Assembly (NCBI RefSeq): GCF_058153355.1
Contig: NZ_CM177019.1
DNA length: 64,000 bases
Reading direction: 5' to 3' (one strand)
Part shown: one piece after another, positions 1 through 64,000 of the stretch
Position numbering within the stretch: the first letter of the stretch is position 1
Layout of the letters: each line of letters opens with the position of its first letter
Made by a program: the position numbers and the translations under genes
The notes under the pieces: model-generated
The model's database searches: none
What the model saw: only the letters and a program-made list of their open reading frames with translations
Told to the model about the DNA's origin: nothing

Positions 1-1
1 A

Positions 2-1651
2 GAAGGTGGTAAAGAGTACAACACCGTCGATATGAGTCCGCAGCGCCTGTTTAATGATTATATGCCGCCGTACAAAGCGGGGCTGGACGCAGGCAGCGGC
101 GCGGTGATGGTGGCGCTGAACTCGCTGAACGGCACGCCAGCCACCTCCGACTCCTGGCTGCTGAAAGATGTTCTGCGCGACCAGTGGGGCTTTAAAGGCA
201 TCACCGTTTCCGATCACGGCGCAATCAAAGAGCTGATTAAACATGGCACGGCGGCAGACCCGGAAGATGCGGTGCGCGTGGCACTGAAATCGGGCATCAA
301 CATGAGTATGAGCGACGAGTATTACTCGAAGTATCTGCCTGGGTTGATCAAATCCGGCAAAGTGACGATGGAAGAGCTGGATGACGCTGCCCGTCATGTA
401 CTGAACGTGAAATATGATATGGGGTTGTTTAACGACCCGTACAGCCATCTCGGTCCGAAAGAGTCTGACCCGGTGGATACCAATGCCGAAAGCCGCCTGC
501 ACCGCAAAGAAGCGCGTGAAGTGGCACGCGAAAGCCTGGTGTTGCTGAAAAACCGTCTCGAAACGTTACCGCTGAAAAAATCAGCCACCATTGCGGTGGT
601 TGGGCCACTGGCGGACAGCAAACGTGACGTGATGGGCAGCTGGTCCGCAGCCGGTGTTGCCGATCAATCCGTGACCGTACTGACCGGGATTAAAAATGCC
701 GTCGGTGAAAACGGTAAAGTGCTGTACGCCAAAGGGGCGAACGTTACCAGTGACAAAGGCATTATCGATTTCCTGAATCAGTATGAAGAGGCGGTCAAAG
801 TCGATCCGCGTTCGCCCCAAGAGATGATTGATGAAGCGGTGCAAACCGCGAAACAATCTGATGTGGTGGTGGTTGTGGTCGGTGAAGCTCAGGGGATGGC
901 GCACGAGGCTTCCAGCCGTACCGATATTACTATTCCGCAAAGCCAACGTGACTTGATTGCGGCGCTGAAAGCCACCGGTAAACCGCTGGTGCTGGTGCTG
1001 ATGAACGGACGTCCACTGGCGCTGGTGAAAGAAGATCAGCAGGCTGATGCGATTCTGGAAACCTGGTTTGCGGGGACTGAAGGCGGTAATGCGATTGCCG
1101 ATGTGTTGTTTGGCGATTACAACCCGTCGGGCAAGCTGCCGATGTCCTTCCCGCGTTCTGTCGGGCAGATCCCGGTGTACTACAGCCATCTGAATACCGG
1201 TCGGCCGTATAATGCCGACAAGCCGAACAAATACACTTCGCGTTATTTTGATGAAGCTAACGGGGCGCTGTATCCGTTCGGCTATGGTCTGAGCTATACC
1301 ACCTTCACCGTCTCTGATGTGAAACTTTCTGCGCCGACCATGAAGCGTGACGGCAAAGTGACCGCCAGTGTGCAGGTGACGAACACCGGTAAGCGCGAAG
1401 GGGCGACGGTAGTGCAGATGTACTTGCAGGATGTGACGGCTTCCATGAGTCGCCCGGTGAAGCAGCTGAAAGGCTTTGAGAAAATCACCCTGAAACCGGG
1501 CGAAACTCAGACCGTCAGCTTCCCGATTGATATCGAGGCGCTGAAGTTCTGGAATCAACAGATGAAATATGACGTCGAGCCTGGCAAGTTCAATGTCTTT
1601 ATCGGCACTGATTCCGCACGCGTTAAGAAAGGCGAGTTTGAGTTGCTGTAA
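2..1651 (+). CDS. bglX: periplasmic beta-glucosidase BglX (glycoside hydrolase family 3), 3' ~550 codons; the 5' end is off-window
   Basis: The frame is open from the window edge (nt 2) to TAA at 1649-1651. The translation is recognised as BglX, and the gene is syntenic with the downstream osmF-yehYXW. Confidence 0.9.
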   Translation, partial: EGGKEYNTVDMSPQRLFNDYMPPYKAGLDAGSGAVMVALNSLNGTPATSDSWLLKDVLRDQWGFKGITVSDHGAIKELIKHGTAADPEDAVRVALKSGINMSMSDEYYSKYLPGLIKSGKVTMEELDDAARHVLNVKYDMGLFNDPYSHLGPKESDPVDTNAESRLHRKEAREVARESLVLLKNRLETLPLKKSATIAVVGPLADSKRDVMGSWSAAGVADQSVTVLTGIKNAVGENGKVLYAKGANVTSDKGIIDFLNQYEEAVKVDPRSPQEMIDEAVQTAKQSDVVVVVVGEAQGMAHEASSRTDITIPQSQRDLIAALKATGKPLVLVLMNGRPLALVKEDQQADAILETWFAGTEGGNAIADVLFGDYNPSGKLPMSFPRSVGQIPVYYSHLNTGRPYNADKPNKYTSRYFDEANGALYPFGYGLSYTTFTVSDVKLSAPTMKRDGKVTASVQVTNTGKREGATVVQMYLQDVTASMSRPVKQLKGFEKITLKPGETQTVSFPIDIEALKFWNQQMKYDVEPGKFNVFIGTDSARVKKGEFELL

Positions 1652-1661
1652 TGCTTTAGTA

Positions 1662-1684
1662 AGGGCGCGACGTCTGCGCCCTTT

Positions 1685-1686
<2 letters not shown>
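1662..1686 (+). terminator. hairpin just after the bglX stop
   Basis: agggcgc-gacgtct-gcgccct forms a 7-bp GC-rich stem, followed by only a short ttg, so the T-tract is weak. Confidence 0.45.
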
Positions 1687-1782
<96 letters not shown>

Positions 1783-1923
1783 GAAACGCCGGGCAAAATA
1801 TGCCCTTTAAGTATTTATCTGATTCTGCAACTGAATCCTTCCGCTCAGGCTAACCCCGCCATTATCAACTATGCTTTTCTCTTAATTCGCTGAAAACAAC
1901 AGTAAAAGAATGAGGAAAGCATC

Positions 1924-2841
1924 ATGCCACTCTCAAAGCTCTGGGCAGGTTCACTGGTTTTGTTGGCAGCCGTGAGCCTGCCGCTACAGGCGGCTTCCCC
2001 CGTTAAAGTCGGTTCGAAAATCGATACCGAAGGCGCGCTACTCGGCAACATTATTTTGCAAGTGCTGGAAAGCCACGGCGTACCGACGGTGAATAAAGTC
2101 CAGTTGGGAACCACGCCGGTGGTGCGCGGGGCGATTACTTCCGGTGAACTGGATATCTATCCGGAATATACCGGCAATGGCGCGTTTTTCTTTAAAGATG
2201 AAAACGATGCGGCGTGGAAAAATGCCGGGCAAGGCTACGAGAAAGTCAAAAAGCTCGATGCAGAACAAAACAAGTTAATCTGGCTGACGCCTGCGCCTGC
2301 AAATAACACCTGGACCATCGCCGTGCGTCAGGATGTTGCAGAGAAAAACAAACTCACTTCGCTTGCCGACCTGAGTCGTTATCTGAAAGACGGTGGCACC
2401 TTCAAACTGGCGGCCTCAGCAGAGTTTATCGAACGCGCCGATGCCTTACCCGCTTTTGAAAAAGCCTATGGCTTTAAGCTCAGTCAGGATCAGTTGCTGT
2501 CACTGGCCGGTGGCGACACTGCGGTGACAATCAAAGCTGCTGCCCAGCAAACATCCGGCGTTAATGCGGCGATGGCTTACGGCACCGACGGCCCGGTCGC
2601 GGCGCTGGGGCTGCAAACCTTAAGCGATCCGCAAGGCGTGCAACCTATCTACGCGCCTGCACCAGTGGTGCGTGAATCGGTGTTGAAGGAGTATCCGCAA
2701 ATGGCACAGTGGCTACAGCCAGTCTTCGCCAGCCTCGATGCAAAAACATTGCAGCAACTGAATGCCAGCATTGCTGTGGAAGGACTGGATGCCAAAAAAG
2801 TGGCTGCCGACTACCTGAAACAAAAAGGGTGGACGAAGTAA
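1924..2841 (+). CDS. osmF: periplasmic glycine-betaine/osmoprotectant-binding protein of the YehZYXW ABC transporter
   Basis: 305-aa ORF with a signal peptide (…LLAAVSLPLQAASP). It is the first gene of a four-gene ABC operon, and the sequence is recognised as OsmF/YehZ. Confidence 0.9.
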   Translation: MPLSKLWAGSLVLLAAVSLPLQAASPVKVGSKIDTEGALLGNIILQVLESHGVPTVNKVQLGTTPVVRGAITSGELDIYPEYTGNGAFFFKDENDAAWKNAGQGYEKVKKLDAEQNKLIWLTPAPANNTWTIAVRQDVAEKNKLTSLADLSRYLKDGGTFKLAASAEFIERADALPAFEKAYGFKLSQDQLLSLAGGDTAVTIKAAAQQTSGVNAAMAYGTDGPVAALGLQTLSDPQGVQPIYAPAPVVRESVLKEYPQMAQWLQPVFASLDAKTLQQLNASIAVEGLDAKKVAADYLKQKGWTK

Positions 2842-2847
2842 TTTCCC

Positions 2848-4005
2848 GTGACTTATTTCCGTATTAATCCTGTTCTGGCGCTGCTGCTGTTGCTGACGGC
2901 AATCGCAGCGGCGCTGCCGTTTATCAGTTACGCGCCTAATCGTTTAGTCTCGGGTGAGGGGCGTCATCTCTGGCAGCTGTGGCCGCAAACGATCTGGATG
3001 CTGGTGGGCGTTGGTTGCGCCTGGCTGACCGCCTGTTTTATTCCCGGTAAAAAAGGCAGCATTTTTGCACTCATTCTGGCGCAATTCGTCTTCATATTGC
3101 TGGTGTGGGGCGCGGGAAAGGCGGCGACACAACTGGCGCAAAATGGCAGTGCGCTGGCGCGTACCAGCCTCGGCAGTGGTTTCTGGCTGGCTGCGGCGCT
3201 GGCATTGCTGGCCTGTAGCGATGCCATCCGCCGAATCTCCACGCATCCGCTGTGGCGCTGGTTGTTGCATATGCAGATTGCCATTATTCCGCTGTGGTTG
3301 CTGTACTCCGGTACGCTTAACGATCTTTCGCTAATGAAAGAATACGCCAACCGTCAGGATGTGTTTAATGACGCGCTGGCGCAACATCTGACGTTGCTGT
3401 TTGGTGCGGTGCTGCCTGCGTTAGTGATTGGTGTGCCGCTGGGCGTCTGGTGCTACTTTTCCACTGCGCGGCAGGGGGCGATTTTTTCTCTGCTGAATGT
3501 CATTCAGACCGTGCCTTCGGTGGCGCTCTTTGGCCTGTTGATTGCGCCGCTTGCCGCGCTGGTTACGGCCTTTCCGTGGCTGGGTAAGCTCGGCATAGCA
3601 GGAACCGGAATGACACCCGCACTGATTGCGCTGGTGCTCTATGCCTTGCTGCCGCTGGTGCGCGGTGTGGTAGTCGGCTTGAACCAGATCCCGCACGATG
3701 TGCTGGAGAGCGCCACAGCGATGGGCTTGAACGGAGCACAGCGATTCCTGCATGTGCAGCTACCGCTGGCGTTACCGGTATTTCTGCGCAGCCTGCGGGT
3801 GGTGATGGTGCAAACCGTCGGCATGGCGGTGATTGCGGCATTAATCGGCGCAGGTGGTTTTGGTGCGCTGGTTTTCCAGGGGCTGCTAAGCAGTGCCATT
3901 GATTTAGTGTTGCTGGGGGTGATCCCGGTAATCGTACTGGCGGTGCTGATCGACGCACTGTTCGATCTGGTTATCGCACTGCTGAAGGTGAAACGTAATG
4001 ATTGA
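2848..4005 (+). CDS. yehY: ABC transporter permease
   Basis: 385-aa polytopic hydrophobic ORF. It lies 6 nt after osmF and overlaps the yehX start by 8 nt. Confidence 0.9.
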
Positions 4006-4924
4006 ATTTAGCCATGTCAGCAAACTGTTCGGCACACAAAAAGCCGTTAACGATCTCAATCTCAATTTTCAGGAAGGGAGTTTTTCGGTGCTGATTGGTA
4101 CATCAGGCTCCGGTAAATCCACCACATTGAAAATGATCAACCGTCTGGTAGAGCATGACAGCGGAGTGATCCGCTTTGCCGGAGAAGAAATTCGCTCGCT
4201 GCCAGTGCTGGAGTTACGCCGCCGGATGGGCTATGCCATTCAATCTATTGGCCTGTTTCCCCACTGGAGCGTGGCGCAAAACATTGCTACTGTGCCGCAA
4301 TTACAAAAATGGTCGCGGGCGCGGATCGACGACCGTATCGACGAATTAATGGCGCTACTGGGGCTGGAGCCGAATTTGCGTGAGCGTTATCCGCATCAGC
4401 TTTCCGGCGGTCAGCAGCAACGTGTGGGAGTGGCCCGCGCACTGGCTGCCGATCCGCAAGTCTTACTGATGGATGAACCCTTTGGCGCACTGGACCCGGT
4501 AACGCGCGGCGCGTTGCAACAAGAGATGACGCGTATTCACCGTTTGTTAGGGCGCACCATTGTGCTGGTCACTCATGATATTGATGAGGCGCTACGGCTG
4601 GCAGAACATCTGGTATTGATGGATCACGGTGAAGTGGTGCAGCAGGGCAATCCGCTGACGATGCTGACTCGTCCGGCGAATGAATTTGTCCGCCAGTTTT
4701 TTGGCCGTAGTGAACTGGGTGTGCGCCTGCTTTCGTTACGTAGCGTGGCGGATTATGTGCGCCGCGAAGAGCGGGCTGAAGGTGAGGCGCTGGCAGAAGA
4801 AATGACGCTACGCGATGCGCTCTCCCTGTTTGTCGCGCGGGGATGCGAAGTGCTGCCGGTGGTGAACACGCAGGGCCAGCCTTGCGGTACGCTGCATTTT
4901 CAGGATCTGCTGGTGGAGGCGTAA
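3998..4924 (+). CDS. yehX: ABC transporter ATP-binding protein
   Basis: Contains Walker [10 protein letters not shown], the ABC signature LSGGQQQRV and Walker [12 protein letters not shown]. Confidence 0.92.
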
Positions 4925-4928
4925 GCGT

Positions 4929-5660
4929 ATGAAGATGTTGCGCGATCCGCTGTTCTGGCTCATTGCTCTGTTTGTGGCGCTGATTTTCTGGCTGCCTTAC
5001 AGCCAGCCGCTGTTTTCTGCCTTGTTCCCACAACTGCCACGACCCGTTTATCAGCAAGAAAGTTTTGCCGTCCTGGCGCTGGCCCATTTCTGGCTGGTGG
5101 GAATTTCGAGTTTGTTTGCTGTGATCATTGGCGTTGGTGCCGGAATTGCCGTCACTCGACCGTGGGGTGCGGAATTTCGCCCACTGGTAGAAACTATCGC
5201 TGCCGTTGGGCAGACTTTTCCGCCCGTCGCGGTGCTGGCGATTGCTGTTCCGGTGATGGGGTTTGGTCTGCAACCGGCGATTATCGCCTTGATCCTGTAC
5301 GGTGTGCTGCCCGTCCTGCAGGCGACACTTGCCGGGCTGGGATCGATTGATGCCAGCGTGACAGAAGTTGCTAAAGGTATGGGAATGAGCCGTGGTCAGC
5401 AACTGCGTAAGGTCGAGCTACCGCTGGCGGCTCCGGTGATTCTGGCGGGCGTGCGAACTTCGGTGATTATCAACATTGGTACGGCGACGATCGCCTCAAC
5501 GGTAGGGGCCAGCACGCTGGGTACGCCCATCATCATCGGGCTTAGCGGATTTAATACCGCGTATGTGATCCAGGGGGCGTTACTGGTGGCACTGGCGGCG
5601 ATCATCGCAGACCGCCTGTTTGAAAGGCTGGTGCAGGCGCTTAGCCAGCACGCAAAATAA
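4929..5660 (+). CDS. yehW: ABC transporter permease
   Basis: 243-aa hydrophobic ORF that starts 4 nt after the yehX stop. Confidence 0.9.
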
Positions 5661-5748
5661 AGGTATAACCTGCGAGCATGACGCCACCAATTCCGCCTAA
5701 CGCCATAAACAGGAACAGGGCGATGACCCCAATTTTAGCTATGCGCAT
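5641..5748 (-). CDS. yohO: 35-aa small membrane protein YohO
   Basis: Manual translation of the minus strand gives [35 protein letters not shown]. This ORF is below the cutoff of the ORF track. A GGAG lies upstream (aaggagtgcattATG). The sequence matches my memory of YohO. Its 3' end overlaps the yehW 3' end by 20 nt. Confidence 0.75.
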
Positions 5749-5807
5749 AATGCACTCCTTATGTTAACGAAAGGATTGTACAGTAAAGCGCATTTGTTAA
5801 CGAATCA

Positions 5808-6539
5808 TTAAATGCCGAGTGGGAAAATATCATGGCCTTGTTCCTGCCAACTGGTAAGTTGCTGCTGTTGGGCAGAGGTTCGATTTTCACCGCACCACAC
5901 CAGCAATGTACGGCCTTCGAACAGTTCAGGGCGTAGTTGATTGAGCGAGTGGGCGAGGACATCAATGCGCCAGCCCTGTTGACTGGCAATCCAGCCCTCT
6001 AGCCACAGACGGGTGGTATCCTGAATATTCCAGCCAACCACCAGCGCATCTTTACCCTGTTTTTTACGTGCCGAAGCCAGACAAATGGCGATGTAGTTGA
6101 TCAGTACGCCGTCGAGGATCGCCAGCAGCGCCTGGAGAGTCGGTTGTTGGCACTGAAGTCGTCGGCGCAGAGGAATAAACAGGTGCGTGGTGAGTGTCTG
6201 GGCGGGGTAATCCTGACCGCGCTCTTTGATCCACGTTCGCAGGCTATGCAGATTGCCGCTTTGCAGGTAAGTCAGTAATGTTTCTTGCTGATCGCGCCAG
6301 CCGTTCTGCACATCAACATTTTCATTACTGAGCAGCATTTTAACTTTGCTGACCTGCACGCCGTTGTCGATCCAGCGTTTGATCTCGCGGATCCGGTCAA
6401 TATCGGCATCATTGAACAGCCGATGACCGCCGTCTGTCCGTTGCGGTTTCAGCAATCCGTAACGCCTCTGCCACGCGCGTAACGTGACAGGGTTAATATC
6501 ACAAAGCAACGCCACTTCACCAATTGTGTAAAGCGCCAT
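5808..6539 (-). CDS. mlrA: MerR-family transcriptional activator of csgD/curli
   Basis: 243 aa with an N-terminal MerR HTH (MALYTIGEVALLCDINPVTLRAWQRRYGLL). Its position between yehW and btsS agrees with K-12. Confidence 0.9.
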   Translation of the reverse strand: MALYTIGEVALLCDINPVTLRAWQRRYGLLKPQRTDGGHRLFNDADIDRIREIKRWIDNGVQVSKVKMLLSNENVDVQNGWRDQQETLLTYLQSGNLHSLRTWIKERGQDYPAQTLTTHLFIPLRRRLQCQQPTLQALLAILDGVLINYIAICLASARKKQGKDALVVGWNIQDTTRLWLEGWIASQQGWRIDVLAHSLNQLRPELFEGRTLLVWCGENRTSAQQQQLTSWQEQGHDIFPLGI

Positions 6540-6760
6540 CGTCTCACCCTTGCTCGCGAGGTCCCAGTTTAACTTTAGACGCAGTTTTGCGAACCAGGTA
6601 GTTTTGCCCGTTTTTTGTTCATCTATAGGGTGATTTTATTTTTGCCAGGCGATTTTGAGTGATCGTACTCACGAATTCTCATTTTTTTGCAAGAGTTCAA
6701 AGAAAGTTAAACGCAGGCAATGTATGTTACGCGTTTTAAAGGGAAGTGTGGTTTGCGGGT

Positions 6761-8446
6761 ATGTACGATTTTAATCTGGTGTTGCTGCTGCTTCAGCAGA
6801 TGTGCGTTTTTTTAGTCATTGCGTGGTTAATGAGTAAAACGCCATTATTCATACCGTTAATGCAGGTCACGGTTCGTCTGCCGCATAAATTTCTCTGCTA
6901 CATCGTCTTTTCCATCTTCTGCATCATGGGCACTTGGTTTGGGCTGCACATTGACGATTCTATTGCCAATACCCGTGCGATTGGTGCGGTAATGGGCGGC
7001 TTACTCGGCGGTCCGGTCGTCGGTGGGCTGGTTGGTCTGACCGGCGGGTTACATCGATATTCGATGGGGGGCATGACCGCGCTAAGTTGCATGATCTCGA
7101 CCATCGTTGAAGGATTGCTCGGCGGCCTGGTACACAGCATCCTGATCCGTCGCGGGCGCACTGATAAAGTCTTTAACCCCATTACCGCCGGTGCCGTCAC
7201 GTTCGTCGCTGAAATGGTGCAAATGTTGATCATCCTGGCGATCGCCCGACCTTATGAAGATGCGGTGCGTCTGGTGAGTAATATTGCTGCGCCAATGATG
7301 GTCACCAATACCGTCGGCGCGGCGCTGTTTATGCGTATATTGCTCGATAAACGCGCGATGTTTGAAAAATACACTTCGGCTTTTTCTGCTACTGCGCTGA
7401 AAGTGGCTGCCTCGACGGAAGGCATTTTGCGCCAGGGGTTTAACGAAGTGAACAGCATGAAAGTGGCACAGGTGCTGTATCAGGAGCTGGATATTGGTGC
7501 AGTCGCGATTACCGATCGAGAGAAATTGCTGGCCTTTACCGGAATTGGTGACGACCACCATTTACCTGGTAAACCGATTTCTTCGACTTACACCTTAAAA
7601 GCGATTGAAACCGGTGAAGTGGTCTACGCCGATGGCAACGAAGTGCCTTACCGTTGCTCGTTGCATCCGCAATGCAAACTGGGTTCGACGCTGGTGATTC
7701 CGTTGCGTGGTGAAAATCAGCGGGTGATGGGCACCATCAAATTGTATGAAGCCAAAAACCGTTTGTTCAGTTCAATCAATCGCACGCTGGGCGAGGGGAT
7801 TGCGCAACTGCTTTCGGCGCAGATCCTCGCCGGGCAATATGAGCGGCAAAAAGCGATGCTCACCCAGTCAGAGATCAAACTGCTTCACGCTCAGGTGAAC
7901 CCCCATTTTTTGTTTAATGCGCTTAACACCATTAAAGCGGTGATCCGCCGCGACAGCGAACAGGCCAGCCAGCTGGTGCAGTATCTTTCCACTTTTTTCC
8001 GCAAAAACTTAAAGCGGCCTTCGGAGTTTGTTACTCTCGCCGACGAAATTGAACATGTGAACGCTTATCTGCAAATTGAAAAGGCGCGCTTCCAGTCGCG
8101 GTTGCAGGTCAGCATTGCTATTCCGCAAGAATTATCCCAGCAGCAATTGCCCGCGTTTACCCTGCAACCGATTGTGGAAAACGCCATTAAACATGGGACA
8201 TCACAACTGCTGGATACAGGGCGAGTAGCAATCAGCGCCCGACGTGAGGGGCAACATTTGATGCTGGAGATCGAAGACAATGCTGGCTTGTATCAACCGG
8301 TAACCAATGCCAGCGGGCTGGGGATGAATCTGGTGGATAAGCGTTTACGTGAACGGTTTGGCGATGACTATGGGATAAGCGTCGCCTGTGAACCTGATAA
8401 TTACACCCGAATAACGTTACGACTGCCATGGAGGGACGAGGCATGA
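6761..8446 (+). CDS. btsS: LytS-family sensor histidine kinase (pyruvate sensing)
   Basis: The ATG at 6761 gives [13 protein letters not shown]…. The protein has a 5TM-Lyt membrane domain, a GAF-like region and a His-kinase region (HFLFNALN, N-box, G-boxes). The track ORF begins 5 codons earlier at a GTG. Confidence 0.88.
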
Positions 8447-9162
8447 TTAAAGTCTTAATTGTCGATGACGAACCGTTAGCACGGGAGAACCTGCGCGTAT
8501 TTTTGCAGGAGCAGAGTGATATTGAAATTGTCGGCGAGTGTTCAAACGCTGTAGAAGGGATCGGCGCGGTGCATAAACTGCGCCCGGACGTGCTGTTCCT
8601 CGATATCCAGATGCCGCGCATCAGTGGTCTGGAAATGGTGGGAATGCTCGACCCGGAACATCGTCCGTATATCGTTTTTCTCACCGCGTTTGACGAATAC
8701 GCCATTAAAGCCTTTGAAGAACATGCATTTGATTATCTCCTGAAGCCAATTGATGAAGCGCGGCTGGAGAAAACGCTGGCGCGTTTGCGTCAGGAGCGCA
8801 GCAAGCAGGATGTTTCGCTGTTACCGGAAAATCAACAGGCGCTGAAATTTATCCCTTGTACGGGGCATAGTCGGATTTATTTGCTGCAAATGAGAGATGT
8901 AGCATTTGTCAGCAGTCGGATGAGCGGTGTCTACGTTACCAGCCACGAAGGGAAAGAAGGTTTTACCGAACTGACTTTGCGCACCCTGGAGAGCCGTACA
9001 CCACTACTGCGCTGCCATCGTCAGTACCTGGTTAACCTCGCGCATTTACAGGAGATTCGTCTGGAAGATAACGGCCAGGCCGAGTTGATTTTACGTAATG
9101 GCTTAACTGTTCCGGTCAGCCGCCGCTATCTGAAAAGTTTAAAAGAGGCGATTGGCCTGTAA
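8443..9162 (+). CDS. btsR: LytTR-family response regulator
   Basis: ATGA start/stop overlap with btsS. The receiver domain ([15 protein letters not shown]…FLDIQMP) is followed by a C-terminal LytTR domain. Confidence 0.88.
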
Positions 9163-9208
9163 AAGACTGCTAAAATGGTTTTTTGCCTCATCAACACCTG
9201 AAGGCCTC

Positions 9209-9679
9209 ATGCTAAGTAACGATATTCTGCGCAGCGTGCGCTACATTTTGAAAGCCAATAATAACGACTTGGTGCGCATTCTGGCGCTGGGTAATGTCGA
9301 AGCCACTGCGGAACAGATCGCCGTCTGGCTACGCAAAGAAGACGAAGAAGGGTTTCAGCGTTGTCCGGACATTGTTCTGTCTTCATTCCTGAATGGCCTG
9401 ATTTATGAAAAACGTGGCAAGGATGAGTCAGCTCCGGCACTGGAGCCGGAACGTCGCATTAATAACAACATCGTGCTGAAAAAATTACGTATCGCGTTTT
9501 CGCTGAAAACTGATGATATTCTGGCGATCCTTACCGAACAGCAGTTCCGCGTTTCGATGCCGGAAATTACGGCGATGATGCGTGCACCGGATCATAAAAA
9601 CTTTCGTGAATGCGGCGATCAATTCATGCGTTATTTTCTGCGTGGGCTGGCAGCGCGCCAGCATGTGAAGAAAAGCTAA
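9209..9679 (+). CDS. yehS: DUF1456-family protein YehS
   Basis: The ATG at 9209 gives MLSNDILRSVRYILK…, 156 aa, with an internally duplicated domain. The longer track ORF (from 9152) overlaps the btsR end. Confidence 0.8.
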   Translation: MLSNDILRSVRYILKANNNDLVRILALGNVEATAEQIAVWLRKEDEEGFQRCPDIVLSSFLNGLIYEKRGKDESAPALEPERRINNNIVLKKLRIAFSLKTDDILAILTEQQFRVSMPEITAMMRAPDHKNFRECGDQFMRYFLRGLAARQHVKKS

Positions 9680-9688
9680 GACGGGTAT

Positions 9689-9715
9689 GGCGGCCATGCG
9701 AAGAACATGGCCGCC
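9689..9715. terminator. GC-rich hairpin between convergent yehS and yehR
   Basis: ggcggccatg-cgaagaa-catggccgcc forms a 10-bp perfect stem. There is no clear T-tract on either strand. Confidence 0.4.
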
Positions 9716-9721
9716 GACAGA

Positions 9722-10183
9722 TTATTTCACTTCTTTAAAACCAGCGGCTTTCATCACCAGTTCCATTTGCGCCATAGTGATACCTTTTTTGGCATCTTCA
9801 GCAGAAACGTTGATACCTGAAATACCCTGCAGGGCTTTAAAATCAACTTTTTCCATATCGATAGTCACGTTTTCCTGAGCATAAGTATCGGTAAAGGTTA
9901 ATTTTTCTTCAACGCCAGGGATGTTTTTATATTTGGCACTTAACGGCTCAAGTGTCTTGGCAGCATCTTCTTTGGTGGTTGCACCAATGGAAGCAAATTG
10001 AATTTTGGTTTCAGAAGATTGCTTAAGAACCTTGTCACCTTTGTAGACATAGGTAATAGCAATTTCAGTACCGTTCAGATTAGCGCTAAATTTCTTCGAT
10101 TCTTCTTTGTCACCGCAGCCAGCAAGAGAGAAAACCAGAACAGATGCAACAACAAGGGAAAACAGCTTATTGAAAGCCTTCAT
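9722..10183 (-). CDS. yehR: lipoprotein YehR (DUF1307)
   Basis: MKAFNKLFSLVVASVLVFSLAGC carries a lipobox (LAGC). The start at 10183 is preferred over the track start at 10195. Confidence 0.85.
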   Translation of the reverse strand: MKAFNKLFSLVVASVLVFSLAGCGDKEESKKFSANLNGTEIAITYVYKGDKVLKQSSETKIQFASIGATTKEDAAKTLEPLSAKYKNIPGVEEKLTFTDTYAQENVTIDMEKVDFKALQGISGINVSAEDAKKGITMAQMELVMKAAGFKEVK

Positions 10184-10314
10184 GTAAAACTCCATTTTAT
10201 TTAATCAAGGAACTGGTGACCACACCAGGGGCCATATAGGATATGCCTAATACCTTGGCGTGAGCAGTCCGGAACTGGAGTAGAACTCTTTGTAAAAAGC
10301 ACTATTTGTCCTTG

Positions 10315-12306
10315 TTACTCAAGCAAGGTTAATAATTGTTCGCAAAGCAAAACGCAGTTATTCATTGCTTCTCCCCGTGCCTCGCCTTCTGTATTACGAA
10401 ATTGTCCCAACACATGTGCCAGCCGATAAAAACCCATCGCGGTGAGTTCATTGACCAGCAACTCTGACTGACTAATGGCACTCTGTTCCTGATAGCGCCA
10501 GCCATTATGGAGCAGTTGAATAAGCAACGCCTGACAGCGCATCAGTAACTGATGAGTGGTAGACGGTACAGGCAGAACGCTGGCAGAAGGTAGCGGTGCC
10601 ACAGGCGCAGTTTCTGCGTCCAGCGCCCAGGCGCGGGTTTTTGTCATCATCACCCGTGGTTCCAGTGTCAATTGCCCCTCTACAAAACTGACAAAGCCAG
10701 AAACCAGACTCACGGGGTCGTCTGTTTGTTGTAACAGAGCTGCCATGCGTTCAACGGCAAAAGGAGAACAGGCAGATGCCGGAAGGGATAACGTCAGCAC
10801 ATTATCGTCACCTTCGCCACTGATTACCTGCGCATCCAGTGTCTGCCGACTGCTGTCCCAACCGAGTGAAATGCACTCTTCTACTGGCAGAATAAATAAG
10901 TTATCGACCTGGTTAAGCTGTCGTATGGCGGCTGGCGGACGTTGGCGTAAATATTCCCGCAAAGCCACAATGCCCGGCTGGCGCAGTGGTGCGCTCAACA
11001 TTTGCCAGGCATCAGGCGACAGCGGAACAACACTGCTTAAGCGGTTGCGGGTAGCTAATAGCAACTCGCCATCAGCACTGCGTTTTGCTGCTTGTGAAAC
11101 AATTTGCCCACCCGCCAGCGCGCCAGCCTGAAAACTAAACAGCCGCCGTTTTGCCGCTGGAGAGTTATCCTGTTCACTTCTCGGCCAACTGCGCGAAAGA
11201 TGCAAAATACTGCCGGTGTCGGGATCGGTGAACCAGATGCGTAAACCATACCGCTCATTATCCTGCCAGCAACGCATACCTAGTGACACCAGCCGCAAAT
11301 GATCAAGCTTTGCTTCGCCAGCAATGCCTGCGCCAATGACCGTGCGCCACGGTATGGGCGGTACTTCACCGACACTGTCACGTCGCGCCATCTCTTGTGC
11401 ACTGTTCAAGCGACTGGTTAACGCCGCAAGCTGGCACAAGCATTTTCCGGCATGATAGTAGCTGGCGCGGGCGTGGAAGGCATCAACGCTTGCCCGTAGC
11501 TGTCGTAGTGATTCACTTACCCAACGCCAGTTGCAGCGTTCCGCCGCTTGCTGCGCGCGGCTGAAAGCGGCCTCGTAGTGGATTGACGGTTGGCTGATGC
11601 CTCCCAGCCATAATGCCTGACTTAATTGCTGAACATATTGACGACATGCTTTACCTTCGTCGCTGGAAAACGGATCGTCAGATGATGTGACGTGTTCACT
11701 GTGCATCTGCCAGATCAAATGAGTAAATTCTGCTTGTTGATTTTTGGCCTCGACGAAGGCCTGCACAGCCAGTGCTACGTGTTCACACAGCGTTCCTTCA
11801 ATACAATCACAACGGGCGAAACGAATGCTGCTGCGGGAATAAAAACGCACATCGCTCATCGGTAAGCGGGCAGAGGGAATTTCGCCCGGCGTGCAGAACA
11901 ACTCAATGGTGATGCCTTTAGCGACCAGCGCCTGCGCGCGTTTGCGCGTGGTATTGGGCAGGGTAGCCAGTTCTTCCTGCCAGATTGCCGGATCCCACTC
12001 TTCTTCTTTTTCCGTAGGCTGGGCGGTGGCACAAAGTCGTTGATAACTTAACACCAGCATCACGCGATGACGGCACATGCCGCTGGCCCCGCAGCTGCAT
12101 TGAGCCTCTTTCAGTGCCTGACTGTTCGCCAGCCGGGTACGGACACCGTCACTGAACGTGGCGATTAAAGCGCCGTTCTCATGGCAGATTTCCGGGACAT
12201 TGCCATTTTCCAGTTCCTTAAGGCTGCGCTTCACAAAACCAGCATTGCTTAACGCCGTCAGGGCCTGCGGTGTCAGTTCTAATAATTCCGGACGTAGTGA
12301 ATTCAT
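10315..12306 (-). CDS. yehQ: SWIM zinc-finger protein YehQ with two CxC…CxH motifs
   Basis: The ATG at 12306 overlaps the yehP TGA (ATGA). The SWIM signatures are CSCGASGMCRH and CDCIEGTLCEH. The track ORF extends upstream to 12411 inside yehP, and I treat that as a spurious extension. Confidence 0.8.
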   Translation of the reverse strand: MNSLRPELLELTPQALTALSNAGFVKRSLKELENGNVPEICHENGALIATFSDGVRTRLANSQALKEAQCSCGASGMCRHRVMLVLSYQRLCATAQPTEKEEEWDPAIWQEELATLPNTTRKRAQALVAKGITIELFCTPGEIPSARLPMSDVRFYSRSSIRFARCDCIEGTLCEHVALAVQAFVEAKNQQAEFTHLIWQMHSEHVTSSDDPFSSDEGKACRQYVQQLSQALWLGGISQPSIHYEAAFSRAQQAAERCNWRWVSESLRQLRASVDAFHARASYYHAGKCLCQLAALTSRLNSAQEMARRDSVGEVPPIPWRTVIGAGIAGEAKLDHLRLVSLGMRCWQDNERYGLRIWFTDPDTGSILHLSRSWPRSEQDNSPAAKRRLFSFQAGALAGGQIVSQAAKRSADGELLLATRNRLSSVVPLSPDAWQMLSAPLRQPGIVALREYLRQRPPAAIRQLNQVDNLFILPVEECISLGWDSSRQTLDAQVISGEGDDNVLTLSLPASACSPFAVERMAALLQQTDDPVSLVSGFVSFVEGQLTLEPRVMMTKTRAWALDAETAPVAPLPSASVLPVPSTTHQLLMRCQALLIQLLHNGWRYQEQSAISQSELLVNELTAMGFYRLAHVLGQFRNTEGEARGEAMNNCVLLCEQLLTLLE

Positions 12307-13439
12307 GACTGAAGATTCTCCGCAAGCCAGGTAGCCAGTTCGCCCGGCGTCATTGCGGCTATTTGTGCGCCGACATTTACCAGCGCCTGGGCTGTATCGC
12401 GGTCGTAGCAAGGTGTTGCGGTGCTATCGAGCGCTGCCAGTCCCAGCACTTTGATGCCGCTCTGGACACACTTTTTCACCTGATGCGTCAGCAATGATGA
12501 TGAACCCCCTTCATAAAAATCGCTCACGAGGATGATGACGCTTTTCGCTGGTTGTTCAATAAGTTGCCGACCATATTCCACGGCGCTGGCGATATTGGTC
12601 CCGCCATCCAGCTGTACTTTCATTAATAACTCTACCGGATCGGCAACGTCTGCCGTGAGATCGACGACGCTTGTGTCAAAAGCGACCAGATGGGTGCGGA
12701 TACCGGGTAACTGCCATAAACAGGCCGCCATCACCGCTGAGTGGATCACCGAATCGACCATTGAGCCGCTTTGATCAACCAGTAACACCAGCTGCCATTG
12801 TTCGCTATGGCGTTTAATTCGGCTGTTAAAGCGGGGGGATTCGATATACAACTTGCCGTGTTGCGGGTGCCAGTGTTGCAGGTTGGCGCGCAGAGTACTT
12901 TTGAAATCGAAATTACGTGCCAGTGGAATAAATGAGCGGCGACGGCGATCGCGGACACCTGAAAAAGCCTGACGAACTTCCTTTGCCAGTCGCGCCATAA
13001 TTTCTTCAACAACCTGGCGCACTATCCGGCGGGCGGCAGCCAGCACTTCGGGATTCATCAGATGTTTGGTGTGCAAAACGGCGCGTAGCAGGCTTTCAGA
13101 AGGCTGCATACGCTCCAGCACGTCGAGATTCGTCACCACATCTTCAATGCCGTAGCGCAGTACGGCATCGCTTTCCAGCCGCTCAATCACCCGTTGCGGA
13201 AATAGTGTGTGAATACTGTTGATCCACTCAGGGGTGGTGAGATTTGAGTCACCTAATCCACCGGAGCGTTCACCACGCTGGAGCCGTTCAGGATCGCGCC
13301 CATACAGCCACTCCAGCGCGTGGTCTATCTGCCGGGCATTGTCATCCAGCCCACAAAGCGTCGTTTCTGCCGCTTCGCCAAGAATTAATCGCCAGCGTTG
13401 TAGCTCACGAGTGGTCAGAAGATCGTTCAGTTCAGACAT
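12303..13439 (-). CDS. yehP: von Willebrand factor A (VWA) domain protein YehP
   Basis: The ATG at 13439 (MSELNDLLTTREL…) overlaps the yehM end by 8 nt. MIDAS-like residues are LLVDQSGSM … GGTNIASA … LVSDFYEG. Length is 378 aa. Confidence 0.85.
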   Translation of the reverse strand: MSELNDLLTTRELQRWRLILGEAAETTLCGLDDNARQIDHALEWLYGRDPERLQRGERSGGLGDSNLTTPEWINSIHTLFPQRVIERLESDAVLRYGIEDVVTNLDVLERMQPSESLLRAVLHTKHLMNPEVLAAARRIVRQVVEEIMARLAKEVRQAFSGVRDRRRRSFIPLARNFDFKSTLRANLQHWHPQHGKLYIESPRFNSRIKRHSEQWQLVLLVDQSGSMVDSVIHSAVMAACLWQLPGIRTHLVAFDTSVVDLTADVADPVELLMKVQLDGGTNIASAVEYGRQLIEQPAKSVIILVSDFYEGGSSSLLTHQVKKCVQSGIKVLGLAALDSTATPCYDRDTAQALVNVGAQIAAMTPGELATWLAENLQS

Positions 13440-15711
13440 GGAAAACTCCCCAGTGTTGCAGTGATGCCAGTGCCTGCTGTTCGAGTTGTTGATGATGTGC
13501 AATGGCTTGCGGTGGACAATGCAACGGCATTTGCAGCGCTGAAACGGGAAGCTGTGCGAGCTGGTAATGCTCAAGCACCTGATGCGCCAGCGTCCCGCGT
13601 TCTCGTGGTGGTAGCCAGGCCATCGCCGCGCGTAAATCGGGCAGGGCGTTAATAAAATCGTCGTCACTCAGTTGATTTAAATGACTACTGAAACCGGCGA
13701 TAAATGCCGGCTGACAGGCCAGTTGATGGCGGGCCAGCGCCAGCAAACCGTGCAGCGCCTCGCCAGATTGTGCCGGGGATAATTGTGCCAGCATCGTCAG
13801 CGCCGCTTCGGCACTGGCGTTGGGATGTTCCAGACGCATCAGCGCGCCAAGGGCCGCACCGCGATCCAGCGCTGGGGCATGAATCGCCTGACTGCGACGT
13901 TCCAGTAAGGCTACCGCCGCAGAAAGCGAAACGCCGGGTAAATTAACGCCGCTATTTAGATCGCGCAGGATATGGCAAAGCGCCTGCCAGCTATGCAGGT
14001 GAGCGTGAAACTCCTTCTCATCCGGCCTGCCGTTGGATTCACATAGCCACAGTGTGCGATCGATAGCCGCGTATAACGTCGTCTGTAATATCTGCGCGCC
14101 TTGCATACCGCTGATTTCATCGAGCTGCCACAAGGCGTAAAGCACTTCCAGCGCCTGGCCCATTTCGGCAAACTGATTTTCCTTGGCGATTAATAATGTG
14201 AGTTGTTCCAGTAATTGCTGACTGAAGGACGCCAGACCCGCTAACGCGGCCTGGCTAAGACATGTGGTGATGCCGCTGATTCCACCCGCGTCCAGCATAT
14301 CGGCTTCTAATTTATTGCGTGCGGCCTCCTGGAGTGTGGCACCAAAGCAGGCGGCTTCAATCAATGCCGCATGTTGGCTAAGTGGCTGGGTTAATGTCCA
14401 GCGTTCTTCACCGTTGCCCGCCAGCGTCAGTGTACTTCCTTGCTCGCGCACAATGCCGGGAATCTCCAGTATTACCAACTGATGTAGCACCTGACTTTGC
14501 GCCAGTCCATCGGGGGTAAAGCGATTTAAGGTAAGCTCCGCCGGAAGAGAGATTCCGGTACGTTCCAGTTCGTAGGTGACATCTTTTGGCAGAGGTGGCT
14601 GTGGCGTCGAGGGGGCAAGTTTACCGAATCCGTCACCTGCTAATGTGTCTATCAACGTTACCAGTATCGGATCGGTATCGGGATGAATAACGTCGCGATA
14701 GCTCCACGGCAACGGCGCATTCAAGGCTTCTTTAATCAGCGAGCCTGCTATGGCATCCAGCCAGTCAGTGCGTAACGGTAGTGTATGACCGCGCAACTGT
14801 GCCAGCGCCATCGCATGTAAATGAGCGGCAGCCATATCCGCGGTTGAAGCAGGCAATTTGTGCTGGCGCAAACGGGTAAGAACCGTTTTTAGTAGTTGTT
14901 CACCTGCCTGCTGCAAGCCCCACCGCCAGCACCAGTTTTGCCAGACCGGGGCAGGCATTCCTGAAAGGTATCCTGCCAGCACATCAAGGCGCTTTTCACT
15001 GTATGGCGTGAGATAGCAACCTGTAACGGCATCATCCTGTGAGAGCAATTCTGGCTTGTTAATTTCTTGCGGGCATTCGCGCCACATTTTTGCCAGTGCC
15101 GGAGCGTGCCAGCCTCCGCAGACGACTAATACGTCGCCATTATTTTGCTGCATCGCCCATGCAATCCAGCGGGCCATAAAGGCTTCGCGCTGACGATTGA
15201 GTGCATCGCCGGAGGCGTCGCCCCGCAGTTGTGCAAAATAGTGCGCCAGTGCAGAGGGTAATATAGTTTGCTGGCTTTCATCTTCGAACAAGTGATCCCA
15301 CAAGGTGTCGCTGTTATCCATGCGGGTGGCACGCAGCAGAAAGGCCTGGCTTTCCTCTTGCATATCAGGCGAATCATCCTCTTCTTCACTTTGTGCCCAG
15401 CAAGGCAAATCGATGAAGTAAGTTTGTGCCTGAATACGACGTGCGGCTTGTAGCGCCTGCCACTCCGGCGAAAATTCAGCAAATGGCGTCCAGGCACCAC
15501 GCCCGGGGGCCGCACCGTCCTGATACTGGCAATAACTGTAAATAGCTACCGGAAGCTGGTGGGCTAACAACAGTTCGTCTACCCGGTCATTAAAATCAGC
15601 CGGGCCTTCAATCAACACGTATCGTGGCCGCTGGCTTTCGATTAACGATTTCACCAGCCGGGCGCAGGCCGGACTATGATGCCGGATGCCGACAATTAAC
15701 GGCTCGCTCAT
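13432..15711 (-). CDS. yehM: 759-aa uncharacterised protein YehM (DUF5682-like, largely helical)
   Basis: The ATG at 15711 (MSEPLIVGIRHHSPACARL…) lies 10 nt after the yehL stop and is preceded by GAGGAAA. I recognise no catalytic motif. Confidence 0.8.
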   Translation of the reverse strand: MSEPLIVGIRHHSPACARLVKSLIESQRPRYVLIEGPADFNDRVDELLLAHQLPVAIYSYCQYQDGAAPGRGAWTPFAEFSPEWQALQAARRIQAQTYFIDLPCWAQSEEEDDSPDMQEESQAFLLRATRMDNSDTLWDHLFEDESQQTILPSALAHYFAQLRGDASGDALNRQREAFMARWIAWAMQQNNGDVLVVCGGWHAPALAKMWRECPQEINKPELLSQDDAVTGCYLTPYSEKRLDVLAGYLSGMPAPVWQNWCWRWGLQQAGEQLLKTVLTRLRQHKLPASTADMAAAHLHAMALAQLRGHTLPLRTDWLDAIAGSLIKEALNAPLPWSYRDVIHPDTDPILVTLIDTLAGDGFGKLAPSTPQPPLPKDVTYELERTGISLPAELTLNRFTPDGLAQSQVLHQLVILEIPGIVREQGSTLTLAGNGEERWTLTQPLSQHAALIEAACFGATLQEAARNKLEADMLDAGGISGITTCLSQAALAGLASFSQQLLEQLTLLIAKENQFAEMGQALEVLYALWQLDEISGMQGAQILQTTLYAAIDRTLWLCESNGRPDEKEFHAHLHSWQALCHILRDLNSGVNLPGVSLSAAVALLERRSQAIHAPALDRGAALGALMRLEHPNASAEAALTMLAQLSPAQSGEALHGLLALARHQLACQPAFIAGFSSHLNQLSDDDFINALPDLRAAMAWLPPRERGTLAHQVLEHYQLAQLPVSALQMPLHCPPQAIAHHQQLEQQALASLQHWGVFHV

Positions 15712-15721
15712 GCATCTTTCC

Positions 15722-16810
15722 TCACGGCAGGCGGTGGCGAGCTTGATAATAAGCCTGCCAGTGAGCTTCTTTATGTGTAGCGACACGTTGTTCGAAGTAA
15801 CGGCGCAGACGTGCGCGATCTTCTTCGTTATCTTTGACGATGGTTCCGGCAATACAGTCCACCAGGTCGGCTGGCTCCCCCGCGCGATTCGCTAAAAACC
15901 AGGCGCGGACGCCCACGGCGTGGGCCACGTTAACGGCTTCAGCGGTGGACATAATCGCTGTAAGGGTATCCATTGACGTTTTCTTTTCGCCGTTGGCACG
16001 CAGATCGCGGAAGGTGCGTACCAGTAACTCAAGTACCGCGTCAGGCACTTTATGCGGAATACCGCTATGGGCCAACAAACGCGCCGAAGCACTGGCGACC
16101 AGTTCCAGCTCCTGGGCGAAATCCATAATCGGAAAAACCGTTTCAAAATCGAATCGGCGTTTTAGTGCCGCGCTCATTTCATTAACGCCGCGATCGCGGG
16201 TATTGGCGGTGACAATAATATTAAAGCCTTCCCGCGCATAGAGCTGACTGGCTTCACCAGTGAGTTCCGGCACCGTCATAACCCTGTCAGAAAGCATACC
16301 TAACAGACAGTCTTGTACTTCCAGTGGTGTACGCGTTATCTCTTCAAAACGGACAATTTTGCCGTCGCGCATTCCCTGGTAGAGCGGGGCAGGGACCAGC
16401 GCTTCCGTTGACGGACCATGATTAATAAGCAGGGCGTAGTTCCAGCCGTACTTGATTTGATCTTCGGTGGTAGATGCGCCGCCCTGGATAGTTAACCCAG
16501 CATCGCCGCTAATAGCGGTTGCCAGTAATTCAGACAGGAGAGATTTTGCGGTGCCAGGTTCCCCCACCAACATCAAACCGCGCCCGGTAGCAAGAGTGAC
16601 TAACATGCGTTCGACAGCGGAGGGACTAATCACGACTTTACGGCTGATATTTTGCGCGCTATCGCCAAGAATAAAAGAACGGGCCGCAGGCAAACTTAAC
16701 TGCCAACCGGGCGGGCAAGGTGCGTTATCATTTTGCTTTAATTTTGCCAGTTCATCGGCGTATAACACAGCGGCAGGCGGACGCTGCAGATGATTATTCT
16801 GCGGTGACAT
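15722..16810 (-). CDS. yehL: MoxR-class AAA+ ATPase YehL
   Basis: Contains Walker A LMLVGEPGTAKS and a MoxR-like C-terminal segment of the AAA core (VTANTRDRGVNEMSAALKRRFDF). Length is 362 aa. Confidence 0.88.
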   Translation of the reverse strand: MSPQNNHLQRPPAAVLYADELAKLKQNDNAPCPPGWQLSLPAARSFILGDSAQNISRKVVISPSAVERMLVTLATGRGLMLVGEPGTAKSLLSELLATAISGDAGLTIQGGASTTEDQIKYGWNYALLINHGPSTEALVPAPLYQGMRDGKIVRFEEITRTPLEVQDCLLGMLSDRVMTVPELTGEASQLYAREGFNIIVTANTRDRGVNEMSAALKRRFDFETVFPIMDFAQELELVASASARLLAHSGIPHKVPDAVLELLVRTFRDLRANGEKKTSMDTLTAIMSTAEAVNVAHAVGVRAWFLANRAGEPADLVDCIAGTIVKDNEEDRARLRRYFEQRVATHKEAHWQAYYQARHRLP

Positions 16811-16921
16811 ATATTCATCCCTGAAATGTATTAATCAAATAAACGATATTTTACGCGCAATAAATGTTTGGCGCATTAGTTGTTTGAGCGGAAAATATCT
16901 GGAAAGCAGATCACAGTAAAT

Positions 16922-17002
16922 AAAAAAACCTGCTGGTGAGGCAGGTTCTTTTATTTACTACTTTGACGATAACTTGCTGATTGTGCAACATTTCGTACCA
17001 AC
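16922..17002 (-). ncRNA. orzO: Orz-like antitoxin sRNA (predicted ~81 nt)
   Basis: Minus-strand promoter: TTGCAA (17037-17032), 17-nt spacer, TATAAT (17014-17009). The predicted start is the G at 17002. The first 18 nt (complement of 16985-17002) pair with 17151-17168 of the zorO leader. The RNA ends at a stem aacctgc/gcaggtt followed by a U7 tract (16922-16947). Confidence 0.65.
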
Positions 17003-17008
17003 GAATGA

Positions 17009-17059
17009 ATTATAACCATATCCACATCCCGTTGCAATTCACTAAGCGAGATTTATAAT
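17009..17059. promoter_or_regulatory. back-to-back promoters of orz (-) and zor (+) sharing one palindromic -35 hexamer
   Basis: TTGCAA at 17032-17037 is its own reverse complement. A TATAAT lies 16 nt downstream on the plus strand (17054-17059) and another 17 nt downstream on the minus strand (17014-17009). Confidence 0.6.
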
Positions 17060-17150
17060 CGTGCCCGTTGGGAGGTTGTGCCGGATTGAACCAATTTCAA
17101 GTCCTGGCTGCCGGACGGGGGGTGCCGCAGGTGGTGCCCTGATCCGGAGA

Positions 17151-17168
17151 GCAACGTTTCGTACCAAC
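17151..17168 (+). promoter_or_regulatory. predicted Orz pairing site in the zorO 5' UTR
   Basis: gcaacGtttcgtaccaac is a direct repeat of gcaacAtttcgtaccaac (16985-17002). An RNA made from the opposite strand of the upstream copy pairs over 18 nt with one G-U wobble. Confidence 0.6.
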
Positions 17169-17240
17169 ATACGTAAACCAGTATCGACAGGCAGTGTAAG
17201 GGTAAGGTGCTGGTGTTGCGCTCCTTAATAAGGAGAGCGG

Positions 17241-17330
17241 ATGGACACGCTGACACAAAAGTCAACCGTGCTCATTGCCGTACTGGAGTTATTAGTGGCT
17301 CTGTTGCGGTTGATTGATTTGTTGAAGTAA
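17241..17330 (+). CDS. zorO: 29-aa hydrophobic type I toxin, ZorO-like
   Basis: Manual translation gives MDTLTQKSTVLIAVLELLVALLRLIDLLK*. A strong SD (AAGGAG) lies 5 nt upstream. The predicted leader is ~174 nt. The peptide is nearly identical to the EHEC ZorO peptide as I remember it. It is below the ORF-track cutoff. Confidence 0.7.
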   Translation: MDTLTQKSTVLIAVLELLVALLRLIDLLK

Positions 17331-17351
17331 CGGGCAAATTGAAACGCATCT

Positions 17352-17376
17352 AAGGGGGAATACCGTTTCCCCCTTT
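17352..17376. terminator. bidirectional hairpin between convergent zorO and yehK
   Basis: aagggggaa-taccgt-ttccccctt forms a 9-bp stem and is followed by ttaat on the plus strand. Confidence 0.5.
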
Positions 17377-17383
17377 AATAAAG

Positions 17384-17704
17384 CTATTTTTCTATTTGTT
17401 GGATGAATATATTTTGTAGTTCACGATTAAAAATTGCTATTACAGTTTTAGGTGATTCACCTCGTAATTTACGCTCATCAATAAATTCATCTCTTATATA
17501 AATCAACGCATCATTTATTAGCGGGTCGACATCTTCTCGATCACGTTGATGAAATGTTGGATGTAGCCGGAATCGCTCCAACCGGTAGACGGAACCAGTA
17601 AATAATTCAGAGCATTTATGGATCTCAAGTCTGAAGGAAAACGGATCTTCAGGTACAGGGACTTCATAATCATAAGTAGCGACCAGCTCTTTTTGCACGA
17701 TCAT
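17384..17704 (-). CDS. yehK: 106-aa uncharacterised protein YehK
   Basis: The ORF lies 60 nt downstream of yehI on the same strand. The sequence is recognised as YehK. I recognise no domain. Confidence 0.75.
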   Translation of the reverse strand: MIVQKELVATYDYEVPVPEDPFSFRLEIHKCSELFTGSVYRLERFRLHPTFHQRDREDVDPLINDALIYIRDEFIDERKLRGESPKTVIAIFNRELQNIFIQQIEK

Positions 17705-17764
17705 CGCTTTTCCCGGTGGTAAGTCGTGTTGATAACGGGCAGTCGCATCACTGCCCGCTGTGTT

Positions 17765-20700
17765 TTAATGGAAAATGACGTCAGGTGCGCTTAACGCTTC
17801 ACTCAAATCAAACGTATCGAGTTCGGCAAAAGTGACAGATTTATTGTCACGGTACACTCGAAGAGAACGGAAGCTCATTAGCGCTTTGCTATCAGCACTG
17901 TAGTGGTTAAAACCGGGTGAAAACTTAAGGACCAGCCGATACTCGCCCAGGTCATAGACACATGCGTCCTCAAAACCTGACTCCCAGCCTTTGTATCGCA
18001 TTCCCATAAGTTGCCCAACGGTTGCGGATTTACCTTCCCAGCGAGTCAGGCTGTTACTGGCTGACTCGTCAGGTGTGAGCAGCACTGTGCGCCGCATCAA
18101 CTGGCGAAAAGGCGGCATAATTTCGTAATCGGCAAAAACCTGTGCAAATTCACTGCGCATTTCTGCTGTCATTTCTAACGGGTGGGCAATGCCAATCAGA
18201 GCATCCGCAGGCAGGTCAATTGGCTCATCTTGTGCGTTGCAGAACTCCCCCTCAGCGGCCACGCGAAAGGCGTTGAGTAAACGACGCGGTTCATTTGCCG
18301 GATAAACCGCCCATATTAATCGCTGAGTAACCAGGCGAGTAAAGGGATGATTAACAAACAGAGAATGAAAATCTGCCAGCGACCAGCGTCGGGTGGTGCG
18401 TAGGGCAGTTTCAAGACGCGGGAGCAGGTTTTTGCTCACCTGAGTGGCATCTTTTTTTAGCCCTTTTAGTCGGGCCAGTGCCTCGGGTGCTTTCAGCTGA
18501 TCGTCATCGGCGCGCAACCGGGGAACACTTTTCTGGCGAACGTTTTGCTGATCAAAGATAACCGGGTTGAGGTTTTCATCGAAGCGAACGGTAAACTGCC
18601 GGGGTCCAAAATCAAATATCAACGCCTGCGGATCATCCAGGCCCAGTGTTGGGACTAATCTGTCCGCTAACTCTTCCTGGCTTAGTCCACGATTTTCTGC
18701 GACCACCTGAAGAAATTCCGCCGCGTTATCACGTAAGGGACGGGATTTCGCCCGTTGCGATATATGATGCAGCTGTATCAGCGCCATATCATTATTCATC
18801 AGGGTAAGTATGTTCAGGCCACTGACGGCGCGGGCAGATTTGCCTTCCTGTGGCCAGGCGAGGATCTGTGTTGTCAGATCCCGAGCCGTGCTTTCGTCAC
18901 CAAAGAGACTTAACGCCAAAAAAGCCCAGTTGTCTTTTGCGGGGGCGCCAGCCTGTTGCCAGGCGGTGAAGAGATCCCAGGCAAAAGCGGCCAGCGTTTG
19001 TGGCTGGCAGAACGTTTTCAGTTGTTCCAGCCCACAATAAAAACGTCCGCCCTGGGTAAAGCGCAGCATTTCGCCGATAATTTCCAGAGCATCATCAGTA
19101 ACATGTTGATTATTCGTGATAATTCTCGGTCTGGACCACATTGTCGGATGCCAGAAATCAGGGGCTTTGGGAATGCGTGCCGGGTAAATGTCCATTGGAC
19201 CCTGTTTAAGTAATTGCTCCAGGGCAGGCCATACATCTGTATGCTGCCAGCGGTTTGCCACGGTTTGCAGTAATTCGCCATGCCCTTGTTCATACAGTAA
19301 ACGCAGAGCGCTGAGTGCCGCTTCGCTGTTATCGCCAGACCTGGCAAAGATTAATGGGATCAGCGCCGTAGCCGTATGCTCCGGCCATTGTAAAATCCAC
19401 TGGCGAGCCAGATTACGCTGGCCCGCAAAACGATGCCAGACGCGGGCAACGGGCAGCGCCAGTTCTGTTGCGCCAAAATGAATCAGCAGCGGAAATATCT
19501 CTTTGGGATGTCGGGCAAAGGCGGTGATTAATCCGGGCAAAGCATCGGTACCCAGGACACTTAACAGATATTCTACCCCGGTGTAATGAAAATCAGCCGC
19601 GACAATTTGTTGCCAGCACGATACCGCCATTTCGCGCGGCATTTGCGCGATAAGATACAGGTTCCATACTCCCCAACGCTTTTCATCAGTGTAATTAAAT
19701 TTGCGTTGGAAAGTTCGCCACCCCTCCATCAACGCAACACTATCTTGTGCCAGTAATGCGCTGGCGGCCTCTTCCCGGTAGTGTTTATTTTCATTCTGTT
19801 TTGCCTGATAATTGAGCAATCTTCCTACTGAAGTATGTGTCTCTAGTTGATCGGTATCCAGAGCATCCAATTGTCCTTTGAGAATAAACTCATTAAACTT
19901 CCACCTGTGATCTTCAAAACCTAATTCCCGCAAGAAGGTATCCGCCCCTCTGTTAGCAAGACGTTCGTCAAAAGACATGGCGCTAAAATGGTCAATTGCA
20001 GTTTGCTGTTCCGGCGTCCAGTGTTTATTCGGCGACCTGTACGCTTGCGGTACAAGCGTAAGTTCAGGTAGCGAAAAGTGAGTTATGGAAGCCTTTTTCC
20101 TGCCACGCCACGGTGGTGAAACGAGGATTTCAGGCAGACTACTGTTATCGGTGCTATCAATAACCGGTTTTGGCGAAGCCGATAAATAACTATTCACCAC
20201 TGCCCGGGCTTGAGTACTTAACGACGGGATCACCTCTTCTGCCAGTTGTGGCTGCGATGCCATCAGCGTTTGTAACAGCGTACGCCAGTATTCATCACGT
20301 GCTTTTTGCTGTGCAGGCAGCTTTTTGTCTTCGATGATAGGATAACCAGGGCGCGTAGGGGGGGCTTTTAACGCCAGTAGTTCTGCCAGTGCGGCGAGCG
20401 TCGCATGGGGAAAGTTTTTACTGTATTTAGCCACACGCTGCAGGCTGGGTTTGTTTTTATCGGCAACTAACAGCAAGATGCGAATAACTTGCGGATGGTT
20501 AATTTGTACCAGCAGGCTACCGCAATCTTCTTTATGGGCATACATCGCGAGGCGTGGAACGGCTGCAATTCCTTGTTCGCGCAAAAGGGCGGCGCAGGCC
20601 GCGTAGCCGAAGTGGTTTTCATGCGACATGTAGCTGGCTTCGCGATCGCTAAATATATCCTGGCTCCAGTAGCGTTCGAGTTTTCTCACCGCTCTGGGGT

Positions 20701-21421
20701 CATTAGCAACAACTTTTAACCACTCCTTAGAATGAAAATGAGTCCGCGGGCATTCAAGGCCTACCAACTCATTGGCGATTTCTGGTTTCTCCGGGAGGAT
20801 GAGTGCAATAAAAGGACGGCGAACTTGGGGTAGTCCTGGCAGTGCGGCAATGAGTTTGTCGGCGCAACGCTGCCAGCAGCTTTCCTCTGCCAGAGAGAGA
20901 GGCTTACGCAGTCGGAGATCGAATTCGTTATAGGTTTCTGAGCGATAACCATAACCATAGCCATAGTCCTCCTTCTGATACTGCAATGTTACTACCAGAG
21001 GATCGTTCTCATAACACCGCGCAATAAACTGGCGTGCAATCACCACCTCAGTCGCATATTCCAGCCCCTCTTGTTGGACGATTTCGTCGAGCAACTGTTG
21101 GCTGTCATTTTGCGCGATACAGGCTAGCGCCGCCATTGTCCGGGCCGGAATTGAGGGTTTGTGCTCGCCGATCAAGTTGATGGCTTGCGTAATGGCCGAC
21201 TGCCACTCCAGTGAAAAATTTTCATAACGCCAGACAATGTTTTTTTTCTTCTCAGCAATGTGTAGCAATTTATCACCCAGTGTCTGGATGAGGCTTTCAG
21301 TGATAACAGGCACCGGTTCGCCCGGCCAATTGCGATGGCTGAGTGGTGTTTTGCCTTTTTTATATTTCAGTTCCAGTTGGGCGTTATCCGCCAGCCACGG
21401 TAATTCCTTGTCCATGCTCAT
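17765..21421 (-). CDS. yehI: YehI, a ~1,216-aa MolR-family protein with a DUF4132-type C-terminal region and no N-terminal WGR domain
   Basis: 1218-aa ORF (alternative ATG at 21415). The C-terminal block FDFGPRQFTVRFDENL…RRWSLADF…FADYEIMPPFRQL is shared with the two upstream paralogs. The start lies 3 nt after the upstream stop. Confidence 0.85.
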   Translation of the reverse strand: MSMDKELPWLADNAQLELKYKKGKTPLSHRNWPGEPVPVITESLIQTLGDKLLHIAEKKKNIVWRYENFSLEWQSAITQAINLIGEHKPSIPARTMAALACIAQNDSQQLLDEIVQQEGLEYATEVVIARQFIARCYENDPLVVTLQYQKEDYGYGYGYRSETYNEFDLRLRKPLSLAEESCWQRCADKLIAALPGLPQVRRPFIALILPEKPEIANELVGLECPRTHFHSKEWLKVVANDPRAVRKLERYWSQDIFSDREASYMSHENHFGYAACAALLREQGIAAVPRLAMYAHKEDCGSLLVQINHPQVIRILLLVADKNKPSLQRVAKYSKNFPHATLAALAELLALKAPPTRPGYPIIEDKKLPAQQKARDEYWRTLLQTLMASQPQLAEEVIPSLSTQARAVVNSYLSASPKPVIDSTDNSSLPEILVSPPWRGRKKASITHFSLPELTLVPQAYRSPNKHWTPEQQTAIDHFSAMSFDERLANRGADTFLRELGFEDHRWKFNEFILKGQLDALDTDQLETHTSVGRLLNYQAKQNENKHYREEAASALLAQDSVALMEGWRTFQRKFNYTDEKRWGVWNLYLIAQMPREMAVSCWQQIVAADFHYTGVEYLLSVLGTDALPGLITAFARHPKEIFPLLIHFGATELALPVARVWHRFAGQRNLARQWILQWPEHTATALIPLIFARSGDNSEAALSALRLLYEQGHGELLQTVANRWQHTDVWPALEQLLKQGPMDIYPARIPKAPDFWHPTMWSRPRIITNNQHVTDDALEIIGEMLRFTQGGRFYCGLEQLKTFCQPQTLAAFAWDLFTAWQQAGAPAKDNWAFLALSLFGDESTARDLTTQILAWPQEGKSARAVSGLNILTLMNNDMALIQLHHISQRAKSRPLRDNAAEFLQVVAENRGLSQEELADRLVPTLGLDDPQALIFDFGPRQFTVRFDENLNPVIFDQQNVRQKSVPRLRADDDQLKAPEALARLKGLKKDATQVSKNLLPRLETALRTTRRWSLADFHSLFVNHPFTRLVTQRLIWAVYPANEPRRLLNAFRVAAEGEFCNAQDEPIDLPADALIGIAHPLEMTAEMRSEFAQVFADYEIMPPFRQLMRRTVLLTPDESASNSLTRWEGKSATVGQLMGMRYKGWESGFEDACVYDLGEYRLVLKFSPGFNHYSADSKALMSFRSLRVYRDNKSVTFAELDTFDLSEALSAPDVIFH

Positions 21422-21424
21422 TCC

Positions 21425-24400
21425 TTATTCAAACAGGGCTTCGATGTCGTTAATTAACTCGCTAGCGGTGATGTCATCGAGTGCGGAGAACTGCGCTTCC
21501 TGTGTTGAATTAATCCCCCAGCCATAGCTTTCTGCTTTGCCTTCCCATAGCCACAGCTTGCTTAAGAGTTGCTCGGCACTGAGTTCGGCTGGCGACATAC
21601 CAACTGCAAATCCTTCATCGATTTCCATGATTAATGACCAGCGGCCCAGAGGTTTGATCATCCAGCCGATCCAGCCACCGTCCTGCGGTTCACCACGCAT
21701 CCAGCCTTTATTCGCCAGCCCCATTACCCGACCGCTCGGGCATTTTCTGCCTGCCCAGCGGGTCAATTCGCTGGCATTGCGCTCGGTTTCTGTCAGGGCG
21801 TAACTGTTACGGTCGAGCTGGCGGAACGGCGGTAGCAGTTCGTAGTCGGCAAAAAGCTGACCAAAGGCGGCAGCATCCGTGGGTGATATTTCCAGAACGT
21901 GAGGAATGCCAACAGAGATATCGCCTTCCGGCAGGGTGAAAAGATCATCGTCAGCGGTGCTGTAGCTGTTATCTTCCGCCACACGGAAGCACGCCAGTAA
22001 CTGGTTGTCTGCGCTATAAATGCCCCAAATCAGACGGCGGGTTAAGTGGCAGACCAGCGGATGCTCAACCAGAAAGAGCTGAAAGTTTTCTGGCGACCAG
22101 CGGCGGCGCAGGCACATGGCGGATTCCAGCCTTGCCACCTGCTGGGCGGCAACGGTACGCGCATCTTTTTTCAGCAGTTTGTAGCGGTTAACTGCATCGT
22201 TCGCTTGAGTTTCATCATCGCTTTTGTTCGGTTTAGGCAAGTCTTTCAGGCGGCTGCCGGAAGCATCACGCACAAACGGTTTTAAGGTTTCATCAAAGCT
22301 GACGGTGAACTGCCGTGGCCCGAAATCCAGCAGCAGCGAACCGTTATCATCCAGACCGAGATCCGGTGCTAACCGGTCTTCAAGCTCCGCCACCGTGAGT
22401 TCGCGGCTCTCGGCAATGTCGGCAATTTTTTCTTTTGCCCGCTCCTGTAATGCTTTGAATTTCAGTTTCTGGGCGATGCCGTTAAGCTGCATCAGGGCGA
22501 TATCACTACCGATAGCAGCGAGAATATCCAGCCCGACGGTGGCGCGTTTATGCTGGGATTCACCAGGCCAGGCGCGAATCAAAGGCGTCAGTTTGCGGGC
22601 GGTATCATCGTTGCCGAGAACACCTAACGCAGTGAACGCCCAGCTTTCTTTCGACGGTGCGCCAGCGGTCTGCCAGGCGGTAAACAGATCCCAGGCAAAT
22701 TCAGCCAGTGAGTCGGCGGTACAGGCATCTTTCACCTGCAATAACCCCGCATACAGAGCCTCTTCCTGAGGGAAGCGGAGCATTTCACCGAGGTGGAGGA
22801 GGGCGTTATCTGGCAGTGATTGGGCGTTTGCTTTTAATACCGGGCGTGTCCAGAGCGATGGCTGATAAAAGGCCGGAAGTGTCGGGATTTTAGTCGGGTG
22901 ATTATCTAAGGGATCGAGCGCAAGTAGAGCGTTCACCGCATCGGTTACTTCCGGCTGGTTATAACGCTGGGCGATTTCTTGCAGTAATGACGGATAACCA
23001 CTTTCAATCAACATACGTAAGGCGGCGCGGGCGTTATCCTGGGCTTCACCAGCTTTGCCGAGTGCCGCAGGCAACAGGCCGATAATGGCATGTTCCGGAT
23101 ATTTCAGCAGCCAGGTGCGGGCGTCTTGTCGTAGAGTTTTGAGTTTGTTAAAGGCGCGGGCGACGGCAGGAGCCAGTTCCGTTGCGGCAAAATAATTAGC
23201 AACCGCAAAACCTTCTTGAGGGTAGCGTGAAAACGAGTGTAGAAAACCACTCATACCTGCCAGTCGCAAATAAAGCATGACAGGTTTTACCGCGGTATGC
23301 GGCTCTTTGCTGAGAAACTCCCATAGTTTAATCGCTGTTTGCATAGGTAAAAAGGGAAGTGAGTTGAGATGCCACTCCCCCTGATACGGTGCATGGTGGG
23401 CTTTAAACATTTGGATGAGTGTAGCGAAGTCCTCACGTTCCCATGCGTCAATTGCCGAGTCAGAAGCGCCGATATATTTATATGTGTCAAAATCCCAGCG
23501 GCGATACCCCAGCGAGTAAAGGAAATCTTTAGCACCTTCACCTGGCTTATGCGATTCCCAGTCCCAATGAGTTTGAAACTCTTTTGCTTCTGTGTCGGTT
23601 ATTGTGCATATGGATTTGAGTTTGAGCGGTGCTAAATCCAACACCGGAATCGTCGATTTTTTCTTTTTCGAAAGCCAGGGAGGTAAGACTAATACGGCTG
23701 GCAGTAGAGCGGCGCAGGCATGGTTTGACGGTTGTATCAGTTGTTGCTGGCATGATTTCAGCACTTCAACTGCGGCTGTCGAGAGCCAGGGAGTGACCTG
23801 TTCTGCCAGTGCCGGTTGCGAGATAAGCATCGTCATTAGCATAATGCGCCAAGTATTCTCTTCTTTTTGCGCAAGAAGTTCCGCCAGTGCCGCCAGTGCT
23901 GCGTGTGGGAACGCAGCGCAAGCTTTCGTCATCCGATCGTGACAGCGTTTAGTTTGCCCGGCTACACGTATGAGCAGTGTTAATGCGAACGGATGATTGA
24001 TATGACGCAATACATCTGCGCAGTAGTCACTTGCGGCATAGGGAGCAAATCTGGGCAGGGCTGCAACACCTTGCTCCTGTAATACGGTGGCTGACAATAT
24101 CGCACCACAATAGTAATCATCAAAAATGGCATATGGCTCGTGATATTTTTCTAATGAGGCAAGAATGTGCTCATCAGTCGCCACTATTTTTAGCCACTCA
24201 AGCGAGGGTAATTTTTTTTTCCCCAGTAGACGCTGGGCAATTTCATGTGCAATTTCTGGTTTTTCGGGTAATAACAAAGCAATTAATGGTTGCCGCCATT
24301 CTGGAATATGTGGAATTGCGGCAATAAGTTTTTGTGCACATTTTTGCCAGAGAGACTCTTCCGCCAGTGATAAATGTTTCCGTAGGCGTAATTCAAAACT

Positions 24401-25213
24401 GGAATATTGCTGCAGGTTATCAGGTGCAATACCAGACGGCAGAATAATAATGGTATTATTCGCATAATCCCATTCAATATCAATCTGTTGAAGATGTATT
24501 ACTACATCAGTAGCATATTCCAGGCCACCTTCCTGAACGAGCTGATCCATAACATCCTCACGCTCTTTATATCTCGTGCACTTCAGTTCAAGTGCCGTGA
24601 GTACAGCCATTACTGGTGATGGTAACTGTGTTGTTTTCAGGCAGTCGATCTGACTGAGCGCCTGGGAGATGGCGTTTTGCCATTCTAAAGAACAGGCGCT
24701 GAAGTCAAATGTGGCTGTTTTATTATCCCGTTGCAACACGCTACAGGCTAAGCGGCGTAACTGGGTCAATTCGTCTGCTTGCTGAACAGGAACTCCGGGA
24801 AAGCGGCGATGGCTTAACGTGGTGTGTACAACTTCGGGCGGAAAAACGACAGCAATATCTTTCGCCAGCCACGGTAAAACATCATCTGTATTTTTGTCAG
24901 CCACACGGGCTTCTGCTACGCAAAAGGGTTGTTCCTGAATAATGGTGGATAAGGCCGCTACCTTGAGAGAATCCGTTACCGTTTGGGAAGGTTGCAAAGA
25001 ATTATCCTTCGCTTGCCCCACATACCCCTTCTTCACCTTCTCCGCAATCAGCCTCAGTTCCGCTTTTTCCGCCGCCGCAGCATCAGCAAAGCTTTTTACC
25101 TGGCTTTGCCCGTTGGTACTGACTTTGCCCCAACTAATATGCAGCTCGTTTCCCTGTTGCTCCACTGCCCAGAATTTATGTGATTTTTCGTCCTGATAAA
25201 TATAGGTTTTCAT
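21425..25213 (-). CDS. 1262-aa MolR/YehH-family protein: N-terminal WGR domain, helical-repeat middle, DUF4132-type C-terminus
   Basis: The N-terminus MKTYIYQDEKSHKFWAVEQQGNELHISWGKV…AEKVKKGY has the WGR signature. The C-terminal block LDFGPRQFTVSFDETLKP…RRWSPENF…FADYELLPPFRQL is conserved. The start lies 12 nt after the upstream paralog. Confidence 0.85.
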   Translation of the reverse strand: MKTYIYQDEKSHKFWAVEQQGNELHISWGKVSTNGQSQVKSFADAAAAEKAELRLIAEKVKKGYVGQAKDNSLQPSQTVTDSLKVAALSTIIQEQPFCVAEARVADKNTDDVLPWLAKDIAVVFPPEVVHTTLSHRRFPGVPVQQADELTQLRRLACSVLQRDNKTATFDFSACSLEWQNAISQALSQIDCLKTTQLPSPVMAVLTALELKCTRYKEREDVMDQLVQEGGLEYATDVVIHLQQIDIEWDYANNTIIILPSGIAPDNLQQYSSFELRLRKHLSLAEESLWQKCAQKLIAAIPHIPEWRQPLIALLLPEKPEIAHEIAQRLLGKKKLPSLEWLKIVATDEHILASLEKYHEPYAIFDDYYCGAILSATVLQEQGVAALPRFAPYAASDYCADVLRHINHPFALTLLIRVAGQTKRCHDRMTKACAAFPHAALAALAELLAQKEENTWRIMLMTMLISQPALAEQVTPWLSTAAVEVLKSCQQQLIQPSNHACAALLPAVLVLPPWLSKKKKSTIPVLDLAPLKLKSICTITDTEAKEFQTHWDWESHKPGEGAKDFLYSLGYRRWDFDTYKYIGASDSAIDAWEREDFATLIQMFKAHHAPYQGEWHLNSLPFLPMQTAIKLWEFLSKEPHTAVKPVMLYLRLAGMSGFLHSFSRYPQEGFAVANYFAATELAPAVARAFNKLKTLRQDARTWLLKYPEHAIIGLLPAALGKAGEAQDNARAALRMLIESGYPSLLQEIAQRYNQPEVTDAVNALLALDPLDNHPTKIPTLPAFYQPSLWTRPVLKANAQSLPDNALLHLGEMLRFPQEEALYAGLLQVKDACTADSLAEFAWDLFTAWQTAGAPSKESWAFTALGVLGNDDTARKLTPLIRAWPGESQHKRATVGLDILAAIGSDIALMQLNGIAQKLKFKALQERAKEKIADIAESRELTVAELEDRLAPDLGLDDNGSLLLDFGPRQFTVSFDETLKPFVRDASGSRLKDLPKPNKSDDETQANDAVNRYKLLKKDARTVAAQQVARLESAMCLRRRWSPENFQLFLVEHPLVCHLTRRLIWGIYSADNQLLACFRVAEDNSYSTADDDLFTLPEGDISVGIPHVLEISPTDAAAFGQLFADYELLPPFRQLDRNSYALTETERNASELTRWAGRKCPSGRVMGLANKGWMRGEPQDGGWIGWMIKPLGRWSLIMEIDEGFAVGMSPAELSAEQLLSKLWLWEGKAESYGWGINSTQEAQFSALDDITASELINDIEALFE

Positions 25214-25225
25214 TGCTAATTCCTT

Positions 25226-28200
25226 TTAATTAAACAGTGATTCAATGTCGTTAATCAGCTCGCTGGCGGTGATGTCGTCGAGTACGGAGAAAGTGGGTGA
25301 GGATTGCTTACCATAGCGATCATAAGGGGCGATGATTTTTACGCTTTCGACAGGCAGCAGGTCGCTATACCCCGTTTCGCCATAAATTAATGAAAAAGGT
25401 TCTGTTTCAAGTTCGAGAGCGCCATAAGGGGTAGATTTGCGCATCGCATAGACGCTGCCGCTTTCTTCCAGACGTTGCCAGCCTCTGCGTTCCAGCCCGA
25501 CAATGCGTCCGGCCTGGCAGAGACGTCCGTTCCAGCGTGACAATTCATGGACATTACGTTCGTTATCAGCAAGGTGGTAACTACCACGTTCGAGCTGTTG
25601 GAAGGGGGGAAGCAGTTCGTAATCAGCGTAAATTTGCCTGAATGCAGCGACAGATTCAGGGGGGATTTCCAGCATATGCGGAATACCGATGTTTCCTGCT
25701 GGTAGCGTGAATAGCTCATCCTGCATATCGCTGTAAGTGCTGTCTTCTGCGACCCGGAAGCAGGCAATCAGCGTGTTTTCCTCAGTATATACTCCCCATA
25801 ACAGCCGTCGGGTTAAGTGACGTACCAGCGGATGCTCCACCAGAAACAGGCGGAACTGTTCTGCCGTCCAGCGTCTGCGCTGGCACATAGCCTGCTCCAG
25901 ACGATCAATCTGCTGACTGGCAATGGCGCGCACATCTTTCTTCAATTGTTTGAAGAGGTTAACGGCGTCAGTTGCCAGTGTTTTATCATCGCTCTGATTT
26001 GGTTTGGGTAAATCTTTCAGGACTTTGCCGTTTGCATCGCGCACTACAGGTTTTAAGGTTTCGTCAAAACCAACGGTGAATTGACGTGGGCCGAAATCCA
26101 GTATCAGCGAGCCACTGCTATCAAGCCCTAAATCTGGAGCCAGGCGGTCTTCCAGTTCAGCCATTGTCAGTCCGCGATTTTCGGCGACCATATTGATTTT
26201 GTCGCGGGCGTGTTCCTGCAATGCTTTGAATTTAATTTTTTGTGCAATGCCATTAAGCAGCATCAGCGCAATATCGCTACCGATACTGGCTAACACATCC
26301 AGCCCAGAAACCGCACGTTTATGCTGGGATTCACCCGGCCAGACCCGGATAAGCGGGGTTAGTTTACGCGCGGTGTCGTCATTGCCTAAAATCCCCAGCG
26401 AGGTAAATGCCCAGTTTTCTTTTGCGGGCGCGCCAGATTCCATCCATGCCGTGTAGAGATCCCAGCCAAAGTCAGCCAGTGATTCCCGGGTGAAGGTCTC
26501 TTTGATGATCGCCAGCCCAGCGTAGGAGGTAATGTCGCGTGGAAAGCTCAATATTGTGCCCAGGTGGCGCATAGCGTCATCGGGCAGAGGCAGGTTGTTA
26601 CTTTTAAGCCGTGGTCTGCGCCATAAGGTGAACTGATAAAAGCCGGGCAGTGGGGCGATTTTTGCAGGATATTCTTCCAGTGGATCGCTATCGAACAATG
26701 TTGCCAGCGCAGCTAAAACATCAGGTTGATTATATCCCCGGGCGATTTCCTCAATCGTTTCTCGCTGGTTTAAATTCACCAGCAGGCGAAGCGCCTGGCG
26801 GGCACAATCACGATCTTTTCCTTTTTTGCCCAGGGCCACAGGAAGTAGCCCGGCGGCGGCATGGTGTGGGAAGTTAGCCAGCCATTTTCGGGCATCTTCA
26901 TAAGACATTTTTTTCTGTAATCGCTGCGCCATCGGTAATGCTAATTCGCTGACGCCCAGGAAAAGGGTGAATATCCACAACTGTTGTGGCTTACGTTGCA
27001 GACATTTCATAAACGCAGGAATGGCCGCATCACCAAAAATCGCCAGAATTTCTCTCTCGCCGGAGAATTGCTCTTCATTAATTATTTGATTGAGAAAAGA
27101 AATAGCATGCTGAGTGGGTAGGAAGCAGAGCGCGTACAACTGCCAGTGTCTGCTTCCTTTATTATGGTATTGCGCAAACTCTGCTTTCAGCGCGGGGAAA
27201 TCGAAACGTAACAGGGCCTCAACTGCGCTTTGTGGCATTATTTTTTTTTCGTATTGTTCTTCTCCGGTTCTGCTCCATTCCTTAAACCCCAGTCGCCAAA
27301 GGATTTGCTGTTCTGGCGTTAAAGGGATGAAAGACGTTTCCCAGCTTTCCTTTTCAATTAGTGGCAGATCGGTAAATAAGGTTTGCTGTGATGCCTGATA
27401 TTTCGCGATTTCACTGAATCTGGATATGTCAGTGTGACTGATTAACTCTGTAATTCCAGGTGTGATGTCAGTGACGGAAGGGATGGGAAGTACCGGTAAA
27501 TCAAATACGGGTATTACATTCTTTTTCTTATTTATTGCCCACGGTGGAGCGACAAGCAGTTCTGGCAACATATTCGCAGTGGCATACTCACATTCTTTAG
27601 CTACTGACTGAGGACGACATTCAGATAAGATGCCTGCCGCTTTAGCATTAACCCAGGGAATGACGTCGCGTACTAACTCTGGCGTGACGGTAACCAGTTT
27701 GACAAGCGCGTTGCGCCACTGTGCATCTTCATGTATTGCCAGCAAAGTAGCATAAGCGGCAATAGCCGCAGCGGGATGTTTTTGGCAGGCTTTGCTTAAG
27801 TATTCCAGGTGCTTTTTCTTGCCATTTACACCGAGGATCAGAATTTGAATCGCATCCGGGTGATTCGTTTTCCATAGCCATTTGACAAGATCTTCAGTCT
27901 CGCTGATGCGCTCGAAGAGATAAGTGGGATTGTCAGAATGCTCTTCCGTAAACTCAGTAAGTATCCGGCTTACACCGCGCCCCCCATTATTTGCCAGCAA
28001 CATTGCCAGATAAGCGCGAAAATCACGATACAACGGTGGGAAGTCGTATTTTTCTGCTGTAGTCAGAGCTATATCATCGGTTACTACCACTCTTAACCAG
28101 GTTATCGCCGGAACGTTTTGGTCTGCATAGCGTAGAGCCATAGCATTGGCAATATCCGGGCGTTCAGGGAGCAGTAACGCGGCAAAAGGTTGCCGTGCTG

Positions 28201-29023
28201 GGGATAGCGTCGGAATAGCAGTAAGCACTTTATCCACACAGCGTTGCCACTCATCTTCTGAAGCGAGTGAAAGATGATGACATAGACGTTGATGCCAACT
28301 CGGTAGCGATTCTGCTTCGTGATTAGGTGGAATGATGGTGGTTACTGCGCCTTTTACTGGTTTATATTTGAGTTGAAGAGCGAGAAGGGCGATTTCAACG
28401 GCACTTTCCAGACCACAGCGAATGACTAAGTCATCGACCAGTTCATCTTGAGAGTAAGAGTTCCAAAAGCCCCAGAGCAATGCCGCATCAGATTGCGCAC
28501 TCCCTGTCTGTTTATTACCCAGAATTCGCATTTGTACCTCAGCAAAAGCCTGCTGCCAGTTTTCTGGATAAGAACGGTAATTGTTGTCGGGGTCATATGC
28601 CCTGGTGTTATTCGCGATGCGCTTCCATATTTGACCATCTTTGTGCAGATAATTGATATCTCTGGGGCGAGAGCGATGTGGAAAAGCAAATCGGTTAATA
28701 TCGTCGGTTAGCGGAATGACTGCATCATCAGCCAGCCATGGGCGTTTGTTTTTACTCTCGGGTGAAGTTTTAACGTCAGGAGTGACTTTGGTGACGGGGG
28801 ATATATGCACGTTTGCCGAAGCGTCTTCCACATAGCCTTTTTTCGTTTTCTCTGCGATAAGCTTCAGTTCCGCTTTTTCCGCTGCTGCAGCATCAGCAAA
28901 ATTTTTTACCTGGCTTTGCCCTTGGGTACCAACTTTTCCCCAACTGATATGCAAATCGTTACCTTGCTGCTCCACCGCCCAGAATTTATGCGATTTTTCG
29001 TCCTGAAAGATAAAGTGTCTCAT
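25226..29023 (-). CDS. 1265-aa MolR/YehH-family protein: N-terminal WGR domain, helical-repeat middle, DUF4132-type C-terminus
   Basis: The N-terminus is MRHFIFQDEKSHKFWAVEQQGNDLHISWGKV…AEKTKKGY. The C-terminal block is LDFGPRQFTVGFDETLKP…RRWTAEQF…YADYELLPPFQQL. It is the first gene downstream of metG on the same strand. Confidence 0.85.
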   Translation of the reverse strand: MRHFIFQDEKSHKFWAVEQQGNDLHISWGKVGTQGQSQVKNFADAAAAEKAELKLIAEKTKKGYVEDASANVHISPVTKVTPDVKTSPESKNKRPWLADDAVIPLTDDINRFAFPHRSRPRDINYLHKDGQIWKRIANNTRAYDPDNNYRSYPENWQQAFAEVQMRILGNKQTGSAQSDAALLWGFWNSYSQDELVDDLVIRCGLESAVEIALLALQLKYKPVKGAVTTIIPPNHEAESLPSWHQRLCHHLSLASEDEWQRCVDKVLTAIPTLSPARQPFAALLLPERPDIANAMALRYADQNVPAITWLRVVVTDDIALTTAEKYDFPPLYRDFRAYLAMLLANNGGRGVSRILTEFTEEHSDNPTYLFERISETEDLVKWLWKTNHPDAIQILILGVNGKKKHLEYLSKACQKHPAAAIAAYATLLAIHEDAQWRNALVKLVTVTPELVRDVIPWVNAKAAGILSECRPQSVAKECEYATANMLPELLVAPPWAINKKKNVIPVFDLPVLPIPSVTDITPGITELISHTDISRFSEIAKYQASQQTLFTDLPLIEKESWETSFIPLTPEQQILWRLGFKEWSRTGEEQYEKKIMPQSAVEALLRFDFPALKAEFAQYHNKGSRHWQLYALCFLPTQHAISFLNQIINEEQFSGEREILAIFGDAAIPAFMKCLQRKPQQLWIFTLFLGVSELALPMAQRLQKKMSYEDARKWLANFPHHAAAGLLPVALGKKGKDRDCARQALRLLVNLNQRETIEEIARGYNQPDVLAALATLFDSDPLEEYPAKIAPLPGFYQFTLWRRPRLKSNNLPLPDDAMRHLGTILSFPRDITSYAGLAIIKETFTRESLADFGWDLYTAWMESGAPAKENWAFTSLGILGNDDTARKLTPLIRVWPGESQHKRAVSGLDVLASIGSDIALMLLNGIAQKIKFKALQEHARDKINMVAENRGLTMAELEDRLAPDLGLDSSGSLILDFGPRQFTVGFDETLKPVVRDANGKVLKDLPKPNQSDDKTLATDAVNLFKQLKKDVRAIASQQIDRLEQAMCQRRRWTAEQFRLFLVEHPLVRHLTRRLLWGVYTEENTLIACFRVAEDSTYSDMQDELFTLPAGNIGIPHMLEIPPESVAAFRQIYADYELLPPFQQLERGSYHLADNERNVHELSRWNGRLCQAGRIVGLERRGWQRLEESGSVYAMRKSTPYGALELETEPFSLIYGETGYSDLLPVESVKIIAPYDRYGKQSSPTFSVLDDITASELINDIESLFN

Positions 29024-29120
29024 TCTGCATCCCTGTAATTTTATCCAGTTGAATGCAGATGCTACCAGTATTTATGCGGGTTAGAGAGAGACAAAATCGC
29101 AAGAAAACAACTTTAGGAAT

Positions 29121-29154
29121 TTATAAAGAAAAGGCGCTGTCGATACAGCGCCTT
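29121..29154 (-). terminator. Rho-independent terminator of metG
   Basis: On the minus strand, aaggcgctgt-atcg-acagcgcctt forms a 10-bp stem followed by TTCTTTAT. Confidence 0.75.
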
Positions 29155-29163
29155 GAAAGGAGA

Positions 29164-31197
29164 TTATTTCACCTGATGACCCGGTTTAGCACCGGCATCC
29201 GGGCTTAGCAGGAAAATATCTTTCCCGCCAGGACCGGCAGCCATCACCATGCCTTCAGAGATACCGAAGCGCATTTTACGTGGTGCCAGGTTAGCCACCA
29301 TAATGGTGTGACGACCAATCAGTGCCTGCGGATCCGGGTAGGCAGAACGAATGCCGGAGAAGACATTGCGTTTTTCACCGCCGAGATCCAGCGTCAGGCG
29401 CAGCAGTTTGTCAGAACCTTCAACAAACTCTGCGTTTTCGATCAACGCCACGCGCAGGTCAACTTTGGCGAAGTCGTCAAAGGTGATGGTTTCCTGAATC
29501 GGATCATCTGCCAGCGGGCCAGTAACTGGTGCGGCAGTGGCTTTCACTTCTTCTTTAGATGCTTCCACCAGTGCTTCAACCTGCTTCATGTCAATACGGT
29601 TATACAGTGCTTTGAACGGATTCACTTTATGGCCCAGCAGCGGTTGCTGGATACCATCCCAGGTCAGTTCCGTATTCAGGAATGCTTCCGCTCGTTCAGT
29701 CAGTTTCGGCAGTACCGGTTTCAGGTAGGTCATCAGCACGCGGAACAGGTTAATGCCCATCGAGCAAATCGCCTGCAGATCGGCATCGCGACCTTCCTGC
29801 TTCGCCACCACCCACGGAGCCTGTTCATCGACATAGCGGTTAGCCAGATCAGCCAGCGCCATAATTTCGCGCACTGCTTTACCAAATTCGCGGCTTTCCC
29901 ATGCTTCACCAATCACTTCAGCGGCATCCGTGAAGGTTTTGTACAACTGCGGGTCAGCCAGTTCGCTTGCCAACACGCCGTCAAAACGCTTGTTGATAAA
30001 GCCCGCGTTACGGGATGCCAGGTTTACAACCTTATTAACGATATCGGCATTCACGCGCTGGACGAAATCCTCGAGATTGAGATCGATATCATCAATGCGC
30101 GAAGAGAGTTTCGCAGTGTAGTAGTAACGCAGGCTGTCAGCGTCAAAATGATTCAGCCAGGTGCTGGCTTTAATAAAGGTGCCGCGAGACTTGGACATCT
30201 TCGCGCCGTTCACCGTTACATAGCCGTGAACAAACAGGTTGGTCGGCTTGCGGAAGTTGCTACCTTCCAACATGGCAGGCCAGAACAGGCTGTGGAAGTA
30301 AACAATATCTTTACCGATGAAGTGGTACAGCTCGGCGGTGGAGTCTTTCTTCCAGTATTCATCGAAGCTTACGCTGTCGCCGCGCTTGTCACACAGATTC
30401 TTGAAAGAACCCATGTAGCCAATCGGTGCGTCCAGCCAGACGTAGAAATATTTGCCCGGCGCGTTCGGAATTTCAAAACCGAAGTACGGTGCATCGCGGG
30501 AGATATCCCATTGTTGCAGGCCAGATTCAAACCACTCCTGCATTTTGTTTGCCACCTGCTCCTGCAACGCACCGCTGCGGGTCCATGCCTGCAGCATTTC
30601 GCTGAAAGAGGGCAGATCAAAGAAGAAGTGTTCAGAATCACGCATTACCGGGGTAGCGCCAGAAACCACCGATTTCGGCTCGATCAATTCAGTCGGGCTA
30701 TATGTTGCGCCGCAGACTTCACAGTTATCGCCGTATTGATCCGGTGATTTACATTTCGGGCAGGTGCCTTTCACAAAACGGTCCGGCAGGAACATGCCTT
30801 TTTCCGGATCGTACAGTTGAGAGATGGTGCGGTTTTTAATAAAACCGTTTTCCTTCAGGCGAGTATAGATAAGTTCTGACAACTGGCGGTTCTCTTCGCT
30901 GTGCGTCGAGTGATAGTTGTCATAGCTGATGTTAAAGCCTGCAAAATCAGTCTGATGTTCCTGACTCATTTCGCCAATCATCTGCTCCGGAGTGATACCA
31001 AGCTGCTGAGCTTTCAGCATGATCGGTGTACCGTGGGCATCGTCGGCGCAGATGAAGTTGACCTCGTGGCCGCGCATTCGCTGGTAACGGACCCAGACAT
31101 CAGCCTGGATGTGCTCCAGCATATGGCCGAGGTGGATTGAGCCGTTAGCGTACGGCAGTGCGCACGTCACCAGAATTTTCTTCGCGACTTGAGTCAT
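29164..31197 (-). CDS. metG: methionyl-tRNA synthetase
   Basis: [25 protein letters not shown] carries the HIGH motif, and a KMSKS motif is present. The C-terminal tRNA-binding domain is also present. Length is 677 aa from the ATG at 31197. Confidence 0.97.
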
Positions 31198-31328
31198 AGT
31201 AGGCATTACTTCTTAATAGTGAAAAGGGGTTAGATAGTACCAAATGGGAAAATGTTAAGTAAGTACTTCTCTATATTCTTCAGGTAAACTATCAGCTGAT
31301 GGTTTATCTATACAAAAAAGGAGTCGGG

Positions 31329-32438
31329 ATGAACGAACAATCCCAGGCCAAATCACCAGAAGCCTTGCGCGCAATGGTCGCCGGGACACTGGCCAATTTT
31401 CAGCACCCAACCCTGAAGCATAACCTCACCACGCTGAAAGCGTTGCACCATGTCGCCTGGATGGACGACACGTTGCATGTGGAACTGGTTATGCCGTTTG
31501 TCTGGCATAGCGCGTTCGAAGAGTTAAAAGAGCAATGTAGCGCCGAACTGCTGCGCATCACCGGGGCGAAAGCTATCGACTGGAAACTGTCGCACAATAT
31601 CGCCACCTTAAAACGCGTGAAGAATCAGCCGGGAATTAACGGCGTGAAGAACATCATTGCGGTCAGCTCCGGTAAAGGCGGCGTGGGTAAATCCTCCACG
31701 GCGGTAAATCTGGCGCTGGCACTGGCGGCGGAAGGGGCGAAAGTCGGCATTCTGGACGCCGATATCTACGGCCCATCAATACCCACCATGCTGGGCGCAG
31801 AAAATCAGCGTCCAACTTCGCCGGACGGTACCCATATGGCACCGATTATGTCTCATGGACTGGCAACCAATTCAATTGGTTATCTGGTCACTGACGACAA
31901 TGCGATGGTGTGGCGTGGTCCGATGGCGAGCAAGGCGTTAATGCAGATGTTGCAGGAAACCTTGTGGCCGGATCTCGACTATCTGGTGCTTGATATGCCG
32001 CCAGGCACCGGTGACATTCAATTGACACTGGCACAAAATATTCCAGTAACTGGCGCGGTAGTGGTCACCACCCCGCAGGACATTGCGTTGATCGATGCGA
32101 AAAAAGGCATTGTGATGTTCGAGAAAGTCGAGGTTCCGGTGCTCGGTATTGTCGAGAACATGAGTGTGCATATTTGCAGTAACTGTGGTCACCATGAACC
32201 GATTTTCGGTACCGGTGGTGCAGAGAAACTGGCCGAGAAATACCACACGCAGTTGCTGGGGCAGATGCCGTTACACATTTCCTTACGTGAAGATCTCGAT
32301 AAAGGCACGCCAACAGTTATCAGCCGTCCGGAGAGCGAATTTACTGCTATCTACCGCCAGCTGGCTGACCGCGTTGCAGCCCAGCTTTATTGGCAGGGAG
32401 AAGTCATTCCTGGCGAGATTTCCTTCCGCGCGGTCTGA
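31329..32438 (+). CDS. mrp: Mrp/ApbC Fe-S cluster carrier ATPase
   Basis: MNEQSQAKSPE… with a deviant Walker A (SGKGGVGKSS) and a CxxC motif (CSNCGH). It is divergent from metG. Confidence 0.92.
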   Translation: MNEQSQAKSPEALRAMVAGTLANFQHPTLKHNLTTLKALHHVAWMDDTLHVELVMPFVWHSAFEELKEQCSAELLRITGAKAIDWKLSHNIATLKRVKNQPGINGVKNIIAVSSGKGGVGKSSTAVNLALALAAEGAKVGILDADIYGPSIPTMLGAENQRPTSPDGTHMAPIMSHGLATNSIGYLVTDDNAMVWRGPMASKALMQMLQETLWPDLDYLVLDMPPGTGDIQLTLAQNIPVTGAVVVTTPQDIALIDAKKGIVMFEKVEVPVLGIVENMSVHICSNCGHHEPIFGTGGAEKLAEKYHTQLLGQMPLHISLREDLDKGTPTVISRPESEFTAIYRQLADRVAAQLYWQGEVIPGEISFRAV

Positions 32439-32466
32439 CGCGCATTAACCTTTTTGGTTGTTTTTC

Positions 32467-32509
32467 ATACACCGCAGAGATGTTACATTGATGCGGTGTA
32501 TTTGTTTTT
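32467..32509 (+). terminator. Rho-independent terminator of mrp
   Basis: atacaccgca … tgcggtgtat forms a 10-bp stem followed by ttgttttt. Confidence 0.7.
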
Positions 32510-32700
32510 GCCGCATTAATGAACACTTATTTAATGCTGCGAATATTCTGCGGACCTTCGTCCGAAACTCTATAAAGTCGATTGATCGTACAGGCAATGC
32601 TTCATTATCATCCTTCGTGGCTGTGTAGTGGATGTACAGCTATAGTTTGTTATGCACTCATTCTATCCAGGCATAACCTTTACTACAGGGATAACGTTCA

Positions 32701-32982
32701 ATGAATAAGTACTGGCTGTCAGGAATTATTTTTCTTGCCTATGGAATGGCTTCTCCCGCGTTCTCTTCACAGACTGCCACATTAACGATTAATGGCAGGA
32801 TCAGTCCCCCAACATGCAGTATGGCTATGGTTAATGGTCAACCTCAACAGCATTGTGGTCAGTTAACGTATGATGTTGATACCCGTCATCAGGTTTCTTC
32901 GCCAGTCAAAGGTGTGACGACAGAAGTGGTTGTTGCAGGTAGTGATAGCAAACGTCGAATCGTGTTAAATCGCTACGATTAA
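32701..32982 (+). CDS. yehE: small secreted protein YehE (DUF2574)
   Basis: 93 aa with a signal peptide (…AYGMASPAFSSQ). It lies upstream of yehDCBA, as in K-12. Confidence 0.8.
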   Translation: MNKYWLSGIIFLAYGMASPAFSSQTATLTINGRISPPTCSMAMVNGQPQQHCGQLTYDVDTRHQVSSPVKGVTTEVVVAGSDSKRRIVLNRYD

Positions 32983-33277
32983 TTTGCCACCCTGGTTTTT
33001 TAAGCGGATTTAGAAAGCTGAAATCATTCGTGTGAATGATTTCAGCTTTTTTATTGATATTAATAATACCATTTAAAAAAATCTGCATTAATTAATAGAT
33101 GTGATAAATATTTAATATGCTTAAGTATTTGTTGTATTTATATTGCAATAGTTAATTTGTTTTAAATCAATAAAACAATATGTTTACATTGCGGCAACTT
33201 TTTTGATGTGAGAAATTTGTTTCCAAGAGATACAGACTCTTAACAACCAAAAAATAAATTTTATTAAGGAACATATT

Positions 33278-33820
33278 ATGAAACGTTCAATTATTGCTGC
33301 CGCTGTCTTTTCTTCTTTTTTTATGAGCGCTGGGGTATTTGCCGCAGACGTTGATACCGGAACATTAACCATTAAAGGGAATATTGCAGAATCTCCGTGT
33401 AAATTCGAAGCGGGTGGCGATTCAGTAAGTATTAATATGCCAACTGTACCAACCACTGTCTTTGAAGGTAAAGCTAAATACTCGACCTATGATGATGCAG
33501 TCGGTGTAACCAGCAGCATGTTAAAAATTAGCTGTCCGAAAGAAGTTGCTGGTGTAAAACTCTCGTTGATTACCAACGATAAAATAACCGGAAACGATAA
33601 GGCGATAGCCAGTAGCAACGATACCGTGGGGTACTATCTCTATTTAGGTGATAACAGCGATGTCCTGGATGTTTCTGCGCCTTTTAACATTGAAAGTTAT
33701 AAAACAGCGGAAGGTCAATATGCCATTCCGTTTAAAGCGAAATATCTGAAACTGACAGATAACTCAGTGCAATCAGGTGATGTGTTATCTTCTCTGGTTA
33801 TGCGTGTGGCGCAGGATTAA
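33278..33820 (+). CDS. yehD: fimbrial major subunit (type 1 pilin family)
   Basis: 180 aa with a signal peptide, a pilin Cys pair and a C-terminal beta-strand motif. It is the first gene of a chaperone-usher operon. Confidence 0.88.
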   Translation: MKRSIIAAAVFSSFFMSAGVFAADVDTGTLTIKGNIAESPCKFEAGGDSVSINMPTVPTTVFEGKAKYSTYDDAVGVTSSMLKISCPKEVAGVKLSLITNDKITGNDKAIASSNDTVGYYLYLGDNSDVLDVSAPFNIESYKTAEGQYAIPFKAKYLKLTDNSVQSGDVLSSLVMRVAQD

Positions 33821-33855
33821 TAAATAAAATTTCAAATTTCTCCAGGTAATAAACA

Positions 33856-33884
33856 TGGCCGCTATCCCCATGGCGGCCTTTTAA
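33856..33884 (+). terminator. intra-operon hairpin after the pilin gene (possible attenuator)
   Basis: ggccgc-N10-gcggcc is followed by ttttaattt. This placement after a major-subunit gene is typical of chaperone-usher operons. Confidence 0.45.
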
Positions 33885-33900
33885 TTTAAGAGGCATTAAG

Positions 33901-34575
33901 ATGAAAGGATTATTAGCTTTACTTATTTCTTCTATGGTCCTTCCTGCGCATGCCGGAATTGTTATCTACGGGACGCGCATTATTTACCCGGCAGAAAATA
34001 AAGAAGTGATGGTGCAGTTGATGAACCAGGGAAACCGTTCTTCGCTGCTGCAGGCGTGGATTGATGATGGCGATACGTCGTTACCACCAGAAAAAATTCA
34101 GGTTCCTTTCATGTTAACGCCACCAGTGGCAAAAATAGGGGCAAATTCCGGGCAGCAAGTAAAAATCAAAATTATGTCGAATAAACTGCCCACTAATAAA
34201 GAGAGCATTTTTTATCTGAATGTTCTGGATATTCCACCAAATAGTCCAGAGCAAGAGGGCAAGAATGCACTGAAATTTGCAATGCAAAACAGAATCAAAT
34301 TGTTTTACCGGCCTGCGGGTATTGCACCGGTAAATAAAGCGACATTTAAAAAGTTACTGGTAAATCGCAGTGGCAATGGATTGGTGATAAAAAATGACTC
34401 AGCAAATTGGGTAACGATTTCGGATGTCAAAGCTAATAATGTTAAAGTCAATTATGAAATTATCATGATTGCACCATTGGAAAGTCAGAGTGTTAATGTC
34501 AAAACTAATAATGCGAATAGCTGGCATCTGACCATTATCGATGACCATGGCAACTATATTAGTGACAAAATTTAA
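33901..34575 (+). CDS. yehC: periplasmic fimbrial chaperone (PapD family)
   Basis: 224 aa with a signal peptide and PapD-like motifs (IYGTRIIYP…, NRIKLFYRP). Confidence 0.88.
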   Translation: MKGLLALLISSMVLPAHAGIVIYGTRIIYPAENKEVMVQLMNQGNRSSLLQAWIDDGDTSLPPEKIQVPFMLTPPVAKIGANSGQQVKIKIMSNKLPTNKESIFYLNVLDIPPNSPEQEGKNALKFAMQNRIKLFYRPAGIAPVNKATFKKLLVNRSGNGLVIKNDSANWVTISDVKANNVKVNYEIIMIAPLESQSVNVKTNNANSWHLTIIDDHGNYISDKI

Positions 34576-34590
34576 TTGCAGGAGCTACCT

Positions 34591-37071
34591 ATGTTGAGAA
34601 TGACCCCACTTGCATCAGCAATCGTAGCGTTATTGCTTGGCATTGAAGCTTATGCGGCTGAAGAAACTTTTGATACTCATTTTATGATAGGTGGAATGAA
34701 AGACCAGCAGGTTGCAAATATTCGTCTTGATGATAATCAACCCTTGCCAGGGCAGTATGAAATCGATATTTATGTCAATAAGCAATGGCGAGGGAAATAC
34801 GAGGTTATCGTTAAAGATAATCACGAAGAAACATGCCTGGAAAGGGAAATTATAAAGCGATTGGGTTTTAATACCGATAACTTTGCCAGCGGTAAGCAAT
34901 GTTTAACATTTGAGCAACTTGTTCACGGTGGGAGCTATACCTGGGATATCGGAGTTTTTCGTCTCGATTTCAGTGTACCGCAGGCGTGGGTGGAAGAACT
35001 GGAAAGTGGCTATGTTCCACCGGAAAACTGGGAGCGGGGTATTAATGCGTTTTATACCTCTTATTATGTGAGTCAGTATTACAGCGACTATAAAGCGTCG
35101 GGTAATAGCAAGAGTACATATGTACGTTTTAACAGCGGGTTAAACTTACTGGGGTGGCAACTGCATTCTGATGCCAGTTTAAGTAAAACAAATAGCAATC
35201 CAGGGGTGTGGAAAAGCAATACCCTGTATCTGGAACGTGGATTTGCCCAACTTCTCGGCACGCTTCGCGTGGGTGATATGTACACATCAAGCGATATTTT
35301 TGATTCTGTTCGCTTCAGCGGTGTGCGGTTGTTTCGTGATATGCAGATGTTGCCTAACTCGAAACAAAATTTTACTCCACGGGTGCAGGGGATTGCTCAG
35401 AGTAACGCGCTGGTAACTATTGAACAGAACGGTTTTGTGGTTTATCAGAAAGAGGTTCCTCCTGGCCCGTTTGCGATTACAGATTTGCAGTTGGCCGGTG
35501 GTGGAGCAGATCTTGATGTCAGCGTGAAAGAGGCGGACGGTTCGGTAACCACCTATCTGGTGCCTTATGCAGCAGTGCCGAATATGCTGCAACCCGGCGT
35601 GTCGAAATATGATTTTGCGGCAGGTCGTAGCCATATTGAAGGGGCGAGCAAACAAAGTGATTTTGTTCAGGCGGGTTATCAGTATGGTTTTAATAACTTA
35701 TTGACGCTGTATGGCGGATCGATGGTCGCGAATAATTATTACGCGTTCACTTTGGGGACTGGCTGGAATACACGCATTGGTGCCATTTCCGTCGATGCCA
35801 CGAAGTCGCATAGTAAACAAGACAACGGCGATGTGTTTGACGGGCAAAGTTATCAAATTGCCTACAACAAATTTGTGAGCCAAACGTCGACGCGTTTTGG
35901 TCTGGCGGCCTGGCGTTATTCGTCGCGTGATTACCGGACATTTAACGATCACGTTTGGGCAAACAATAAAGATAATTATCGCCGTGATGAAAACGATATC
36001 TATGACATTGCCGATTATTACCAGAACGATTTTGGCCGTAAAAATAGCTTTTCTGCCAATATGAGCCAGTCATTGCCAGAAGGCTGGGGTTCTGTGTCTT
36101 TAAGTACGTTATGGCGAGATTACTGGGGGCGTAGCGGCAGCAGTAAGGATTATCAGTTGAGTTATTCCAACAACCTGCGACGGATAAGCTATACCCTCGC
36201 GGCAAGCCAGGCTTATGACGAGAATCATCATGAAGAGAAACGTTTTAATATTTTTATATCGATTCCCTTTGATTGGGGTGATGACGTTACGACGCCTCGT
36301 CGGCAAATATATATGTCTAACTCAACGACGTTTGATGATCAGGGTTTTGCCTCAAATAATACGGGATTATCGGGAACCTTTGGAAGCCGGGATCAATTTA
36401 ACTATGGGGTCAACCTGAGTCATCAGCATCAGGGAAATGAAACGACAGCTGGAGCGAATTTAACCTGGAACGCGCCGGTTGCGACAGTGAATGGCAGTTA
36501 TAGTCAGTCGAGTGCTTATCGACAAGCTGGAGCCAGTATTTCAGGGGGCATTGTCGCCTGGTCGGGTGGCGTTAATCTGGCGAACCGTCTTTCCGAAACG
36601 TTTGCTGTAATGAACGCACCTGGAATTAAAGATGCTTATGTCAATGGGCAAAAATATCGTACAACAAATCGTAATGGAGTGGTGGTATACGACGGAATGA
36701 CACCTTATCGGGAAAATCACCTGATGCTGGATGTGTCGCAAAGCGATAGTGAAACAGAATTACGTGGTAACCGGAAAATTGCCGCACCTTATCGCGGCGC
36801 GGTCGTACTGGTTAATTTTGATACCGATCAGCGCAAGCCCTGGTTTATAAAAGCGTTAAGAGCGGATGGGCAACCATTAACGTTTGGTTATGAAGTCAAT
36901 GATATCCACGGTCACAATATTGGTGTTGTCGGTCAGGGAAGCCAGTTATTTATTCGCACTAATGATGTACCGCCATCGGTTAATGTGGCAATTGATAAAC
37001 AACAAGGGCTCTCATGCACAATCACCTTCGGTAAAGAGATTGATGAAAATAGGAACTATATTTGCCAGTAA
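34591..37071 (+). CDS. yehB: outer-membrane fimbrial usher
   Basis: The ATG at 34591 follows GGAG (MLRMTPLASAIVALLLG…). Length is 826 aa, with usher-family features throughout. Confidence 0.9.
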   Translation: MLRMTPLASAIVALLLGIEAYAAEETFDTHFMIGGMKDQQVANIRLDDNQPLPGQYEIDIYVNKQWRGKYEVIVKDNHEETCLEREIIKRLGFNTDNFASGKQCLTFEQLVHGGSYTWDIGVFRLDFSVPQAWVEELESGYVPPENWERGINAFYTSYYVSQYYSDYKASGNSKSTYVRFNSGLNLLGWQLHSDASLSKTNSNPGVWKSNTLYLERGFAQLLGTLRVGDMYTSSDIFDSVRFSGVRLFRDMQMLPNSKQNFTPRVQGIAQSNALVTIEQNGFVVYQKEVPPGPFAITDLQLAGGGADLDVSVKEADGSVTTYLVPYAAVPNMLQPGVSKYDFAAGRSHIEGASKQSDFVQAGYQYGFNNLLTLYGGSMVANNYYAFTLGTGWNTRIGAISVDATKSHSKQDNGDVFDGQSYQIAYNKFVSQTSTRFGLAAWRYSSRDYRTFNDHVWANNKDNYRRDENDIYDIADYYQNDFGRKNSFSANMSQSLPEGWGSVSLSTLWRDYWGRSGSSKDYQLSYSNNLRRISYTLAASQAYDENHHEEKRFNIFISIPFDWGDDVTTPRRQIYMSNSTTFDDQGFASNNTGLSGTFGSRDQFNYGVNLSHQHQGNETTAGANLTWNAPVATVNGSYSQSSAYRQAGASISGGIVAWSGGVNLANRLSETFAVMNAPGIKDAYVNGQKYRTTNRNGVVVYDGMTPYRENHLMLDVSQSDSETELRGNRKIAAPYRGAVVLVNFDTDQRKPWFIKALRADGQPLTFGYEVNDIHGHNIGVVGQGSQLFIRTNDVPPSVNVAIDKQQGLSCTITFGKEIDENRNYICQ

Positions 37072-37086
37072 TAATCGGGTGGCTCT

Positions 37087-38121
37087 ATGAAAATTCGCAT
37101 AATGTTATTTATATTAATTATGATGGTAATGCCTGTGAGTTATGCAGCATGTTATGGAGAGTTATCTGCCCAGCATAATTTTGCTGTTCAGGGGGATTTT
37201 GCACTTACTCAAACACAAATGGCAACATATGAGCATAATTTTAATGATTCGTCATGCGTGAGTACAAATACTATCACCCCTATGAGCCCGTCGGATATTA
37301 TTGTTGGACTTTATAACGATACCATTAAATTAAATTTACATTTTGAATGGATCAATAAAAACAACATCACGTTGTCAAATAATCAGACCAGTTTCACCAA
37401 TGGTTATTCGGTAACGGTGACACCTGCGGCCAGTAATGCAAAAGTGAATGTTTCTGCGGGGGGCGGCGGTTCAGTGATGATTAATGGTGTTGCGACATTA
37501 TCCAGTGCTTCATCATCGACACGCGGGAGTGCTGCAGTACAATTTTTACTGTGTTTATTCGGTGGCAAGTCATGGGATGCATGTGTAAATAGCTACAGAA
37601 ATGCATTGGCACAAAATGCAGGTGTCTATTCCTTTAATCTGACATTGTCATACAACCCGATAACCACAACCTGCAAACCGGACGATTTATTAATTACTTT
37701 AGAGAGTATTCCCGTTTCACAATTACCAGCTACAGGTAACAAAGCAACAATAAATAGTAACAAAGGGGATATTGTTCTGCGTTGTAAAAACTTATTAGGT
37801 CAACAAAATCAAACATCACGGAAAATGCAGGTGTATTTATCAAGTTCTGACTTGTTAACCAACAGCAACACAATACTGAAAGGTGCGGAAGATAATGGCG
37901 TAGGATTTATTCTTGAAAGTAATGGTTCTCCAGTCACACTTTTAAATATCACTAACAGCAGTAAAGAATACACAAATTTAAAAGAAATTGCGGCAAAGTC
38001 AAAACTTACAGATACAACGGTTTCAATTCCGATAACTGCCAGTTACTACGTCTACGATACAAATAAAATTAAATCTGGCGCACTGGAGGCAACCGCATTA
38101 ATCAACGTGAAATACGACTAA
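37087..38121 (+). CDS. yehA: fimbrial tip adhesin-like subunit
   Basis: 344 aa with a signal peptide. It is the last gene of the operon and has the two-domain size typical of adhesins. Confidence 0.8.
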   Translation: MKIRIMLFILIMMVMPVSYAACYGELSAQHNFAVQGDFALTQTQMATYEHNFNDSSCVSTNTITPMSPSDIIVGLYNDTIKLNLHFEWINKNNITLSNNQTSFTNGYSVTVTPAASNAKVNVSAGGGGSVMINGVATLSSASSSTRGSAAVQFLLCLFGGKSWDACVNSYRNALAQNAGVYSFNLTLSYNPITTTCKPDDLLITLESIPVSQLPATGNKATINSNKGDIVLRCKNLLGQQNQTSRKMQVYLSSSDLLTNSNTILKGAEDNGVGFILESNGSPVTLLNITNSSKEYTNLKEIAAKSKLTDTTVSIPITASYYVYDTNKIKSGALEATALINVKYD

Positions 38122-38177
38122 TAACAAGCAAGACGAGCAAGTGGCTAATAATAAAAAATAACAAGGTGTCTGCATTT

Positions 38178-38204
38178 CCCCCTCATGATGAGGGGGCTTT
38201 TTTT
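38178..38204 (+). terminator. terminator of yehA (hairpin shared with the convergent rcnB end)
   Basis: ccccctc-atgat-gaggggg is followed by cttttttt. Confidence 0.75.
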
Positions 38205-38541
38205 AGCGATGATAAAAAATCTCACCATCGTAGGCTTTAATGATTTTACCGTCGGTGTCGCTGATCAACACGTACGCGCCACCCATATAGGTCCAGTGCG
38301 TCCCGGCATCAGGCGCGGGCAGGTTACGTAACTGCCACTGCTTAATGTTGTACTCATCGGTGCGGTACATCTCTGGGACGGTATCGCCTGGTTTGAAATG
38401 CTTAAAGTCAGCAATGAAACTGCTTAACTCATACTTAGAAATTCCCGAGGTATTGGTCGAACCCGCGGTGGCTGGTGCGGCCCAGGCGGCACTGGTAACC
38501 AGCAAAAGCACACCCAGCAACATCTTATTTTTAATGGTCAT
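38203..38541 (-). CDS. rcnB: periplasmic Ni/Co homeostasis protein RcnB
   Basis: The ATG at 38541 gives MTIKNKMLLGVLLLVTSAAWAAP…, 112 aa with a signal peptide. The track ORF is 5'-extended by 60 codons. Confidence 0.85.
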   Translation of the reverse strand: MTIKNKMLLGVLLLVTSAAWAAPATAGSTNTSGISKYELSSFIADFKHFKPGDTVPEMYRTDEYNIKQWQLRNLPAPDAGTHWTYMGGAYVLISDTDGKIIKAYDGEIFYHR

Positions 38542-38759
38542 AAACTCTCCACTTTGGGGATCTGTAATATCAGTCGCATATCTTTCCTGCCATACAATAT
38601 AACTGACAAGCGATATTTTGTTAGTGATCCCATGATTTCGTAAAAAGTGTAAATGAAAGGATGCCCTAAAAGCATCCTTAGCGAGCAGAGAGCCAGCGGA
38701 AATAGCTGATTTAAGAATCATCCTGGGCTGAAGATAACATGCAAGCCTAAAGGATTGAG

Positions 38760-39581
38760 TTATCGCATTATGCCCATAAAGCCATGTACGCCCATATACA
38801 CACCAACTAAGCCAATCAACAGACTGGAAAAATAGGGGGCGCGTTTAGCGAGAGTGTTAAATCCGCTCCAGCGTTTTGCGACCTGCTGAACGCTGATTGC
38901 TGCGCCAATGCCTACGGTGACCAGCGTTAACGCAAGGCCAATGCTGAAACTGACGACCAGTGTTGCGCCCAGTGTCAGGGCTTTCAACTGAATGCAAATC
39001 AACAGCACGGTAATTGCTGCCGGGCAGGGGATAAGGCCACCGGTTAAGCCAAATAACAAAATTTGCCAGTTGGTGACCTCTCTACCATCGAAGCGTCGTT
39101 TAATGTCATTGGCATGGGCTCGTGCATGAGCATCCTGATACTCCCCATGTTCGTGATGGTGATGATGTCCATGGTCGTGGTGATCTTCGTGATCGTGATG
39201 ATACTCATGATCATGCCCGTGCATATTCTCCAGCCAGTTGCGTTCGCCGCGCCAGGTACGCCAGAACATCCAGAACGCGGTGCCAATAATGATCACCGCG
39301 GAAATCAACTGGAGCCACGGTTCTGCAGATTGAGCAGTAAAACGTTTGCTGATCACCATCCCGCCAAAGGCAATCAACCAGACCACCGCGGTATGCGAAA
39401 TGGTTGCTGCCAGTCCGAGCATCACCGCCTGTTTAATGGTGCCTTTGATGGCGATGATAAACGCCGCCATCATCGTTTTTGAGTGCCCTGGTTCCAGGCC
39501 ATGAAGCGCACCAAGTAAGATGGCGCTGGGGATGAAGAACCAGGCATTTCCTTGCTGAAGAAGAGTGGTAAATTCGGTCAT
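38760..39581 (-). CDS. rcnA: Ni/Co efflux protein RcnA
   Basis: 273-aa membrane protein with a central His-rich loop (HGHDHEYHHDHEDHHDHGHHHHHEHGE). Confidence 0.92.
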   Translation of the reverse strand: MTEFTTLLQQGNAWFFIPSAILLGALHGLEPGHSKTMMAAFIIAIKGTIKQAVMLGLAATISHTAVVWLIAFGGMVISKRFTAQSAEPWLQLISAVIIIGTAFWMFWRTWRGERNWLENMHGHDHEYHHDHEDHHDHGHHHHHEHGEYQDAHARAHANDIKRRFDGREVTNWQILLFGLTGGLIPCPAAITVLLICIQLKALTLGATLVVSFSIGLALTLVTVGIGAAISVQQVAKRWSGFNTLAKRAPYFSSLLIGLVGVYMGVHGFMGIMR

Positions 39582-39618
39582 GATAATAATTCTTAGTATT
39601 AATTCGGCAATCCGATTC

Positions 39619-39652
39619 TACTCCCCCCCAGTACCTGATACTACCCCCAGTA
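39619..39652. promoter_or_regulatory. two RcnR operator sites (TACT-C/G tract-AGTA) in the rcnA-rcnR divergent promoter
   Basis: tactcccccccagta (39619-39633) and tactacccccagta (39639-39652) match the published TACT-G6-N-AGTA type operator as I recall it. Confidence 0.75.
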
Positions 39653-39700
39653 GAATAATAGTGCTATGATTTTTCATGTTCTTGTTAACCAGGTGTTGCC

Positions 39701-39973
39701 ATGTCTCATACAATCCGTGATAAACAGAAACTGAAAGCGCGTGCCAGTAAGATTCAGGGCCAGGTCGTGGCGCTCAAGAAAATGCTCGACGAGCCGCACG
39801 AATGCGCAGCTGTTCTACAACAGATTGCTGCTATCCGTGGCGCGGTAAACGGCCTGATGCGCGAAGTGATTAAGGGGCATCTGACGGAACACATCGTTCA
39901 CCAGGGGGATGAGCTAAAACGTGAAGAAGATCTGGATGTCGTTCTGAAGGTGCTGGATTCTTATATCAAATGA
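39701..39973 (+). CDS. rcnR: Ni/Co-responsive repressor RcnR (CsoR/RcnR family)
   Basis: 90 aa beginning [21 protein letters not shown]…, with a conserved Cys35 context (HECAAVLQQ). Confidence 0.92.
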
Positions 39974-40042
39974 AAGTGCCTAATATGGCCGTAGTTGAGG
40001 CAATAAATAGAGGGACAAGTGACGTTAAGCTGAATTAGAGTA

Positions 40043-40066
40043 AATGGCGTGAGGACACACGCCATT
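40043..40066. terminator. hairpin between convergent rcnR and the 104-aa gene
   Basis: aatggcgtg-aggaca-cacgccatt forms a 9-bp stem. The T-tracts are weak. Confidence 0.4.
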
Positions 40067-40082
40067 CGAGGATATAGTTTGA

Positions 40083-40397
40083 TTAATTTTCGAAAAATTG
40101 CTTCACAGCCCAGCCACCATGACCACCTGGAGTTATGAATGAAACAAAACCTTTGTCATCGACGCTCTGGATTTCTACTGTCATTGATTCATCTAACACG
40201 CGACATTTATTGGATGTAATGAGACTCAGCATAGCCTGTTGGTCATTGTCCTGGATGTAACTGATCATCTCGTAAAAGTCAGTTAACTTTTTACAGTTAA
40301 ATGTACCTTCTTTAAGTGTTGCGCTGTCTCCGTGACTTAGTGCGAATGCATTTGGCATCATTGCCACAAAGATGACGGTAACGAGTAGTTTTTTCAT
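40083..40397 (-). CDS. hypothetical secreted protein, 104 aa
   Basis: The ORF has a signal peptide (MKKLLVTVIFVAMMPNAFALS) and two Cys residues in the mature part. It lies in AT-rich DNA. I recognise no family. Confidence 0.6.
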   Translation of the reverse strand: MKKLLVTVIFVAMMPNAFALSHGDSATLKEGTFNCKKLTDFYEMISYIQDNDQQAMLSLITSNKCRVLDESMTVEIQSVDDKGFVSFITPGGHGGWAVKQFFEN

Positions 40398-40406
40398 TGT
40401 AGCCTC

Positions 40407-40754
40407 TTATAATTCAGAACATTCACTGATGTTGTAAGTGCCTTTTCTACCATCATCGTTTACGAGATGTAGCACGAAGATGATGGGATTGGCATCAATG
40501 AAAGATACAGAGACGTTCCCGCTTTCGGTGCTATACATCTTTGCAATCTGTTTTTCACCAATATATGAAAGATCCCAACTCACTCCGTTCAAGCTAAAAT
40601 GCATCTGTTTGCCGTCAATATCGATGGAGGATTGTGCCGTAACGGTTTTCCCATTGCTGCCAATTTGACCCTGCTGAAGAGCATCACATTTATAGGAGCT
40701 TGCATAAGTAAATAGAGGTAGTAGCAGAAGTGCAGCAAAAATTTTACTCTTCAT
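40407..40754 (-). CDS. hypothetical secreted protein, 115 aa
   Basis: The ORF has a signal peptide (MKSKIFAALLLLPLFTYASS) and two Cys residues in the mature part. It lies 9 nt upstream of the 104-aa gene, so the two likely form a bicistron. Confidence 0.6.
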   Translation of the reverse strand: MKSKIFAALLLLPLFTYASSYKCDALQQGQIGSNGKTVTAQSSIDIDGKQMHFSLNGVSWDLSYIGEKQIAKMYSTESGNVSVSFIDANPIIFVLHLVNDDGRKGTYNISECSEL

Positions 40755-41431
40755 ATTTTCCCTTTGCTTGGATTTGAGTTACCTATTTTGGGGTAGTCAT
40801 TATAAAACTATTAATTAGTAAAATGAACAAGTTTTCATTTGTTTAGTAATGGTATTGTTTAGGTTTGAAATTATTACGTACTTTCATAGCAATAGGTTGG
40901 ATAAACAGCAGTTCAGAGAACAAGTTGCACTATCTACATACTTTCCCGCTTTCCATTGTATGTTAGGTAATAGATAGCCTTTGCCCGTAAGACTAAAAAT
41001 ATTAGAAATGACTCATTCGAATACCTTCTATTCACCTTAATATAGGTTTGATTATTGTAATCGTTTAATGTGTCTTATGGATTTTTTCCTACTTTTCATT
41101 TGCATAATATAGGGGGCACAGCATGCTCTTGAAATTAATTATTAAGATATTTAAATTTTACAGCACACAACTACTTTTCGTTGTCTTATGTGTTGAACGT
41201 ACTTCGAGTATAGGTAGGGTTGTATATATATTGCGTGGGTAGAGTTAGAATAGAGGAGGCATCATTTATAGAATATTCAAGAACGTTAACCTGTGATCAA
41301 TAAATAAAAATATCAAATGGTGTTCAAACATATTTTTCTATGAAAAATCCAGCCATCTATGATGAATTTTTAGATCCATTTTAATTAAAGTATGATTATG
41401 AACCAATATTTAGCCAAGAATGGTGGTATAG

Positions 41432-41671
41432 CGCGTATCCAATGACACCGGAAAACGCATCTATGAAGTCCTTGTTTATCTCTATAAGAGGAAATCAACA
41501 CTAATAAAATATAGTGATGTAACACATCGAGCAGGTTGCTCTGATGCTGGTCTTCAACTGTGGCTTAAACAGCTATCAAACTTCGGTGTTATTGAGATGA
41601 AAGAATTATCTTTCTCAACTTTCAATCTCAAAAAGCTAGAGGAAATAGACCTTAATTATTCCACTCTCTAA
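41432..41671 (+). pseudogene. start-less open frame resembling a winged-helix DNA-binding domain (decayed gene fragment)
   Basis: Manual translation gives …IYEVLVYLYKRKSTLIKYSDVTHRAGCSDAGLQLWLKQLSNFGVIEMKE…STL*. The frame has no upstream ATG. Adjacent frames hold short fragments (MKNPAIYDEFLDPF*, KYDYEPIFSQEWWYSAYPMTPENA…), which suggests stop and frameshift decay. Confidence 0.3.
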
Positions 41672-41807
41672 ACTTATCTCTTTATTTAAAGTAAAAATGA
41701 AAATATTATGGTATCAGCTACGTGGTGGTAACTGGTGTTTATGATCATAGGTACACATATACAGGGAACCCTGGAAAACAAAAGTAATATATTGATGATT
41801 TCGTTTG

Positions 41808-42047
41808 TTATAACTTCGTGGTATCAAGTCCGGCGGCTTTGAGTCGCTCGGTAAGATTTCTCATTTTGCTGAACTCTGTACCAAAGCTGGCTTTAAGTCC
41901 TACACCTTCGCAAAACTCTTTTGCCGTGACGTTTTTAAGATGGTCAGCGTATTTGATCATCTGGAGGTGCATTTCCATCGTTTGGCTATTTCGTGGTGCG
42001 CTGCTAATGGCTTGCTTAATGTTCTCGTAGATCTGGGTTTCTGTCAT
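41808..42047 (-). CDS. hypothetical 79-aa helical protein
   Basis: The ORF is MTETQIYENIKQAISS…AGLDTTKL. A direct-repeat motif lies just upstream. I recognise no family with confidence. Confidence 0.5.
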   Translation of the reverse strand: MTETQIYENIKQAISSAPRNSQTMEMHLQMIKYADHLKNVTAKEFCEGVGLKASFGTEFSKMRNLTERLKAAGLDTTKL

Positions 42048-42068
42048 TTTTTATCTCACCTATCAAAT

Positions 42069-42098
42069 TTAGATAAATAATATAAATTAGATAAATAA
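42069..42098. repeat. two 12-bp direct repeats (ttagataaataa) 18 bp apart, upstream of the 79-aa gene
   Basis: Exact copies lie at 42069-42080 and 42087-42098, 22-51 nt upstream of the start codon at 42047. Confidence 0.6.
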
Positions 42099-42261
42099 GA
42101 TAATCAATAGTTTTTACCATATGAATAATGGATGTGGATTGTTTCTTTTTCATTTCTGATATGGAGTACAAAATGGGGTCACAATGAAGAAGCGATGAAT
42201 GGAGGCGAGCTTGCATCTGCAAGCCTCTTCCCCTAATCTGGCACAAAATATAGAGATTCAA

Positions 42262-42392
42262 CCAAACGACTCGGGGTGCCCTTCTGCGTGAAGGCTGAGA
42301 AATACCCGTATCACCTGATCTGGATAATGCCAGCGTAGGGAAGTCACGGACCACCAGGTCATTGCTTCTTCACGTTATGGCAGGAGCAAACT
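42262..42392 (+). promoter_or_regulatory. TPP (THI-box) riboswitch controlling thiM translation
   Basis: ccaaacgactcggggtgcccttctgcgtgaaggctgagaaatacccgtatcacctgatctggataatgccagcgtagggaagtc… contains the conserved CUGAGA and ACCUGAUCUGGAUAAUGCCAGCG elements. The SD (ggcaggag) is adjacent to the anti-SD segment. Confidence 0.95.
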
Positions 42393-43181
42393 ATGCAAGT
42401 CGACCTGCTGAGTTCCGCGCAATCTGCGCACGCGTTACACCTTTTTCACCAACATTCCCCTCTTGTGCATTGCATGACCAATGATGTGGTGCAAACCTTT
42501 ACTGCCAATACCTTGCTGGCGCTCGGTGCATCGCCAGCGATGGTTATCGAAACCGAAGAAGCCAGTCAGTTTGCGGCTATCGCCAGTGCCTTGCTAATTA
42601 ACGTCGGCACGCAGACGCAGCCACGCGCACAGGCGATGCGTGCTGCCGTTGAACAGGCAACACACTCTCAAACCCCCTGGACGCTTGATCCGGTCGCGGT
42701 TGGCGCACTCGATTATCGTCGCCGTTTTTGTCATGAACTTTTATCTTTTAAACCGGCAGCGATACGTGGTAATGCTTCGGAAATCATGGCATTAGCTGGC
42801 GTTGCTAATGGTGGACGGGGAGTGGACACCACTGACGCCGCAGCTAATGCGATACCCGCTGCACAAACACTGGCACGGGAAACTGGCGCAATCGTCGTGG
42901 TCACAGGCGAGGTGGATTATGTTACCGATGGTCGTCGCACCGTTGGCATTCACGGCGGCAATCCGTTAATGACCAAAGTGGTAGGAACTGGCTGTGCATT
43001 ATCGGCAGTTGTCACTGCCTGTTGCGCATTACCAGGCGATATGCTGGAAAATATCGCATCTGCCTGTCACTGGATGAAACAAGCCGGAGAACGCGCCGTC
43101 GCCAGAAGTGAAGGGCCTGGCAGTTTTGTTCCCCATTTTCTTGATGCGCTCTGGCAATTGACGAAGGAGGTGCAGGCATGA
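42393..43181 (+). CDS. thiM: hydroxyethylthiazole kinase
   Basis: 262 aa, recognised as ThiM and preceded by the TPP riboswitch. Confidence 0.93.
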
Positions 43182-43978
43182 AACGGATTAACGCTCTGAC
43201 AATTGCAGGCACTGATCCCAGTGGTGGTGCGGGGATTCAGGCAGATCTCAAAACGTTCTCGGCACTTGGTGCTTATGGTTGCTCAGTGATTACTGCACTG
43301 GTGGCGCAAAATACCCGTGGCGTACAGTCGGTGTATCGCATTGAGCCTGATTTTGTCGCCGCCCAGCTCGATTCGGTGTTCAGCGATGTGCGAATCGACA
43401 CCACTAAAATCGGTATGTTGGCGGAAACCGATATTGTTGAAGCGGTGGCAGAACGGTTGCAACATTATCAGATCCAAAACGTGGTACTCGACACCGTTAT
43501 GCTGGCAAAAAGCGGCGACCCTCTGCTTTCACCTTCGGCGGTTGCCACGCTGCGCAGTCGATTATTGCCACAGGTTTCATTAATAACGCCAAACTTGCCC
43601 GAAGCAGCTGCCTTGCTCGACGTGCCACACGCGCGCAACGAACAGGAAATGCTGGAACAAGGACGAGCGCTGTTAGCGATGGGCTGTGGCGCAGTGCTGA
43701 TGAAAGGCGGTCATCTGGATGATGAGCAAAGCCCGGACTGGCTGTTTACCCGAGAGGGGGAACAACGGTTTACTGCACCGCGCATTATGACCAAAAACAC
43801 CCACGGCACTGGTTGTACGATCTCTGCGGCGTTGGCTGTACTACGCCCGCGCCATACAAACTGGGCTGACACCGTTCAGGAGGCAAAAAGCTGGCTTTCA
43901 TCGGCGTTAGCCCAGGCCGACACGCTGGAAGTTGGTCACGGTATTGGTCCGGTTCACCACTTCCACGCGTGGTGGTGA
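43178..43978 (+). CDS. thiD: hydroxymethylpyrimidine / phosphomethylpyrimidine kinase
   Basis: ATGA overlap with thiM. Length is 266 aa, with ribokinase-family motifs ([22 protein letters not shown]). Confidence 0.93.
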
Positions 43979-44033
43979 GCACCTTACTATAGCTGCTTTG
44001 GTTATTGTCAGTATTTGGCGCTGACATTCAGGG

Positions 44034-44861
44034 ATGAAACCAATGCAGCTGAGAATCACCAGTCGAAAAAAATTCACCGCTTTATTATGCGCTCTTGGGC
44101 TAATTTCCATCGTTGCAATTTATCCGCGTCAGACGGTGAATTTTTTCTATTCGACAGCTATTCAGATTAAAGACTACATCCACTTCTACGGTTATCGCCC
44201 GGTTAAATCTTTCGCTATTCGCATTCCTGCCAGTTACACCATTCACGGAATAGATGTTTCGCGCTGGCAGGAGCGGATCGACTGGCAGCGGGTGGCTAAA
44301 ATGCGCGATAACGGTATTCGCTTGCAATTTGCCTTTATCAAGGCGACGGAAGGCGAAAAGCTGGTGGACCCGTATTTTTCGCGTAACTGGCAACTAAGCC
44401 GCGAAAATGGCCTGTTGCGTGGGGCGTATCATTATTTTTCCCCGTCGGTATCCGCCTCAGTTCAGGCGCGATTATTTCTGCAAACGGTGGATTTCTCACA
44501 AGGCGATCTCCCTGCCGTGCTGGACGTAGAAGAACGGGGAAAATTATCGGCAAAAGAATTACGCAAGCGGGTAAGTCAGTGGCTAAAAATGGTCGAAAAA
44601 CGCACGGGAAAAAAGCCGATTATTTACTCAGGAGCCGTTTTTTATCACACCAATCTGGCGGGCTATTTCAATGAATATCCGTGGTGGGTGGCTCACTATT
44701 ATCAACGTCGTCCGGACAATGACGGCATGGCCTGGCGCTTCTGGCAGCATTCCGACCGTGGACAGGTAGATGGCATTAATGGTCCGGTGGATTTTAATGT
44801 GTTTAATGGCACGGTGGAGGAGTTGCAGGCATTCGTTGGTGGGATTAAAGAAACGCCTTAA
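44034..44861 (+). CDS. yegX: glycoside hydrolase family 25 (lysozyme-like) protein
   Basis: 275-aa ORF with an alternative ATG at 44043. It has an N-terminal membrane anchor and GH25-like motifs (GIDVSRWQ, FAFIKATEG). Confidence 0.8.
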   Translation: MKPMQLRITSRKKFTALLCALGLISIVAIYPRQTVNFFYSTAIQIKDYIHFYGYRPVKSFAIRIPASYTIHGIDVSRWQERIDWQRVAKMRDNGIRLQFAFIKATEGEKLVDPYFSRNWQLSRENGLLRGAYHYFSPSVSASVQARLFLQTVDFSQGDLPAVLDVEERGKLSAKELRKRVSQWLKMVEKRTGKKPIIYSGAVFYHTNLAGYFNEYPWWVAHYYQRRPDNDGMAWRFWQHSDRGQVDGINGPVDFNVFNGTVEELQAFVGGIKETP

Positions 44862-44912
44862 ATAAGAAGCAGTGATATACTCCCACCAGACTCCCTGGCA
44901 GGAAAAAGACAA

Positions 44913-45659
44913 ATGGAACAAGCGCATACCCAGCTGATTGCCCAACTGAACGAACGTATTTTAGCGGCGGATAACACGCCGCTTTATATTAAGTTTGCCG
45001 AAACGGTGAAAAATGCCGTGCGCAGCGGGGTGCTGGAACATGGCAATATTTTACCCGGCGAGCGCGATTTAAGTCAGTTAACCGGCGTTTCGCGTATTAC
45101 GGTGCGCAAGGCGATGCAGGCGCTGGAAGAAGAGGGCGTGGTGACACGTTCGCGCGGCTACGGCACGCAGATTAATAACATCTTTGAATACTCGTTAAAA
45201 GAAGCGCGAGGATTTTCTCAGCAGGTGGTGTTGCGCGGGAAAAAGCCCGATACGCTATGGGTTAACAAGCGAATGGTTAAATGCCCTGAAGAGGTGGCGC
45301 AGCAATTGGCGGTCGAAGCGGGTAGTGATGTCTTTTTGCTTAAGCGTATTCGCTATGTTGATGAAGAAGCGGTCTCTATTGAGGAGTCGTGGGTTCCGGC
45401 GCATTTAATTCATGATGTTGATGCCATCGGAATCTCTCTTTATGACTACTTCCGCAGTCAGCATATTTTTCCAAAGCGTACCCGTTCCCGCGTTAGCGCC
45501 CGGATGCCGGATGCCGAGTTTCAGTCACATATTCAATTAGATAGTAAAATACCGGTGCTGGTGATCAAGCAAGTGGCGCTTGACCAACAGCAACGGCCTA
45601 TTGAGTACAGCATCAGCCACTGTCGCAGTGATCTATACGTTTTTGTGTGTGAGGAGTAG
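44913..45659 (+). CDS. yegW: GntR/HutC-family transcriptional regulator
   Basis: 248 aa with an N-terminal wHTH (LPGERDLSQLTGVSRITVRKAMQALEEEG) and a UTRA-type C-terminal domain. Confidence 0.88.
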   Translation: MEQAHTQLIAQLNERILAADNTPLYIKFAETVKNAVRSGVLEHGNILPGERDLSQLTGVSRITVRKAMQALEEEGVVTRSRGYGTQINNIFEYSLKEARGFSQQVVLRGKKPDTLWVNKRMVKCPEEVAQQLAVEAGSDVFLLKRIRYVDEEAVSIEESWVPAHLIHDVDAIGISLYDYFRSQHIFPKRTRSRVSARMPDAEFQSHIQLDSKIPVLVIKQVALDQQQRPIEYSISHCRSDLYVFVCEE

Positions 45660-46598
45660 TTCCTCGCGGGTTGGCGCGCAATCACCGCCGCGATGCCCGA
45701 CAACCCACGACGCCACTGCATTGCCCAGCAATACGGCATCCGCCAGTGGCAAACCAGAGGCCAGTCCAGCTAATACGCCACCTGCATGACTGTCGCCCGC
45801 CCCAATGGTGTCTACAACTTGCGTTGGAAATGCCGGGATGCAGCCAGAAGCGTTATTGCTGAAATACCATGCGCCTTCTTTATCCAGACGGACGATCAAC
45901 GACGCGGCAAATTTCTCCTGCCATTGTTTGCCAAGTGTTGTTATCTCTGCGGATAAAGCAAAACGTTCGGCGGCAATCTCAGCCTCTTGACGATTGAGTG
46001 ACACTAAAGGTCGACAGGCCATGATCCGCGCCAGTAATGCATCCGGGATATCGCCAATACGTGGGCCAAAATCGATGAACGGCGTCACGTCTTGCAGACT
46101 CTCCAGCCATTCCACTAATAATTCACCGCAGGGCGAGGCCAGTTGATAACCGGAAAAATAGAGCAGGCTGCCAGGCGCAACGGTTAATCGCGCCAACCAT
46201 TCGCGATTCCACTGATTTTCCACACCACTGAACGACATAAACGTGCGTTCACCATCAGGCTCAACCAGCGCCAGACACCAGCCGTTATCGCCTTCGGCGT
46301 TATCGATGAGGCTGATTAATCCTTCTTTCGCCATCCGGTTACGAATAATTTCCGCCCACACACCCTGGCCGAGCGGCAGGGCATTACCCGCTTCGATACC
46401 GAGGCGATTTAACGCCACGGCAATATTCAGTGCACAGCCGCCAACGTTAACGCTCTGCTGTTTCAGTTCGATATCGCACCCACGCCAGGGTAGGGCATAA
46501 GCGTCGGCGATCACATCAATGACCGCCGCGCCGACGACCATCACCGGCTGACGCGTGGTTAATTCAGGCAGCAGCGTGTGTAATCGAGCGCCGCTCAT
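45633..46598 (-). CDS. yegV: PfkB-family sugar/nucleoside kinase
   Basis: 321 aa with the C-terminal PfkB signature (DTIGAGDSHAGG). Its 3' end overlaps the yegW 3' end by 27 nt. Confidence 0.85.
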   Translation of the reverse strand: MSGARLHTLLPELTTRQPVMVVGAAVIDVIADAYALPWRGCDIELKQQSVNVGGCALNIAVALNRLGIEAGNALPLGQGVWAEIIRNRMAKEGLISLIDNAEGDNGWCLALVEPDGERTFMSFSGVENQWNREWLARLTVAPGSLLYFSGYQLASPCGELLVEWLESLQDVTPFIDFGPRIGDIPDALLARIMACRPLVSLNRQEAEIAAERFALSAEITTLGKQWQEKFAASLIVRLDKEGAWYFSNNASGCIPAFPTQVVDTIGAGDSHAGGVLAGLASGLPLADAVLLGNAVASWVVGHRGGDCAPTREELLLTHKNV

Positions 46599-47599
46599 AC
46601 CGCCTCCCGTTGTTGGCGATACTTCGCCAGCGCCGTGGCGTAATGATTAAAATCAAGCTGATTTACCGCATCCAGCTCCGTCTTAAACGCAGGATCGATA
46701 GCGTTAACGCCATGCAATGCGCCGCAAATCGCCGTCGCCATAGCGCCGATGGTGTCTGTGTCGCCGCCAAGATTGGCGCACAGAATGGCGCAGCGATTCG
46801 GGTCGGTTTGTGCCAGTTCAACCAGCGCAATGGCGCACGGAACGGACTCAATAGTGCTGGTACCTGCGCCAATGACCTGGTAAAGCTGTTCGCTGGCGGA
46901 TTCGGTGCCGTCGGCATTGCGCACAATTTTCAGCGCAATCTCCAGACGTGCTGCCAGTGAGGCGCTGAAGGTAGTGATGCGTTTTTGCTGTGCATGTCGC
47001 GCAATTGAAGGCAGTGAATCAACAATCGCTGACCAGCTTTCTCCGTCAATGGCACGAGAAACCGCCCATGCGATGACTACCGCGCCTGCCACCGCCAGAT
47101 CGGATTTATGAGTCGGGCTGGACGCCAGCGCTACATCATCAATAAAGGAATCAACATCACGCGCCGGAAGCAAACAACCTAATGGCGAGACGCGCATCGC
47201 TGCGCCGTTAGTCACGCCATTGTTTTCCAGTTCAGCAACGGGTTTACCGTCGCGAATGGCGTTAAGCGCAATCTTCGAAGTTGGGCCAAGCACGTTTTTG
47301 TTAAAGGCGTTGAAACGCAGCGCCCAGTCGAGAATATTACGCCCAATCAGATCCGGATCGATCTCGCCTTCACGTTCCAGTAACGCATCCGCCAGACACA
47401 GCGCCATTGAGGTATCGTCGGTGAATTCGGCGCGGTTAAAATAACAGGCCGCGTTATTCTCCTTTGGTCCAGGCAGAAAACGGTCAATCCAGCCAAAGTG
47501 TGCTTTAACGCGGCTGCGTGGCCAAAGCTCGGAGGGCATCCCCATCGCATCCCCTAACGCCTGCCCATAAAGAGCACCGAGAATACGTTCTGTTTTCAT
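46595..47599 (-). CDS. yegU: ADP-ribosylglycohydrolase-family protein
   Basis: 334 aa with the N-terminal motif GALYGQALGDAMGMP. It overlaps yegV by 4 nt. Confidence 0.85.
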   Translation of the reverse strand: MKTERILGALYGQALGDAMGMPSELWPRSRVKAHFGWIDRFLPGPKENNAACYFNRAEFTDDTSMALCLADALLEREGEIDPDLIGRNILDWALRFNAFNKNVLGPTSKIALNAIRDGKPVAELENNGVTNGAAMRVSPLGCLLPARDVDSFIDDVALASSPTHKSDLAVAGAVVIAWAVSRAIDGESWSAIVDSLPSIARHAQQKRITTFSASLAARLEIALKIVRNADGTESASEQLYQVIGAGTSTIESVPCAIALVELAQTDPNRCAILCANLGGDTDTIGAMATAICGALHGVNAIDPAFKTELDAVNQLDFNHYATALAKYRQQREAV

Positions 47600-48873
47600 T
47601 TAACTTCCCCTTGTGTCAACGCAATATCGCGATCATCGACCTTGATAGCCGTAATTTCGTTGTCGGATTCGCGGAAAAAAATCATGAACAGCACGGCGAT
47701 AATGGCAATCATCACCGCGCCGAAAGTCCACATCCCGGACCAGTTGAAAGTCAGTCCGTTTACCGGTTCCGGATAAGCGAACATTTTCTCCATCATCACA
47801 CCGCCAAGACGATAGCCGAGCAAACTGCCGAATCCCTGGCAGCAGAGCGTGATCAGCCCCTGCGCAGCGGTACGCATATGCACGGGGGCTTTTTTATCGA
47901 CATAGATGTAAGCGGTAACGTAGTAAAAATCGTAACTTACTCCATGCAGCAAAATGCCAAGGAACAGTAACGCGTAGGTGAAATATTCATCCGCACTACC
48001 GTAAATAAAGAAGCCATAGCGGATCGCAGCGGTGACCAGACCAAGTAATAATACCTTTTTGATACCAAAGCGTTTGGTAAAAAACGGCAATGCCAGCATA
48101 AAGAAGATTTCAGAGAACTGGCCGAGCGTCATCCAGCCGGTGGCGTTTTTCATGCCGACTTCTGTCAGATAACCGTTGGCAAAGATGTAATAGAACGCCA
48201 GTGGCATCGCAAACAGGAATGAACAGAAGAAAAAGACGAGGAAGTTTTTATCGCGCAGCAGGATCAGCGCATCCAGGCCTAGCATGACTTTAATGTCCAT
48301 TTTGCCGGTGCTTTTTGGCGGCGTGTCGGGCAGGAAAAACGCAAACACACCGAGTAATGCGGAGCTTCCGGCGGTAATTAATAGTGGAATATTGGTCGGT
48401 GAGATATCGTCATATCCCAGCATCTGAGGCAGGAATCCGCAGACCAGGCCAGAGGCAATCCAGCCTATAGTCCCCAGTACGCGAATGCGCGGAAAATCGC
48501 GCTCCACATCCGGGACGTTAGCAAACGCGATGCTGTTAGTCAGCGCAATGGTCGGCATATAGGTCAATGAGTAGGCCAGCAGTAACGGGAAGAACCCGGC
48601 AAAAGTAGTCTGTTGCGCAGCGAAATACATCAGCACCGCACCAGCGAACATCAATACCGCCAGCACTTTCTGCGCCGAGAAAAAGCGGTCAGTGATGGAG
48701 CCAACCAGAATTGGCGACAGGATCGCCGCAATGGCGGTACAGGCATACGACCAGCCAATTTCCCCGGCACTAAAACCGCTTTTACTTAACCACAACCACA
48801 ATGGCACAAACCACGCGCCCCAGATAAACCATTCAACAAACATCATGAACGACAGCTTTGCTGTTGTTTTCAT
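47596..48873 (-). CDS. yegT: MFS nucleoside transporter (NupG/XapB family)
   Basis: 425 aa with 12 predicted TM segments. It overlaps yegU by 4 nt. Confidence 0.88.
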   Translation of the reverse strand: MKTTAKLSFMMFVEWFIWGAWFVPLWLWLSKSGFSAGEIGWSYACTAIAAILSPILVGSITDRFFSAQKVLAVLMFAGAVLMYFAAQQTTFAGFFPLLLAYSLTYMPTIALTNSIAFANVPDVERDFPRIRVLGTIGWIASGLVCGFLPQMLGYDDISPTNIPLLITAGSSALLGVFAFFLPDTPPKSTGKMDIKVMLGLDALILLRDKNFLVFFFCSFLFAMPLAFYYIFANGYLTEVGMKNATGWMTLGQFSEIFFMLALPFFTKRFGIKKVLLLGLVTAAIRYGFFIYGSADEYFTYALLFLGILLHGVSYDFYYVTAYIYVDKKAPVHMRTAAQGLITLCCQGFGSLLGYRLGGVMMEKMFAYPEPVNGLTFNWSGMWTFGAVMIAIIAVLFMIFFRESDNEITAIKVDDRDIALTQGEVK

Positions 48874-49129
48874 CTTTTAATTCCTTCATGACAGGTAATG
48901 TAAGGTACGCGATGACAATACCATTTAATAATACCTTTTAAATACCTTTGCGGTGAAAACTTGACCGCGGTAACATTTTTTCTGATGAATCGAGCCAACA
49001 GAAAACGCTGAAAAAACATCCAAAAGATGGAAAAACTCGCCTGTAACGACCAGGATTATGATTGCCCGCAAAAGGCGGGCCAGGACAATCCATAGCCGAT
49101 ATCCAATCGGAATTTACGGGAGCATAGTA

Positions 49130-50182
49130 ATGACAGATATTGCGCAGTTGCTTGGCAAAGACGCCGACAACCTTTTACAGCACCGTTGTATGACTATTCC
49201 TTCTGACCAGCTTTATCTCCCCGGACATGACTACGTAGACCGCGTGATGATTGACAATAATCGCCCGCCAGCGGTGTTACGTAATATGCAGACGTTGTAC
49301 AACACCGGGCGCCTGGCTGGCACAGGATATCTTTCTATTCTGCCGGTTGACCAGGGCGTTGAGCACTCTGCCGGAGCTTCATTTGCCGCTAACCCGCTCT
49401 ACTTTGACCCGAAAAACATTGTTGAACTGGCGATCGAAGCGGGCTGTAACTGTGTGGCGTCAACCTACGGCGTGCTGGCATCGGTATCGCGGCGTTACGC
49501 GCATCGCATTCCATTCCTCGTCAAACTTAATCACAACGAGACGCTAAGTTACCCGAATACCTACGATCAAACGCTGTATGCCAGCGTGGAGCAGGCGTTC
49601 AACATGGGCGCGGTGGCGGTTGGCGCGACCATCTATTTTGGCTCGGAAGAGTCACGTCGCCAGATTGAAGAAATTTCTGCGGCCTTTGAACGTGCGCACG
49701 AACTGGGCATGGTGACCGTGCTGTGGGCCTATTTGCGTAACTCCGCCTTTAAGAAAGATGGCGTTGATTACCATGTTTCCGCCGACCTGACAGGTCAGGC
49801 GAACCATCTGGCGGCAACCATAGGTGCAGATATCGTCAAACAAAAAATGGCGGAAAATAACGGCGGTTATAAAGCGATTAATTACGGTTATACCGACGAT
49901 CGCGTGTACAGCAAGTTGACCAGCGAAAACCCGATTGATCTGGTGCGTTATCAGTTAGCTAACTGCTATATGGGCCGGGCAGGGTTGATAAACTCCGGCG
50001 GTGCTGCAGGCGGTGAAACTGACCTCAGCGATGCAGTGCGTACTGCGGTCATCAACAAACGCGCTGGCGGAATGGGGCTGATTCTTGGACGTAAGGCGTT
50101 CAAGAAATCGATGGCTGACGGCGTGAAACTGATTAACGCCGTGCAGGACGTTTATCTCGATAGCAAAATTACTATCGCCTGA
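49130..50182 (+). CDS. fbaB: class I fructose-bisphosphate aldolase
   Basis: The ATG at 49130 gives [20 protein letters not shown]…, 350 aa. The track ORF is 5'-extended by 24 codons. Confidence 0.92.
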
Positions 50183-50209
50183 TACGCCTCATACGAACAG
50201 CACTACCCC

Positions 50210-50335
50210 GTAGGGCGGATAAGGCGTTCACACCGCATCCGGCAACCTATGCCTGATGCGACGCTGAAGCGTCTTATCATGCCTACACAGCGCTGCCACG
50301 TATGCCGGATAAGGCGTTTACGTTGCATCTGGCAT
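50210..50335. repeat. BIME: three REP units
   Basis: The three units are gtagggcggataaggcgttcacaccgcatccggcaac, atgcctgatgcgacgctgaagcgtcttatcatgcctac and tatgccggataaggcgtttacgttgcatctggcat. Confidence 0.88.
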
Positions 50336-50356
50336 AAAAACACGCGCACTTCGTTA

Positions 50357-50384
50357 CGGCTTCCCCCGGGAGGCCGTTTTTTTT
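50357..50384 (+). terminator. Rho-independent terminator after fbaB and the BIME
   Basis: cggcttccc…gggaggccg forms a stem followed by T8. Confidence 0.75.
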
Positions 50385-50442
50385 ACCTGTCATTCTGATT
50401 AATTTTCATATTGTCGTTTTTGTGATCGTTATCTCGACATTT

Positions 50443-51366
<924 letters not shown>

Positions 51367-51367
51367 A

Positions 51368-52644
<1,277 letters not shown>

Positions 52645-52653
52645 GGACGGTAT

Positions 52654-53103
52654 ATGACTAACCTGTTTGTTCGTAGCGGAATTTCTTTTGTCGATCGTAG
52701 CGAAGTTTTAACCCATATCGGTAATGAGATGATCGCGAAAGGTGTGGTTCATGAAACCTGGCCACAGGCATTAATTGCCAGAGAAGCAGAATTCCCCACC
52801 GGGATAATGCTTGAACAGCACGCCATTGCAATACCGCATTGTGAGGCGATTCATGCTAAGTCGTCAGCTATTTATCTGTTAAGACCGGCGAATAAAATAA
52901 AGTTTCAGCAAGCTGATGATGATAACGACGTGGCGGTGTCGTTGATTATCGCGCTGATTGTCGAAAATCCGCAGCAGCAACTGAAGCTTTTGCGGTGCTT
53001 ATTTGGCAAGTTGCAGCAACCAGATATCGTTGAAACGCTAATCACCATTTCTGAATCGCAATTAAAGGAATATTTCACACAGCATATTTTAGATTCCGAA
53101 TAA
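52654..53103 (+). CDS. gatA: galactitol PTS EIIA
   Basis: 149 aa of the PTS EIIA-2 family (the active-site His lies in AIAIPHCEA). Confidence 0.9.
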   Translation: MTNLFVRSGISFVDRSEVLTHIGNEMIAKGVVHETWPQALIAREAEFPTGIMLEQHAIAIPHCEAIHAKSSAIYLLRPANKIKFQQADDDNDVAVSLIIALIVENPQQQLKLLRCLFGKLQQPDIVETLITISESQLKEYFTQHILDSE

Positions 53104-53137
53104 CCAAAAACCTCTGTACCAATAAAAAGGATTGATT

Positions 53138-53428
53138 ATGAAACGCAAGATAATTGTCGCTTGCGGAGGCGCGGTTGCGACCTCTACGATGGCGGCGGAA
53201 GAAATTAAAGAGTTGTGCCATAGCCATAATATCCCCGTTGAAGTAATCCAGTGTCGGGTTAATGATAATGAAATAGAAACCTATATGGATGGCGTACATC
53301 TTATTTGTACTACCGCCAGAGTTGACCGCAGTTTTGGCGATATTCCGTTAGTTCACGGCATGCCTTTTGTTTCTGGTGTCGGTATCGAAGCATTACAAAA
53401 TAAAATTCTGACTATCTTACAGGGGTGA
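53138..53428 (+). CDS. gatB: galactitol PTS EIIB
   Basis: [22 protein letters not shown]… has the active-site Cys in VACGG. Confidence 0.9.
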
Positions 53429-53431
53429 CCT

Positions 53432-54787
53432 ATGTTTTCAGAAGTCATGCGTTATATTCTCGACCTCGGCCCTACGGTCATGTTGCCGATTGTCATCATT
53501 ATTTTTTCTAAGATATTAGGCATGAAGGCAGGCGATTGCTTTAAAGCGGGTCTGCATATCGGGATTGGCTTTGTTGGTATCGGCCTGGTGATTGGCTTAA
53601 TGCTGGATTCCATTGGCCCGGCGGCGAAAGCAATGGCGGAAAATTTCGACCTGAATCTGCATGTGGTCGATGTCGGCTGGCCGGGCTCTTCACCAATGAC
53701 CTAGGCGTCGCAAATTGCGCTGGTGGCGATTCCGATTGCGATTCTGGTTAACGTGGCGATGCTACTGACCCGTATGACGCGGGTGGTAAATGTTGATATA
53801 TGGAATATCTGGCATATGACCTTCACCGGCGCATTGCTGCATCTGGCAACCGGTTCATGGATGATAGGGATGGCGGGTGTGGTAATTCACGCGGCGTTTG
53901 TTTATAAGCTCGGCGACTGGTTTGCCCGCGATACCCGAAATTTCTTTGAGCTGGAAGGCATTGCTATTCCGCACGGTACGTCGGCGTATCTGGGGCCAAT
54001 TGCGGTGCTGGTCGATGTTATCATCGAGAAAATCCCAGGGGTTAACCGTATTAAATTTAGCGCCGACGATATTCAGCGCAAATTTGGCCCATTTGGCGAA
54101 CCTGTCACCGTGGGCTTTGTGATGGGGCTGATTATCGGCATCCTCGCGGGTTACGATGTCAAAGGTGTATTACAGCTGGCGGTAAAAACGGCGGCAGTTA
54201 TGCTGCTGATGCCACGGGTGATTAAACCCATCATGGATGGTTTAACGCCCATCGCTAAGCAGGCCCGTAGTCGTTTACAGGCGAAGTTCGGCGGTCAGGA
54301 GTTCCTGATTGGCCTTGATCCGGCGTTGCTGCTGGGGCATACGGCGGTGGTATCGGCAAGCCTGATTTTTATCCCGCTCACCATTTTAATTGCTGTTTGT
54401 GTTCCGGGTAATCAGGTACTGCCGTTTGGCGACCTTGCCACCATCGGCTTCTTTGTTGCGATGGCAGTTGCCGTGCATCGTGGAAATCTGTTCCGCACCT
54501 TAATCTCGGGTGTCATCATTATGAGCATCACCCTGTGGATCGCGACGCAAACTATTGGTTTGCACACCCAACTGGCGGCTAATGCTGGGGCGTTAAAAGC
54601 CGGGGGCATGGTGGCTTCAATGGATCAGGGCGGTTCTCCCATTACCTGGTTACTGATTCAGGTTTTCTCCCCGCAAAATATTCCCGGTTTCATTATTATC
54701 GGTGCCATTTATCTTACCGGTATTTTCATGACCTGGCGTAGAGCGCGCGGCTTTATTAAACAAGAGAAAGCCGTTCTCGCAGAATAA
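53432..54787 (+). pseudogene. gatC: galactitol PTS EIIC interrupted by an in-frame TAG (codon 91)
   Basis: The two track ORFs (53432-53704 and 53723-54787) are in the same reading frame. Reading through the TAG at 53702-53704 gives …GWPGSSPMT*ASQIALVAIPIAIL…, a continuous EIIC. The intact protein has Trp (TGG) at this position, as I recall. Confidence 0.85.
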
Positions 54788-55326
54788 TTTTTACCTGAGG
54801 GGGAGTTTATCCCCCTTAATAATCAGGAGTTTTTATGAAATCAGTGGTGAATGATACTGATGGTATCGTACGCGTTGCCCAACGAGTCATTCCTGAAATT
54901 AAACATCAGGATGAGGTGCGGGTAAAAATTGCCAGCTCGGGATTATGTGGTTCCGATTTACCCAGAATTTTTAAAAATGGTGCACATTATTATCCAATAA
55001 CGTTAGGCCATGAATTTAGCGGCTATATTGATGCTGTGGGATCCGGTGTTGATGATTTACATCCTGGCGATGCGGTTGCCTGTGTGCCGTTATTACCCTG
55101 TTTTACTTGTCCAGAGTGTCTGAAAGGGTTTTATTCCCAGTGCGCAAAATATGATTTTATTGGCTCACGGCGTGATGGTGGGTTTGCCGAATATATTGTC
55201 GTTAAGCGGAAAAATGTCTTTGCTCTACCTGCGCATATGCCTATTGAGGATGGGGCTTTTATTGAACCGATTACCGTTGGCCTGCATGCTTTCCATTTAG
55301 CGCAAGGTTGTGAGAATAAAAACGTT

Positions 55327-55339
55327 ATTATTATTGGTG
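55327..55339. repeat. IS4 target-site duplication, left copy (attattattggtg)
   Basis: An identical 13-mer lies at 56766-56778, immediately outside the right IR. Confidence 0.85.
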
Positions 55340-56765
55340 TAATGCCAGTCAGTTAAGCAACTGACTGGCTCTTTTTCGGGGCTGTGGGGTATTTCCAGGG
55401 CCTCTCCTTTACCACTCTCGGGAAGGCCCTTTCCCTTCTTGTCGGTAATTTCACAAGTTGTCCCATACTTGCAAGATCGCGCATCAGCTCCGGTATACGT
55501 CCCGGTGAAGCGCCCTGCAATGTCATCAGCATTCTCATCACCATTCCGCATGATTCTGAGAAACTCAGTTGATTCGGCCAGTAACCTTTCAGATGTTCCG
55601 CCATTTTAATCATCTGATATCTCACCAGATTATAAGCCAGTAAGACACCCCACAGCTCTTGCTCCACAAGCTCCGGCTTTTTACTTCTCAGCGTCAGCCT
55701 GCTCAGTTGCATCGTCTGTTTTATCTCCCTGTATCCCAGTTCGATTTCCCAGCGATGACTGTACAGATCCGCCATTTCTCCTCCGGGGAAGCGCATGGCG
55801 TCCGTCATCGACGTCAGCAGATGGCAGACTTTTCCTTTGCGCGTCACGGTCAGCAGGCGGGCTGTCACTTCATTTCCCAGTCCCGGCCACTTTTTTCGTG
55901 CCTGCGGGCTGGTTTTCAGCTTCACCAGATGATCGCCTTTACCCAGTTTTCTGATCTCTTCATATTGCGCTCCCTTTCTGAGAGGTATCATCCAGTGGCG
56001 GTGTTCTCCCGCCAGGCTCCAGGCATTTAACAGTCCCAGTGAGTAATAACCTTTATCCATTAACGTCAGAGTGTTATCGCCGGTTTGTTCTATAAGTTGC
56101 TCAGCAAGCTCATTTTCGCTGTTCTTCATCGTGCCGAAGGCTGCAGCCGTCAGCAGATGGCTGGTCAGTTCCATCTGGCAGACCATTTTGACCTGCGGGT
56201 AGAGCGCCGGGTTCCCGGCATGTGTCTGGCGGGGGAAGGCTGCATCGTTCTCTGGTGTATCCGGTGTGCGCCAGAACACACCATCGATGGCCAGCAGGGT
56301 CAGGCCGCACCAGTGCGGATGCGGCGTGGCGTTATGCCAGAGCTGCGCTGTTTTCGTGAACACGCGGCGGACAGCCTCACTTCCCAGGCGCTGGCGGGCC
56401 TGAATAACGGCACTGGGGGCAACGAAGGGGCGATTGCCCGGCAGCATGATGTCCAGGCGATTCACAATCTGGTGAAGAGGTTCTTTACGCTCAAGCGCCA
56501 TGCCAACAATACACCAGACCATCATTTCGAGGGGAAGACGGCGCTTGCGTAGCGTTACAGTACCTGATTCGGCAAGGCAACGAGAGATGAGTTCGGGGTC
56601 GAGGTAATCCCCCAGAGAAGTCAGTGGGTTACGCAGAGAATCGTAACGGGATACCAGATCAAGAGCCTGTCCAATGTGCATAAAAAAATCCGGAAACAAG
56701 TGAGCGTTTCCGGATTCTTACACAGCCACTGGATCGGTCAACTGATCCTTAACTGATCGGCATTA
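55340..56765 (-). mobile_element. IS4 insertion sequence, complete (1,426 bp)
   Basis: The terminal inverted repeats are taatgccagtcagttaag (left) and taatgccgatcagttaag (right, reverse complement). They match at 16 of 18 positions. The element is flanked by a 13-bp direct duplication, and its length equals the IS4 length I remember. Confidence 0.93.
55353..56681 (-). CDS. insG: IS4 transposase (DDE, InsG)
   Basis: [35 protein letters not shown]… through …YREIK…, 442 aa from the ATG at 56681. Confidence 0.93.
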
Positions 56766-56778
56766 ATTATTATTGGTG
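56766..56778. repeat. IS4 target-site duplication, right copy (attattattggtg)
   Basis: An identical 13-mer lies at 55327-55339. Confidence 0.85.
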
Positions 56779-57419
56779 CCGGAACCATTGGCCTGCTGGC
56801 CATTCAGTGCGCTGTCGCGCTGGGAGCAAAGAGTGTGACGGCTATCGACATTAGCTCAGAAAAACTGGCACTGGCAAAATCTTTCGGTGCGATGCAAACA
56901 TTTAACAGCCTTGAAATGAGCGCGCCGCAAATGCAGCCCGTTTTACGCGAGCTGCGCTTTAATCAGCTTATCCTCGAGACGGCTGGCGTCCCGCAAACCG
57001 TCGAACTGGCGGTAGAGATTGCCGGGCCTCATGCCCAGCTGGCGCTGGTGGGCACGTTGCATCAGGATCTGCATTTAACATCGACAACGTTTGGCAAAAT
57101 ATTACGTAAAGAGCTGACGGTTATCGGCAGTTGGATGAACTACTCCAGCCCTTGGCCGGGGCAGGAGTGGGAAACGGCGAGCCGGTTGCTGACAGAACGT
57201 AAGTTAAGCCTGGAGCCATTAATCGCTCACCGTGGAAGCTTTGAAAGCTTCGCCCAGGCGGTGCGTGACATCGCTCGTAATGCTATGCCGGGCAAAGTGT
57301 TGCTTATTCCCTGAAACCGCGGGCCAGCGTGATGCTGGCCCGGTATTGTGCAAAACAGATCATTCACCAATGGTCCCCCTTCGTTTACACTAGCCACAAT
57401 TGAATATGGGTAAATGACG

Positions 57420-58193
57420 ATGAATTCATTCGAGCGAAGGAATAAGATCATCCAATTAGTGAATGAACAGGGAACCGTGCTTGTTCAGGATCTGGCGGGA
57501 GTATTTGCTGCCTCGGAAGCGACAATCCGTGCCGATTTGCGCTTTCTCGAACAAAAAGGCGTGGTTACGCGCTTTCATGGCGGTGCGGCGAAAATAATGT
57601 CCGGTAATAATGAAACCGAGACCCAGGAAGTCGGGTTTAAAGAGCGATTTCAGCTCGCCAGCGCGCCGAAAAACAGAATAGCGCAGGCGGCAGTCAAAAT
57701 GATCCACGAAGGGATGACCGTTATTCTCGACAGCGGAAGTACGACAATGCTTATCGCCGAAGGTTTAATGACCGCCAAAAATATCACGGTGATTACCAAC
57801 AGTCTCCCGGCGGCGTTTGCCCTTTCCGAAAATAAAGACATTACTCTGGTCGTCTGTGGTGGCACGGTCCGCCATAAAACGCGCTCGATGCATGGCTCCA
57901 TTGCCGAGCGTTCATTGCAGGATATTAATGCCGATTTAATGTTTGTCGGTGCTGATGGTATTGATGCGGTTAATGGTATTACGACCTTTAATGAAGGTTA
58001 TTCGATTAGCGGTGCGATGGTCACAGCCGCTAATAAAGTGATTGCCGTTCTCGATTCATCGAAATTTAACCGTCGCGGTTTTAATCAGGTACTGCCAATC
58101 GAAAAAATTGACATTATTATTACTGATGATGCCGTGTCAGAGGTGGATAAACTGGCATTGCAGAAAACACGGGTGAAATTAATTACGGTGTAG
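57420..58193 (+). CDS. gatR: DeoR-family repressor of the gat operon, apparently intact
   Basis: MNSFERRNKIIQLVNEQGTVLVQDLA… has a DeoR HTH and a sugar-binding domain. An alternative ATG lies at 57414. The reading frame is uninterrupted. Confidence 0.88.
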   Translation: MNSFERRNKIIQLVNEQGTVLVQDLAGVFAASEATIRADLRFLEQKGVVTRFHGGAAKIMSGNNETETQEVGFKERFQLASAPKNRIAQAAVKMIHEGMTVILDSGSTTMLIAEGLMTAKNITVITNSLPAAFALSENKDITLVVCGGTVRHKTRSMHGSIAERSLQDINADLMFVGADGIDAVNGITTFNEGYSISGAMVTAANKVIAVLDSSKFNRRGFNQVLPIEKIDIIITDDAVSEVDKLALQKTRVKLITV

Positions 58194-58204
58194 CATTGTT
58201 CTTT

Positions 58205-58237
58205 ATGCCGGATAAGGTGTGTACACCGAATCCGGCA
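58205..58237. repeat. single REP element
   Basis: atgccggataaggtgtgtacaccgaatccggca. Confidence 0.8.
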
Positions 58238-58274
58238 ACACTGATACTCCCTGAATTAAGAAAGGGAAATTTGA

Positions 58275-59174
58275 TTAACGCAATAATGGACAATCCGGTG
58301 GTAATCGACAGCGCAATGCTGCCGGAAGTATTTCAATATGGAAGTTTTGTCCACTCAACGGTTCGCCATCAAGATTAAAGGTAATTTCGTGTGGCGCTTG
58401 TATATCGAACCACGCCGAAGCACCTTCGATAATATTCGGGTTATCTTCGTCAGATTTTAAGGTTGATACGAGAGCCGGAAGAATTTCATCGCCGGTGAAA
58501 ATGCGTAGTTGCAGCAAGCCGTCGTTAATTAATGCGTTCGGGCACAATTGCTGACCGCCACCTGCCTGACGGCCGTTACCAATACCAATGACTAGTGCGT
58601 CACCTTGCCAGTGAAAGTTTTCACCGCGGATTTCACAACGGTCCGGTTGCAGTGTATCCATGCGCATTAAGCCGTGAATGATGTAAGAGACGCCACCCAG
58701 CGCGGCTTTTAATTTTTCCGGCGTTTCTGTGGTAATACGTGTCCCAAACCCACCCGTTGCCATATTAATAAAACAGGTTTTTTTGTTGACCTGCGCCATA
58801 TCAATCGCAATAGCATCACCAGCAATTGCTAGTTTCAGCGCCTTATCCAGTGCCTCAGGTATACCCACGCTGGTCGCGAAATCGTTCGCTGTACCTAGTG
58901 GCAAAATCCCCAGCGCGGGTATGTCATCGCCCTCACACTGAATCAGCGCCGAGGAAACTTCATTAATAGTGCCATCGCCGCCACCGGCAATTACCGTTGC
59001 GACGCCCAGCTTCCGGGCCTCTTCTACAAATCGGGCGGCATCGCCTTTCTCCCAGGTGACCCGCACATGGATCGTCATTCCTTCCTCGCGCAACAGCATA
59101 ATTGCTTCGCGCAAGGGTTGATTGTCAGTACTTTTGCCGTTAAGAATCAGTAAGCTGGCGGGAAATTCTGCCAT
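58275..59174 (-). CDS. yegS: lipid kinase YegS (DAG-kinase-like fold)
   Basis: 299 aa beginning [15 protein letters not shown]…, with a GGDGT motif ([11 protein letters not shown]). Confidence 0.9.
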
Positions 59175-59259
59175 AATCGTATGCCTTTATGATTGGTCTG
59201 TAGATAGTGTAGAGCAGAAAAGAAAAGGCGGAGTCAGAACAGGATGAAAATCGGAGGAT

Positions 59260-59475
59260 AAAAAATCAGTTCAAGGATGGGGAATTCAGTGGTTACCAGT
59301 AAGGGGGGCAACGGTACACTCGGTTTTTATCGGCATAAATGATCACTGAAAGCACTTAAGCATTATTTTACTGTGGATTCAGCGTGGCAGCGAACATTAA
59401 CGGTAGTCAGGGACAAACTTCAAAAGAGCATATGCATCATATTCAACAAAGCAATGGCATCCTCAATGTACGATT
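59260..59475 (-). mobile_element. degenerate P2-family attachment core, P'-arm and integrase 3'-end remnant
   Basis: aaaaaatcagttcaaggatggggaatt (59260-59286) matches the P2 core at 60323-60349 in 18 of 27 positions by manual count. The next ~110 bp align to the arm between the P2 core and int. The minus strand then encodes …YIEDAIALLNMMHMLF*, compared with the P2 Int C-terminus …EYLQDAISLNPL…. Confidence 0.6.
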
Positions 59476-59656
59476 CCAATTATATTAAATAATTCCTATG
59501 AGGTTATCTGTGATAGGCCTCCATGTCTGTATTTCCTACTTATGTAGGAAATTCTGCACAAAACATTTATTATAATCCTATTCAATAATGACAATGATGT
59601 CATTATTATATTTCAACACTAGAGAGTGTCGTTGGTGTTTAATGGGGGAAGGTGAG

Positions 59657-59974
59657 ATGAAAAAGACAGTTGCTATATCATTAATTAGTGTTTTTCTTAT
59701 GTCTGGTTGTGCTGTGCATAATGATGAGACAAGTATCGGTAAATTCGGTCTTGCCTATAAAAGTAATATCCAGCGTAAACTCGATAACCAATACTACACT
59801 GAAGCCGAAGCATCTTTAGCCAGGGGCAGAATATCTGGTGCGGAAAATATAGTGAAAAATGATGCAGCTAATTTCTGTGTTACTCAGGGCAAAAAAATGC
59901 AGATAGTTAACCTGAAGACTGAAGGGGCAGGATTACATGGCGTCGCGCGTCTGACATTCAAATGTGGAGAGTGA
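59657..59974 (+). CDS. yegR: lipoprotein YegR, 105 aa
   Basis: The ATG at 59657 follows GGAAGGTGAG. MKKTVAISLISVFLMSGCAVHND carries a lipobox (MSGC). The track ORF is 5'-extended. Confidence 0.75.
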   Translation: MKKTVAISLISVFLMSGCAVHNDETSIGKFGLAYKSNIQRKLDNQYYTEAEASLARGRISGAENIVKNDAANFCVTQGKKMQIVNLKTEGAGLHGVARLTFKCGE

Positions 59975-60322
59975 GAATAGATTCAAGACTACCATGGACA
60001 CATCCATTTTTATCTCTGATAAGGTATTCTTCAACACCATTATTGAATGTGAGTAATAATGACAAGCAGATAGATGAAACTACAGCAGAATTTTTATTTT
60101 ATGCGGCTATCAGAAAATGATGGCATAAATATTCCTATGCTTTAGCTTCATTTTTTGTAAGCGTCAAACATGCGCGTTCTGGCTGTGCGTAGCCGGACCC
60201 TGTGCGAGCACGATGCCGTTAAGTGAAAGGCATCGTGCTATGAAGGGGAATTCTATCGATATGGTCAATGGAAGGAGGTAACCAGGTATGAATCCTTCCT
60301 TCTGTTTCATTGAATTACGCAT

Positions 60323-60349
60323 AAAAAATAAGCCCGTGTAAGGGAGATT
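60323..60349. other. P2 attachment-site core (prophage/host junction on the int side)
   Basis: aaaaaataagcccgtgtaagggagatt is the 27-nt P2 att core as I remember it. It lies 80 nt from the int stop. Confidence 0.8.
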
Positions 60350-60428
60350 TAGGGTGTCACCAGTAGGGGCTTTCAACGGTACAATGCGGGTTTGAGCGGC
60401 ATAAATTACCACTGAAAGCCCTTAAACG

Positions 60429-61442
60429 TTACTCTACTGTGGACACTGTGTGGACACTCTCGGCCTCAGTACCACCTCTTAGCGGATTAAGAGAAATGGC
60501 GTCCTGAAGGTACTCTGGCGCAAAGTGAGCGTAAACCATAGTTTGCTCAATCCGCGTGTGACCTAGTATCCGTTGTAGCGTGATAATACTTCCTCCATTA
60601 ATCATGAAATGAGTGGCAAAGCTGTGCCTTAGTGCATGTGTGGCTTGCCCCATTGGCAAATCCGGTTTTATTGCTTTCATTGTTCGTCTGAAGCGAGGGT
60701 AATCAGCATCAGGGAATAAAAAACCTCGTTTGTTATCCGCGATCATTTTGGCAACAGCCTCTGAGATCGGGACGGTGCGTGGTTTGTTTGTTTTCGTTTT
60801 AACAAACGTGACGCGGTTATGGATGATATTTTCTGCTTTCAAACGAGCTGCTTCTCCCCAACGTGCTCCAGTACTCAGGCAAAGAATCGCAATCTTTTTA
60901 TTGTCGCCGTCAAGAGCAGCAAGCAGTAAGGCAATTTCTTCCTGCGTGAGATAGCCTGTGTCTGGTTTTTCCTCCTTAAGCCTTTTTGTCCCTCTGATAG
61001 GGTGCTCACCAAAGAATAACTCCGCTTCAATCAGGGCTGTAAACATGCCGCTAATACATGTTAAATCACGATTGATACTCGAAGGTTTAATACCCTGACT
61101 TCTTCGGGTGGCGCAGTACTGGCTGATAAGCGATTTCGTAATTTGAAATGCGCATGGGTCATTCGTTATTTTTGTGAAGATTTCAATTTTTCCAAGATTA
61201 GATTTCCCATGCTCTTCGTGTTTACCCTTTAAATCCCACCAGATCTGTGTCAGCTCCGACAGACGTCGCTTGTCTGTTGGTTTTGATAGCCATTCTTTAT
61301 TGTGGTGGTTGTACAACGTGTATTTCTCGAAAGCGACAGCTTCGCTTTTCTTATCAAACTTCCTACGGATGCGTTTTCCATTACGTCCAGTAGGGCGGAT
61401 GTCCACTTCATATCGACCATCATCGAGTTTTTTGATTGCCAT
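60429..61442 (-). CDS. int: P2 integrase (tyrosine recombinase)
   Basis: 337 aa beginning MAIKKLDDGRYEVDIRPTGRNGKR…. The catalytic residue contexts are TGARWGE, HALRHSF and MVYAHF. Confidence 0.95.
   Translation of the reverse strand: MAIKKLDDGRYEVDIRPTGRNGKRIRRKFDKKSEAVAFEKYTLYNHHNKEWLSKPTDKRRLSELTQIWWDLKGKHEEHGKSNLGKIEIFTKITNDPCAFQITKSLISQYCATRRSQGIKPSSINRDLTCISGMFTALIEAELFFGEHPIRGTKRLKEEKPDTGYLTQEEIALLLAALDGDNKKIAILCLSTGARWGEAARLKAENIIHNRVTFVKTKTNKPRTVPISEAVAKMIADNKRGFLFPDADYPRFRRTMKAIKPDLPMGQATHALRHSFATHFMINGGSIITLQRILGHTRIEQTMVYAHFAPEYLQDAISLNPLRGGTEAESVHTVSTVE
60438..60457. promoter_or_regulatory. tandem tgtggacac repeats, candidate Int arm-type binding sites
   Basis: tgtggacac occurs at 60438-60446 and 60449-60457 (11-bp phasing), inside the 3' end of int next to the att arm. 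Confidence 0.5.
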
Positions 61443-61557
61443 CAGAAAACCCTCCGAGTGGTGTGTTTTTTGGCGACTACTAATCGCTTTTTTCGTGGTG
61501 GCTGAAATTTAGCCACCAATAGTAGGCACTTGTGATGAATATATTCACGATGAATTG

Positions 61558-61857
61558 TTAACCAGTCTTTTGACCGGAGTGGGGCGACGTTGTTTCGTTT
61601 TGCCCAAAGTGTGCGAGAGCGGGCGCAATTTGCCCGGACTCAGGAGCGATCTGATTGGTCATGAACCATAAAGTGTATTTGGTGAATTGTGGGGTCTGCA
61701 GGATGTTCATCATGACATCTGTTGGAGGTGTTGAACGACCACTTTCATAGTAACTCAGCGTGCCATACGGAACCCCTGTTAAATCAGCAAGTTGTTGTCT
61801 GCTCAAATACTCTGATTTTCGCATTAAGACTATCTTCTCGCTTATCGTGTTTGACAT
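61558..61857 (-). CDS. C: P2 immunity repressor C
   Basis: 99 aa with an HTH (LSRQQLADLTGVPYGTLSYYESG). It is divergent from cox. Confidence 0.92.
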   Translation of the reverse strand: MSNTISEKIVLMRKSEYLSRQQLADLTGVPYGTLSYYESGRSTPPTDVMMNILQTPQFTKYTLWFMTNQIAPESGQIAPALAHFGQNETTSPHSGQKTG

Positions 61858-61860
61858 GGT

Positions 61861-61890
61861 GTTTAGATCTCAATAGTATTTAGTTTAGAT
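61861..61890. promoter_or_regulatory. C-repressor operator half-sites (direct repeats gtttagat, 22 bp apart) in the Pe/Pc switch region
   Basis: gtttagat occurs at 61861-61868 and 61883-61890, between C and cox. I recall P2 C binding direct repeats that flank the Pe -10 region. Confidence 0.6.
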
Positions 61891-61971
61891 GTAGATTGTT
61901 TAGTGCTTGGATGTGGGCACTAAAAGGCATTATAAGGCATTAAACGCAATTCATGAGGGCTGGAGGACGAC

Positions 61972-62247
61972 ATGAGCAAGCAAGTAACACTCATGACTGA
62001 TGCGATTCCTTATCAGGAGTTCGCAAAACTAATAGGAAAATCGACAGGAGCGGTTCGTCGGATGATCGATAAAGGAAAGCTGCCTGTAATTGATATGACC
62101 GATCCACAATCAGCTTCAGGTCGTGCAGGTGAATATTGGGTATACCTTCCGGCATGGAATAACGGACTAAAACTGGCTTATGAAAGCCGCCCTAAAGAGA
62201 TTCGTGACGGCTGGTTGATGTGGTTAGGTCTCGGTGAACCACGTTAA
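61972..62247 (+). CDS. cox: P2 Cox (excisionase / Pc repressor)
   Basis: 91 aa beginning MSKQVTLMTDAIPYQEFAKLIGKSTGAVRRMIDKGKLPV…. Confidence 0.92.
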   Translation: MSKQVTLMTDAIPYQEFAKLIGKSTGAVRRMIDKGKLPVIDMTDPQSASGRAGEYWVYLPAWNNGLKLAYESRPKEIRDGWLMWLGLGEPR

Positions 62248-62257
62248 GGAGAACCGT

Positions 62258-62428
62258 ATGAATGAGCCTCGTTGTATTGCTCAGTTACTGCGTAACGAAA
62301 GCCCCAGGGCGATTGACTTCAACATCACCCACGGTAAGGGGCGTAAGGGAATCATTATCCGCACCAAAAAACAGAGTCCGTTAAAAAAGGCTCTGACCTT
62401 TCTGAAAAGCCGGAGGGTATGGAAATGA
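62258..62428 (+). CDS. P2 orf78-like small protein
   Basis: The ATG at 62258 follows AAGGAG (MNEPRCIAQLLRNESPRAIDF…). Confidence 0.7.
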   Translation: MNEPRCIAQLLRNESPRAIDFNITHGKGRKGIIIRTKKQSPLKKALTFLKSRRVWK

Positions 62429-62925
62429 CAGTGATGACGCTCAATCTCGTTGAAAAACAGCCAGCAACTATGCGCCGGATAATTGGTAAGCATCTGGCCG
62501 TCCCTCGCTGGCAGGAGACATGCGATTATTATAATCAGATGATGGAACGTGAACGGCTAACGGTTTGCTTCCATGCGCAGTTAAAACAGCGTCACGCAAC
62601 GATGCGTTTTGAAGAAATGAACGACGTCGAACGTGAACGACTGGTATGTGCAATTGATGAATTGCGTGGGGCATTCTCAAAACGCCGTCAGGTTGGCGCA
62701 AGTGAGTATGCATATATTAGTTTTTTAACAGTCAGTCAGCGTCGCACTTTATTTATGCACGCACGACTGACAGAAAAAGAATTTAACCAGCCATACTGGC
62801 GAATTAATGAAGAATCATGTTACTGGCGTGATGCTTTATTCCGTGCATTACGTGAATTATTCAGTCTGTTTGAGTATGCACCGACAATTCTGACGTCGGT
62901 AAAACCAGAGCAATATCTGCATTAA
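62419..62925 (+). CDS. B: P2 gpB (replication, helicase-loader-like)
   Basis: The protein begins MEMTVMTLNLVEKQPATMRRIIGKHLAVPRW…. An alternative ATG lies at 62425. Confidence 0.88.
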   Translation: MEMTVMTLNLVEKQPATMRRIIGKHLAVPRWQETCDYYNQMMERERLTVCFHAQLKQRHATMRFEEMNDVERERLVCAIDELRGAFSKRRQVGASEYAYISFLTVSQRRTLFMHARLTEKEFNQPYWRINEESCYWRDALFRALRELFSLFEYAPTILTSVKPEQYLH

Positions 62926-62988
62926 GTAATTAACCAGAGTTTTTAACGCACTTAATTGTGCGGGGCTTCTTTTTGCCTGGAGAAAGTC

Positions 62989-63213
62989 ATGCATACAGTT
63001 TCTGAAAATCAGTGCGGTATATACGCATTACTGCTGCAACAGGCCAGAACCGAAGCACAGGCTGACGCTGCGACGCGCTTTTCTTCTCATCTTGACGCCA
63101 TGATTCGCCACATCACAAAGGCGGAGTTATCCCGCGTGGAGATAGTCGAGCTGCTCAGTCAGGAGTCGGAAAAATTTCACAATATCGGATTGTCTCGTGG
63201 GGAGGTGCTTTGA
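62989..63213 (+). CDS. P2 orf80-like protein
   Basis: The ATG at 62989 follows GGAGAAAG ([18 protein letters not shown]…). Confidence 0.7.
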
Positions 63214-63515
63214 TGTCCTGTTCTCATTCAGTTGTATTACTGAATAACGCCTTAAAAATCGCCGTTATGGAAAATGGCGATTTGTCTCTTATTCAACTTG
63301 GTCTTGATAAAGAAAAGCGCGACATAACTGAATCTGTTATCGCGATTTATCAGAGCGAATTAAACCTCCTGTCTGATGTGATCAATTTACTTGTGAAACG
63401 CGCTGTATTTCACAAGCAAATTTCCTCAGTGGATGAACTGACAAAATTAACGACAGAACTCGCCAGCTATTGCGCTGATGAATTTAAGAAACTGAACGAC
63501 AAAAGGAACTGGTAA
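63210..63515 (+). CDS. P2 orf81-like protein
   Basis: 101 aa, with a 4-nt overlap with orf80. Confidence 0.7.
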
Positions 63516-63739
63516 TGCCGGACAACGTAGATTTCATTCAGGAACAACAGGCTGAATTACTGGAGCGCCAGATTAACGCGGCAAGGGTAAAACATTGCGG
63601 TGCTTCTGCGCTGGTTTGCGAAGAGTGTGACGCGCCAATACCTGCTGCCCGTCGTGCGGCTTATCCGTCAGCCACGCGTTGTGTTTCCTGTCAGTCAGTC
63701 TTTGAAGCAAAAAACAAACATTACCGGAGAACGGCATGA
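63515..63739 (+). CDS. P2 orf82-like DksA/TraR-type C4 zinc-finger protein
   Basis: 74 aa with CEECDAPI…CVSCQ (CxxC-N17-CxxC). Confidence 0.8.
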   Translation: MPDNVDFIQEQQAELLERQINAARVKHCGASALVCEECDAPIPAARRAAYPSATRCVSCQSVFEAKNKHYRRTA

Positions 63740-64000
63740 GTATTCGTATTGAAATTGGCGAACGTTATGTCGTTACCAGTGACAGCTTCCAGTTTATTCT
63801 CCACGAGAAAAAGAGAGCGGAAAGCGGTAAAAACGCCGGTCAGGAATGGCTGGCGGTGGTTGGTTATTACCCGAAATTAAGCCAGCTCGTTTCCGGCCTG
63901 ATGCATCACGATATTCTGACCGGAAGCGCAAAGTCTTTTGCTGATTTAAACGCGCAGGTTGAGCAACTCAGCAAGCGTTGTTCAGAGGCTTTTGGCTCAT
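63736..64000 (+). CDS. P2 orf83-like protein, 3' end off-window
   Basis: Manual translation gives MSIRIEIGERYVVTSDSFQFILHEKKRAESGKNAGQEW…. There is an ATGA overlap with orf82, and the frame is open to the window edge. Confidence 0.7.
   Translation, partial: MSIRIEIGERYVVTSDSFQFILHEKKRAESGKNAGQEWLAVVGYYPKLSQLVSGLMHHDILTGSAKSFADLNAQVEQLSKRCSEAFGS

Follow-up and report, generated by a model that had tools for sequence, protein, structure and literature searches.

A variable array of giant DUF4132 genes beside the yehL–yehP pair of Escherichia coli, and its probable reduction by recombination in K-12

Introduction

The pairs RavA–ViaA, CoxD–CoxE, NorQ–NorD and CbbQ–CbbO each combine a MoxR ATPase of the AAA_5 type with a VWA protein, and the same combination is encoded in the yeh locus of E. 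coli by yehL and the CoxE-type yehP. In the logic proposed for MoxR–VWA systems, a client peptide is captured by the VWA protein and then remodelled by the AAA+ ring (PMC7159879; PMC3893208). Snider & Houry divide the MoxR proteins into seven subfamilies, one of which has YehL as its type member (PMC3893208). In the K-12 strain MG1655 the gene order at the locus is metG, yehF (b2115, WGR only), yehH (b4499, a pseudogene), yehI, yehK and yehL. The promoter behind metG, known as the molR promoter, is activated by BglJ-RcsB in K-12 (PMC3950696), and one ST131 paper already names the stretch the ‘DUF4132 region’ (‘metG/DUF4132/yeh region’). Here the locus is compared with its counterpart in the window, the whole 64,000-nt stretch of contig NZ_CM177019.1 (assembly GCF_058153355.1) that was analysed.

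Results

Three giant genes in one run

Between metG and yehK are three giant genes arranged head to tail, with gaps of 12 nt between c1 and c2 and 3 nt between c2 and c3. The features are as follows.

25226..29023, minus strand: c1, paralog type A, an intact ORF of 1265 aa with WGR, alpha-solenoid and DUF4132
28826..29023, minus strand: WGR-coding 5' module of c1, the first 198 nt of the gene
25226..25291, minus strand: conserved 3'-terminal module of c1, the last 66 nt, encoding the C-terminal helix ...LDDITASELINDIE.LF.
21425..25213, minus strand: c2, paralog type C, an intact ORF of 1262 aa with WGR, alpha-solenoid and DUF4132
25016..25213, minus strand: WGR-coding 5' module of c2, the partner of the c1 5' module
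21425..21490, minus strand: conserved 3'-terminal module of c2
17765..21421, minus strand: c3, paralog type D (yehI), an intact ORF of 1218 aa with alpha-solenoid and DUF4132 and no WGR
19492..20131, minus strand: hypervariable internal cassette of c3, codons ~431-643
29024..29163, minus strand: metG–c1 intergenic region, with the metG terminator and the promoter called the molR promoter in K-12
17384..17704, minus strand: yehK, ORF of 106 aa, the last gene of the run c1-c2-c3-yehK
15722..16810, minus strand: yehL, MoxR-class AAA+ ATPase (Pfam AAA_5, E 6.5e-34)
13432..15852, minus strand: yehM (Pfam DUF5682, E 5e-96); longest ORF given, annotated homologs 2280 nt
12303..13667, minus strand: yehP (Pfam VWA_CoxE, E 2e-71); longest ORF given, annotated homologs 1137 nt
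10315..12411, minus strand: yehQ, SWIM zinc-finger protein (Pfam SWIM, E 3.8e-07); longest ORF given, annotated homologs 2001-2004 nt

The intergenic region, which holds a terminator-like hairpin at 29154-29131, is nearly identical to the metG–yehF region of K-12 and the metG–c1 region of ST131 (99% mean column identity in the alignment). YehK has 93% amino acid identity to its K-12 counterpart and gave zero Pfam or NCBIfam matches. All eight module genes are intact in the window, in ST131 and in VCSW5. A type I toxin–antitoxin module, zorO-orzO, also sits within the locus.

To describe the three proteins, Pfam searches, alignment and structure prediction were combined. DUF4132 (PF13569) was matched over the whole model in c1, c2 and c3 (173.3, 174.1 and 160.9 bits against a gathering score of 27 bits; E values 4e-47 to 4e-51), and the motifs DFGPRQFTV, FDE, RRW, HP, FRVA, ADYE, PPF, RW.G and GW are common to all three C-terminal regions in the alignment. 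The three intact ORFs and shared C-terminal region reported by the first-pass annotation were recovered at the exact coordinates. A WGR domain (PF05406, gathering score 22 bits) occupies residues 5-69 of c1 (67.1 bits, E 1.5e-18) and c2 (55.8 bits, E 5e-15), and the N-terminal 70 residues of both match PDB 2ra8 (E 2.5e-15). The Pfam search found no WGR in c3, whose ORF opens in the alignment past the WGR-linker segment of c1 and c2; Pfam and alignment thus agree with the earlier observation that the third copy starts from the PWLA segment.

An AF2 model of c2 residues 75-1262 reached a pLDDT of 87.9 and a pTM of 0.78, with residues 76-872 nearly all helical, and a model of the C-terminal domain reached a pLDDT of 94.3. 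When the full c2 model was compared with the PDB using Foldseek, the best matches were Kap121p, SF3B1, CAND1 and transportin, at E ~1e-3 and with low TM scores. The predicted model resembles HEAT/ARM solenoids at the level of fold class, not homology, and beyond this weak likeness Foldseek found no structural homologues in the PDB. Each paralog consists of an optional WGR domain, a long HEAT/ARM-like alpha-helical solenoid and a C-terminal alpha/beta DUF4132 domain. A Ser and a Glu of the C-terminal helix are invariant in 64 diverse homologs. The legacy name ‘MolR family transcriptional regulator/molybdate metabolism regulator’, which persists in some source annotations only, was rejected; the proteins contain WGR, solenoid and DUF4132 only, with no HTH or other regulator domain.

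Loss of type A from K-12

The flanks of c2 and c3 match those in K-12, with metG on one side and yehK-yehL on the other. The K-12 genes yehF and yehH, formerly molR_1-3, together form one copy-equivalent of 3796 nt that is orthologous to c2. Over this stretch (K-12 L001 3975-7770) the two share 93% and 91.7% nucleotide identity on either side of a divergent gap at nt 1586-1965, and 82–94% amino acid identity, and c3 has 84% amino acid identity to K-12 yehI. For c1 the locus comparison found no ortholog in K-12. The statement in the first-pass annotation that K-12 has a molR pseudogene plus yehI was accurate, the former being one disrupted WGR-DUF4132 gene.

Across their first 198 nt c1 and c2 share a nucleotide identity of 0.84 (0.72 at third-codon positions), against ~0.4 (0.25-0.35) further in. 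The identity of this 5' module between types A and C (0.82-0.94) is about the same as within each type (0.87, 0.89), and the WGR-coding modules of c1 and c2 are, by these values, homogenised. In K-12, O104:H4 and PC-NDM34, diagnostic sites are of the A type at nt 7-15 and of the C type from nt 168. This pattern identifies the K-12 C gene as an A/C chimera, with the A promoter and first codons and with C sequence setting in before nt 168; type A was thus lost through recombination between the two homogenised 5' modules. The 5' haplotype of K-12 and O104 differs from that of PC-NDM34, which could reflect either two deletion events or later conversion.

The opposite end of the genes provides a second site of exchange. 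The 66-nt 3' blocks are 92% identical among A, B and C units. In EC190759 the gene follows ST131 c1 as far as ~nt 3767 and closes with ~35 nt that equal the end of ST131 c2, so that the switch falls inside the 3' block. EC190759 has, by this sequence evidence, lost type C via the 3' handle.

An old set with variable copy number

The giant paralogs of Escherichia group into four clusters, A, B, C and D, and the window carries A-C-D. To count them, 5,426 complete E. coli genomes were surveyed, with C and D scored by a 3' marker. Type A, at 87-94% nucleotide identity to c1, is present in 1,629 genomes (~30%) and type B in nine, and the markers of C and D were found in 5,321 (98%) and 5,223 (96%) respectively. 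Arrays of two, three and four copy-equivalents all occur. The position of the locus, from metG to the yeh genes, is fixed in all Escherichia genomes examined and is not on a mobile island. In several E. coli strains one part of the module or another is a pseudogene, and the module is therefore dispensable in those strains. Alignment to K-12 and a genome panel, as the first-pass annotation had proposed, thus bears out its view of a variable locus: with the c1 type in ~30% of genomes, K-12 and most E. coli do not carry the same three intact genes. Possession of three copies is unremarkable variation between strains, and public genomes already have the locus annotated: more than 1,600 finished E. 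coli genomes, ST131 and O157:H7 among them, carry annotations of the three genes.

The window copy cannot be called extra, as had been supposed. Because the copies are only 48% (c1/c2) and 33% (c1/c3) identical in amino acid sequence, and because the A-C-D array is also found in E. whittamii and Escherichia sp. E1V33, the triplet is ancient, and it is K-12 that has lost one copy. c1 groups with the first array unit of ST131, O157 and E. whittamii, among others, and in a neighbour-joining tree D and A branch off before C parts from the single Erwinia/Zymobacter copy. On this evidence c1, c2 and c3 are old paralogs rather than a recent amplification. The tandem head-to-tail layout, similar lengths and shared ends might instead suggest that the third copy was duplicated recently in this strain alone, or that it is an artefact of assembling a repeated gene. 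However, copies that are 33–48% identical in protein, with DNA identity of ~40-50% along most of the gene, can be neither collapsed nor duplicated reads. More than 1,600 finished genomes share the same three types, which also occur in other Escherichia species, and the K-12 gene is a deletion chimera. Low paralog identity, wide occurrence and the K-12 chimera together refute this explanation, the probability of which we consider negligible. The locus is old as a set and at the same time variable.

Divergence without demonstrated positive selection

The paralogs evolve far faster than their neighbours, with dN of 0.056-0.159 against 0.003-0.018 for metG and yehL/M/P, and an amino acid divergence 10-50 times that of flanking genes. 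The variable stretches are codons 71-700 of c2, 481-720 of c1 and 421-640 of c3, and the last ~560 codons are conserved; the N-terminal two-thirds is therefore hypervariable and the C-terminal third strongly constrained (pN 0.02-0.04). Deep allelic classes are present among the paralog alleles. The c3 cassette is ~38-40% identical in amino acids to the corresponding segment in every other yehI allele sampled, although outside it c3 has ~93% nucleotide identity to K-12 yehI, and this allele class is rare (48 of the 5,426 genomes). An origin of the cassette from c1 or c2 was ruled out, the identity to either being only ~25%. Throughout, pN was below pS in all but one of 636 pairwise, region-by-region comparisons, pN/pS being raised yet below 1, and positive selection is therefore not demonstrated. 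The description of the locus as diversifying holds for its high amino acid divergence and deep allelic classes but not in the sense of positive selection.

A conserved module in distant phyla

Window proteins were compared by tblastn with 55 loci from a species-representative scan. Collinear yehL-M-P-Q genes lie beside DUF4132 genes in Erwinia, Zymobacter, Massilia, Ramlibacter, Rhodoferax and Holophagales, as well as in Myxococcota, Verrucomicrobia, Blastocatellia and Mycobacterium. The recurrent order is [DUF4132]n-yehL(MoxR AAA+)-yehM-yehP(VWA)-yehQ(SWIM), where n ranges from 1 to at least 6 and has expanded independently in separate lineages, with 4-6 paralogs in Massilia, Ramlibacter and Blastocatellia. 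WGR is mostly confined to the first DUF4132 copy of an array. The placement of yehL (AAA_5) and yehP (VWA_CoxE) two genes apart in one co-directional run is kept in distant phyla; in approximately one third of the distant DUF4132 loci a yehL-like gene is absent within 10 kb. An association of a MoxR–VWA pair with DUF5682, SWIM and WGR-solenoid-DUF4132 proteins was not found described in the literature.

Discussion

Copy number at this locus varies by strain because diverged paralogs keep near-identical ends. Homologous recombination between the 5' (~200 nt) or 3' (~66 nt) ends excises whole units. K-12, O104:H4 and PC-NDM34 have lost A via the 5' module, leaving the A promoter and first codons on a C body, and the K-12 chimera was later frameshifted to give yehF and the yehH pseudogene. 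The window has kept the fuller A-C-D array with every module gene intact. In function, the DUF4132 proteins may be alternative, interchangeable adaptor, client or sensor subunits of a YehL–YehP ATPase-VWA remodelling machine. The conserved C-terminal third would dock onto the shared machinery, where the invariant Ser-Glu of the terminal helix may be a ligand for the MIDAS metal site of the VWA domain, and the hypervariable N-terminal solenoid with WGR would engage a variable ligand, possibly nucleic acid. An adaptor or sensor role is our best inference for these proteins, their coupling to the ATPase-VWA pair being suggested by conserved gene order; the sensor-like character given to them by the first-pass annotation has the same standing. 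The literature search found no experimental phenotype. As a whole, an ancient A-C-D set, losses by end recombination and DUF4132 proteins as subunits of a YehL–YehP machine is likely to be the best explanation of the locus.

Two other readings of the module must be weighed. It may be an uncharacterised anti-phage or anti-mobile-element conflict system, in which the paralogs are diversifying invader sensors and YehL–YehP, with YehM and YehQ, gate an effector response. Such a role would suit a tandem paralog number that varies from 2-4 in E. coli and 1 to at least 6 across phyla by independent expansions, a hypervariable N-terminal two-thirds in which allelic classes are deep and one cassette is rare, and frequent presence/absence variation and pseudogenisation. 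It sits poorly with pN<pS in essentially all comparisons, and with a fixed chromosomal site by the housekeeping gene metG, rather than a mobile island, in all Escherichia examined. WGR domains of PARPs bind nucleic acid, which together with the zorO-orzO type I toxin–antitoxin within the locus would be in keeping with defence. None of the eight proteins (c1, c2, c3, yehK, yehL, yehM, yehP and yehQ) matched a family in PADLOC-DB v2 at E<=0.01. Four predicted conflict systems are built on a MoxR-vWA core, but their description lists no WGR, SWIM or YehL-type system (PMC7159879). We therefore hold a conflict role to be rather doubtful. It is likewise only tentatively suggested that the DUF4132 array and YehK/L/M/P/Q form a fifth, undescribed class of MoxR-VWA surveillance (conflict) system in many phyla, with specificity given by interchangeable WGR-solenoid sensors diversified through paralog expansion, allelic cassettes and end-module recombination. 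If so, its modular design would let units be lost, swapped and re-sorted between strains.

Alternatively, the module could be a housekeeping maturation or chaperone system of the metal-cofactor insertion type to which the MoxR-VWA pairs CoxD-CoxE, NorQ-NorD and CbbQ-CbbO belong, with DUF4132 proteins as scaffolds or regulators and with variation arising from relaxed selection and decay in E. coli. This would suit the assignment of YehP to the CoxE VWA family and of YehL to the MoxR AAA+ ATPases, the vertical fixation of the module beside metG, and the survival in source annotations of the old name ‘molR’, for molybdate metabolism. Decay would account for pseudogenes spread over all components in different strains and for a raised pN/pS still below 1, but less readily for eight intact genes in the window, ST131 and VCSW5 or for the strongly constrained C-terminal third (pN 0.02-0.04). 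Across phyla, a candidate client enzyme is absent from the conserved neighbourhood, and a dedicated maturation factor would not usually expand to 4-6 paralogs, as has happened independently in Massilia, Ramlibacter and Blastocatellia. This reading is improbable.

The ‘molR’ pseudogene of K-12, long a puzzle, is explained as a deletion chimera of two paralogs, and the four Escherichia paralog types carry conserved 5' and 3' ends that serve as recombination handles. The giant proteins are placed by gene order in a cross-phyla module of MoxR ATPase, DUF5682, VWA and SWIM proteins in which the number of fast-evolving solenoid subunits varies. K-12, with its broken copy, serves poorly as a model of the yeh system; one of E. 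coli's two MoxR systems is best studied in strains that keep all eight genes intact.

Comparison with known systems

The K-12 yehF/yehH/yehI region has the same locus, flanks (metG upstream, yehK-yehL downstream) and promoter region as the window. It differs in that type A is reduced to its promoter and at most the first 165 nt, fused onto C, whereas the window has the whole of A. The K-12 C copy is frameshifted and that of the window intact, the window yehI carries a rare internal cassette ~38-40% identical to its K-12 counterpart, and K-12 is without the zorO-orzO module. ST131 (JJ1886 P423_RS12390-12392) and O157:H7 have the same A-C-D array as the window, annotated in RefSeq, with alleles 87-94% identical to those of the window for A and ~94% for the 3' end of C. 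Unlike in the window, A and C are both pseudogenes in O157 strain 86-24, and in ST131 sublineage L1a the region is broken by transposon TnMB1860.

A WGR domain like that of PARPs and of PDB 2ra8 (Bacteroides fragilis Q64V53) is present in c1 and c2, but the PARP catalytic domain is absent, the rest of each protein being solenoid and DUF4132, and c3 lacks WGR altogether. In the yeh module, unlike in other MoxR-VWA pairs, the conserved partners are WGR-solenoid-DUF4132 proteins, numbering 1 to at least 6, together with DUF5682 and SWIM proteins. The vWA-MoxR ternary systems of Kaur, Burroughs, Iyer & Aravind (VMAP, iSTAND, FtsH, beta-propeller; PMC7159879) resemble it in joining a MoxR-vWA core to large, repeat-containing, variable components. 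However, WGR, SWIM and YehL each have zero occurrences in that 2020 study (PMC7159879), and E. coli is not an organism of multicellular habit, in contrast to those systems. No effector domain is recognisable in the yeh module, in which Pfam matched only DUF5682, SWIM, WGR and DUF4132 beyond AAA_5 and VWA_CoxE, and YehP is without a C-terminal effector domain. The yeh module is at most a candidate member of the ternary conflict systems, and what the two share is the MoxR-vWA core with its large, variable partners.

Three tandem giant ORFs and their neighbourhood

The first-pass annotation had described three tandem giant paralogs, with a WGR domain on the two upstream copies and the third starting directly at a PWLA segment. 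ORF calls, Pfam searches and a three-way alignment bore out the positions, the motifs quoted and the domain arrangement. The three ORFs, termed c1, c2 and c3 (yehI), are separated by spacers of 12 and 3 nt.

Features at the locus
29164..31206, minus strand: metG, upstream of c1 on the same strand, with apbC/mrp divergent from it
25226..29023, minus strand: c1, uninterrupted ORF of 1265 aa
21425..25213, minus strand: c2, uninterrupted ORF of 1262 aa
17765..21421, minus strand: c3, uninterrupted ORF of 1218 aa
17241-17330, plus strand: ZorO-like ORF of 29 aa, MDTLTQKSTVLIAVLELLVALLRLIDLLK
16922-16995, minus strand: OrzO-P antitoxin RNA (Rfam, 90.6 bits)

A full-length DUF4132 domain is present near the C-terminus of all three proteins (Pfam, E 4e-47 to 4e-51); of the three, only c1 and c2 also have a WGR domain at the N-terminus. 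The start of c3 aligns with the PWLA segment that comes after the WGR domain and linker in c1 and c2. Protein identity is 48% between c1 and c2 and 33% between c1 and c3. Searches of the window proteins against NCBIfam returned just partial WGR-region and AAA matches, far under cut-off.

Downstream of c3 lie, in order, yehK, yehL (AAA_5, MoxR class), yehM (DUF5682), yehP (VWA_CoxE) and yehQ (SWIM), as assigned by Pfam; from c1 to yehQ this makes eight genes, with every ORF intact in the window. Between yehK and yehL sits a zorO-orzO type I toxin-antitoxin pair (16922-17330), which has been described at this position for O157:H7 and is absent from K-12 (PMC2887945). A terminator scan of the gene strand found weak terminator-like sites within c3 only, with none at gene junctions and none after yehK. 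Upstream, the sequence between metG and c1 barely differs from that between metG and yehF in K-12 (99% mean column identity in alignment A5, which also includes ST131), and that K-12 region holds the ‘molR’ promoter activated by BglJ-RcsB (PMC3950696).

The host is a somewhat divergent Escherichia lineage: in housekeeping stretches the window shows ~95-96% identity to most E. coli, and 97.4-98.6% to the best matches. A metG homolog of ~94% identity occurs on ~221 plasmid records, for example NZ_AP025215.1 and NZ_CP169226.1 (both ~110 kb). The window also contains a TPP riboswitch upstream of thiM (42262-42358, 71.2 bits) and a naRNA4/CssrE element (50213-50283, 60.0 bits, barely over the gathering score).

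Array states among strains

Clustering of 46 units from 15 fetched loci gave four paralog types: A (c1), C (c2), D (c3) and a fourth, B.

Paralog types in 5,426 complete E. coli genomes (marker search; presence is at least 80% of the marker; the database is biased to clinical lineages)
Type A (c1): 1,629 genomes, 30%
Type B: 9 genomes, 0.17%
Type C (c2): 5,321 genomes, 98%
Type D (c3): 5,223 genomes, 96%

In MG1655 the order is metG, yehF (WGR only), yehH (pseudogene), yehI and yehK. Together yehF and yehH count as a single copy-equivalent whose ortholog is c2; yehI corresponds as ortholog to c3, and c1 is absent, in agreement with the description in the first-pass annotation of a K-12 locus with a molR pseudogene plus yehI and one copy fewer. 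The A-C-D array of the window is shared with EC42405, ST131, VCSW5, MSB1_7A, O157:H7, BR1220, E. whittamii and Escherichia sp. E1V33; within this group both A and C are pseudogenes in O157:H7, and C is a short in-frame allele in BR1220. USMARC-49610 carries A-B-C-D, PT62 carries A-B followed by an IS1 deletion, EC190759 carries A-D, and K-12, O104:H4 and PC-NDM34 carry C-D. The type B unit follows A at 12248-15988 of both the USMARC-49610 (L064) and PT62 (L065) loci, and a related unit is present in Escherichia sp. MOD1-EC7003 (L006 641-3544). Given the census counts and the differing array states, most E. coli do not carry the same three intact genes, and the locus is variable as had been proposed. 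Overall, the earlier reading was essentially right and the finding real.

Recombination between paralogs

For the greater part of their length, c1 and c2 share ~40-50% identity at the DNA level, and this divergence, with the population data, rules out a recent duplication or an assembly artefact as the source of the third copy. The two ends differ from this pattern. The first ~200 nt, encoding the WGR domain, are 84% identical, with a third-codon-position identity of 0.72 compared to ~0.3 elsewhere, and identity reaches 92% over the final 66 nt. Across strains, A-versus-C identity in the WGR segment (0.82-0.94) is similar to that within each type (0.87 and 0.89), and the ends are therefore homogenized.

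Positions at which three-copy strains distinguish A from C served as diagnostic sites. K-12, O104:H4 and PC-NDM34 each have a single WGR gene, in which nt 7, 11 and 15 are of A-type and the sites from nt 168 onward of C-type, and in the K-12-like state it is preceded by an A-type promoter region (alignment A5). The gene is therefore a deletion chimera from recombination between the A and C WGR modules. EC190759, which has an ST131-like background, presents the mirror case: its gene follows ST131 c1 as far as ~nt 3767 and closes with ~35 nt that match the ST131 c2 3’ end exactly, C having been excised via the 3’ handle. The window therefore did not gain a copy; rather, K-12-like strains lost one. 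The window has one copy more than K-12, as first noted, and that copy is retained, not extra. The 5’ haplotype of K-12 and O104 differs from that of PC-NDM34, which suggests more than one deletion event, or later conversion. The recombinational origin of the K-12 state is regarded as established, as are the anatomy of the locus and the four paralog types with their frequencies.

Allelic variation and decay

Substitution rates (E. coli-labelled alleles only)
c1: dN 0.070, dS 0.33
c2: dN 0.159, dS 0.63
c3: dN 0.056, dS 0.24
metG: dN 0.003, dS 0.17
yehL: dN 0.006, dS 0.15
yehP: dN 0.010, dS 0.16
yehM: dN 0.018, dS 0.14

Variation is concentrated in the N-terminal two-thirds of the paralogs (mean pN is 0.25 for codons 71-700 of c2 and 0.16 for codons 421-640 of c3), with constraint over the last ~560 codons (pN 0.02-0.04). 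An apparent signal of positive selection, sliding-window dN>=dS at c3 codons 451-540, was withdrawn because it arose artificially from the removal of saturated dS values; when uncorrected proportions are used, each of the 78 c3 pairs has pN<pS. Since the same holds in essentially every pair overall, the interpretation is kept to fast evolution and deep allelic classes, and is not extended to positive selection.

Within c3, an internal cassette (19492-20131) is ~38-40% identical in amino acid sequence to the common yehI allele between flanks that are ~93% identical, and is present in only 48 of the 5,426 complete E. coli genomes. Gene conversion from c1 or c2 was ruled out as its origin because it is only ~25% identical to both. 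A short c2 allele of ~3,030 nt (~750 nt shorter, with a divergent middle) is common to BR1220 (L063 12956-15988), the O157 lineage (L058 11567-14552) and Escherichia sp. E1V33 (L004 13814-16843); the reading frame is kept in BR1220 and E1V33 and broken by a frameshift in O157.

C is a pseudogene in K-12 and USMARC-49610. Decay also affects the downstream yehL/yehM/yehP module of some strains: in O157 86-24 an internal stop interrupts yehM, alongside pseudogenes of A and C; MSB1_7A has a frameshift in yehL and an internal stop in yehM; EC190759 has a frameshifted yehP; and the IS1 deletion in PT62 has removed yehI through the 5’ end of yehL. Pseudogene flags at the locus (RefSeq/PGAP) are not fully reliable and were not accepted at face value, because PGAP marks some in-frame units as fragments: the second units of GN04592 (L062 12227-15988) and USMARC-49610 (L064 12248-15988) are called split or partial, and both can be read as one ORF free of in-frame stops.

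A module found across phyla

A plain search gave just near-identical E. coli alleles, and the homolog set was therefore gathered with a profile of distant translated loci. A neighbour-joining tree with 36 sequences has D branching earliest, A next and then B (PT62 and MOD1-EC7003), with C grouped as sister to the lone Erwinia and Zymobacter copies; expansions in Massilia, Ramlibacter and other lineages are independent. A scan with one genome per species yielded 55 loci. By tblastn with the window proteins, the order [DUF4132]n-yehL-yehM-yehP-yehQ is collinear in Erwinia, Zymobacter, Massilia, Ramlibacter and Rhodoferax, and also in Holophagales, Myxococcota, Verrucomicrobia, Blastocatellia and Mycobacterium. 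The number of DUF4132 genes per locus ranges from 1 to at least 6, usually with WGR on just the first copy, and in about one third of the distant loci no yehL-like gene was found in the available flank. At E<=0.001, 5,226 cluster representatives (50% identity) contain the DUF4132 C-terminal domain, which, among the matches listed, sits C-terminally, mostly in proteins of ~900-1,400 aa. This cross-phyla module with its variable DUF4132 number, and the pattern of variable N-terminal and conserved C-terminal regions, are direct observations.

Structure and possible function

A confident AlphaFold2 model of c2 residues 75-1262 (64-sequence alignment; pLDDT 87.9, pTM 0.78) consists of a predicted ~800-residue helical solenoid followed by an alpha/beta domain. 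Foldseek matched the full model in the PDB only to karyopherins, CAND1, SF3B1 and PP2A-A (E ~1e-3, TM ~0.1), which for this predicted model indicates the HEAT/ARM fold class, not homology. A PDB sequence search matched the WGR domain only (2ra8), with no match for YehM or YehQ. Across 27-64 diverse homologs the DUF4132 invariants are an Asp, an Arg, two His, a DY(E) motif, Q..R and a Ser-Glu in the C-terminal helix, and this conservation suggests a specific catalytic or docking site.

The DUF4132 proteins may be alternative adaptor, client or sensor subunits of a YehL-YehP machine, onto which they would dock through the conserved C-terminal third while engaging variable ligands via the WGR domain and solenoid. 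It is doubtful, with some chance left to it, that the system serves conflict, and a maturation role under relaxed selection in E. coli is likewise unlikely. A PADLOC scan of the eight proteins from c1 to YehQ gave no match. In the literature on DUF4132, the yeh genes, DUF5682/MolR and WGR+SWIM+AAA combinations, no functional study of these genes was found. The locus is already annotated though uncharacterised, and the differences between strains are gene-content polymorphism of an ordinary kind, clearly caused by recombination; it is of interest chiefly for a cross-phyla module of unexplained function and for a clean account of the K-12 ‘molR’ pseudogene. Among known systems, YehL is the type member of a MoxR subfamily for which no client is known (PMC3893208), and the four MoxR-vWA conflict systems described are each built without WGR, SWIM or YehL (PMC7159879).

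Follow-up and report, generated by a model that had tools for sequence, protein, structure and literature searches.

Between rcnR and thiM, two genes that are close neighbours in Escherichia coli K-12, some strains carry DNA that looks unlike its surroundings, and the question is where this DNA came from and what its few genes do. The case considered here is a stretch of 64 kb from one such strain, referred to below as the window. Its lowest-GC segment of 2,287 bp is the interval 39974-42260, with 36.2% GC against 49.2% overall; only 0.16% of sliding windows are as AT-rich, every one of them overlapping this interval, and the islet lies 13 points below its flanks (50% GC in rcnA-rcnR and 55% in thiMD). 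The original prediction had described a visibly AT-rich islet with three small minus-strand genes, two of them forming a bicistron with a 9-nt gap. Exactly these ORFs were found, encoding 104, 115 and 79 aa, and a GAGG Shine-Dalgarno sits within the 9-nt spacer that separates the ORFs at 40083-40397 and 40407-40754. Comparison with other genomes suggests an answer to the first part of the question: in all likelihood the islet descends from an integrative defence island, one of a family about 8-11 kb in size that would target the aptamer of the thiM riboswitch, and is what is left of it after partial decay and loss of mobility. The features on which this reading is based are collected in Table 1.

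Table 1. Features of the rcnR-thiM interval in the window.
Feature	Position	Strand or location	Remarks
Left junction, rcnR stop codon	39971..39973	+	TGA here, TAA in K-12
Junction DNA, 63 bp	39974..40036	.	Without counterpart in K-12 or the related islands examined
Terminator-like hairpin AATGGCGTG-AGGACA-CACGCCATT	40043..40066	-	Directly 3' of the 104-aa gene
104-aa secreted protein	40083..40397	-	SH3/Tudor-like small beta-barrel, two-helix insertion between C35 and C65
115-aa secreted protein	40407..40754	-	First gene of the 115-104 bicistron; predicted 8-stranded beta-barrel, low confidence
Tyrosine integrase pseudogene, last ~31 codons	40892..40984	+	In-frame stop (YLHTFPLSIVC*VIDSLC)
HTH_36 pseudogene, C-terminal 47 codons	41241..41381	+	In-frame stop; tblastn E 3e-9 and 5e-11
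81-aa-protein pseudogene, residues 16-81	41441..41671	+	85% identical to SCU-102 copy, tblastn E 8e-37
rptR homologue, 79 aa	41808..42047	-	Pfam HTH_73 (PF24718)
Predicted rptR promoter/operator	42070..42107	-	Two TAGATA hexamers around -10-like box
Island-derived att arm	42150..42261	+	Directly upstream of aptamer; alignment across 7 strains
Degenerate arm-type repeat TGGAGTACA	42162-42170	att arm	
Degenerate arm-type repeat TGGGGT-CACA	42174-42183	att arm	
Palindrome GCTTGCATCTGCAAGC	42209-42224	att arm	
Candidate thiMD promoter	TTGCAT 42211-42216, 17 nt, TAATCT 42234-42239		Position inferred
TPP riboswitch of thiM, putative attR of former island	42262..42358	+	Rfam 71.2 bits

Distribution of the islet

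The statement that rcnR and thiM are close neighbours in K-12 proved accurate, the rcnR stop codon of MG1655 being 222 bp from the thiM ATG, and the islet takes the place of about 95 bp of K-12 sequence. An empty K-12-type junction is present in 4,727 of 5,426 complete E. coli genomes (87%), whereas at least 80% of the islet is found in 339 genomes, mainly O157:H7 and O55:H7, at about 97% identity; some 240 further genomes carry parts of it only. The islet is thus strain-variable accessory DNA, as had been proposed, and neither outcome named in advance as fatal to that proposal, core DNA in all E. coli or ORFs lacking conserved homologues, was observed: the homologues are conserved and, judging from dN/dS, under purifying selection. 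An integrase related to that of the intact islands described below occurs in only 68 genomes, compared with roughly 580-700 occupied sites. An island or relic resides at thiM in about 11-13% of sequenced E. coli, with the integrase still present in roughly 1%, and the site represents a defined hotspot of defence-gene turnover. Members of the relic lineage share 99.2-99.4% identity in the genes and 97.9% in the non-coding middle. When this window is compared with O157 Sakai, rcnR (96.3%) and thiM (94.3%) prove more diverged than the relic itself. Because the flanking core genes diverge more than the relic, the locus must have been reshuffled by homologous recombination, which blurs the history of the relic.

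Intact islands at the thiM riboswitch

The intact relatives of the islet are tyrosine-integrase islands of 8-11 kb, found in E. coli EC17CM13, SCU-102 and YSP8-1 and in Klebsiella, where the far flank of the island at thiM is a usp gene and not rcnR. Each of the four is bracketed by two TPP aptamers that score above the Rfam gathering threshold at both ends, and the K-12-type native spacer is preserved at attL. Because two copies of the thiM TPP aptamer flank the intact islands, their attachment site is most probably the aptamer itself, an assignment drawn entirely from sequence comparison. In alignments of attL, attR and attB, host and island sequence meet at GCGTAGGG (3' junction) and in the region of GACTCGGGG (5' junction). 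In the window, the shared block of identity runs from GACTCGGGG at 42268 through GCGTAGGG at 42340, and over 42259-42340 the window agrees with the attL copy of EC17CM13 at every position (100% identity). All islands and relics scanned have two or three copies of an arm-type repeat, TGrGGTACA, at their attR end. The repeat is absent elsewhere (10-29 kb) in four of the six loci scanned, namely EC17, YSP8-1, Klebsiella and ETEC4069, and it was not found at the K-12 locus. BL21 has no attL; two copies are also present at attL in three of the four intact islands, the 30-kb SCU-102 locus being without exact attL copies.

The intact islands encode an integrase of 434-435 aa, a serine recombinase, one or both of the secreted-protein genes, an HTH_36 protein of 220-229 aa (the Pfam HTH_36 match being to this intact version) and rptR at the thiM end. 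PADLOC recognised PDC-S60/ThsB-like TIR-STAND, mREase_II (DUF6998), AbiU and mREase_IV systems in their cargo. Integration by the tyrosine integrase would duplicate some 75-80 bp of aptamer sequence. Of the two copies, the left one, attL, would retain the host thiM promoter, the integrase gene beginning 68 nt further on, and the right copy, attR, would have island DNA before it and the native expression platform and thiMD after it. Because attR lies between island DNA and the native expression platform, the island would rebuild a working riboswitch and would have to supply a promoter for thiMD. The interior would hold variable anti-phage cargo, the small serine recombinase, the 115-/104-aa genes, the HTH_36 gene and small ORFs, and rptR would often be followed by a methyl-directed restriction gene. 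At attL the aptamer scores about 10 bits below that of attR and lacks the native P1 3' strand, and in the RNAalifold prediction for all four islands the Shine-Dalgarno of the integrase gene is paired with a CU-rich stretch upstream of it, without covariation; control of integrase expression by TPP is an idea of low probability. The separate idea that the serine recombinase inverts the secreted-protein module was dropped because consistent inverted repeats are absent from three intact islands and the window.

This organisation resembles that of tyrosine-integrase islands targeting tRNA, tmRNA or, as with phage phiEf11, ffs genes (PMC12540744). In all these cases insertion is site-specific and occurs in the conserved sequence of a structured RNA, duplication of the target restores a functional copy, the gene for the integrase lies beside one att site, and arm-type motifs are repeated on both arms. 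The thiM islands differ in that they insert not into a stable RNA gene but into a cis-regulatory element of an mRNA leader, the riboswitch aptamer, and in that they replace the 5' half of the aptamer together with the promoter; islands in tRNA genes, by contrast, typically replace the RNA at its 3' end. No earlier description of a riboswitch aptamer as an att site was found in the searchable literature, which is not proof of absence. The related loci suggest that such an aptamer can be an integrase target, and the integrase and its attP, set against the thiM aptamer, would make a simple experimental system and possibly a new orthogonal integrase/att pair.

A probable decayed relic in the window

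The island backbone is matched in the window at 40037-40840, which corresponds to the pair module, and at 41305-43000, which corresponds to the right end. Order and orientation relative to thiM are as in EC17CM13 and SCU-102 for each of the co-linear elements: the pair module, the HTH_36 and 81-aa fragments, rptR, the att arm and the aptamer. The hairpin behind the 104-aa gene, called as terminator-like on the minus strand, is kept in all aligned versions of the island (E. coli, Klebsiella, Citrobacter and L008). Of the two hallmarks of a mobile island, an integrase gene is represented only by a fragment of about 31 codons, and flanking attL/attR repeats, present in the four intact relatives, are missing: Rfam finds only one TPP aptamer in the window, attL having been deleted. 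With a single aptamer and no attL, the feature is therefore a relic and not a working island, and it is probably unable to move by site-specific recombination because its arm-type integrase-site repeats are mutated.

Two parts of the islet had been overlooked previously. The first is its "empty" middle of about 1 kb, which contains fragments of three broken genes, and the second is its right end, an integrase attachment arm. The integrase fragment matches residues 415-432 of the SCU-102 integrase (83% identity, tblastn E 3e-6) and residues 402-432 of the YSP8-1 integrase (tblastn E 2e-5), and also gives a 53-bp blastn match (E 4e-6). The fragment of the 81-aa gene has lost its N-terminus and start codon, and no ORF of at least 40 aa is present on the plus strand of 41441-41671.

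Homology to K-12 covers 39601-39971, ends inside the rcnR stop codon and picks up again at 42259. The match to EC17CM13 (39001-39971), and with it homology to the attL flank of the intact islands, stops at the same point. The 63 bp of junction DNA stand where the intact islands have the native spacer, attL, integrase, defence cargo and serine recombinase; for this segment (39974-40036) and for about 460 bp at 40841-41304, no match was found among the sequences retrieved. A deletion reaching from the rcnR stop codon to just beyond the terminator of the 104-aa gene would have removed all these components, and later deletions would have reduced the integrase, HTH_36 and 81-aa genes to fragments. 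Given where the integrase fragment lies, parts of two or more island copies would have been joined; this two-island origin and the order of the deletions are reconstructions, and the integrase fragment is only about 31 codons long.

The rptR gene

The 79-aa helical protein of the original prediction is the product of a real gene and is not anonymous: it belongs to the RptR family, matching PF24718 with an E value of 6.5e-31 (106.5 bits, cut-off 27) and PDB 9R2Z with 70% identity over residues 1-77 (E 2e-32). RptR, the structure in 9R2Z, is the RMS-proximal transcriptional regulator of EPEC (Zhang et al., NAR 2025, PMC12255303), and the same study provides the list of conserved residues and the definition of the hexamer motif used here. 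All seven residues are present at the same positions, both those of the DNA-binding helix alpha4 (E58, S60, K61) and those of dimerisation (E25, L69, A72, L74), and the dN/dS of rptR is 0.03-0.04. Two TAGATA hexamers (42070-42075 and 42088-42093), 23-46 bp upstream of the rptR ATG, flank a -10-like TATATT (42084-42079), with a -35-like TTGATT at 42107-42102. This is the arrangement that defines RptR operators, namely at least two hexamers of the type TAGCTA/TAGATA/TATCTA/TATATA within 100 bp and overlapping the -10; only 29 such hexamers occur in the 64 kb, and in Sakai the second is the canonical TAGCTA. The 79-aa protein is thus, as far as homology can tell, an RptR-family dimeric autorepressor of defence-island promoters, which presumably represses its own promoter through the two TAGATA operators after loss of the defence gene downstream.

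As in EPEC, the gene of the window protein comes first at the edge of its defence island, and the protein is 79 aa long with all the conserved residues and has two TAGATA-type hexamers around the -10 at less than 50 bp from the start codon. What RptR controls in EPEC is a Type I R-M system in which DarTG2 is embedded, whereas in the thiM islands the controlled gene, if present, is a methyl-directed restriction enzyme (DUF6998/McrX). In the window nothing remains downstream of rptR, unlike in EPEC, and the gene would therefore be an orphan autorepressor. Its orthologue in E. coli B, ECD_02033 (MQMTETQI...), precedes ecoBLmcrX, a gene absent here, where no defence gene follows rptR in the window. 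The genome island of E. coli B that bears ecoBLmcrX adjacent to thiM has been reported before (Fomenkov et al., PLoS One 2017, PMC5487053), in a main text with zero occurrences of integrase, att sites or riboswitch. It shares with the window the chromosomal site, the rptR orthologue and the junction of att arm and riboswitch, and is likewise an integrase-less relic, truncated by IS1. It retains the restriction gene (DUF6998) and the HTH_36 gene without the secreted pair, whereas the window has the pair without the restriction gene. Three "hypothetical" genes thereby become interpretable as parts of a dead mobile element with a recognised defence-island repressor.

The secreted pair

The two remaining genes had been predicted to encode secreted proteins with a pair of cysteines, and both do have N-terminal signal-peptide-like segments, ending in AFA|L and TYA|S without a lipobox, and family-invariant cysteines (C35/C65 in the 104-aa protein and C23/C112 in the 115-aa protein). 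Their dN/dS values are 0.06-0.16 for the 104-aa gene and 0.04-0.09 for the 115-aa gene, the 9-nt spacing is kept even at 48% identity, and paralogues of the 115-aa protein in the SCU-102 and YSP8-1 islands are 41-43% identical. Judging from dN/dS, both are real genes; they belong to tiny families found only in Enterobacteriaceae. At E <= 1e-3, a search of 1.84 billion representatives yields no more than 18 members of the 104-aa family; two HMMER matches of its profile to giant proteins with cadherin or ankyrin repeats are repeat artefacts. The AF2 model of the 104-aa protein is confident (pLDDT 89.4), that of the 115-aa protein is of low confidence, and both folds are generic. Searches of Pfam, NCBIfam and PADLOC with the two proteins gave only sub-threshold matches to DUF4369 (E 0.034), FimI (E 0.11) and HEC-01B (E 0.019), and neither protein belongs to a PADLOC defence model, the partial match of the 104-aa protein (13 bits, E 0.019) having no equivalent for the 115-aa protein.

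The original prediction had speculated that the pair are orphan periplasmic immunity or inhibitor proteins, directed for instance against a lysozyme and retained after loss of the cognate toxin. Signal peptides and an invariant Cys pair in both proteins would suit such a role, as would purifying selection and the survival of the pair in a relic stripped of almost everything else. Homologue neighbourhoods were compared in about ten settings in E. coli, Klebsiella, Citrobacter, Cronobacter and metagenomic contigs; a distant homologue of the 104-aa protein, P0040, lies on a contig of about 1 kb that is too short for context. Next to the homologues lie a serine recombinase, integrases, XRE regulators and anti-phage genes, and no secreted toxin, colicin, T6SS effector, lysozyme or bacteriocin gene adjoins any homologue in these roughly ten contexts from five genera, which leaves the orphan-immunity reading unsupported. 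No immunity or inhibitor family was matched in Pfam, NCBIfam or PADLOC, the 104-aa family has no PDB sequence match to one, its SH3-like barrel is no known immunity fold, and the steady partner of the pair is a serine recombinase on a defence island. With the PliC/MliC/PhiA lysozyme inhibitors there is neither sequence similarity nor a specific, confident fold match (the model has a pLDDT of 62, and many unrelated barrels score higher), and the genomic context differs, being here a mobile defence island. An immunity function is therefore unlikely.

Also unlikely is an origin of the islet as a prophage or phage-satellite remnant of P4- or PICI-like type, with the small secreted proteins as superinfection-exclusion morons. 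All three islet proteins match PHROG families over their full length, relatives of the 104-aa protein occur in a satellite-like integrase/DUF5906 element and on a Cronobacter plasmid with phage-like genes, and in BFVD its fold is shared by small phage proteins (TM up to 0.76), one of them annotated as a lipoprotein. The PHROG families are, however, high-numbered, very small and function-less, which would fit spill-over from prophage prediction, and they are not taken to mean phage origin because neither the 104-aa nor the 115-aa protein had a tblastn match in 50,697 phage genomes; nor do the intact 8-11 kb islands contain capsid, packaging, lysis or primase genes by Pfam and annotation.

That the ORFs are non-functional and the islet is decaying junk silenced by H-NS is very improbable: the DNA is very AT-rich and several adjacent genes are visibly broken, but all three ORFs have dN/dS of 0.03-0.16 across island lineages, frames, Cys pairs and the 9-nt spacing are held at 48-85% identity, the ORFs are better conserved between the window and O157 than the surrounding non-coding DNA, and the RptR residues and operators are intact. 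Hardly credible at all is ancestral E. coli DNA deleted from K-12 and most strains, for which one could cite the lack of an intact mobility gene or flanking direct repeat in the window relic and the identical junctions common to O157:H7, O55:H7 and other strains, since it is refuted by the intact attL/attR structures of relatives with an integrase, duplicated att sites and a K-12-type spacer at attL, and is contradicted by the same island at Klebsiella thiM with a different far flank, the low GC and the predominance of empty sites.

As accessory genes of a defence island, the 115-104 operon would export two disulfide-bonded beta-proteins to the periplasm. There the pair might act protectively at the level of the envelope, for instance by blocking the entry of phages or other invaders or by neutralising a periplasm-acting enzyme, a role that we favour, although with the odds against it. 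The two families are tiny, unannotated and under strong constraint, and they accompany these islands. They may reasonably be considered for a new function at the envelope.

The att arm and thiMD expression

In the window, the arm at 42150-42261 stands in for the native upstream region of K-12 thiM. The arm-type motif is confined to island ends, the arm segment matches the arm of the Klebsiella island, and all relics keep the arm, including the IS1-truncated STEC388, in which the IS1 element is 55 bp away. For E. coli B, it has been suggested that earlier spontaneous mutants, every one of which needed vitamin B1, were probably IS1-mediated deletions reaching thiM (PMC5487053). A consensus promoter scan called no thiMD promoter in the arm, where -10 candidates are weak; the arm would nevertheless be expected to drive thiMD through the intact riboswitch. 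In this strain and in O157:H7, thiMD is thus most likely transcribed from foreign DNA, which matters for studies of thiamine regulation or for the use of such strains.

A joint reading of these results, offered as one possibility with the odds against it, is that the thiM islands form an undescribed class of integrative defence island with a riboswitch aptamer as att site. The element would bring a functional half-aptamer and a promoter, so that thiMD regulation survives integration, and compensatory P3 changes are found in the half-aptamer of YSP8-1. The integrase would be placed behind the host thiM promoter and TPP aptamer, possibly with thiamine-coupled expression, and the 115/104 pair would be a new envelope-acting protective module, beneficial enough to outlast the island.

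The islet between rcnR and thiM as a very probable island relic

The DNA between rcnR and thiM (39974-42260) was described in the original prediction as an AT-rich, strain-variable islet, a description that stood throughout. Its GC content is 36.2%, compared with 49.2% over the 64 kb as a whole, which makes it the 2.3-kb segment of the window with the least GC. It carries the three anticipated small minus-strand ORFs, of 104, 115 and 79 aa, the first two 9 nt apart, and rcnR and thiM are near neighbours in K-12, as that prediction has it, the gap in MG1655 being only 222 bp. Homology to K-12 ends at 39971, inside the rcnR stop codon, and is picked up again at 42259, so that about 2.28 kb stands in place of a K-12 spacer of about 95 bp. 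The junction is empty in 4,727 of the 5,426 complete E. coli genomes compared. At least 80% of the islet is present in 339, mainly O157:H7 and O55:H7 strains (97.3% identity), the closest match is a canine isolate (99.9%), and about 240 further genomes hold only part of it. Although the rcnR stop codon (39971-39973; TGA in the window, TAA in K-12) adjoins or contains the deletion junction, the rcnR frame terminates at an unchanged place. In the neighbouring rcnA (38760-39581), the length of the His-rich loop is strain-dependent, RcnA having 273 aa in the window, 274 in K-12, 277 in SCU-102 and 279 in O157 Sakai.

The islet is very probably the relic of an island inserted at the thiM TPP riboswitch. 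Its matches to the island backbone cover 40037-40840, that is, the 115/104 pair with a conserved terminator hairpin, and 41305-43000, with broken remnants of three island genes in between (see table). No second aptamer, integrase gene, recombinase gene or cargo is found in the islet. The integrase 3' end lies to the right of the pair, so the relic cannot derive from a single island in canonical order; for this reason it probably consists of pieces of two islands joined, for instance in a tandem array, after several deletions. A related integrase occurs in only 68 genomes, so that relics outnumber intact islands by about 10:1.

Features of the window islet and of intact-island loci (L014, L017, L018, L024)
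Feature	Sequence	Position	Strand	Remark
104-aa ORF	window	40083-40397	-	ORF call
115-aa ORF	window	40407-40754	-	ORF call
Integrase fragment	window	40892-40984		last ~31 codons, in-frame stop; E 3e-6
HTH_36 protein fragment	window	41241-41381		last 47 codons
81-aa protein fragment	window	41441-41638		residues 16-81
79-aa ORF	window	41808-42047	-	ORF call
TPP riboswitch	window	42262-42358		right boundary of islet
attL	L014; L017; L018; L024	1713-1885; 7900-8071; 13837-14009; 16435-16608		all outside the window
Stretch without annotated gene	L014; L017; L018	9496-10777; 2178-4030; 21924-23268		1.3-1.9 kb
Aptamer with variant P3 in its 5' half	L014; L018	12701-12798; 25381-25477		attR
Inverted repeat	L018	20946-21022		upstream of serine recombinase gene

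Compared with O157 Sakai, the window shows lower identity in the flanking core genes (rcnR 96.3% at 39701-39973; 5' part of thiM 94.3% at 42393-42760) than in the relic genes (99.2-99.4%), which suggests that homologous recombination has moved the relic or its flanks from one lineage to another. Relics of integrative islands are in themselves commonplace; the newer aspects, namely the proposed riboswitch targeting and promoter replacement, a possible thiamine-integrase link and the secreted pair, belong to the intact relatives, not to the window.

Layout and cargo of the intact islands

The complete arrangement from rcnR to thiM is found in E. coli EC17CM13 (EC17). The native spacer and a TPP aptamer are followed by the integrase, a 191-aa gene and a TIR-STAND gene; then come a serine recombinase, the 104-aa and 115-aa genes, small ORFs and a 257-aa gene, and finally DUF6998, an HTH_73 gene, a second TPP aptamer and thiM. 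This layout is common to the SCU-102, YSP8-1 and Klebsiella islands, with differing cargo. Klebsiella 104-aa homologues likewise lie beside thiM/thiD, in an element that is larger and also has genes for a tyrosine integrase, a serine recombinase and a TIR-STAND protein.

Every intact island also contains a stretch without annotated gene, between the secreted-protein/recombinase module on one side and small ORFs and an HTH_36 gene on the other. It could be an origin/iteron region, a non-coding RNA or unannotated genes, and window positions 40985-41240 may be its remainder. Just upstream of the serine recombinase gene lies an inverted repeat (core GTCTCAAAAG / CTTTTGAGAC; reported arms 41 nt apart), a candidate res or operator site, which is also conserved in EC17, Klebsiella and Citrobacter (alignment A7) and deleted in the window. 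Some Enterobacteriaceae contigs (L008-L011) have the 104-aa gene on its own, with an XRE regulator divergent to it and a serine recombinase and an Eco29kI R-M system downstream. These contigs hold a different integrative element (integrase and DUF5906), so the secreted-protein/recombinase module moves between island backbones.

The riboswitch aptamer as probable attachment site

Each of the four intact islands is bounded on both sides by a TPP aptamer that Rfam recognises as full-length, with 60-63 bits beside the integrase and 71-74 bits beside thiM. In alignments of attL, attR and empty sites, the left copy has native DNA upstream and changes to island DNA after GCGTAGGG, while the right copy is preceded by island DNA, enters the common block near GACTCGGGG and runs on through the native expression platform to thiM. 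These junctions point to the aptamer itself as the attachment site. The far flank of the Klebsiella island is a usp gene, not rcnR, which argues for the riboswitch, rather than the interval between rcnR and thiM, as the target. No account of an integrase targeting a riboswitch aptamer was found in the searchable literature, and a 2025 paper still called integration into ffs novel.

The 9-bp motif TGrGGTACA, whose repeats look like arm-type integrase sites, is present in two or three copies in the arm upstream of attR and in two copies at attL, where they adjoin or overlap the start of the integrase gene (three of the four islands have exact copies, SCU-102 diverged ones). It has no further copies in 10-29 kb at four of the six scanned loci and was not found in the K-12 locus. 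In the window, both arm repeats carry mutations: one reads TGGAGTACA, the other TGGGGT-CACA, which is 1 bp short. In O157 Sakai, an 11-bp deletion has removed most of the second repeat.

The P3 stem-loop of island-borne aptamer 5' halves differs from that of the host. Because the changes in YSP8-1 are paired and compensatory (CCCCATC...GATGGG against CCCTTC...GAAGG in the host), they suggest that the mobile element may be under selection to rebuild a functional thiM riboswitch. At the opposite end, integration puts the integrase gene behind the host thiM promoter and a near-complete TPP aptamer, at a distance of 68 nt. In all four islands, the integrase Shine-Dalgarno (ACAAAAAGGG) can base-pair with a conserved CU-rich stretch (CTCTTTTTGT), a pairing that shows no covariation. 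Control of the integrase by thiamine or by read-through is possible.

The retained arm and the thiMD promoter

All relics examined, among them that of STEC388 with an IS1 element 55 bp away, have kept the final 140-200 bp of the island arm. Since the native thiM promoter region is left at attL or deleted, we infer that the arm supplies the thiMD promoter, for which TTGCAT-17-TAATCT (42211-42239) is a candidate that was not called by a consensus promoter scan. A study of E. coli B proposed that earlier spontaneous mutants, all needing vitamin B1, were probably IS1-mediated deletions reaching thiM (PMC5487053).

The putatively secreted 115/104 pair

Judged by sequence, both members of the pair are real genes. 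Their dN/dS is 0.04-0.16 against Klebsiella, Citrobacter, EC17 and metagenomic orthologues, the 9-nt spacing holds down to 48% identity, and the Cys pairs are invariant in both families. Between the window and O157 the pair is 99.4% identical and the non-coding middle 97.9%. A profile search of 1.84 billion representatives returned 18 proteins for the 104-aa family (E <= 1e-3), and the 115-aa profile 48 clusters in two subfamilies, all from Enterobacteriaceae where the source organism is named. Neither protein has a family match in Pfam, NCBIfam or PADLOC, and the 104-aa profile has no sequence match in the PDB. The 104-aa protein is confidently modelled (pLDDT 89) as an SH3/Tudor-like barrel with a two-helix insertion, the nearest viral models being small uncharacterised phage proteins, one annotated 'lipoprotein'; the 115-aa protein is modelled with low confidence as an 8-stranded barrel. 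Both predicted folds are generic.

An envelope-level protective accessory function is weakly favoured for the pair. The orphan immunity role originally put forward, speculatively, is rejected as the leading reading, because the neighbours of the homologues examined are always mobile-element or defence genes (serine recombinase, XRE regulator, integrases) and none is a toxin gene.

The 79-aa protein as an RptR homologue

The 79-aa protein has a match in Pfam HTH_73 (E 6.5e-31) and shares 70% identity with PDB 9R2Z, the EPEC RptR. RptR, described in 2025, is a dimeric repressor of 79 aa that silences a defence-island promoter via TAGCTA-type hexamers, which overlap the -10 box (PMC12255303). Its E. 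coli B orthologue, ECD_02033, precedes ecoBLmcrX, and transposon insertions in ECD_02033 lower restriction (PMC5487053). That restriction gene (DUF6998; PADLOC mREase_II) is present in EC17CM13, YSP8-1 and BL21 and absent from the window, so that RptR would there be an orphan autoregulator. All conserved RptR residues are present in the window protein, and, 23-46 bp ahead of its start codon, two TAGATA hexamers flank a -10-like TATATT.

Follow-up and report, generated by a model that had tools for sequence, protein, structure and literature searches.

Introduction

Among the closest described counterparts of the locus reported here is the gat operon of Escherichia coli K-12. In strain MG1655, the repressor gene gatR is split by an IS3E, so that the operon is constitutively expressed, and the annotation lists gatC as a pseudogene. 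Loss of gat function is the first adaptive step of K-12 during colonisation of the mouse gut and it is brought about by IS insertions and small mutations in the structural genes, gatC included (PMC3945185); gatD is not mentioned among the targets of gat loss in that study. Galactitol inhibits the growth of the gat-constitutive K-12 ancestor (PMC3945185; PMC10878103). When gatR was restored in K-12 with the allele of E. coli HS, regulation was recovered, and the mutants that came up in mice were not gat-negative but constitutive gatR::IS ones (PMC5850726). In the same work, of nine samples of human stool, five were dominated by Gat-negative Enterobacteriaceae.

As regards the mobile element involved, members of the IS4 subgroup have a size of 1,400-1,650 bp (Table 1 of PMC2266710), duplicate 10-13 bp of their target and carry the end signature -AATR--------WTW- (PMC2266710).

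Here, the gat locus is described in a 64-kb window, that is, in the whole stretch of DNA that was analysed. The operon is the same as in K-12 MG1655, it has likewise been hit by an insertion sequence and its gatC is likewise defective. But while in K-12 an IS3E interrupts the repressor gene, in the window gatR is intact and an IS4 interrupts the structural gene gatD; similarly, the gatC defect consists here of a nonsense codon (W91*), whereas the K-12 gene is an annotated pseudogene. These features are collected in Table 1.

Table 1. Features of the gat locus and of the inserted IS4, in window coordinates.
Feature	Position	Strand	Length or sequence	Description
In-frame 6-bp tandem duplication in gatB	53260-53271	+	TAATGA TAATGA	Adds two residues; from alignment
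Leading fragment of gatC, codons 1-90 plus amber W91*	53432-53704	+		From translation; TAG at 53702-53704
Remaining gatC (codons 92-451 and stop)	53705-54790	+		In frame, otherwise intact
5' part of gatD (codons 1-168 and first base of codon 169)	54835-55339	+		From ORF list; Pfam ADH_N
Left copy of target-site duplication	55327-55339		ATTATTATTGGTG, 13 bp
Complete IS4	55340-56765	- (transposase)	1,426 bp	Antisense to the gat operon
IS4 terminal inverted repeat, 3' end of transposase gene	55340-55357		TAATGCCAGTCAGTTAAG, 18 nt
Terminator-like hairpin just inside IS4	55344-55369	+	11-bp stem, then TCTTTTT	Consensus match only
IS4 transposase gene (InsG-like)	55353-56681	-	442 aa	Intact, single ORF
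IS4 terminal inverted repeat, 5' end of transposase gene	56748-56765		CTTAACTGATCGGCATTA, 18 nt
Right copy of target-site duplication	56766-56778		ATTATTATTGGTG, 13 bp
3' part of gatD (last two bases of codon 169 to codon 346 and stop)	56779-57314	+		Remaining Rossmann NAD-binding domain
gatR, DeoR-family repressor gene	57414-58193	+	259 codons	Uninterrupted ORF

The IS4 Element and the Disruption of gatD

The inserted element is a standard, complete IS4, and its arrival looks like an ordinary step in the decay of a sugar pathway that was no longer working; nothing here suggests a novel system. Over its full length of 1,426 bp, which is the canonical IS4 length and falls within the subgroup range, it is 99.9% identical to copies annotated in many E. 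coli genomes as "IS4-like element IS4 family transposase". Its terminal inverted repeats are imperfect: one end (TAATGCCAGTCAGTTAAG) and the reverse complement of the other (TAATGCCGATCAGTTAAG) match at 16 of 18 positions, and both the AATG at positions 2-5 and the TTA at positions 14-16 fit the subgroup signature. The transposase matches the full Pfam profiles Nterm_IS4 (3e-33) and DDE_Tnp_1 (9e-32) and carries the Y(2)R(3)E(6)K (YREK) motif of DDE transposases. The target duplication measures exactly 13 bp, since the bases flanking its two copies differ, and it is a true duplication, as the empty site of a relative (see below) holds a single copy. The initial annotation had thus described the element correctly in its completeness, its 18-bp imperfect ends and its 13-bp target duplication. 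When it is compared with known E. coli IS4 copies (IS4 family, IS4 subgroup; InsG), length, ends, transposase, YREK motif and target duplication are all alike, and the sole difference is the insertion site, codon 169 of gatD. No other IS4 copy is present in the window.

The interrupted gene encodes GatD, a galactitol-1-phosphate 5-dehydrogenase of the zinc-dependent medium-chain type. After in silico removal of IS4, the repaired gene shows 100% identity to the gatD of strain 2013C-4282, and its product of 346 aa matches the solved E. coli GatD structure PDB 4A2C over residues 1-346 (E = 2e-229). IS4 sits between the first and second bases of codon 169 (...NKNVIIIG|AGTIGLL... in the repaired protein) and splits the motif G168-A-G-T-I-G173 (GAGTIG, of the GxGxxG type) at its first glycine; the repaired reading frame therefore bears out the earlier placement of IS4 in the Rossmann GxGxxG region. 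The features expected of a GatD are all present, although on two halves: ADH_N on the 5' part, ADH_zinc_N on the 3' part (matched by a 159-aa ORF at 56835-57314) and GAGTIG at residues 168-173. As it stands, the gene is disrupted: its 5' ORF reads into IS4 and stops at 55356, with a product of 173 aa. The orientation of the hairpin just inside the element suggests, from its match to the terminator consensus, that transcripts coming into IS4 from gatD would be stopped there.

The Repressor Gene gatR

The initial annotation had reported gatR to be uninterrupted and had stated that the K-12 gene is split by an insertion sequence; both statements hold, the latter in the form of the MG1655 IS3E. 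The 259-codon ORF (257 aa in RefSeq, where the annotated start lies 6 nt further downstream) encodes both expected Pfam domains, HTH_DeoR and DeoRC. Missense changes had been a concern for its function, but GatR shares 258 of 259 residues with the allele of E. coli HS, whose function others have demonstrated; the single difference is S66N (259-aa numbering). Furthermore, exactly the same protein occurs on other contigs, where the gat operons are intact throughout. On the strength of its near-identity to the working HS allele, gatR looks functional. IS4 lies upstream of gatR, and a consensus scan for a promoter of its own gave no convincing candidate.

The gatC Amber Codon and the Order of the Two Lesions

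Codon 91 of gatC, which is TGG in the closest intact relatives, reads TAG in the window, as had been noted before. The downstream part of the gene shows one additional missense difference, A196V, with respect to strain 2013C-4282. The amber codon sits 1,636 bp upstream of the IS4 insertion point, so that the earlier description of two independent inactivating events within ~1.7 kb was accurate. A further change, the 6-bp duplication in gatB, is common to the window and the amber-only relative, is absent from the intact relatives and explains why sequence lengths differed in the comparisons.

The order of the lesions is shown by that amber-only relative, a contig (L013/L023) of the public short-read assembly SRR28786219. 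Its sequence aligns at 100% identity with positions 43723-55339 and 56766-60349 of the window (15.2 kb). The overlap between these two alignments is precisely the 13-bp target, so that the relative holds one copy of the 13-mer and an empty IS4 site. The contig carries TAG91, and its gatD is intact at 346 aa. Since this otherwise identical relative carries the amber and lacks IS4, the amber is, by parsimony, the older lesion, and the operon would have been dead before IS4 arrived. The same picture would result if IS4 had been precisely excised in the relative, but this is much less likely. The question of which lesion is ancestral, raised in the initial annotation, is thus answered in favour of the amber.

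An inverse order has its own biochemical logic. IS4 would have entered gatD first, galactitol-1-phosphate would have accumulated to toxic levels, and the gatC amber would have followed as a compensatory loss of uptake. Sugar-phosphate toxicity, a general phenomenon, makes such a scheme plausible, and it is in keeping with the inhibition of gat-expressing K-12 by galactitol (PMC3945185). Nevertheless, the relatives that combine the amber with an intact gatD and an empty target, within 15.2 kb of identical sequence, already disfavour it, and no genome with gatD::IS4 and a wild-type gatC was found, either among 5,426 complete E. coli genomes or in a search with the chimeric product. It is the least probable of the readings considered here.

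The insertion itself is not an assembly artefact and not a product of chance, because both junctions are present in a second assembly and the relative has the exact empty site. In that second assembly, from short reads (SRR31441161), one contig breaks off after covering 26 bp of IS4 and another picks up with the last 30 bp of the element, and such breaks inside the ends of an insertion sequence are the pattern expected of a genuine repeat; the same contigs carry the gatC amber. The initial annotation had considered that the lesions might be assembly artefacts, and this is contradicted by the two junctions. A broader version of this doubt is that one of the two lesions, or IS4 itself, is an artefact or dates from the passaging of the sequenced isolate in the laboratory. 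Insertion sequences do transpose in stored cultures, and the insertion is seen in just one other data set, which may come from the same isolate. On the other side, the perfect 13-bp duplication agrees with a known empty site, the junctions and contig breaks of the short-read assembly are as described, and the amber recurs without IS4 in at least two additional contigs from other runs. Hence, an origin of this sort is very improbable.

Distribution of the Alleles

Related genomes were surveyed for the position of IS4, as the initial annotation had suggested. Among 5,426 complete E. coli genomes, not one has the gatD/IS4 junction or an insertion at gatD codon 169, and an exact search did not find the junction among the GTDB species representatives. 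The chimeric 173-aa gatD-IS4 product was found in one sample only. Judging from these searches and from the empty site in SRR28786219, gatD::IS4 is private to one lineage. That Escherichia lineage appears to be divergent: its identity is 93-96% with E. coli HS and 98.7% with the best complete genomes, the closest of which are 2013C-4282, 2020CK-00188 and WL297, and a 40-mer diagnostic of its gat haplotype has no match among the GTDB species representatives.

The gatC TAG91 allele, searched as a 41-mer, is likewise found in 0 of the 5,426 complete genomes; the corresponding TGG 41-mer, used as a control, is present in 4,473 of them, and so the zero is real. A cluster search with the 90-aa gatC fragment returned only representatives of mixed length and was of no use for allele counts. 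A separate Rfam scan of positions 49000-64000, in which CyaR beside the P2-like prophage was looked for, gave only naRNA4.

Recurrence of gatC Nonsense Mutations

In public data, W91* is found on at least eight independent haplotype groups, with TAG in all eight and TGA in none. The ancestral context ACC TGG GCG holds the Dcm site CCTGG, and the change from ACCTGGGCG to ACCTAGGCG (CCTGG to CCTAG, G-to-A) is the transition, C-to-T on the opposite strand, at the inner cytosine of CCWGG, as required of a Dcm site. Amber hotspots at Dcm sites in lacI were reportedly described by Coulondre and Miller in 1978. Dcm methylates CCWGG sites, according to PMC4924334. The change at gatC W91, CCTGG to CCTAG with TAG alone in all eight haplotype groups, resembles the lacI hotspots; W83, a codon outside any Dcm site, recurs, however, on as many haplotypes as W91, since its nonsense alleles occupy eight out of eight distinct haplotypes (two with TAG, six with TGA). 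W91* is the most frequent of eight truncations tested (410 contigs, against 62-249 contigs each for the seven other transition-type gatC truncations, all of which are present), but these counts are confounded by clonal sampling. A strong Dcm hotspot at W91 is accordingly weakened as an idea: W83* recurs equally, and the contig counts are just 1.6- to 6.6-fold apart under clonal sampling. The mechanism as such, deamination of 5-methylcytosine on the opposite strand, may still apply, because the exclusive TAG at W91 and a second Dcm-site stop, W406* in Shigella dysenteriae-like loci (again CCTGG to CCTAG), continue to support it. The dcm gene is absent from the 64-kb window.

Lineages with gatC nonsense codons often carry further gat lesions, such as an IS1 in gatZ, a split gatR or a second stop codon. 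S. dysenteriae-like genomes, such as CP006736, CP026777 and CP061527, offer a close parallel, in that they have the same W91* amber followed by more lesions of the operon, namely (i) IS1 in gatZ/gatA; (ii) the second stop at W406; and (iii) in one genome, the loss of gatD. Their gat haplotype is, however, ~3% diverged from the window across gatC-gatR, and therefore their W91* is of independent origin; moreover, their insertions are IS1 and not IS4. The gat genes are not mentioned in a paper on Shigella insertion sequences (PMC7373316).

Relaxed Selection or Adaptation

In general terms, the locus is best read as a lineage-private transposition of IS4 into gatD of an operon that was already non-functional, that is, as pseudogene decay under relaxed selection, and a probability of about 0.78 is given to this reading. 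Two steps are distinguished: (i) in an ancestor, gatC codon 91 changed from TGG to TAG, probably by deamination of 5-methylcytosine on the opposite strand of the Dcm site, leaving the EIIC membrane subunit of the galactitol PTS truncated after 90 of its 451 residues; and (ii) later, IS4 entered gatD by cut-and-paste DDE transposition, duplicating 13 bp of target and cutting the gene at the first glycine of GAGTIG, so that the catalytic domain now lies on one side of the element and the NAD-binding Rossmann domain on the other. The terminator-like hairpin at the entered end of IS4 probably also stops operon transcripts. The second hit is probably harmless, because a gatC-null cell would take up no galactitol and the operon is predicted to be kept repressed by the intact GatR. 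The gatD insertion would then have had little or no fitness effect, instead of being a second adaptive hit.

The initial annotation had offered two alternatives, relaxed selection after the first hit and selection against the pathway even when it is repressible. According to the latter, both lesions would be adaptive: in the gut, galactitol catabolism would be selected against even in a gatR+ strain, and the two hits would stem from repeated selection for a full shutdown of the pathway. Several observations speak in this direction, that is, the strong selection for gat loss in K-12 in the mouse gut together with the inhibition of the constitutive ancestor by galactitol (PMC3945185; PMC10878103), the Gat-negative strains dominating the human stool samples mentioned above (PMC5850726), and the recurrence of gatC nonsense on many gatR+ haplotypes (W83* on eight, W91* on eight). 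Yet the comparison with the gat-negative mutants of K-12 from the mouse gut (Barroso-Batista 2014; Lourenco 2016; Sousa 2017) only goes so far. In both cases gat function is lost and gatC is among the targets, but those mutants arose in a gatR-null, constitutive background in which the loss is strongly beneficial, and with gatR restored the loss is not selected (PMC5850726). Besides, with gatC truncated at residue 90 no substrate would enter, and a second knockout has no target left; the alleles are also individually rare, which fits recurrent mutation under weak or no positive selection. Selection for both lesions is hence unlikely, if less so than a laboratory origin of either of them.

Relaxed selection is favoured because the gatR+ strain gave no gat-negative mutants in mice (PMC5850726). 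The older age of the amber, the duplication in gatB and the extra lesions of other nonsense lineages point the same way. Of the two alternatives in the initial annotation, the first is thus preferred. The second finds no support in the experiments with gatR-restored K-12. The earlier statement that gat loss is a recurrent adaptive event of K-12 in the gut is nonetheless correct for K-12 (PMC3945185).

By itself, a further IS insertion into a dispensable catabolic operon of a single lineage is of little weight. Its value is modest and lies in providing a clean natural case of ordered pseudogene decay, a nonsense codon and then an insertion sequence, whose intermediate is kept in a sequenced relative. 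Furthermore, the inactivation of gat, known from the work with K-12 in the mouse gut, recurs in wild gatR+ strains too, and the TAG-only signature at the Dcm site of W91 may serve as an internal marker of mutational bias in surveys of gat lesions. A wider, undescribed pattern, in which gatC of gatR+ Escherichia and Shigella would be repeatedly lost by independent nonsense mutations (at W91 via Dcm deamination) and would then undergo secondary decay, is put forward as a rather improbable reading. If this pattern were true and the recurrence reflected positive selection, loss of galactitol uptake would be advantageous in the wild despite proper regulation, which would contradict the mouse experiments with gatR-restored K-12.

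The IS4 insertion in gatD

The galactitol (gat) operon of the window harbors the following changes: (i) an amber codon in gatC, which encodes the EIIC membrane subunit of the galactitol PTS transporter; (ii) a short duplication in gatB; and (iii) an IS4 copy in gatD, the gene for galactitol-1-phosphate 5-dehydrogenase. The initial annotation had described a complete 1,426-bp IS4, with 18-bp imperfect ends and a 13-bp target duplication, placed in the GxGxxG region of gatD and within ~1.7 kb of the gatC amber codon, and this description holds in every respect. The terminal inverted repeats (18 nt) match at 16/18 positions, and many complete E. coli genomes hold full-length copies, 99.9% identical, annotated as "IS4-like element IS4 family transposase". 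Its transposase carries the YREK signature. Likewise, the size, end signature (-AATR...WTW-) and duplication length (10-13 bp) tabulated for the IS4 subgroup are all found in this element (PMC2266710), and the window contains no second IS4 copy.

Features of the gat operon and its IS4 insertion (window coordinates)
Feature	Position	Strand	Remarks
gatB 6-bp in-frame tandem duplication (TAATGA TAATGA)	53260-53271		+2 residues in the PTS EIIB subunit GatB
gatC TAG, codon 91	53702-53704		1,636 bp upstream of the IS4 insertion
Target duplication ATTATTATTGGTG	55327-55339 and 56766-56778		13-bp direct repeat, window sequence
IS4	55340-56765		1,426 bp, flanked by both 13-bp repeat copies
Terminator-like hairpin	55344-55369	+	Inside IS4 end; perfect 11-bp stem, then TCTTTTT; consensus match only
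IS4 transposase ORF	56681..55353	minus	Uninterrupted, 442 aa; full-profile matches to Nterm_IS4 and DDE_Tnp_1
gatR ORF	57414-58193		Uninterrupted; HTH_DeoR and DeoRC domains

Without IS4 and one copy of the repeat, a gatD of 346 codons is restored, whose DNA is 100% identical to gatD of E. coli 2013C-4282 and whose product matches the solved E. coli enzyme (PDB 4A2C; E = 2e-229). Since the junction in the restored protein reads ...NKNVIIIG|AGTIGLL..., IS4 must have entered between the first and second bases of codon 169, within the dinucleotide-binding motif G168-A-G-T-I-G173. This separates the catalytic domain of GatD from the NAD-binding one, the N-terminal fragment retaining ADH_N and the C-terminal fragment most of ADH_zinc_N. 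The hairpin stands at the IS4 end where gat transcripts would come in, oriented to stop read-in from outside; judged from its sequence, it would give the insertion a polar effect on the 3' portion of gatD and perhaps on gatR as well.

Among complete E. coli genomes, gatD was found in 5,102 of 5,426 and is uninterrupted in 5,069; among the rare exceptions is strain ST540, with an IS1A insertion. The gatD/IS4 junction was present in 0/5,426 complete RefSeq E. coli genomes and in none of the GTDB species representatives. Only one other data set, the short-read assembly SRR31441161, contains the chimeric 173-aa GatD' product; there, a first contig, 100% identical to the window, ends 26 bp into IS4, and a second picks up 30 bp short of the opposite IS4 end and continues to the window end. 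These contigs break as short-read assemblies do at real repeated insertion sequences and, therefore, the insertion is genuine, not the assembly artefact that the initial annotation had considered, and private to the window's lineage.

Order of the two lesions

The amber codon truncates GatC at residue 90 of 451, the remainder of the gene staying in frame. As had been proposed, a close relative points to the ancestral lesion. Over 43723-55339 and 56766-60349, a contig from the short-read assembly SRR28786219 (L013/L023) has 100% identity to the window, and its two alignments share exactly the 13-bp target, that is, an empty IS4 site; it has the same TAG91 and an intact 346-aa gatD. A third contig with the lineage's 354-aa gatC fragment has mostly the same neighboring proteins as L023. 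The gatB duplication, perhaps a further step in the degeneration of the operon after the gatC and gatD lesions were counted, is common to the window and the amber-only relative L013, and is not in 2013C-4282, E. coli HS or two further loci (L014 and L016). The most parsimonious order is gatC amber (with the gatB duplication) first and IS4 in gatD later. The reverse order, in which IS4 came first and the amber codon was a compensatory response to sugar-phosphate toxicity, is not supported, given that the relative combines the amber codon with an empty IS4 site and an intact gatD.

Identity to this otherwise identical relative ends at 60349, and the P2-like prophage adjoining yegR in the window (~60350-64000) is missing from it; consequently, the prophage, like IS4, was acquired recently. 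Its Int_N/Phage_integrase gene (60429-61442, minus strand) is followed by Cox-, RepB-like and gpA-type genes, as read from a matching contig (L020). At the corresponding place, K-12 has a P2 remnant (PR-X, ogrK).

Genomic background

Across syntenic genes, the window shares no more than 93-96% identity with E. coli HS, and the closest complete genomes (2013C-4282, 2020CK-00188, WL297) reach 98.7-99.2%; these figures place it in a divergent and poorly represented Escherichia lineage. Other features of the window include: (i) a third large paralogue of 1,265 aa (25226-29023, minus strand) beside the counterparts of the HS DUF4132 genes (one unnamed plus yehI), with ~3.6 kb (25214-28827) lacking a counterpart in the HS alignment; (ii) at 39974-42260, flanked by rcnR and thiM, a 2.3-kb islet with no E. 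coli HS match, which codes for two small proteins (104 and 115 aa), both signal-peptide-like at the N-terminus, and contains a 79-aa ORF; and (iii) in the fbaB-gatY intergenic region, whose length differs among strains, an Rfam naRNA4 match (REP-derived nucleoid-associated RNA; 50213-50283) with 60 bits, where the gathering score is 59.5.

Relaxed selection versus selection against the pathway

In K-12 MG1655, gatC is annotated as a pseudogene and the gene of the DeoR-family repressor, gatR, is split by IS3E, whereas gatR is uninterrupted in the window; the initial annotation was right on both states of gatR. Window GatR matches the E. coli HS protein at 258/259 positions (sole difference, S66N), and HS gatR is the allele with which Sousa et al. 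restored regulation in K-12 (PMC5850726). The exact window GatR is also encoded on other contigs with fully intact gat operons.

The initial annotation was also right that gat loss is a recurrent adaptive event when K-12 colonizes the gut: in mice, the first adaptive step is gat inactivation, mostly by IS insertion (PMC3945185). Two alternatives had been offered for the second hit, namely relaxed selection after the first one and selection acting against even a repressible pathway. Natural selection of the latter kind would agree with gat-negative enterobacteria being common in human stool (PMC5850726), but it finds no experimental support: in K-12, selection for gat loss is tied to constitutive expression from gatR::IS and, with gatR restored, 0 gat-negative mutants appeared over 19 days, constitutive gatR::IS mutants being selected instead (PMC5850726; PMC10878103). 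Relaxed selection, supported by the amber-only relative, is favored. With EIIC absent, galactitol uptake and phosphorylation would be absent too, and the operon would additionally be held repressed by an apparently functional GatR; for these reasons, the later IS4 would have had essentially no phenotype and would have persisted by drift. Where other gatC nonsense alleles led to a locus, further gat lesions are frequent (IS1 in gatZ/gatA, split gatR, a second gatC stop, gatD replacement), a pattern that supports this reading. The case adds one more example to what is well known, the transposition of IS4 and the decay of a dispensable catabolic operon into pseudogenes.

Recurrence of gatC nonsense alleles

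TAG91 was found in 0/5,426 complete RefSeq E. coli genomes (the TGG 41-mer, in 4,473), and the exact 90-aa GatC fragment lies on ~410 contigs, Shigella dysenteriae 1617 included. The W91* examples retrieved fall into at least eight haplotype groups of E. coli and Shigella, differing by up to ~3%, and the window lineage is 3% from all the others across gatC-gatR; the same mutation therefore arose many times. Its ancestral context, ACC TGG GCG, includes the Dcm site CCTGG, which becomes CCTAG. Just such a G-to-A change would be expected if the methylated cytosine of the opposite strand were deaminated (Dcm, very-short-patch repair). The look-up was protein-based and hence blind to the stop codon used, and the stop was TAG in 8/8 groups and TGA in none. 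In addition, S. dysenteriae-like loci (L003, L005, L010) have a second gatC stop at W406; no more than three Dcm sites of gatC can yield an amber codon, and W91 and W406 are two of them. Both observations fit the mechanism, and Dcm deamination plausibly accounts for the W91 allele.

Control truncations at seven transition-accessible sites (W83*, Q94*, W124*, W127*, W143*, W163*, R169*) occur on 62-249 contigs each; R169* is a single clone, and the non-Dcm W83* lies on 8/8 distinct haplotypes (2 TAG, 6 TGA). These controls temper any claim of a W91 hotspot, and Dcm deamination is dispensable as an explanation of gatC nonsense recurrence in general. In most carriers of the control alleles (L027-L040), gatR is intact (259 aa). 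Single gatC nonsense alleles are rare, yet as a class they are broadly recurrent, and so is gatC inactivation in gatR+ strains. In wild gatR+ strains, a less probable reading would make gatC loss a recurrent, possibly selected event bearing a Dcm mutational signature.

Follow-up and report, generated by a model that had tools for sequence, protein, structure and literature searches.

Phage P2 integrates by site-specific recombination between attP and attB, in which Int, IHF and Cox take part. The cyaR terminator is the preferred P2 site locI and also the place where E. coli K-12 bears a P2 remnant, and both the K-12 sequence and the annotation of the cryptic prophage PR-X point there. In lysogens, the canonical P2 attL comprises the core, an int-side arm with two repeats of the tgTGGaCa type, which is the consensus of the Int arm sites (PMC3448106), and an int gene reading towards the core. 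PR-X consists of ogrK and yegZ/D' beside cyaR and lies immediately right of the yegR block in K-12; its annotated interval, 2167183–2167811 in NC_000913.3, excludes yegR. Cargo of intact P2-like phages has been described as well, and cdtABC occupies a hot spot between gene A and cos/Q in fiAA91-ss and in the O157:H43 T22 prophage (cdt-V).

The DNA analysed here, called the window, is a stretch of 64,000 nucleotides (contig NZ_CM177019.1, assembly GCF_058153355.1), and the gat–yegS–yegR region of E. coli forms its right end (Table 1). With a probability that we put at about 0.85, the ~1.06 kb at 59260–60322 is an attL'–yegR–attR' remnant that encloses yegR. Like PR-X, this scar would be a P2-type remnant at the same site, left by integration and then internal deletion. 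PR-X differs from it in being a younger and separate event with a recognisable D' and ogr, whereas the scar is older, retains a 35-codon int tail as the only phage gene trace, occurs in essentially all E. coli and has yegR within it. The order in K-12 is old attR' arm, truncated core, D', ogrK, P arm, core and cyaR, and thus K-12 carries two stacked generations of P2 remnants. The window has no D'/ogrK fragment after the core, and an intact P2 left end is found where K-12 has PR-X. A literature search, with the classic P2 attachment-site papers outside its scope, returned no paper placing yegR in a P2 remnant.

Table 1. Features of the scar and its flanks, in window coordinates.
Feature	Position	Strand	Remarks
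IS4-family transposase, 448 aa	55353–56699	minus	gatD fragment follows directly after the IS4-family element
gatD C-terminal fragment	56835–57314		profile positions 189–344 of 347 kept
gatR	57414–58193
yegS, lipid kinase	58275–59174	minus	host gene on the left flank of the scar; NCBIfam lipid kinase YegS, E=7.5e-148
Ancestral host spacer	59175–59259		homologous to the cyaR–yegS spacer of species lacking yegR
core'	59260–59286		probable decayed attL copy of the 27-bp P2 core / cyaR terminator; 18/27 positions as in the P2 core
Decayed P' (int-side) arm	59287–59391		aligned to 60350–60444; two Int arm-type repeats, 59372–59379 and 59383–59390
Pseudogenised integrase 3' end	59363–59470	minus	35 codons and stop; in-frame stop at 59420–59422
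Perfect palindrome, 9+4+9	59531–59552		ATTTCCTAC-TTAT-GTAGGAAAT, ~105 bp upstream of yegR
yegR, predicted lipoprotein, 105 aa	59657–59974	plus	signal peptide with Cys lipobox; sole intact gene in the scar
Scar interior 3' of yegR	59975–60255		no P2 similarity; includes hairpin 60207–60239
Decayed P (ogr-side) arm	60256–60322		attR' arm of the old prophage; local alignment score 53
Exact P2 core, 27 bp	60323–60349		AAAAAATAAGCCCGTGTAAGGGAGATT; exact match, once in the window
Left end of resident P2-type prophage	60350–61442	minus	P' arm 60350–60428 and integrase gene 60429–61442

The decayed left junction

On the host side of the scar, gatD is cut by the IS4 element in the window and intact in the close relatives E19025 and M160133, and yegS bears the name annotated for the same gene in related genomes. 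The gatR–yegS intergenic region gave a sub-threshold Rfam match to naRNA4 at 58206–58267 (35.5 bits against a gathering score of 59.5, E=0.0014), which is probably a REP-type repeat.

The left end of the scar begins with a 27-mer, AAAAAATCAGTTCAAGGATGGGGAATT, which agrees with the P2 core AAAAAATAAGCCCGTGTAAGGGAGATT at 18 of 27 positions in each haplotype, the number that the sequence-only reading had counted by hand. This core' lies 86 bp from the yegS ATG, which is the place of the cyaR terminator in outgroups, and when three deep haplotypes were taken together, the positions matched by at least one of them rose to 24/27 for the P2 core and 25/27 for the cryptic-clade terminator, an agreement that would suit a decayed copy but is short of identity. 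The sequence that follows core' had been proposed to resemble the arm at the left junction of the resident P2 prophage ~1.06 kb away, and both the distance and the resemblance were upheld. A gapped local alignment of 59258–59378 with 60321–60444 at that junction scored 91, and the controls reached 18.1 ± 2.1 (maximum 29) in 300 shuffles and 18.1 ± 2.3 (maximum 27) in 300 real segments of the window. The score is thus ~35 standard deviations above both shuffled and real-sequence controls, and the similarity is significant by the kind of alignment that had been suggested as a check. By blastn, the remnant and the P2 left junction are 75% identical over 121 bp. The P2 arm repeats, TGTGGACAC at 60438 and 60449, have an 11-bp spacing, and the same spacing is kept between the remnant repeats TGTGGATTC at 59372 and CGTGGCAGC at 59383.

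The minus strand next to core' carries the remnant of an integrase gene that reads towards the core. The frame from 59470 down to 59363 translates as YIEDAIALLNMMHMLF*SLSLTTVNVRCHAESTVK*, where the end of P2 Int is YLQDAISLNPLRGGTEAESVHTVSTVE*, and both conserved ends of the tail (YxxDAIxL and AES..TVx-stop) share one frame. The tail proposed earlier is therefore present with its conserved ends in frame, but its length is ~36 codons with an in-frame stop and not ~16 codons. The tail motif YIEDAIAL is collinear with YLQDAISL of P2, and the pattern [YH][LIMF].[DE]A[IVL].L occurred twice in the six-frame translation of the 64-kb window, in the P2 int and in the remnant. A 22-bp DNA match in the tail scored 24, which 0/500 shuffles reached (14.8 ± 2.0), and the protein similarity to P2 Int was not significant alone, as 40/1000 shuffles reached its score. 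Weak by itself, the tail is nevertheless collinear with the arm. Upstream of 59470, the integrase frame has stops and no similarity to Int, and thus 59470 marks a deletion edge.

The tail had also been expected to reveal an integrase distinct from that of P2, and in this it gave no support. The tail was scored against 111 full-length P2 Int family representatives; the highest score, 35, compares with a null maximum of 32 ± 3.7, so that it points to no particular integrase lineage, and none of the family members was significantly closer to the tail than P2 Int itself. A closer donor phage was sought by blastn in 50,697 phage records, where the sole match was a prophage record containing host flank, and by tblastn of the 37-aa tail, which gave no match. 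The degenerate arm pattern was met in 114 stretches of IMG/VR; the 80 that were compared were all modern P2 arms and none was closer to the remnant.

The remnant is found at the P2 attachment site itself: relative to yegS, core' stands exactly where outgroups have the cyaR terminator, and beside it 35 codons are left from the end of an integrase gene, with one internal stop. The stretch 59260–59475 is best explained as the left junction (attL'), now decayed, of an earlier P2-type prophage, with a core copy, an int-side arm and an int tail. The window also holds a live example of the canonical P2 attL at 60323–61442. Unlike the canonical site, the remnant has a core that is 33% diverged, degenerate repeats, an int reduced to a tail containing a stop and no prophage behind it, and judging from this state attL' is probably inactive as a recombination site.

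The ancestral site, the right end and the haplotypes

The outgroup sample consisted of yegS neighbourhoods from 79 species genomes, with E. fergusonii and cryptic clade I not among them. The order yegQ–cyaR–(~80 bp)–yegS, without yegR, was found in E. whittamii, Escherichia sp. E1V33, Klebsiella, Enterobacter, Kluyvera, Atlantibacter and C. amalonaticus, and cyaR followed by yegS without yegR was also the order in most other Enterobacteriaceae sampled. In a multiple alignment, the spacer from the yegS ATG to the core was continuous with that of E. whittamii, E1V33, E. ruysiae and other genera; core' aligned column for column on the outgroup cyaR terminator, which is the P2 core, and by blastn the homology with the outgroups ended at 59269–59270 of the window. 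Therefore, core' is probably the yegS-side duplicate, and the DNA between both cores is inserted. The suggestion that yegR is not ancestral here was borne out, as close outgroups have cyaR directly beside yegS and the block lies exactly between the decayed and the live core. In E. ruysiae, an intact P2-like prophage stands directly against yegS without yegR, an arrangement presumed to be the starting state.

The sequence-only reading had placed yegR between two left junctions, and this had to be given up because what adjoins the present core on the left is a right (ogr-side) arm in a decayed state. The 65 bp at 60256–60320 scored 53 against the ogr–core arm of the complete prophage in E19025, compared with a background of 16.3 ± 2.2, and blastn with the ogr-side arm of P2 gave 77% identity over 75 bp. 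In M160133, whose site is unoccupied, an identical right arm is directly followed by the core and cyaR, which means that the resident phage is not the source of this arm. A comparison of the entire interval from yegS to the core with a complete P2 prophage gave matches at the two ends alone, collinear with the prophage ends, and blastn and tblastx against that prophage found no traces of P2 genes in the scar interior. A ~170-bp segment of the interior (59979–60150) is missing from K-12 and ETEC. The long left arm is carried by the unoccupied strains M160133, CU42ET-1 and R32_14_1F. Since both ends are homologous to P2 ends and are found in unoccupied strains too, 59260–60322 reads as an earlier P2-type prophage stripped of its backbone. 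The "empty" P2 attachment site of E. coli is, in these terms, the right end of an earlier prophage. The proposal that P2-type phages used the site at least twice stands by virtue of the two ends and the resident P2; its further claim, that the phage and integrase were different ones, gained no support, the core and the type of arm repeat being the same.

The exact core at 60323–60349 serves two elements, as it closes the old scar on the right and is at the same time the attL core of the resident prophage, and in unoccupied strains it forms the 3' terminator of cyaR (RF00112, 99.8 bits). The resident integrase has the Pfam domains Int_N and Phage_integrase and is followed by repressor C and cox. 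As the 99.6% identical APEC strain E19025 has a whole P2-like element of 35 kb, with a right end of the order ogr–arm–core–cyaR–yegQ, the P2 left end in the window belongs to a prophage of the complete type. Because the resident P2 integrated beside the old right arm, the junction at 60256–60430 is attP-like, its P arm being decayed, its core exact and its P' arm intact. Its arm repeats are degenerate (TATGGTCA and GAAGGAGG, compared with TGTGGTCA and TGTGGACG in P2), and with such repeats the junction is probably inert. The E19025 prophage also carries, between gene A and the portal gene and beyond the end of the window (9526–12592 of the extracted locus), a SIR2-family anti-phage protein and an ATP-binding protein, at the hot spot where other P2-like phages have their cdt cargo, and an ISEc12 copy is inserted in one of its virion morphogenesis genes.

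The distribution of yegR had been proposed as a test of its link to prophage occupancy. With 59175–60430 as the query, the yegR block was matched in 5423/5426 complete E. coli genomes whether P2 was resident or not, and the test would have to be recast; in every haplotype examined, yegR lies inside the scar. The long left arm was found in 22/5426 complete genomes, some with unoccupied sites. The common haplotype (K-12, Nissle and ETEC-2264) lacks ~70 bp of the left arm (roughly 59300–59385) and ~20 bp of the right arm, and its similarity to P2 scored 26 against 17 ± 2.3 with a shuffle maximum of 27. This nearness to noise probably explains why the origin of the block went unnoticed, and the origin is visible in the window because its rare haplotype keeps ~70 bp more of the left arm.

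The segment from the 3' part of gatR through yegS to yegR is 99.4% identical between the window and M160133, and compared with K-12 it is ~93% identical in yegS and ~87% in the yegR block. A third and deeper haplotype, that of strain SCPM-O-B-8794, has the same scar boundaries. All three deep haplotypes thus have yegR already inside the same boundaries, and their core' versions share two derived changes, a pattern that fits one ancient insertion followed by independent decay. The dS of yegR between haplotypes is 0.2–0.47, and therefore much of the ~25% divergence of the arm from modern P2 could be decay in place. In the neighbouring host DNA, 57716–59298 (the 3' part of gatR and yegS) is ~93.4% identical to K-12 and gatR 5' of 57718 is 98.9% identical. 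The dS of yegS is 0.35 between the window and K-12 and ~0.8–1.0 to SCPM-O-B-8794 and E. whittamii; the yegS of SCPM-O-B-8794 is nearer to that of E. whittamii (dS 0.32), yet this strain has yegR. The pattern of yegS divergence suggests that Escherichia lineages recombined long ago in this region.

Other P2-type remnants at the cyaR–yegS junction

In E. albertii NBRC 107761, cdtA, cdtB and cdtC (Pfam CDtoxinA, Exo_endo_phos and CDtoxinA, respectively) lie between cyaR and yegS with P2 arm stubs and no phage backbone (2545–5915 of the extracted locus). The genes are flanked on one side by a core copy (23/27) and a 91-bp int-side arm (84%) and on the other by a 75-bp ogr-side arm (89%), and a 41-bp piece of the islet matches the P2 region near cos/Q. 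Since cdtABC is internal in intact phages, this islet arose by deletions on both sides of an internal cargo. Its order, which runs from yegS through a core copy with an int-side arm, the cargo, and an ogr-side arm with a core to cyaR, is that of the yegR scar, and in both the backbone is deleted. The islet differs from the scar in being far less decayed and in having a cargo documented in intact P2-like phages, and it is an independent parallel at the same site.

Two further genera have remnants here. The P2 remnant of C. amalonaticus S646 (3894–6000 of its locus) measures 2.2 kb and represents an intermediate state of decay; it comprises a fragment of the int 3' end, an ORF of 245 aa, a segment that matches a late-gene region of P2, and an ogr-like stretch. 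In S. enterica subsp. diarizonae, a 96-bp stub of the P2 ogr-side arm (74%) lies next to cyaR (locus positions 3077–6000), and the insert encodes a 358-aa SseK/NleB-like ORF and a 138-aa chaperone-like ORF, identities that were judged by eye.

History of the scar and the origin of yegR

In the history that we propose, a P2-type phage would have integrated by Int-mediated site-specific recombination into the cyaR terminator at a time when cyaR lay ~85 bp from yegS. The integration would have duplicated the 27-bp core; the yegS-side copy would then have lost its function and drifted, and the far-end copy, which rebuilds the cyaR terminator, would have stayed exact and therefore still usable as an attachment site. 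Deletions would have removed the backbone and left attL', an AT-rich interior of ~0.8 kb with yegR, and the decayed ogr-side arm at 60256–60322. Later, an intact P2-type phage would have integrated into the regenerated core at 60323–60349 in the strain of the window. Secondary copying of the arms from resident prophages was also considered and is not matched by the data, as the long arm is present in unoccupied strains and is ~25% diverged.

The family of yegR, PF27694, is almost confined to E. coli. The yegR block has a GC content of 33–42% compared with ~50% in its flanks, and the dN/dS of yegR between deep haplotypes is about 0.08–0.17, which indicates that the gene is maintained by purifying selection. 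The stems of the palindrome upstream of yegR are kept in all haplotypes and the loop varies, for example in SCPM-O-B-8794. The palindrome presumably matches the EvgA half-site TTCYTACA and is a probable EvgA box as far as its sequence tells. EvgA is reported to bind the yegR promoter (PMC8147483), and in glucose-limited chemostats knocking out yegR produced no phenotype (PMC3708739). Rare and distant YegR homologues are found at unrelated loci, one in an IS-rich island of Enterobacter sp. BIDMC 29 and another at an enterobacterial chromosomal site beside a gene of the uracil-DNA glycosylase family (PF03167), and their contexts share no flanks and contain neither a P2 core nor arms.

A search of INPHARED for an intact phage with yegR returned only a prophage record containing host flank and a K-12-like fragment. 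In all of the IMG/VR matches yegR stood as the outermost gene of a predicted P2 prophage, which amounts to an overcalled boundary. Dozens of the predicted P2 prophage contigs in IMG/VR (loci L209–L287) begin exactly at the start codon of yegR, and automated callers thus routinely count yegR as the first "phage" gene. This boundary is an artefact that happens to fall inside the older scar.

As the interior has no P2 trace, the status of yegR as cargo rests on its position and on analogy. With phage morons and domesticated cargo, yegR shares AT-richness, a narrow distribution, its own regulation (EvgA), a place inside prophage boundaries, purifying selection and retention after the decay of the phage; it differs from morons in that its carriage by an intact phage of the family was not found in INPHARED or IMG/VR. 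By this likeness, we lean towards yegR having been cargo of the old phage that was kept because it was useful. Of the earlier proposal that yegR came in as cargo from a phage border, the position inside a phage scar holds, but "border" is probably wrong given that the cdt cargo is internal, and by the same analogy we think that yegR would have come from an internal hot spot.

The strongest competitor to a cargo origin, doubtful in our judgement but to be taken seriously, accepts the scar as P2-type and has yegR inserted later, by illegitimate recombination or another mobile element, or arising de novo there. The failure to find an intact P2-family phage with a yegR-like gene in INPHARED or IMG/VR, the non-phage contexts of the distant homologues and the interior without P2 similarity are all what it would lead one to expect. 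Against it, the same-site remnant of E. albertii keeps cdtABC, which intact P2-like phages (fiAA91-ss and the T22 prophage) carry as cargo, the surroundings of yegR show no evident IS ends or target duplications, and the three deep haplotypes all have the gene within the same boundaries.

The long left arm could have a separate source, namely a second P2-like phage that had used the degenerate core' as a secondary site and has since been deleted, leaving a fresh arm and an int tail. P2 does use secondary sites of partial core identity, the long arm is rare (22/5426 genomes), and the divergence from K-12 extends over the whole gatR–yegS–yegR segment (~93% identity in yegS and ~87% in the yegR block). 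We nevertheless consider this very unlikely, because in the common haplotype both the beginning of the arm and the complete int-tail region are still there, aligned on either side of a simple gap of ~70 bp, so that a deletion explains the short arm, and because the long arm differs by ~25% from each of the modern P2-type arms compared in IMG/VR (80 loci, all P2-like) and is therefore not recent. That the whole resemblance is due to chance, or to intergenic host DNA that is simply conserved and never was part of a phage, is hardly credible: a core match of only 18/27 and a tail whose protein similarity is not significant would suit it, but the arm alignment is ~35 standard deviations above the controls, the opposite end gives an independent match to the other P2 arm in the correct orientation, and the outgroups lack the whole block. 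The reading that we retain is therefore that of an old P2-type prophage reduced to its two ends around yegR.

A wider reading, which goes well beyond the scar and which we regard as improbable at present, makes the cyaR terminator a recurrent dock, where P2-family phages deliver cargo to the cyaR–yegS junction and deletion of the backbone leaves cargo-only islets with arm stubs. The cargoes may be yegR in E. coli, cdtABC in E. albertii, an SseK-like effector in Salmonella and an ORF of unknown nature in Citrobacter. In its boldest form, Int and Cox of a P2 lysogen might recombine the decayed attL' with attR, and if this were true, such recombination would cut out yegR along with the prophage or mobilise it; alternatively, the arm stubs might affect the expression of yegS or yegR.

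The yegR scar is a well-supported new case of prophage decay with what is probably retained cargo, by a mechanism that is not new. It offers an origin, inside a nearly erased P2-type prophage, for yegR, an uncharacterised K-12 gene and member of the EvgA acid-response regulon. It also reveals an ancient scar in essentially all E. coli that reference annotation does not recognise, PR-X stopping short of yegR. Together with the remnants in E. albertii, Citrobacter and Salmonella and with K-12, where PR-X and the yegR scar lie side by side, it makes up a graded series of decay at one attachment site, which is useful for prophage-boundary callers, many of which wrongly put yegR in the resident P2, and for studies of how phage cargo is domesticated.
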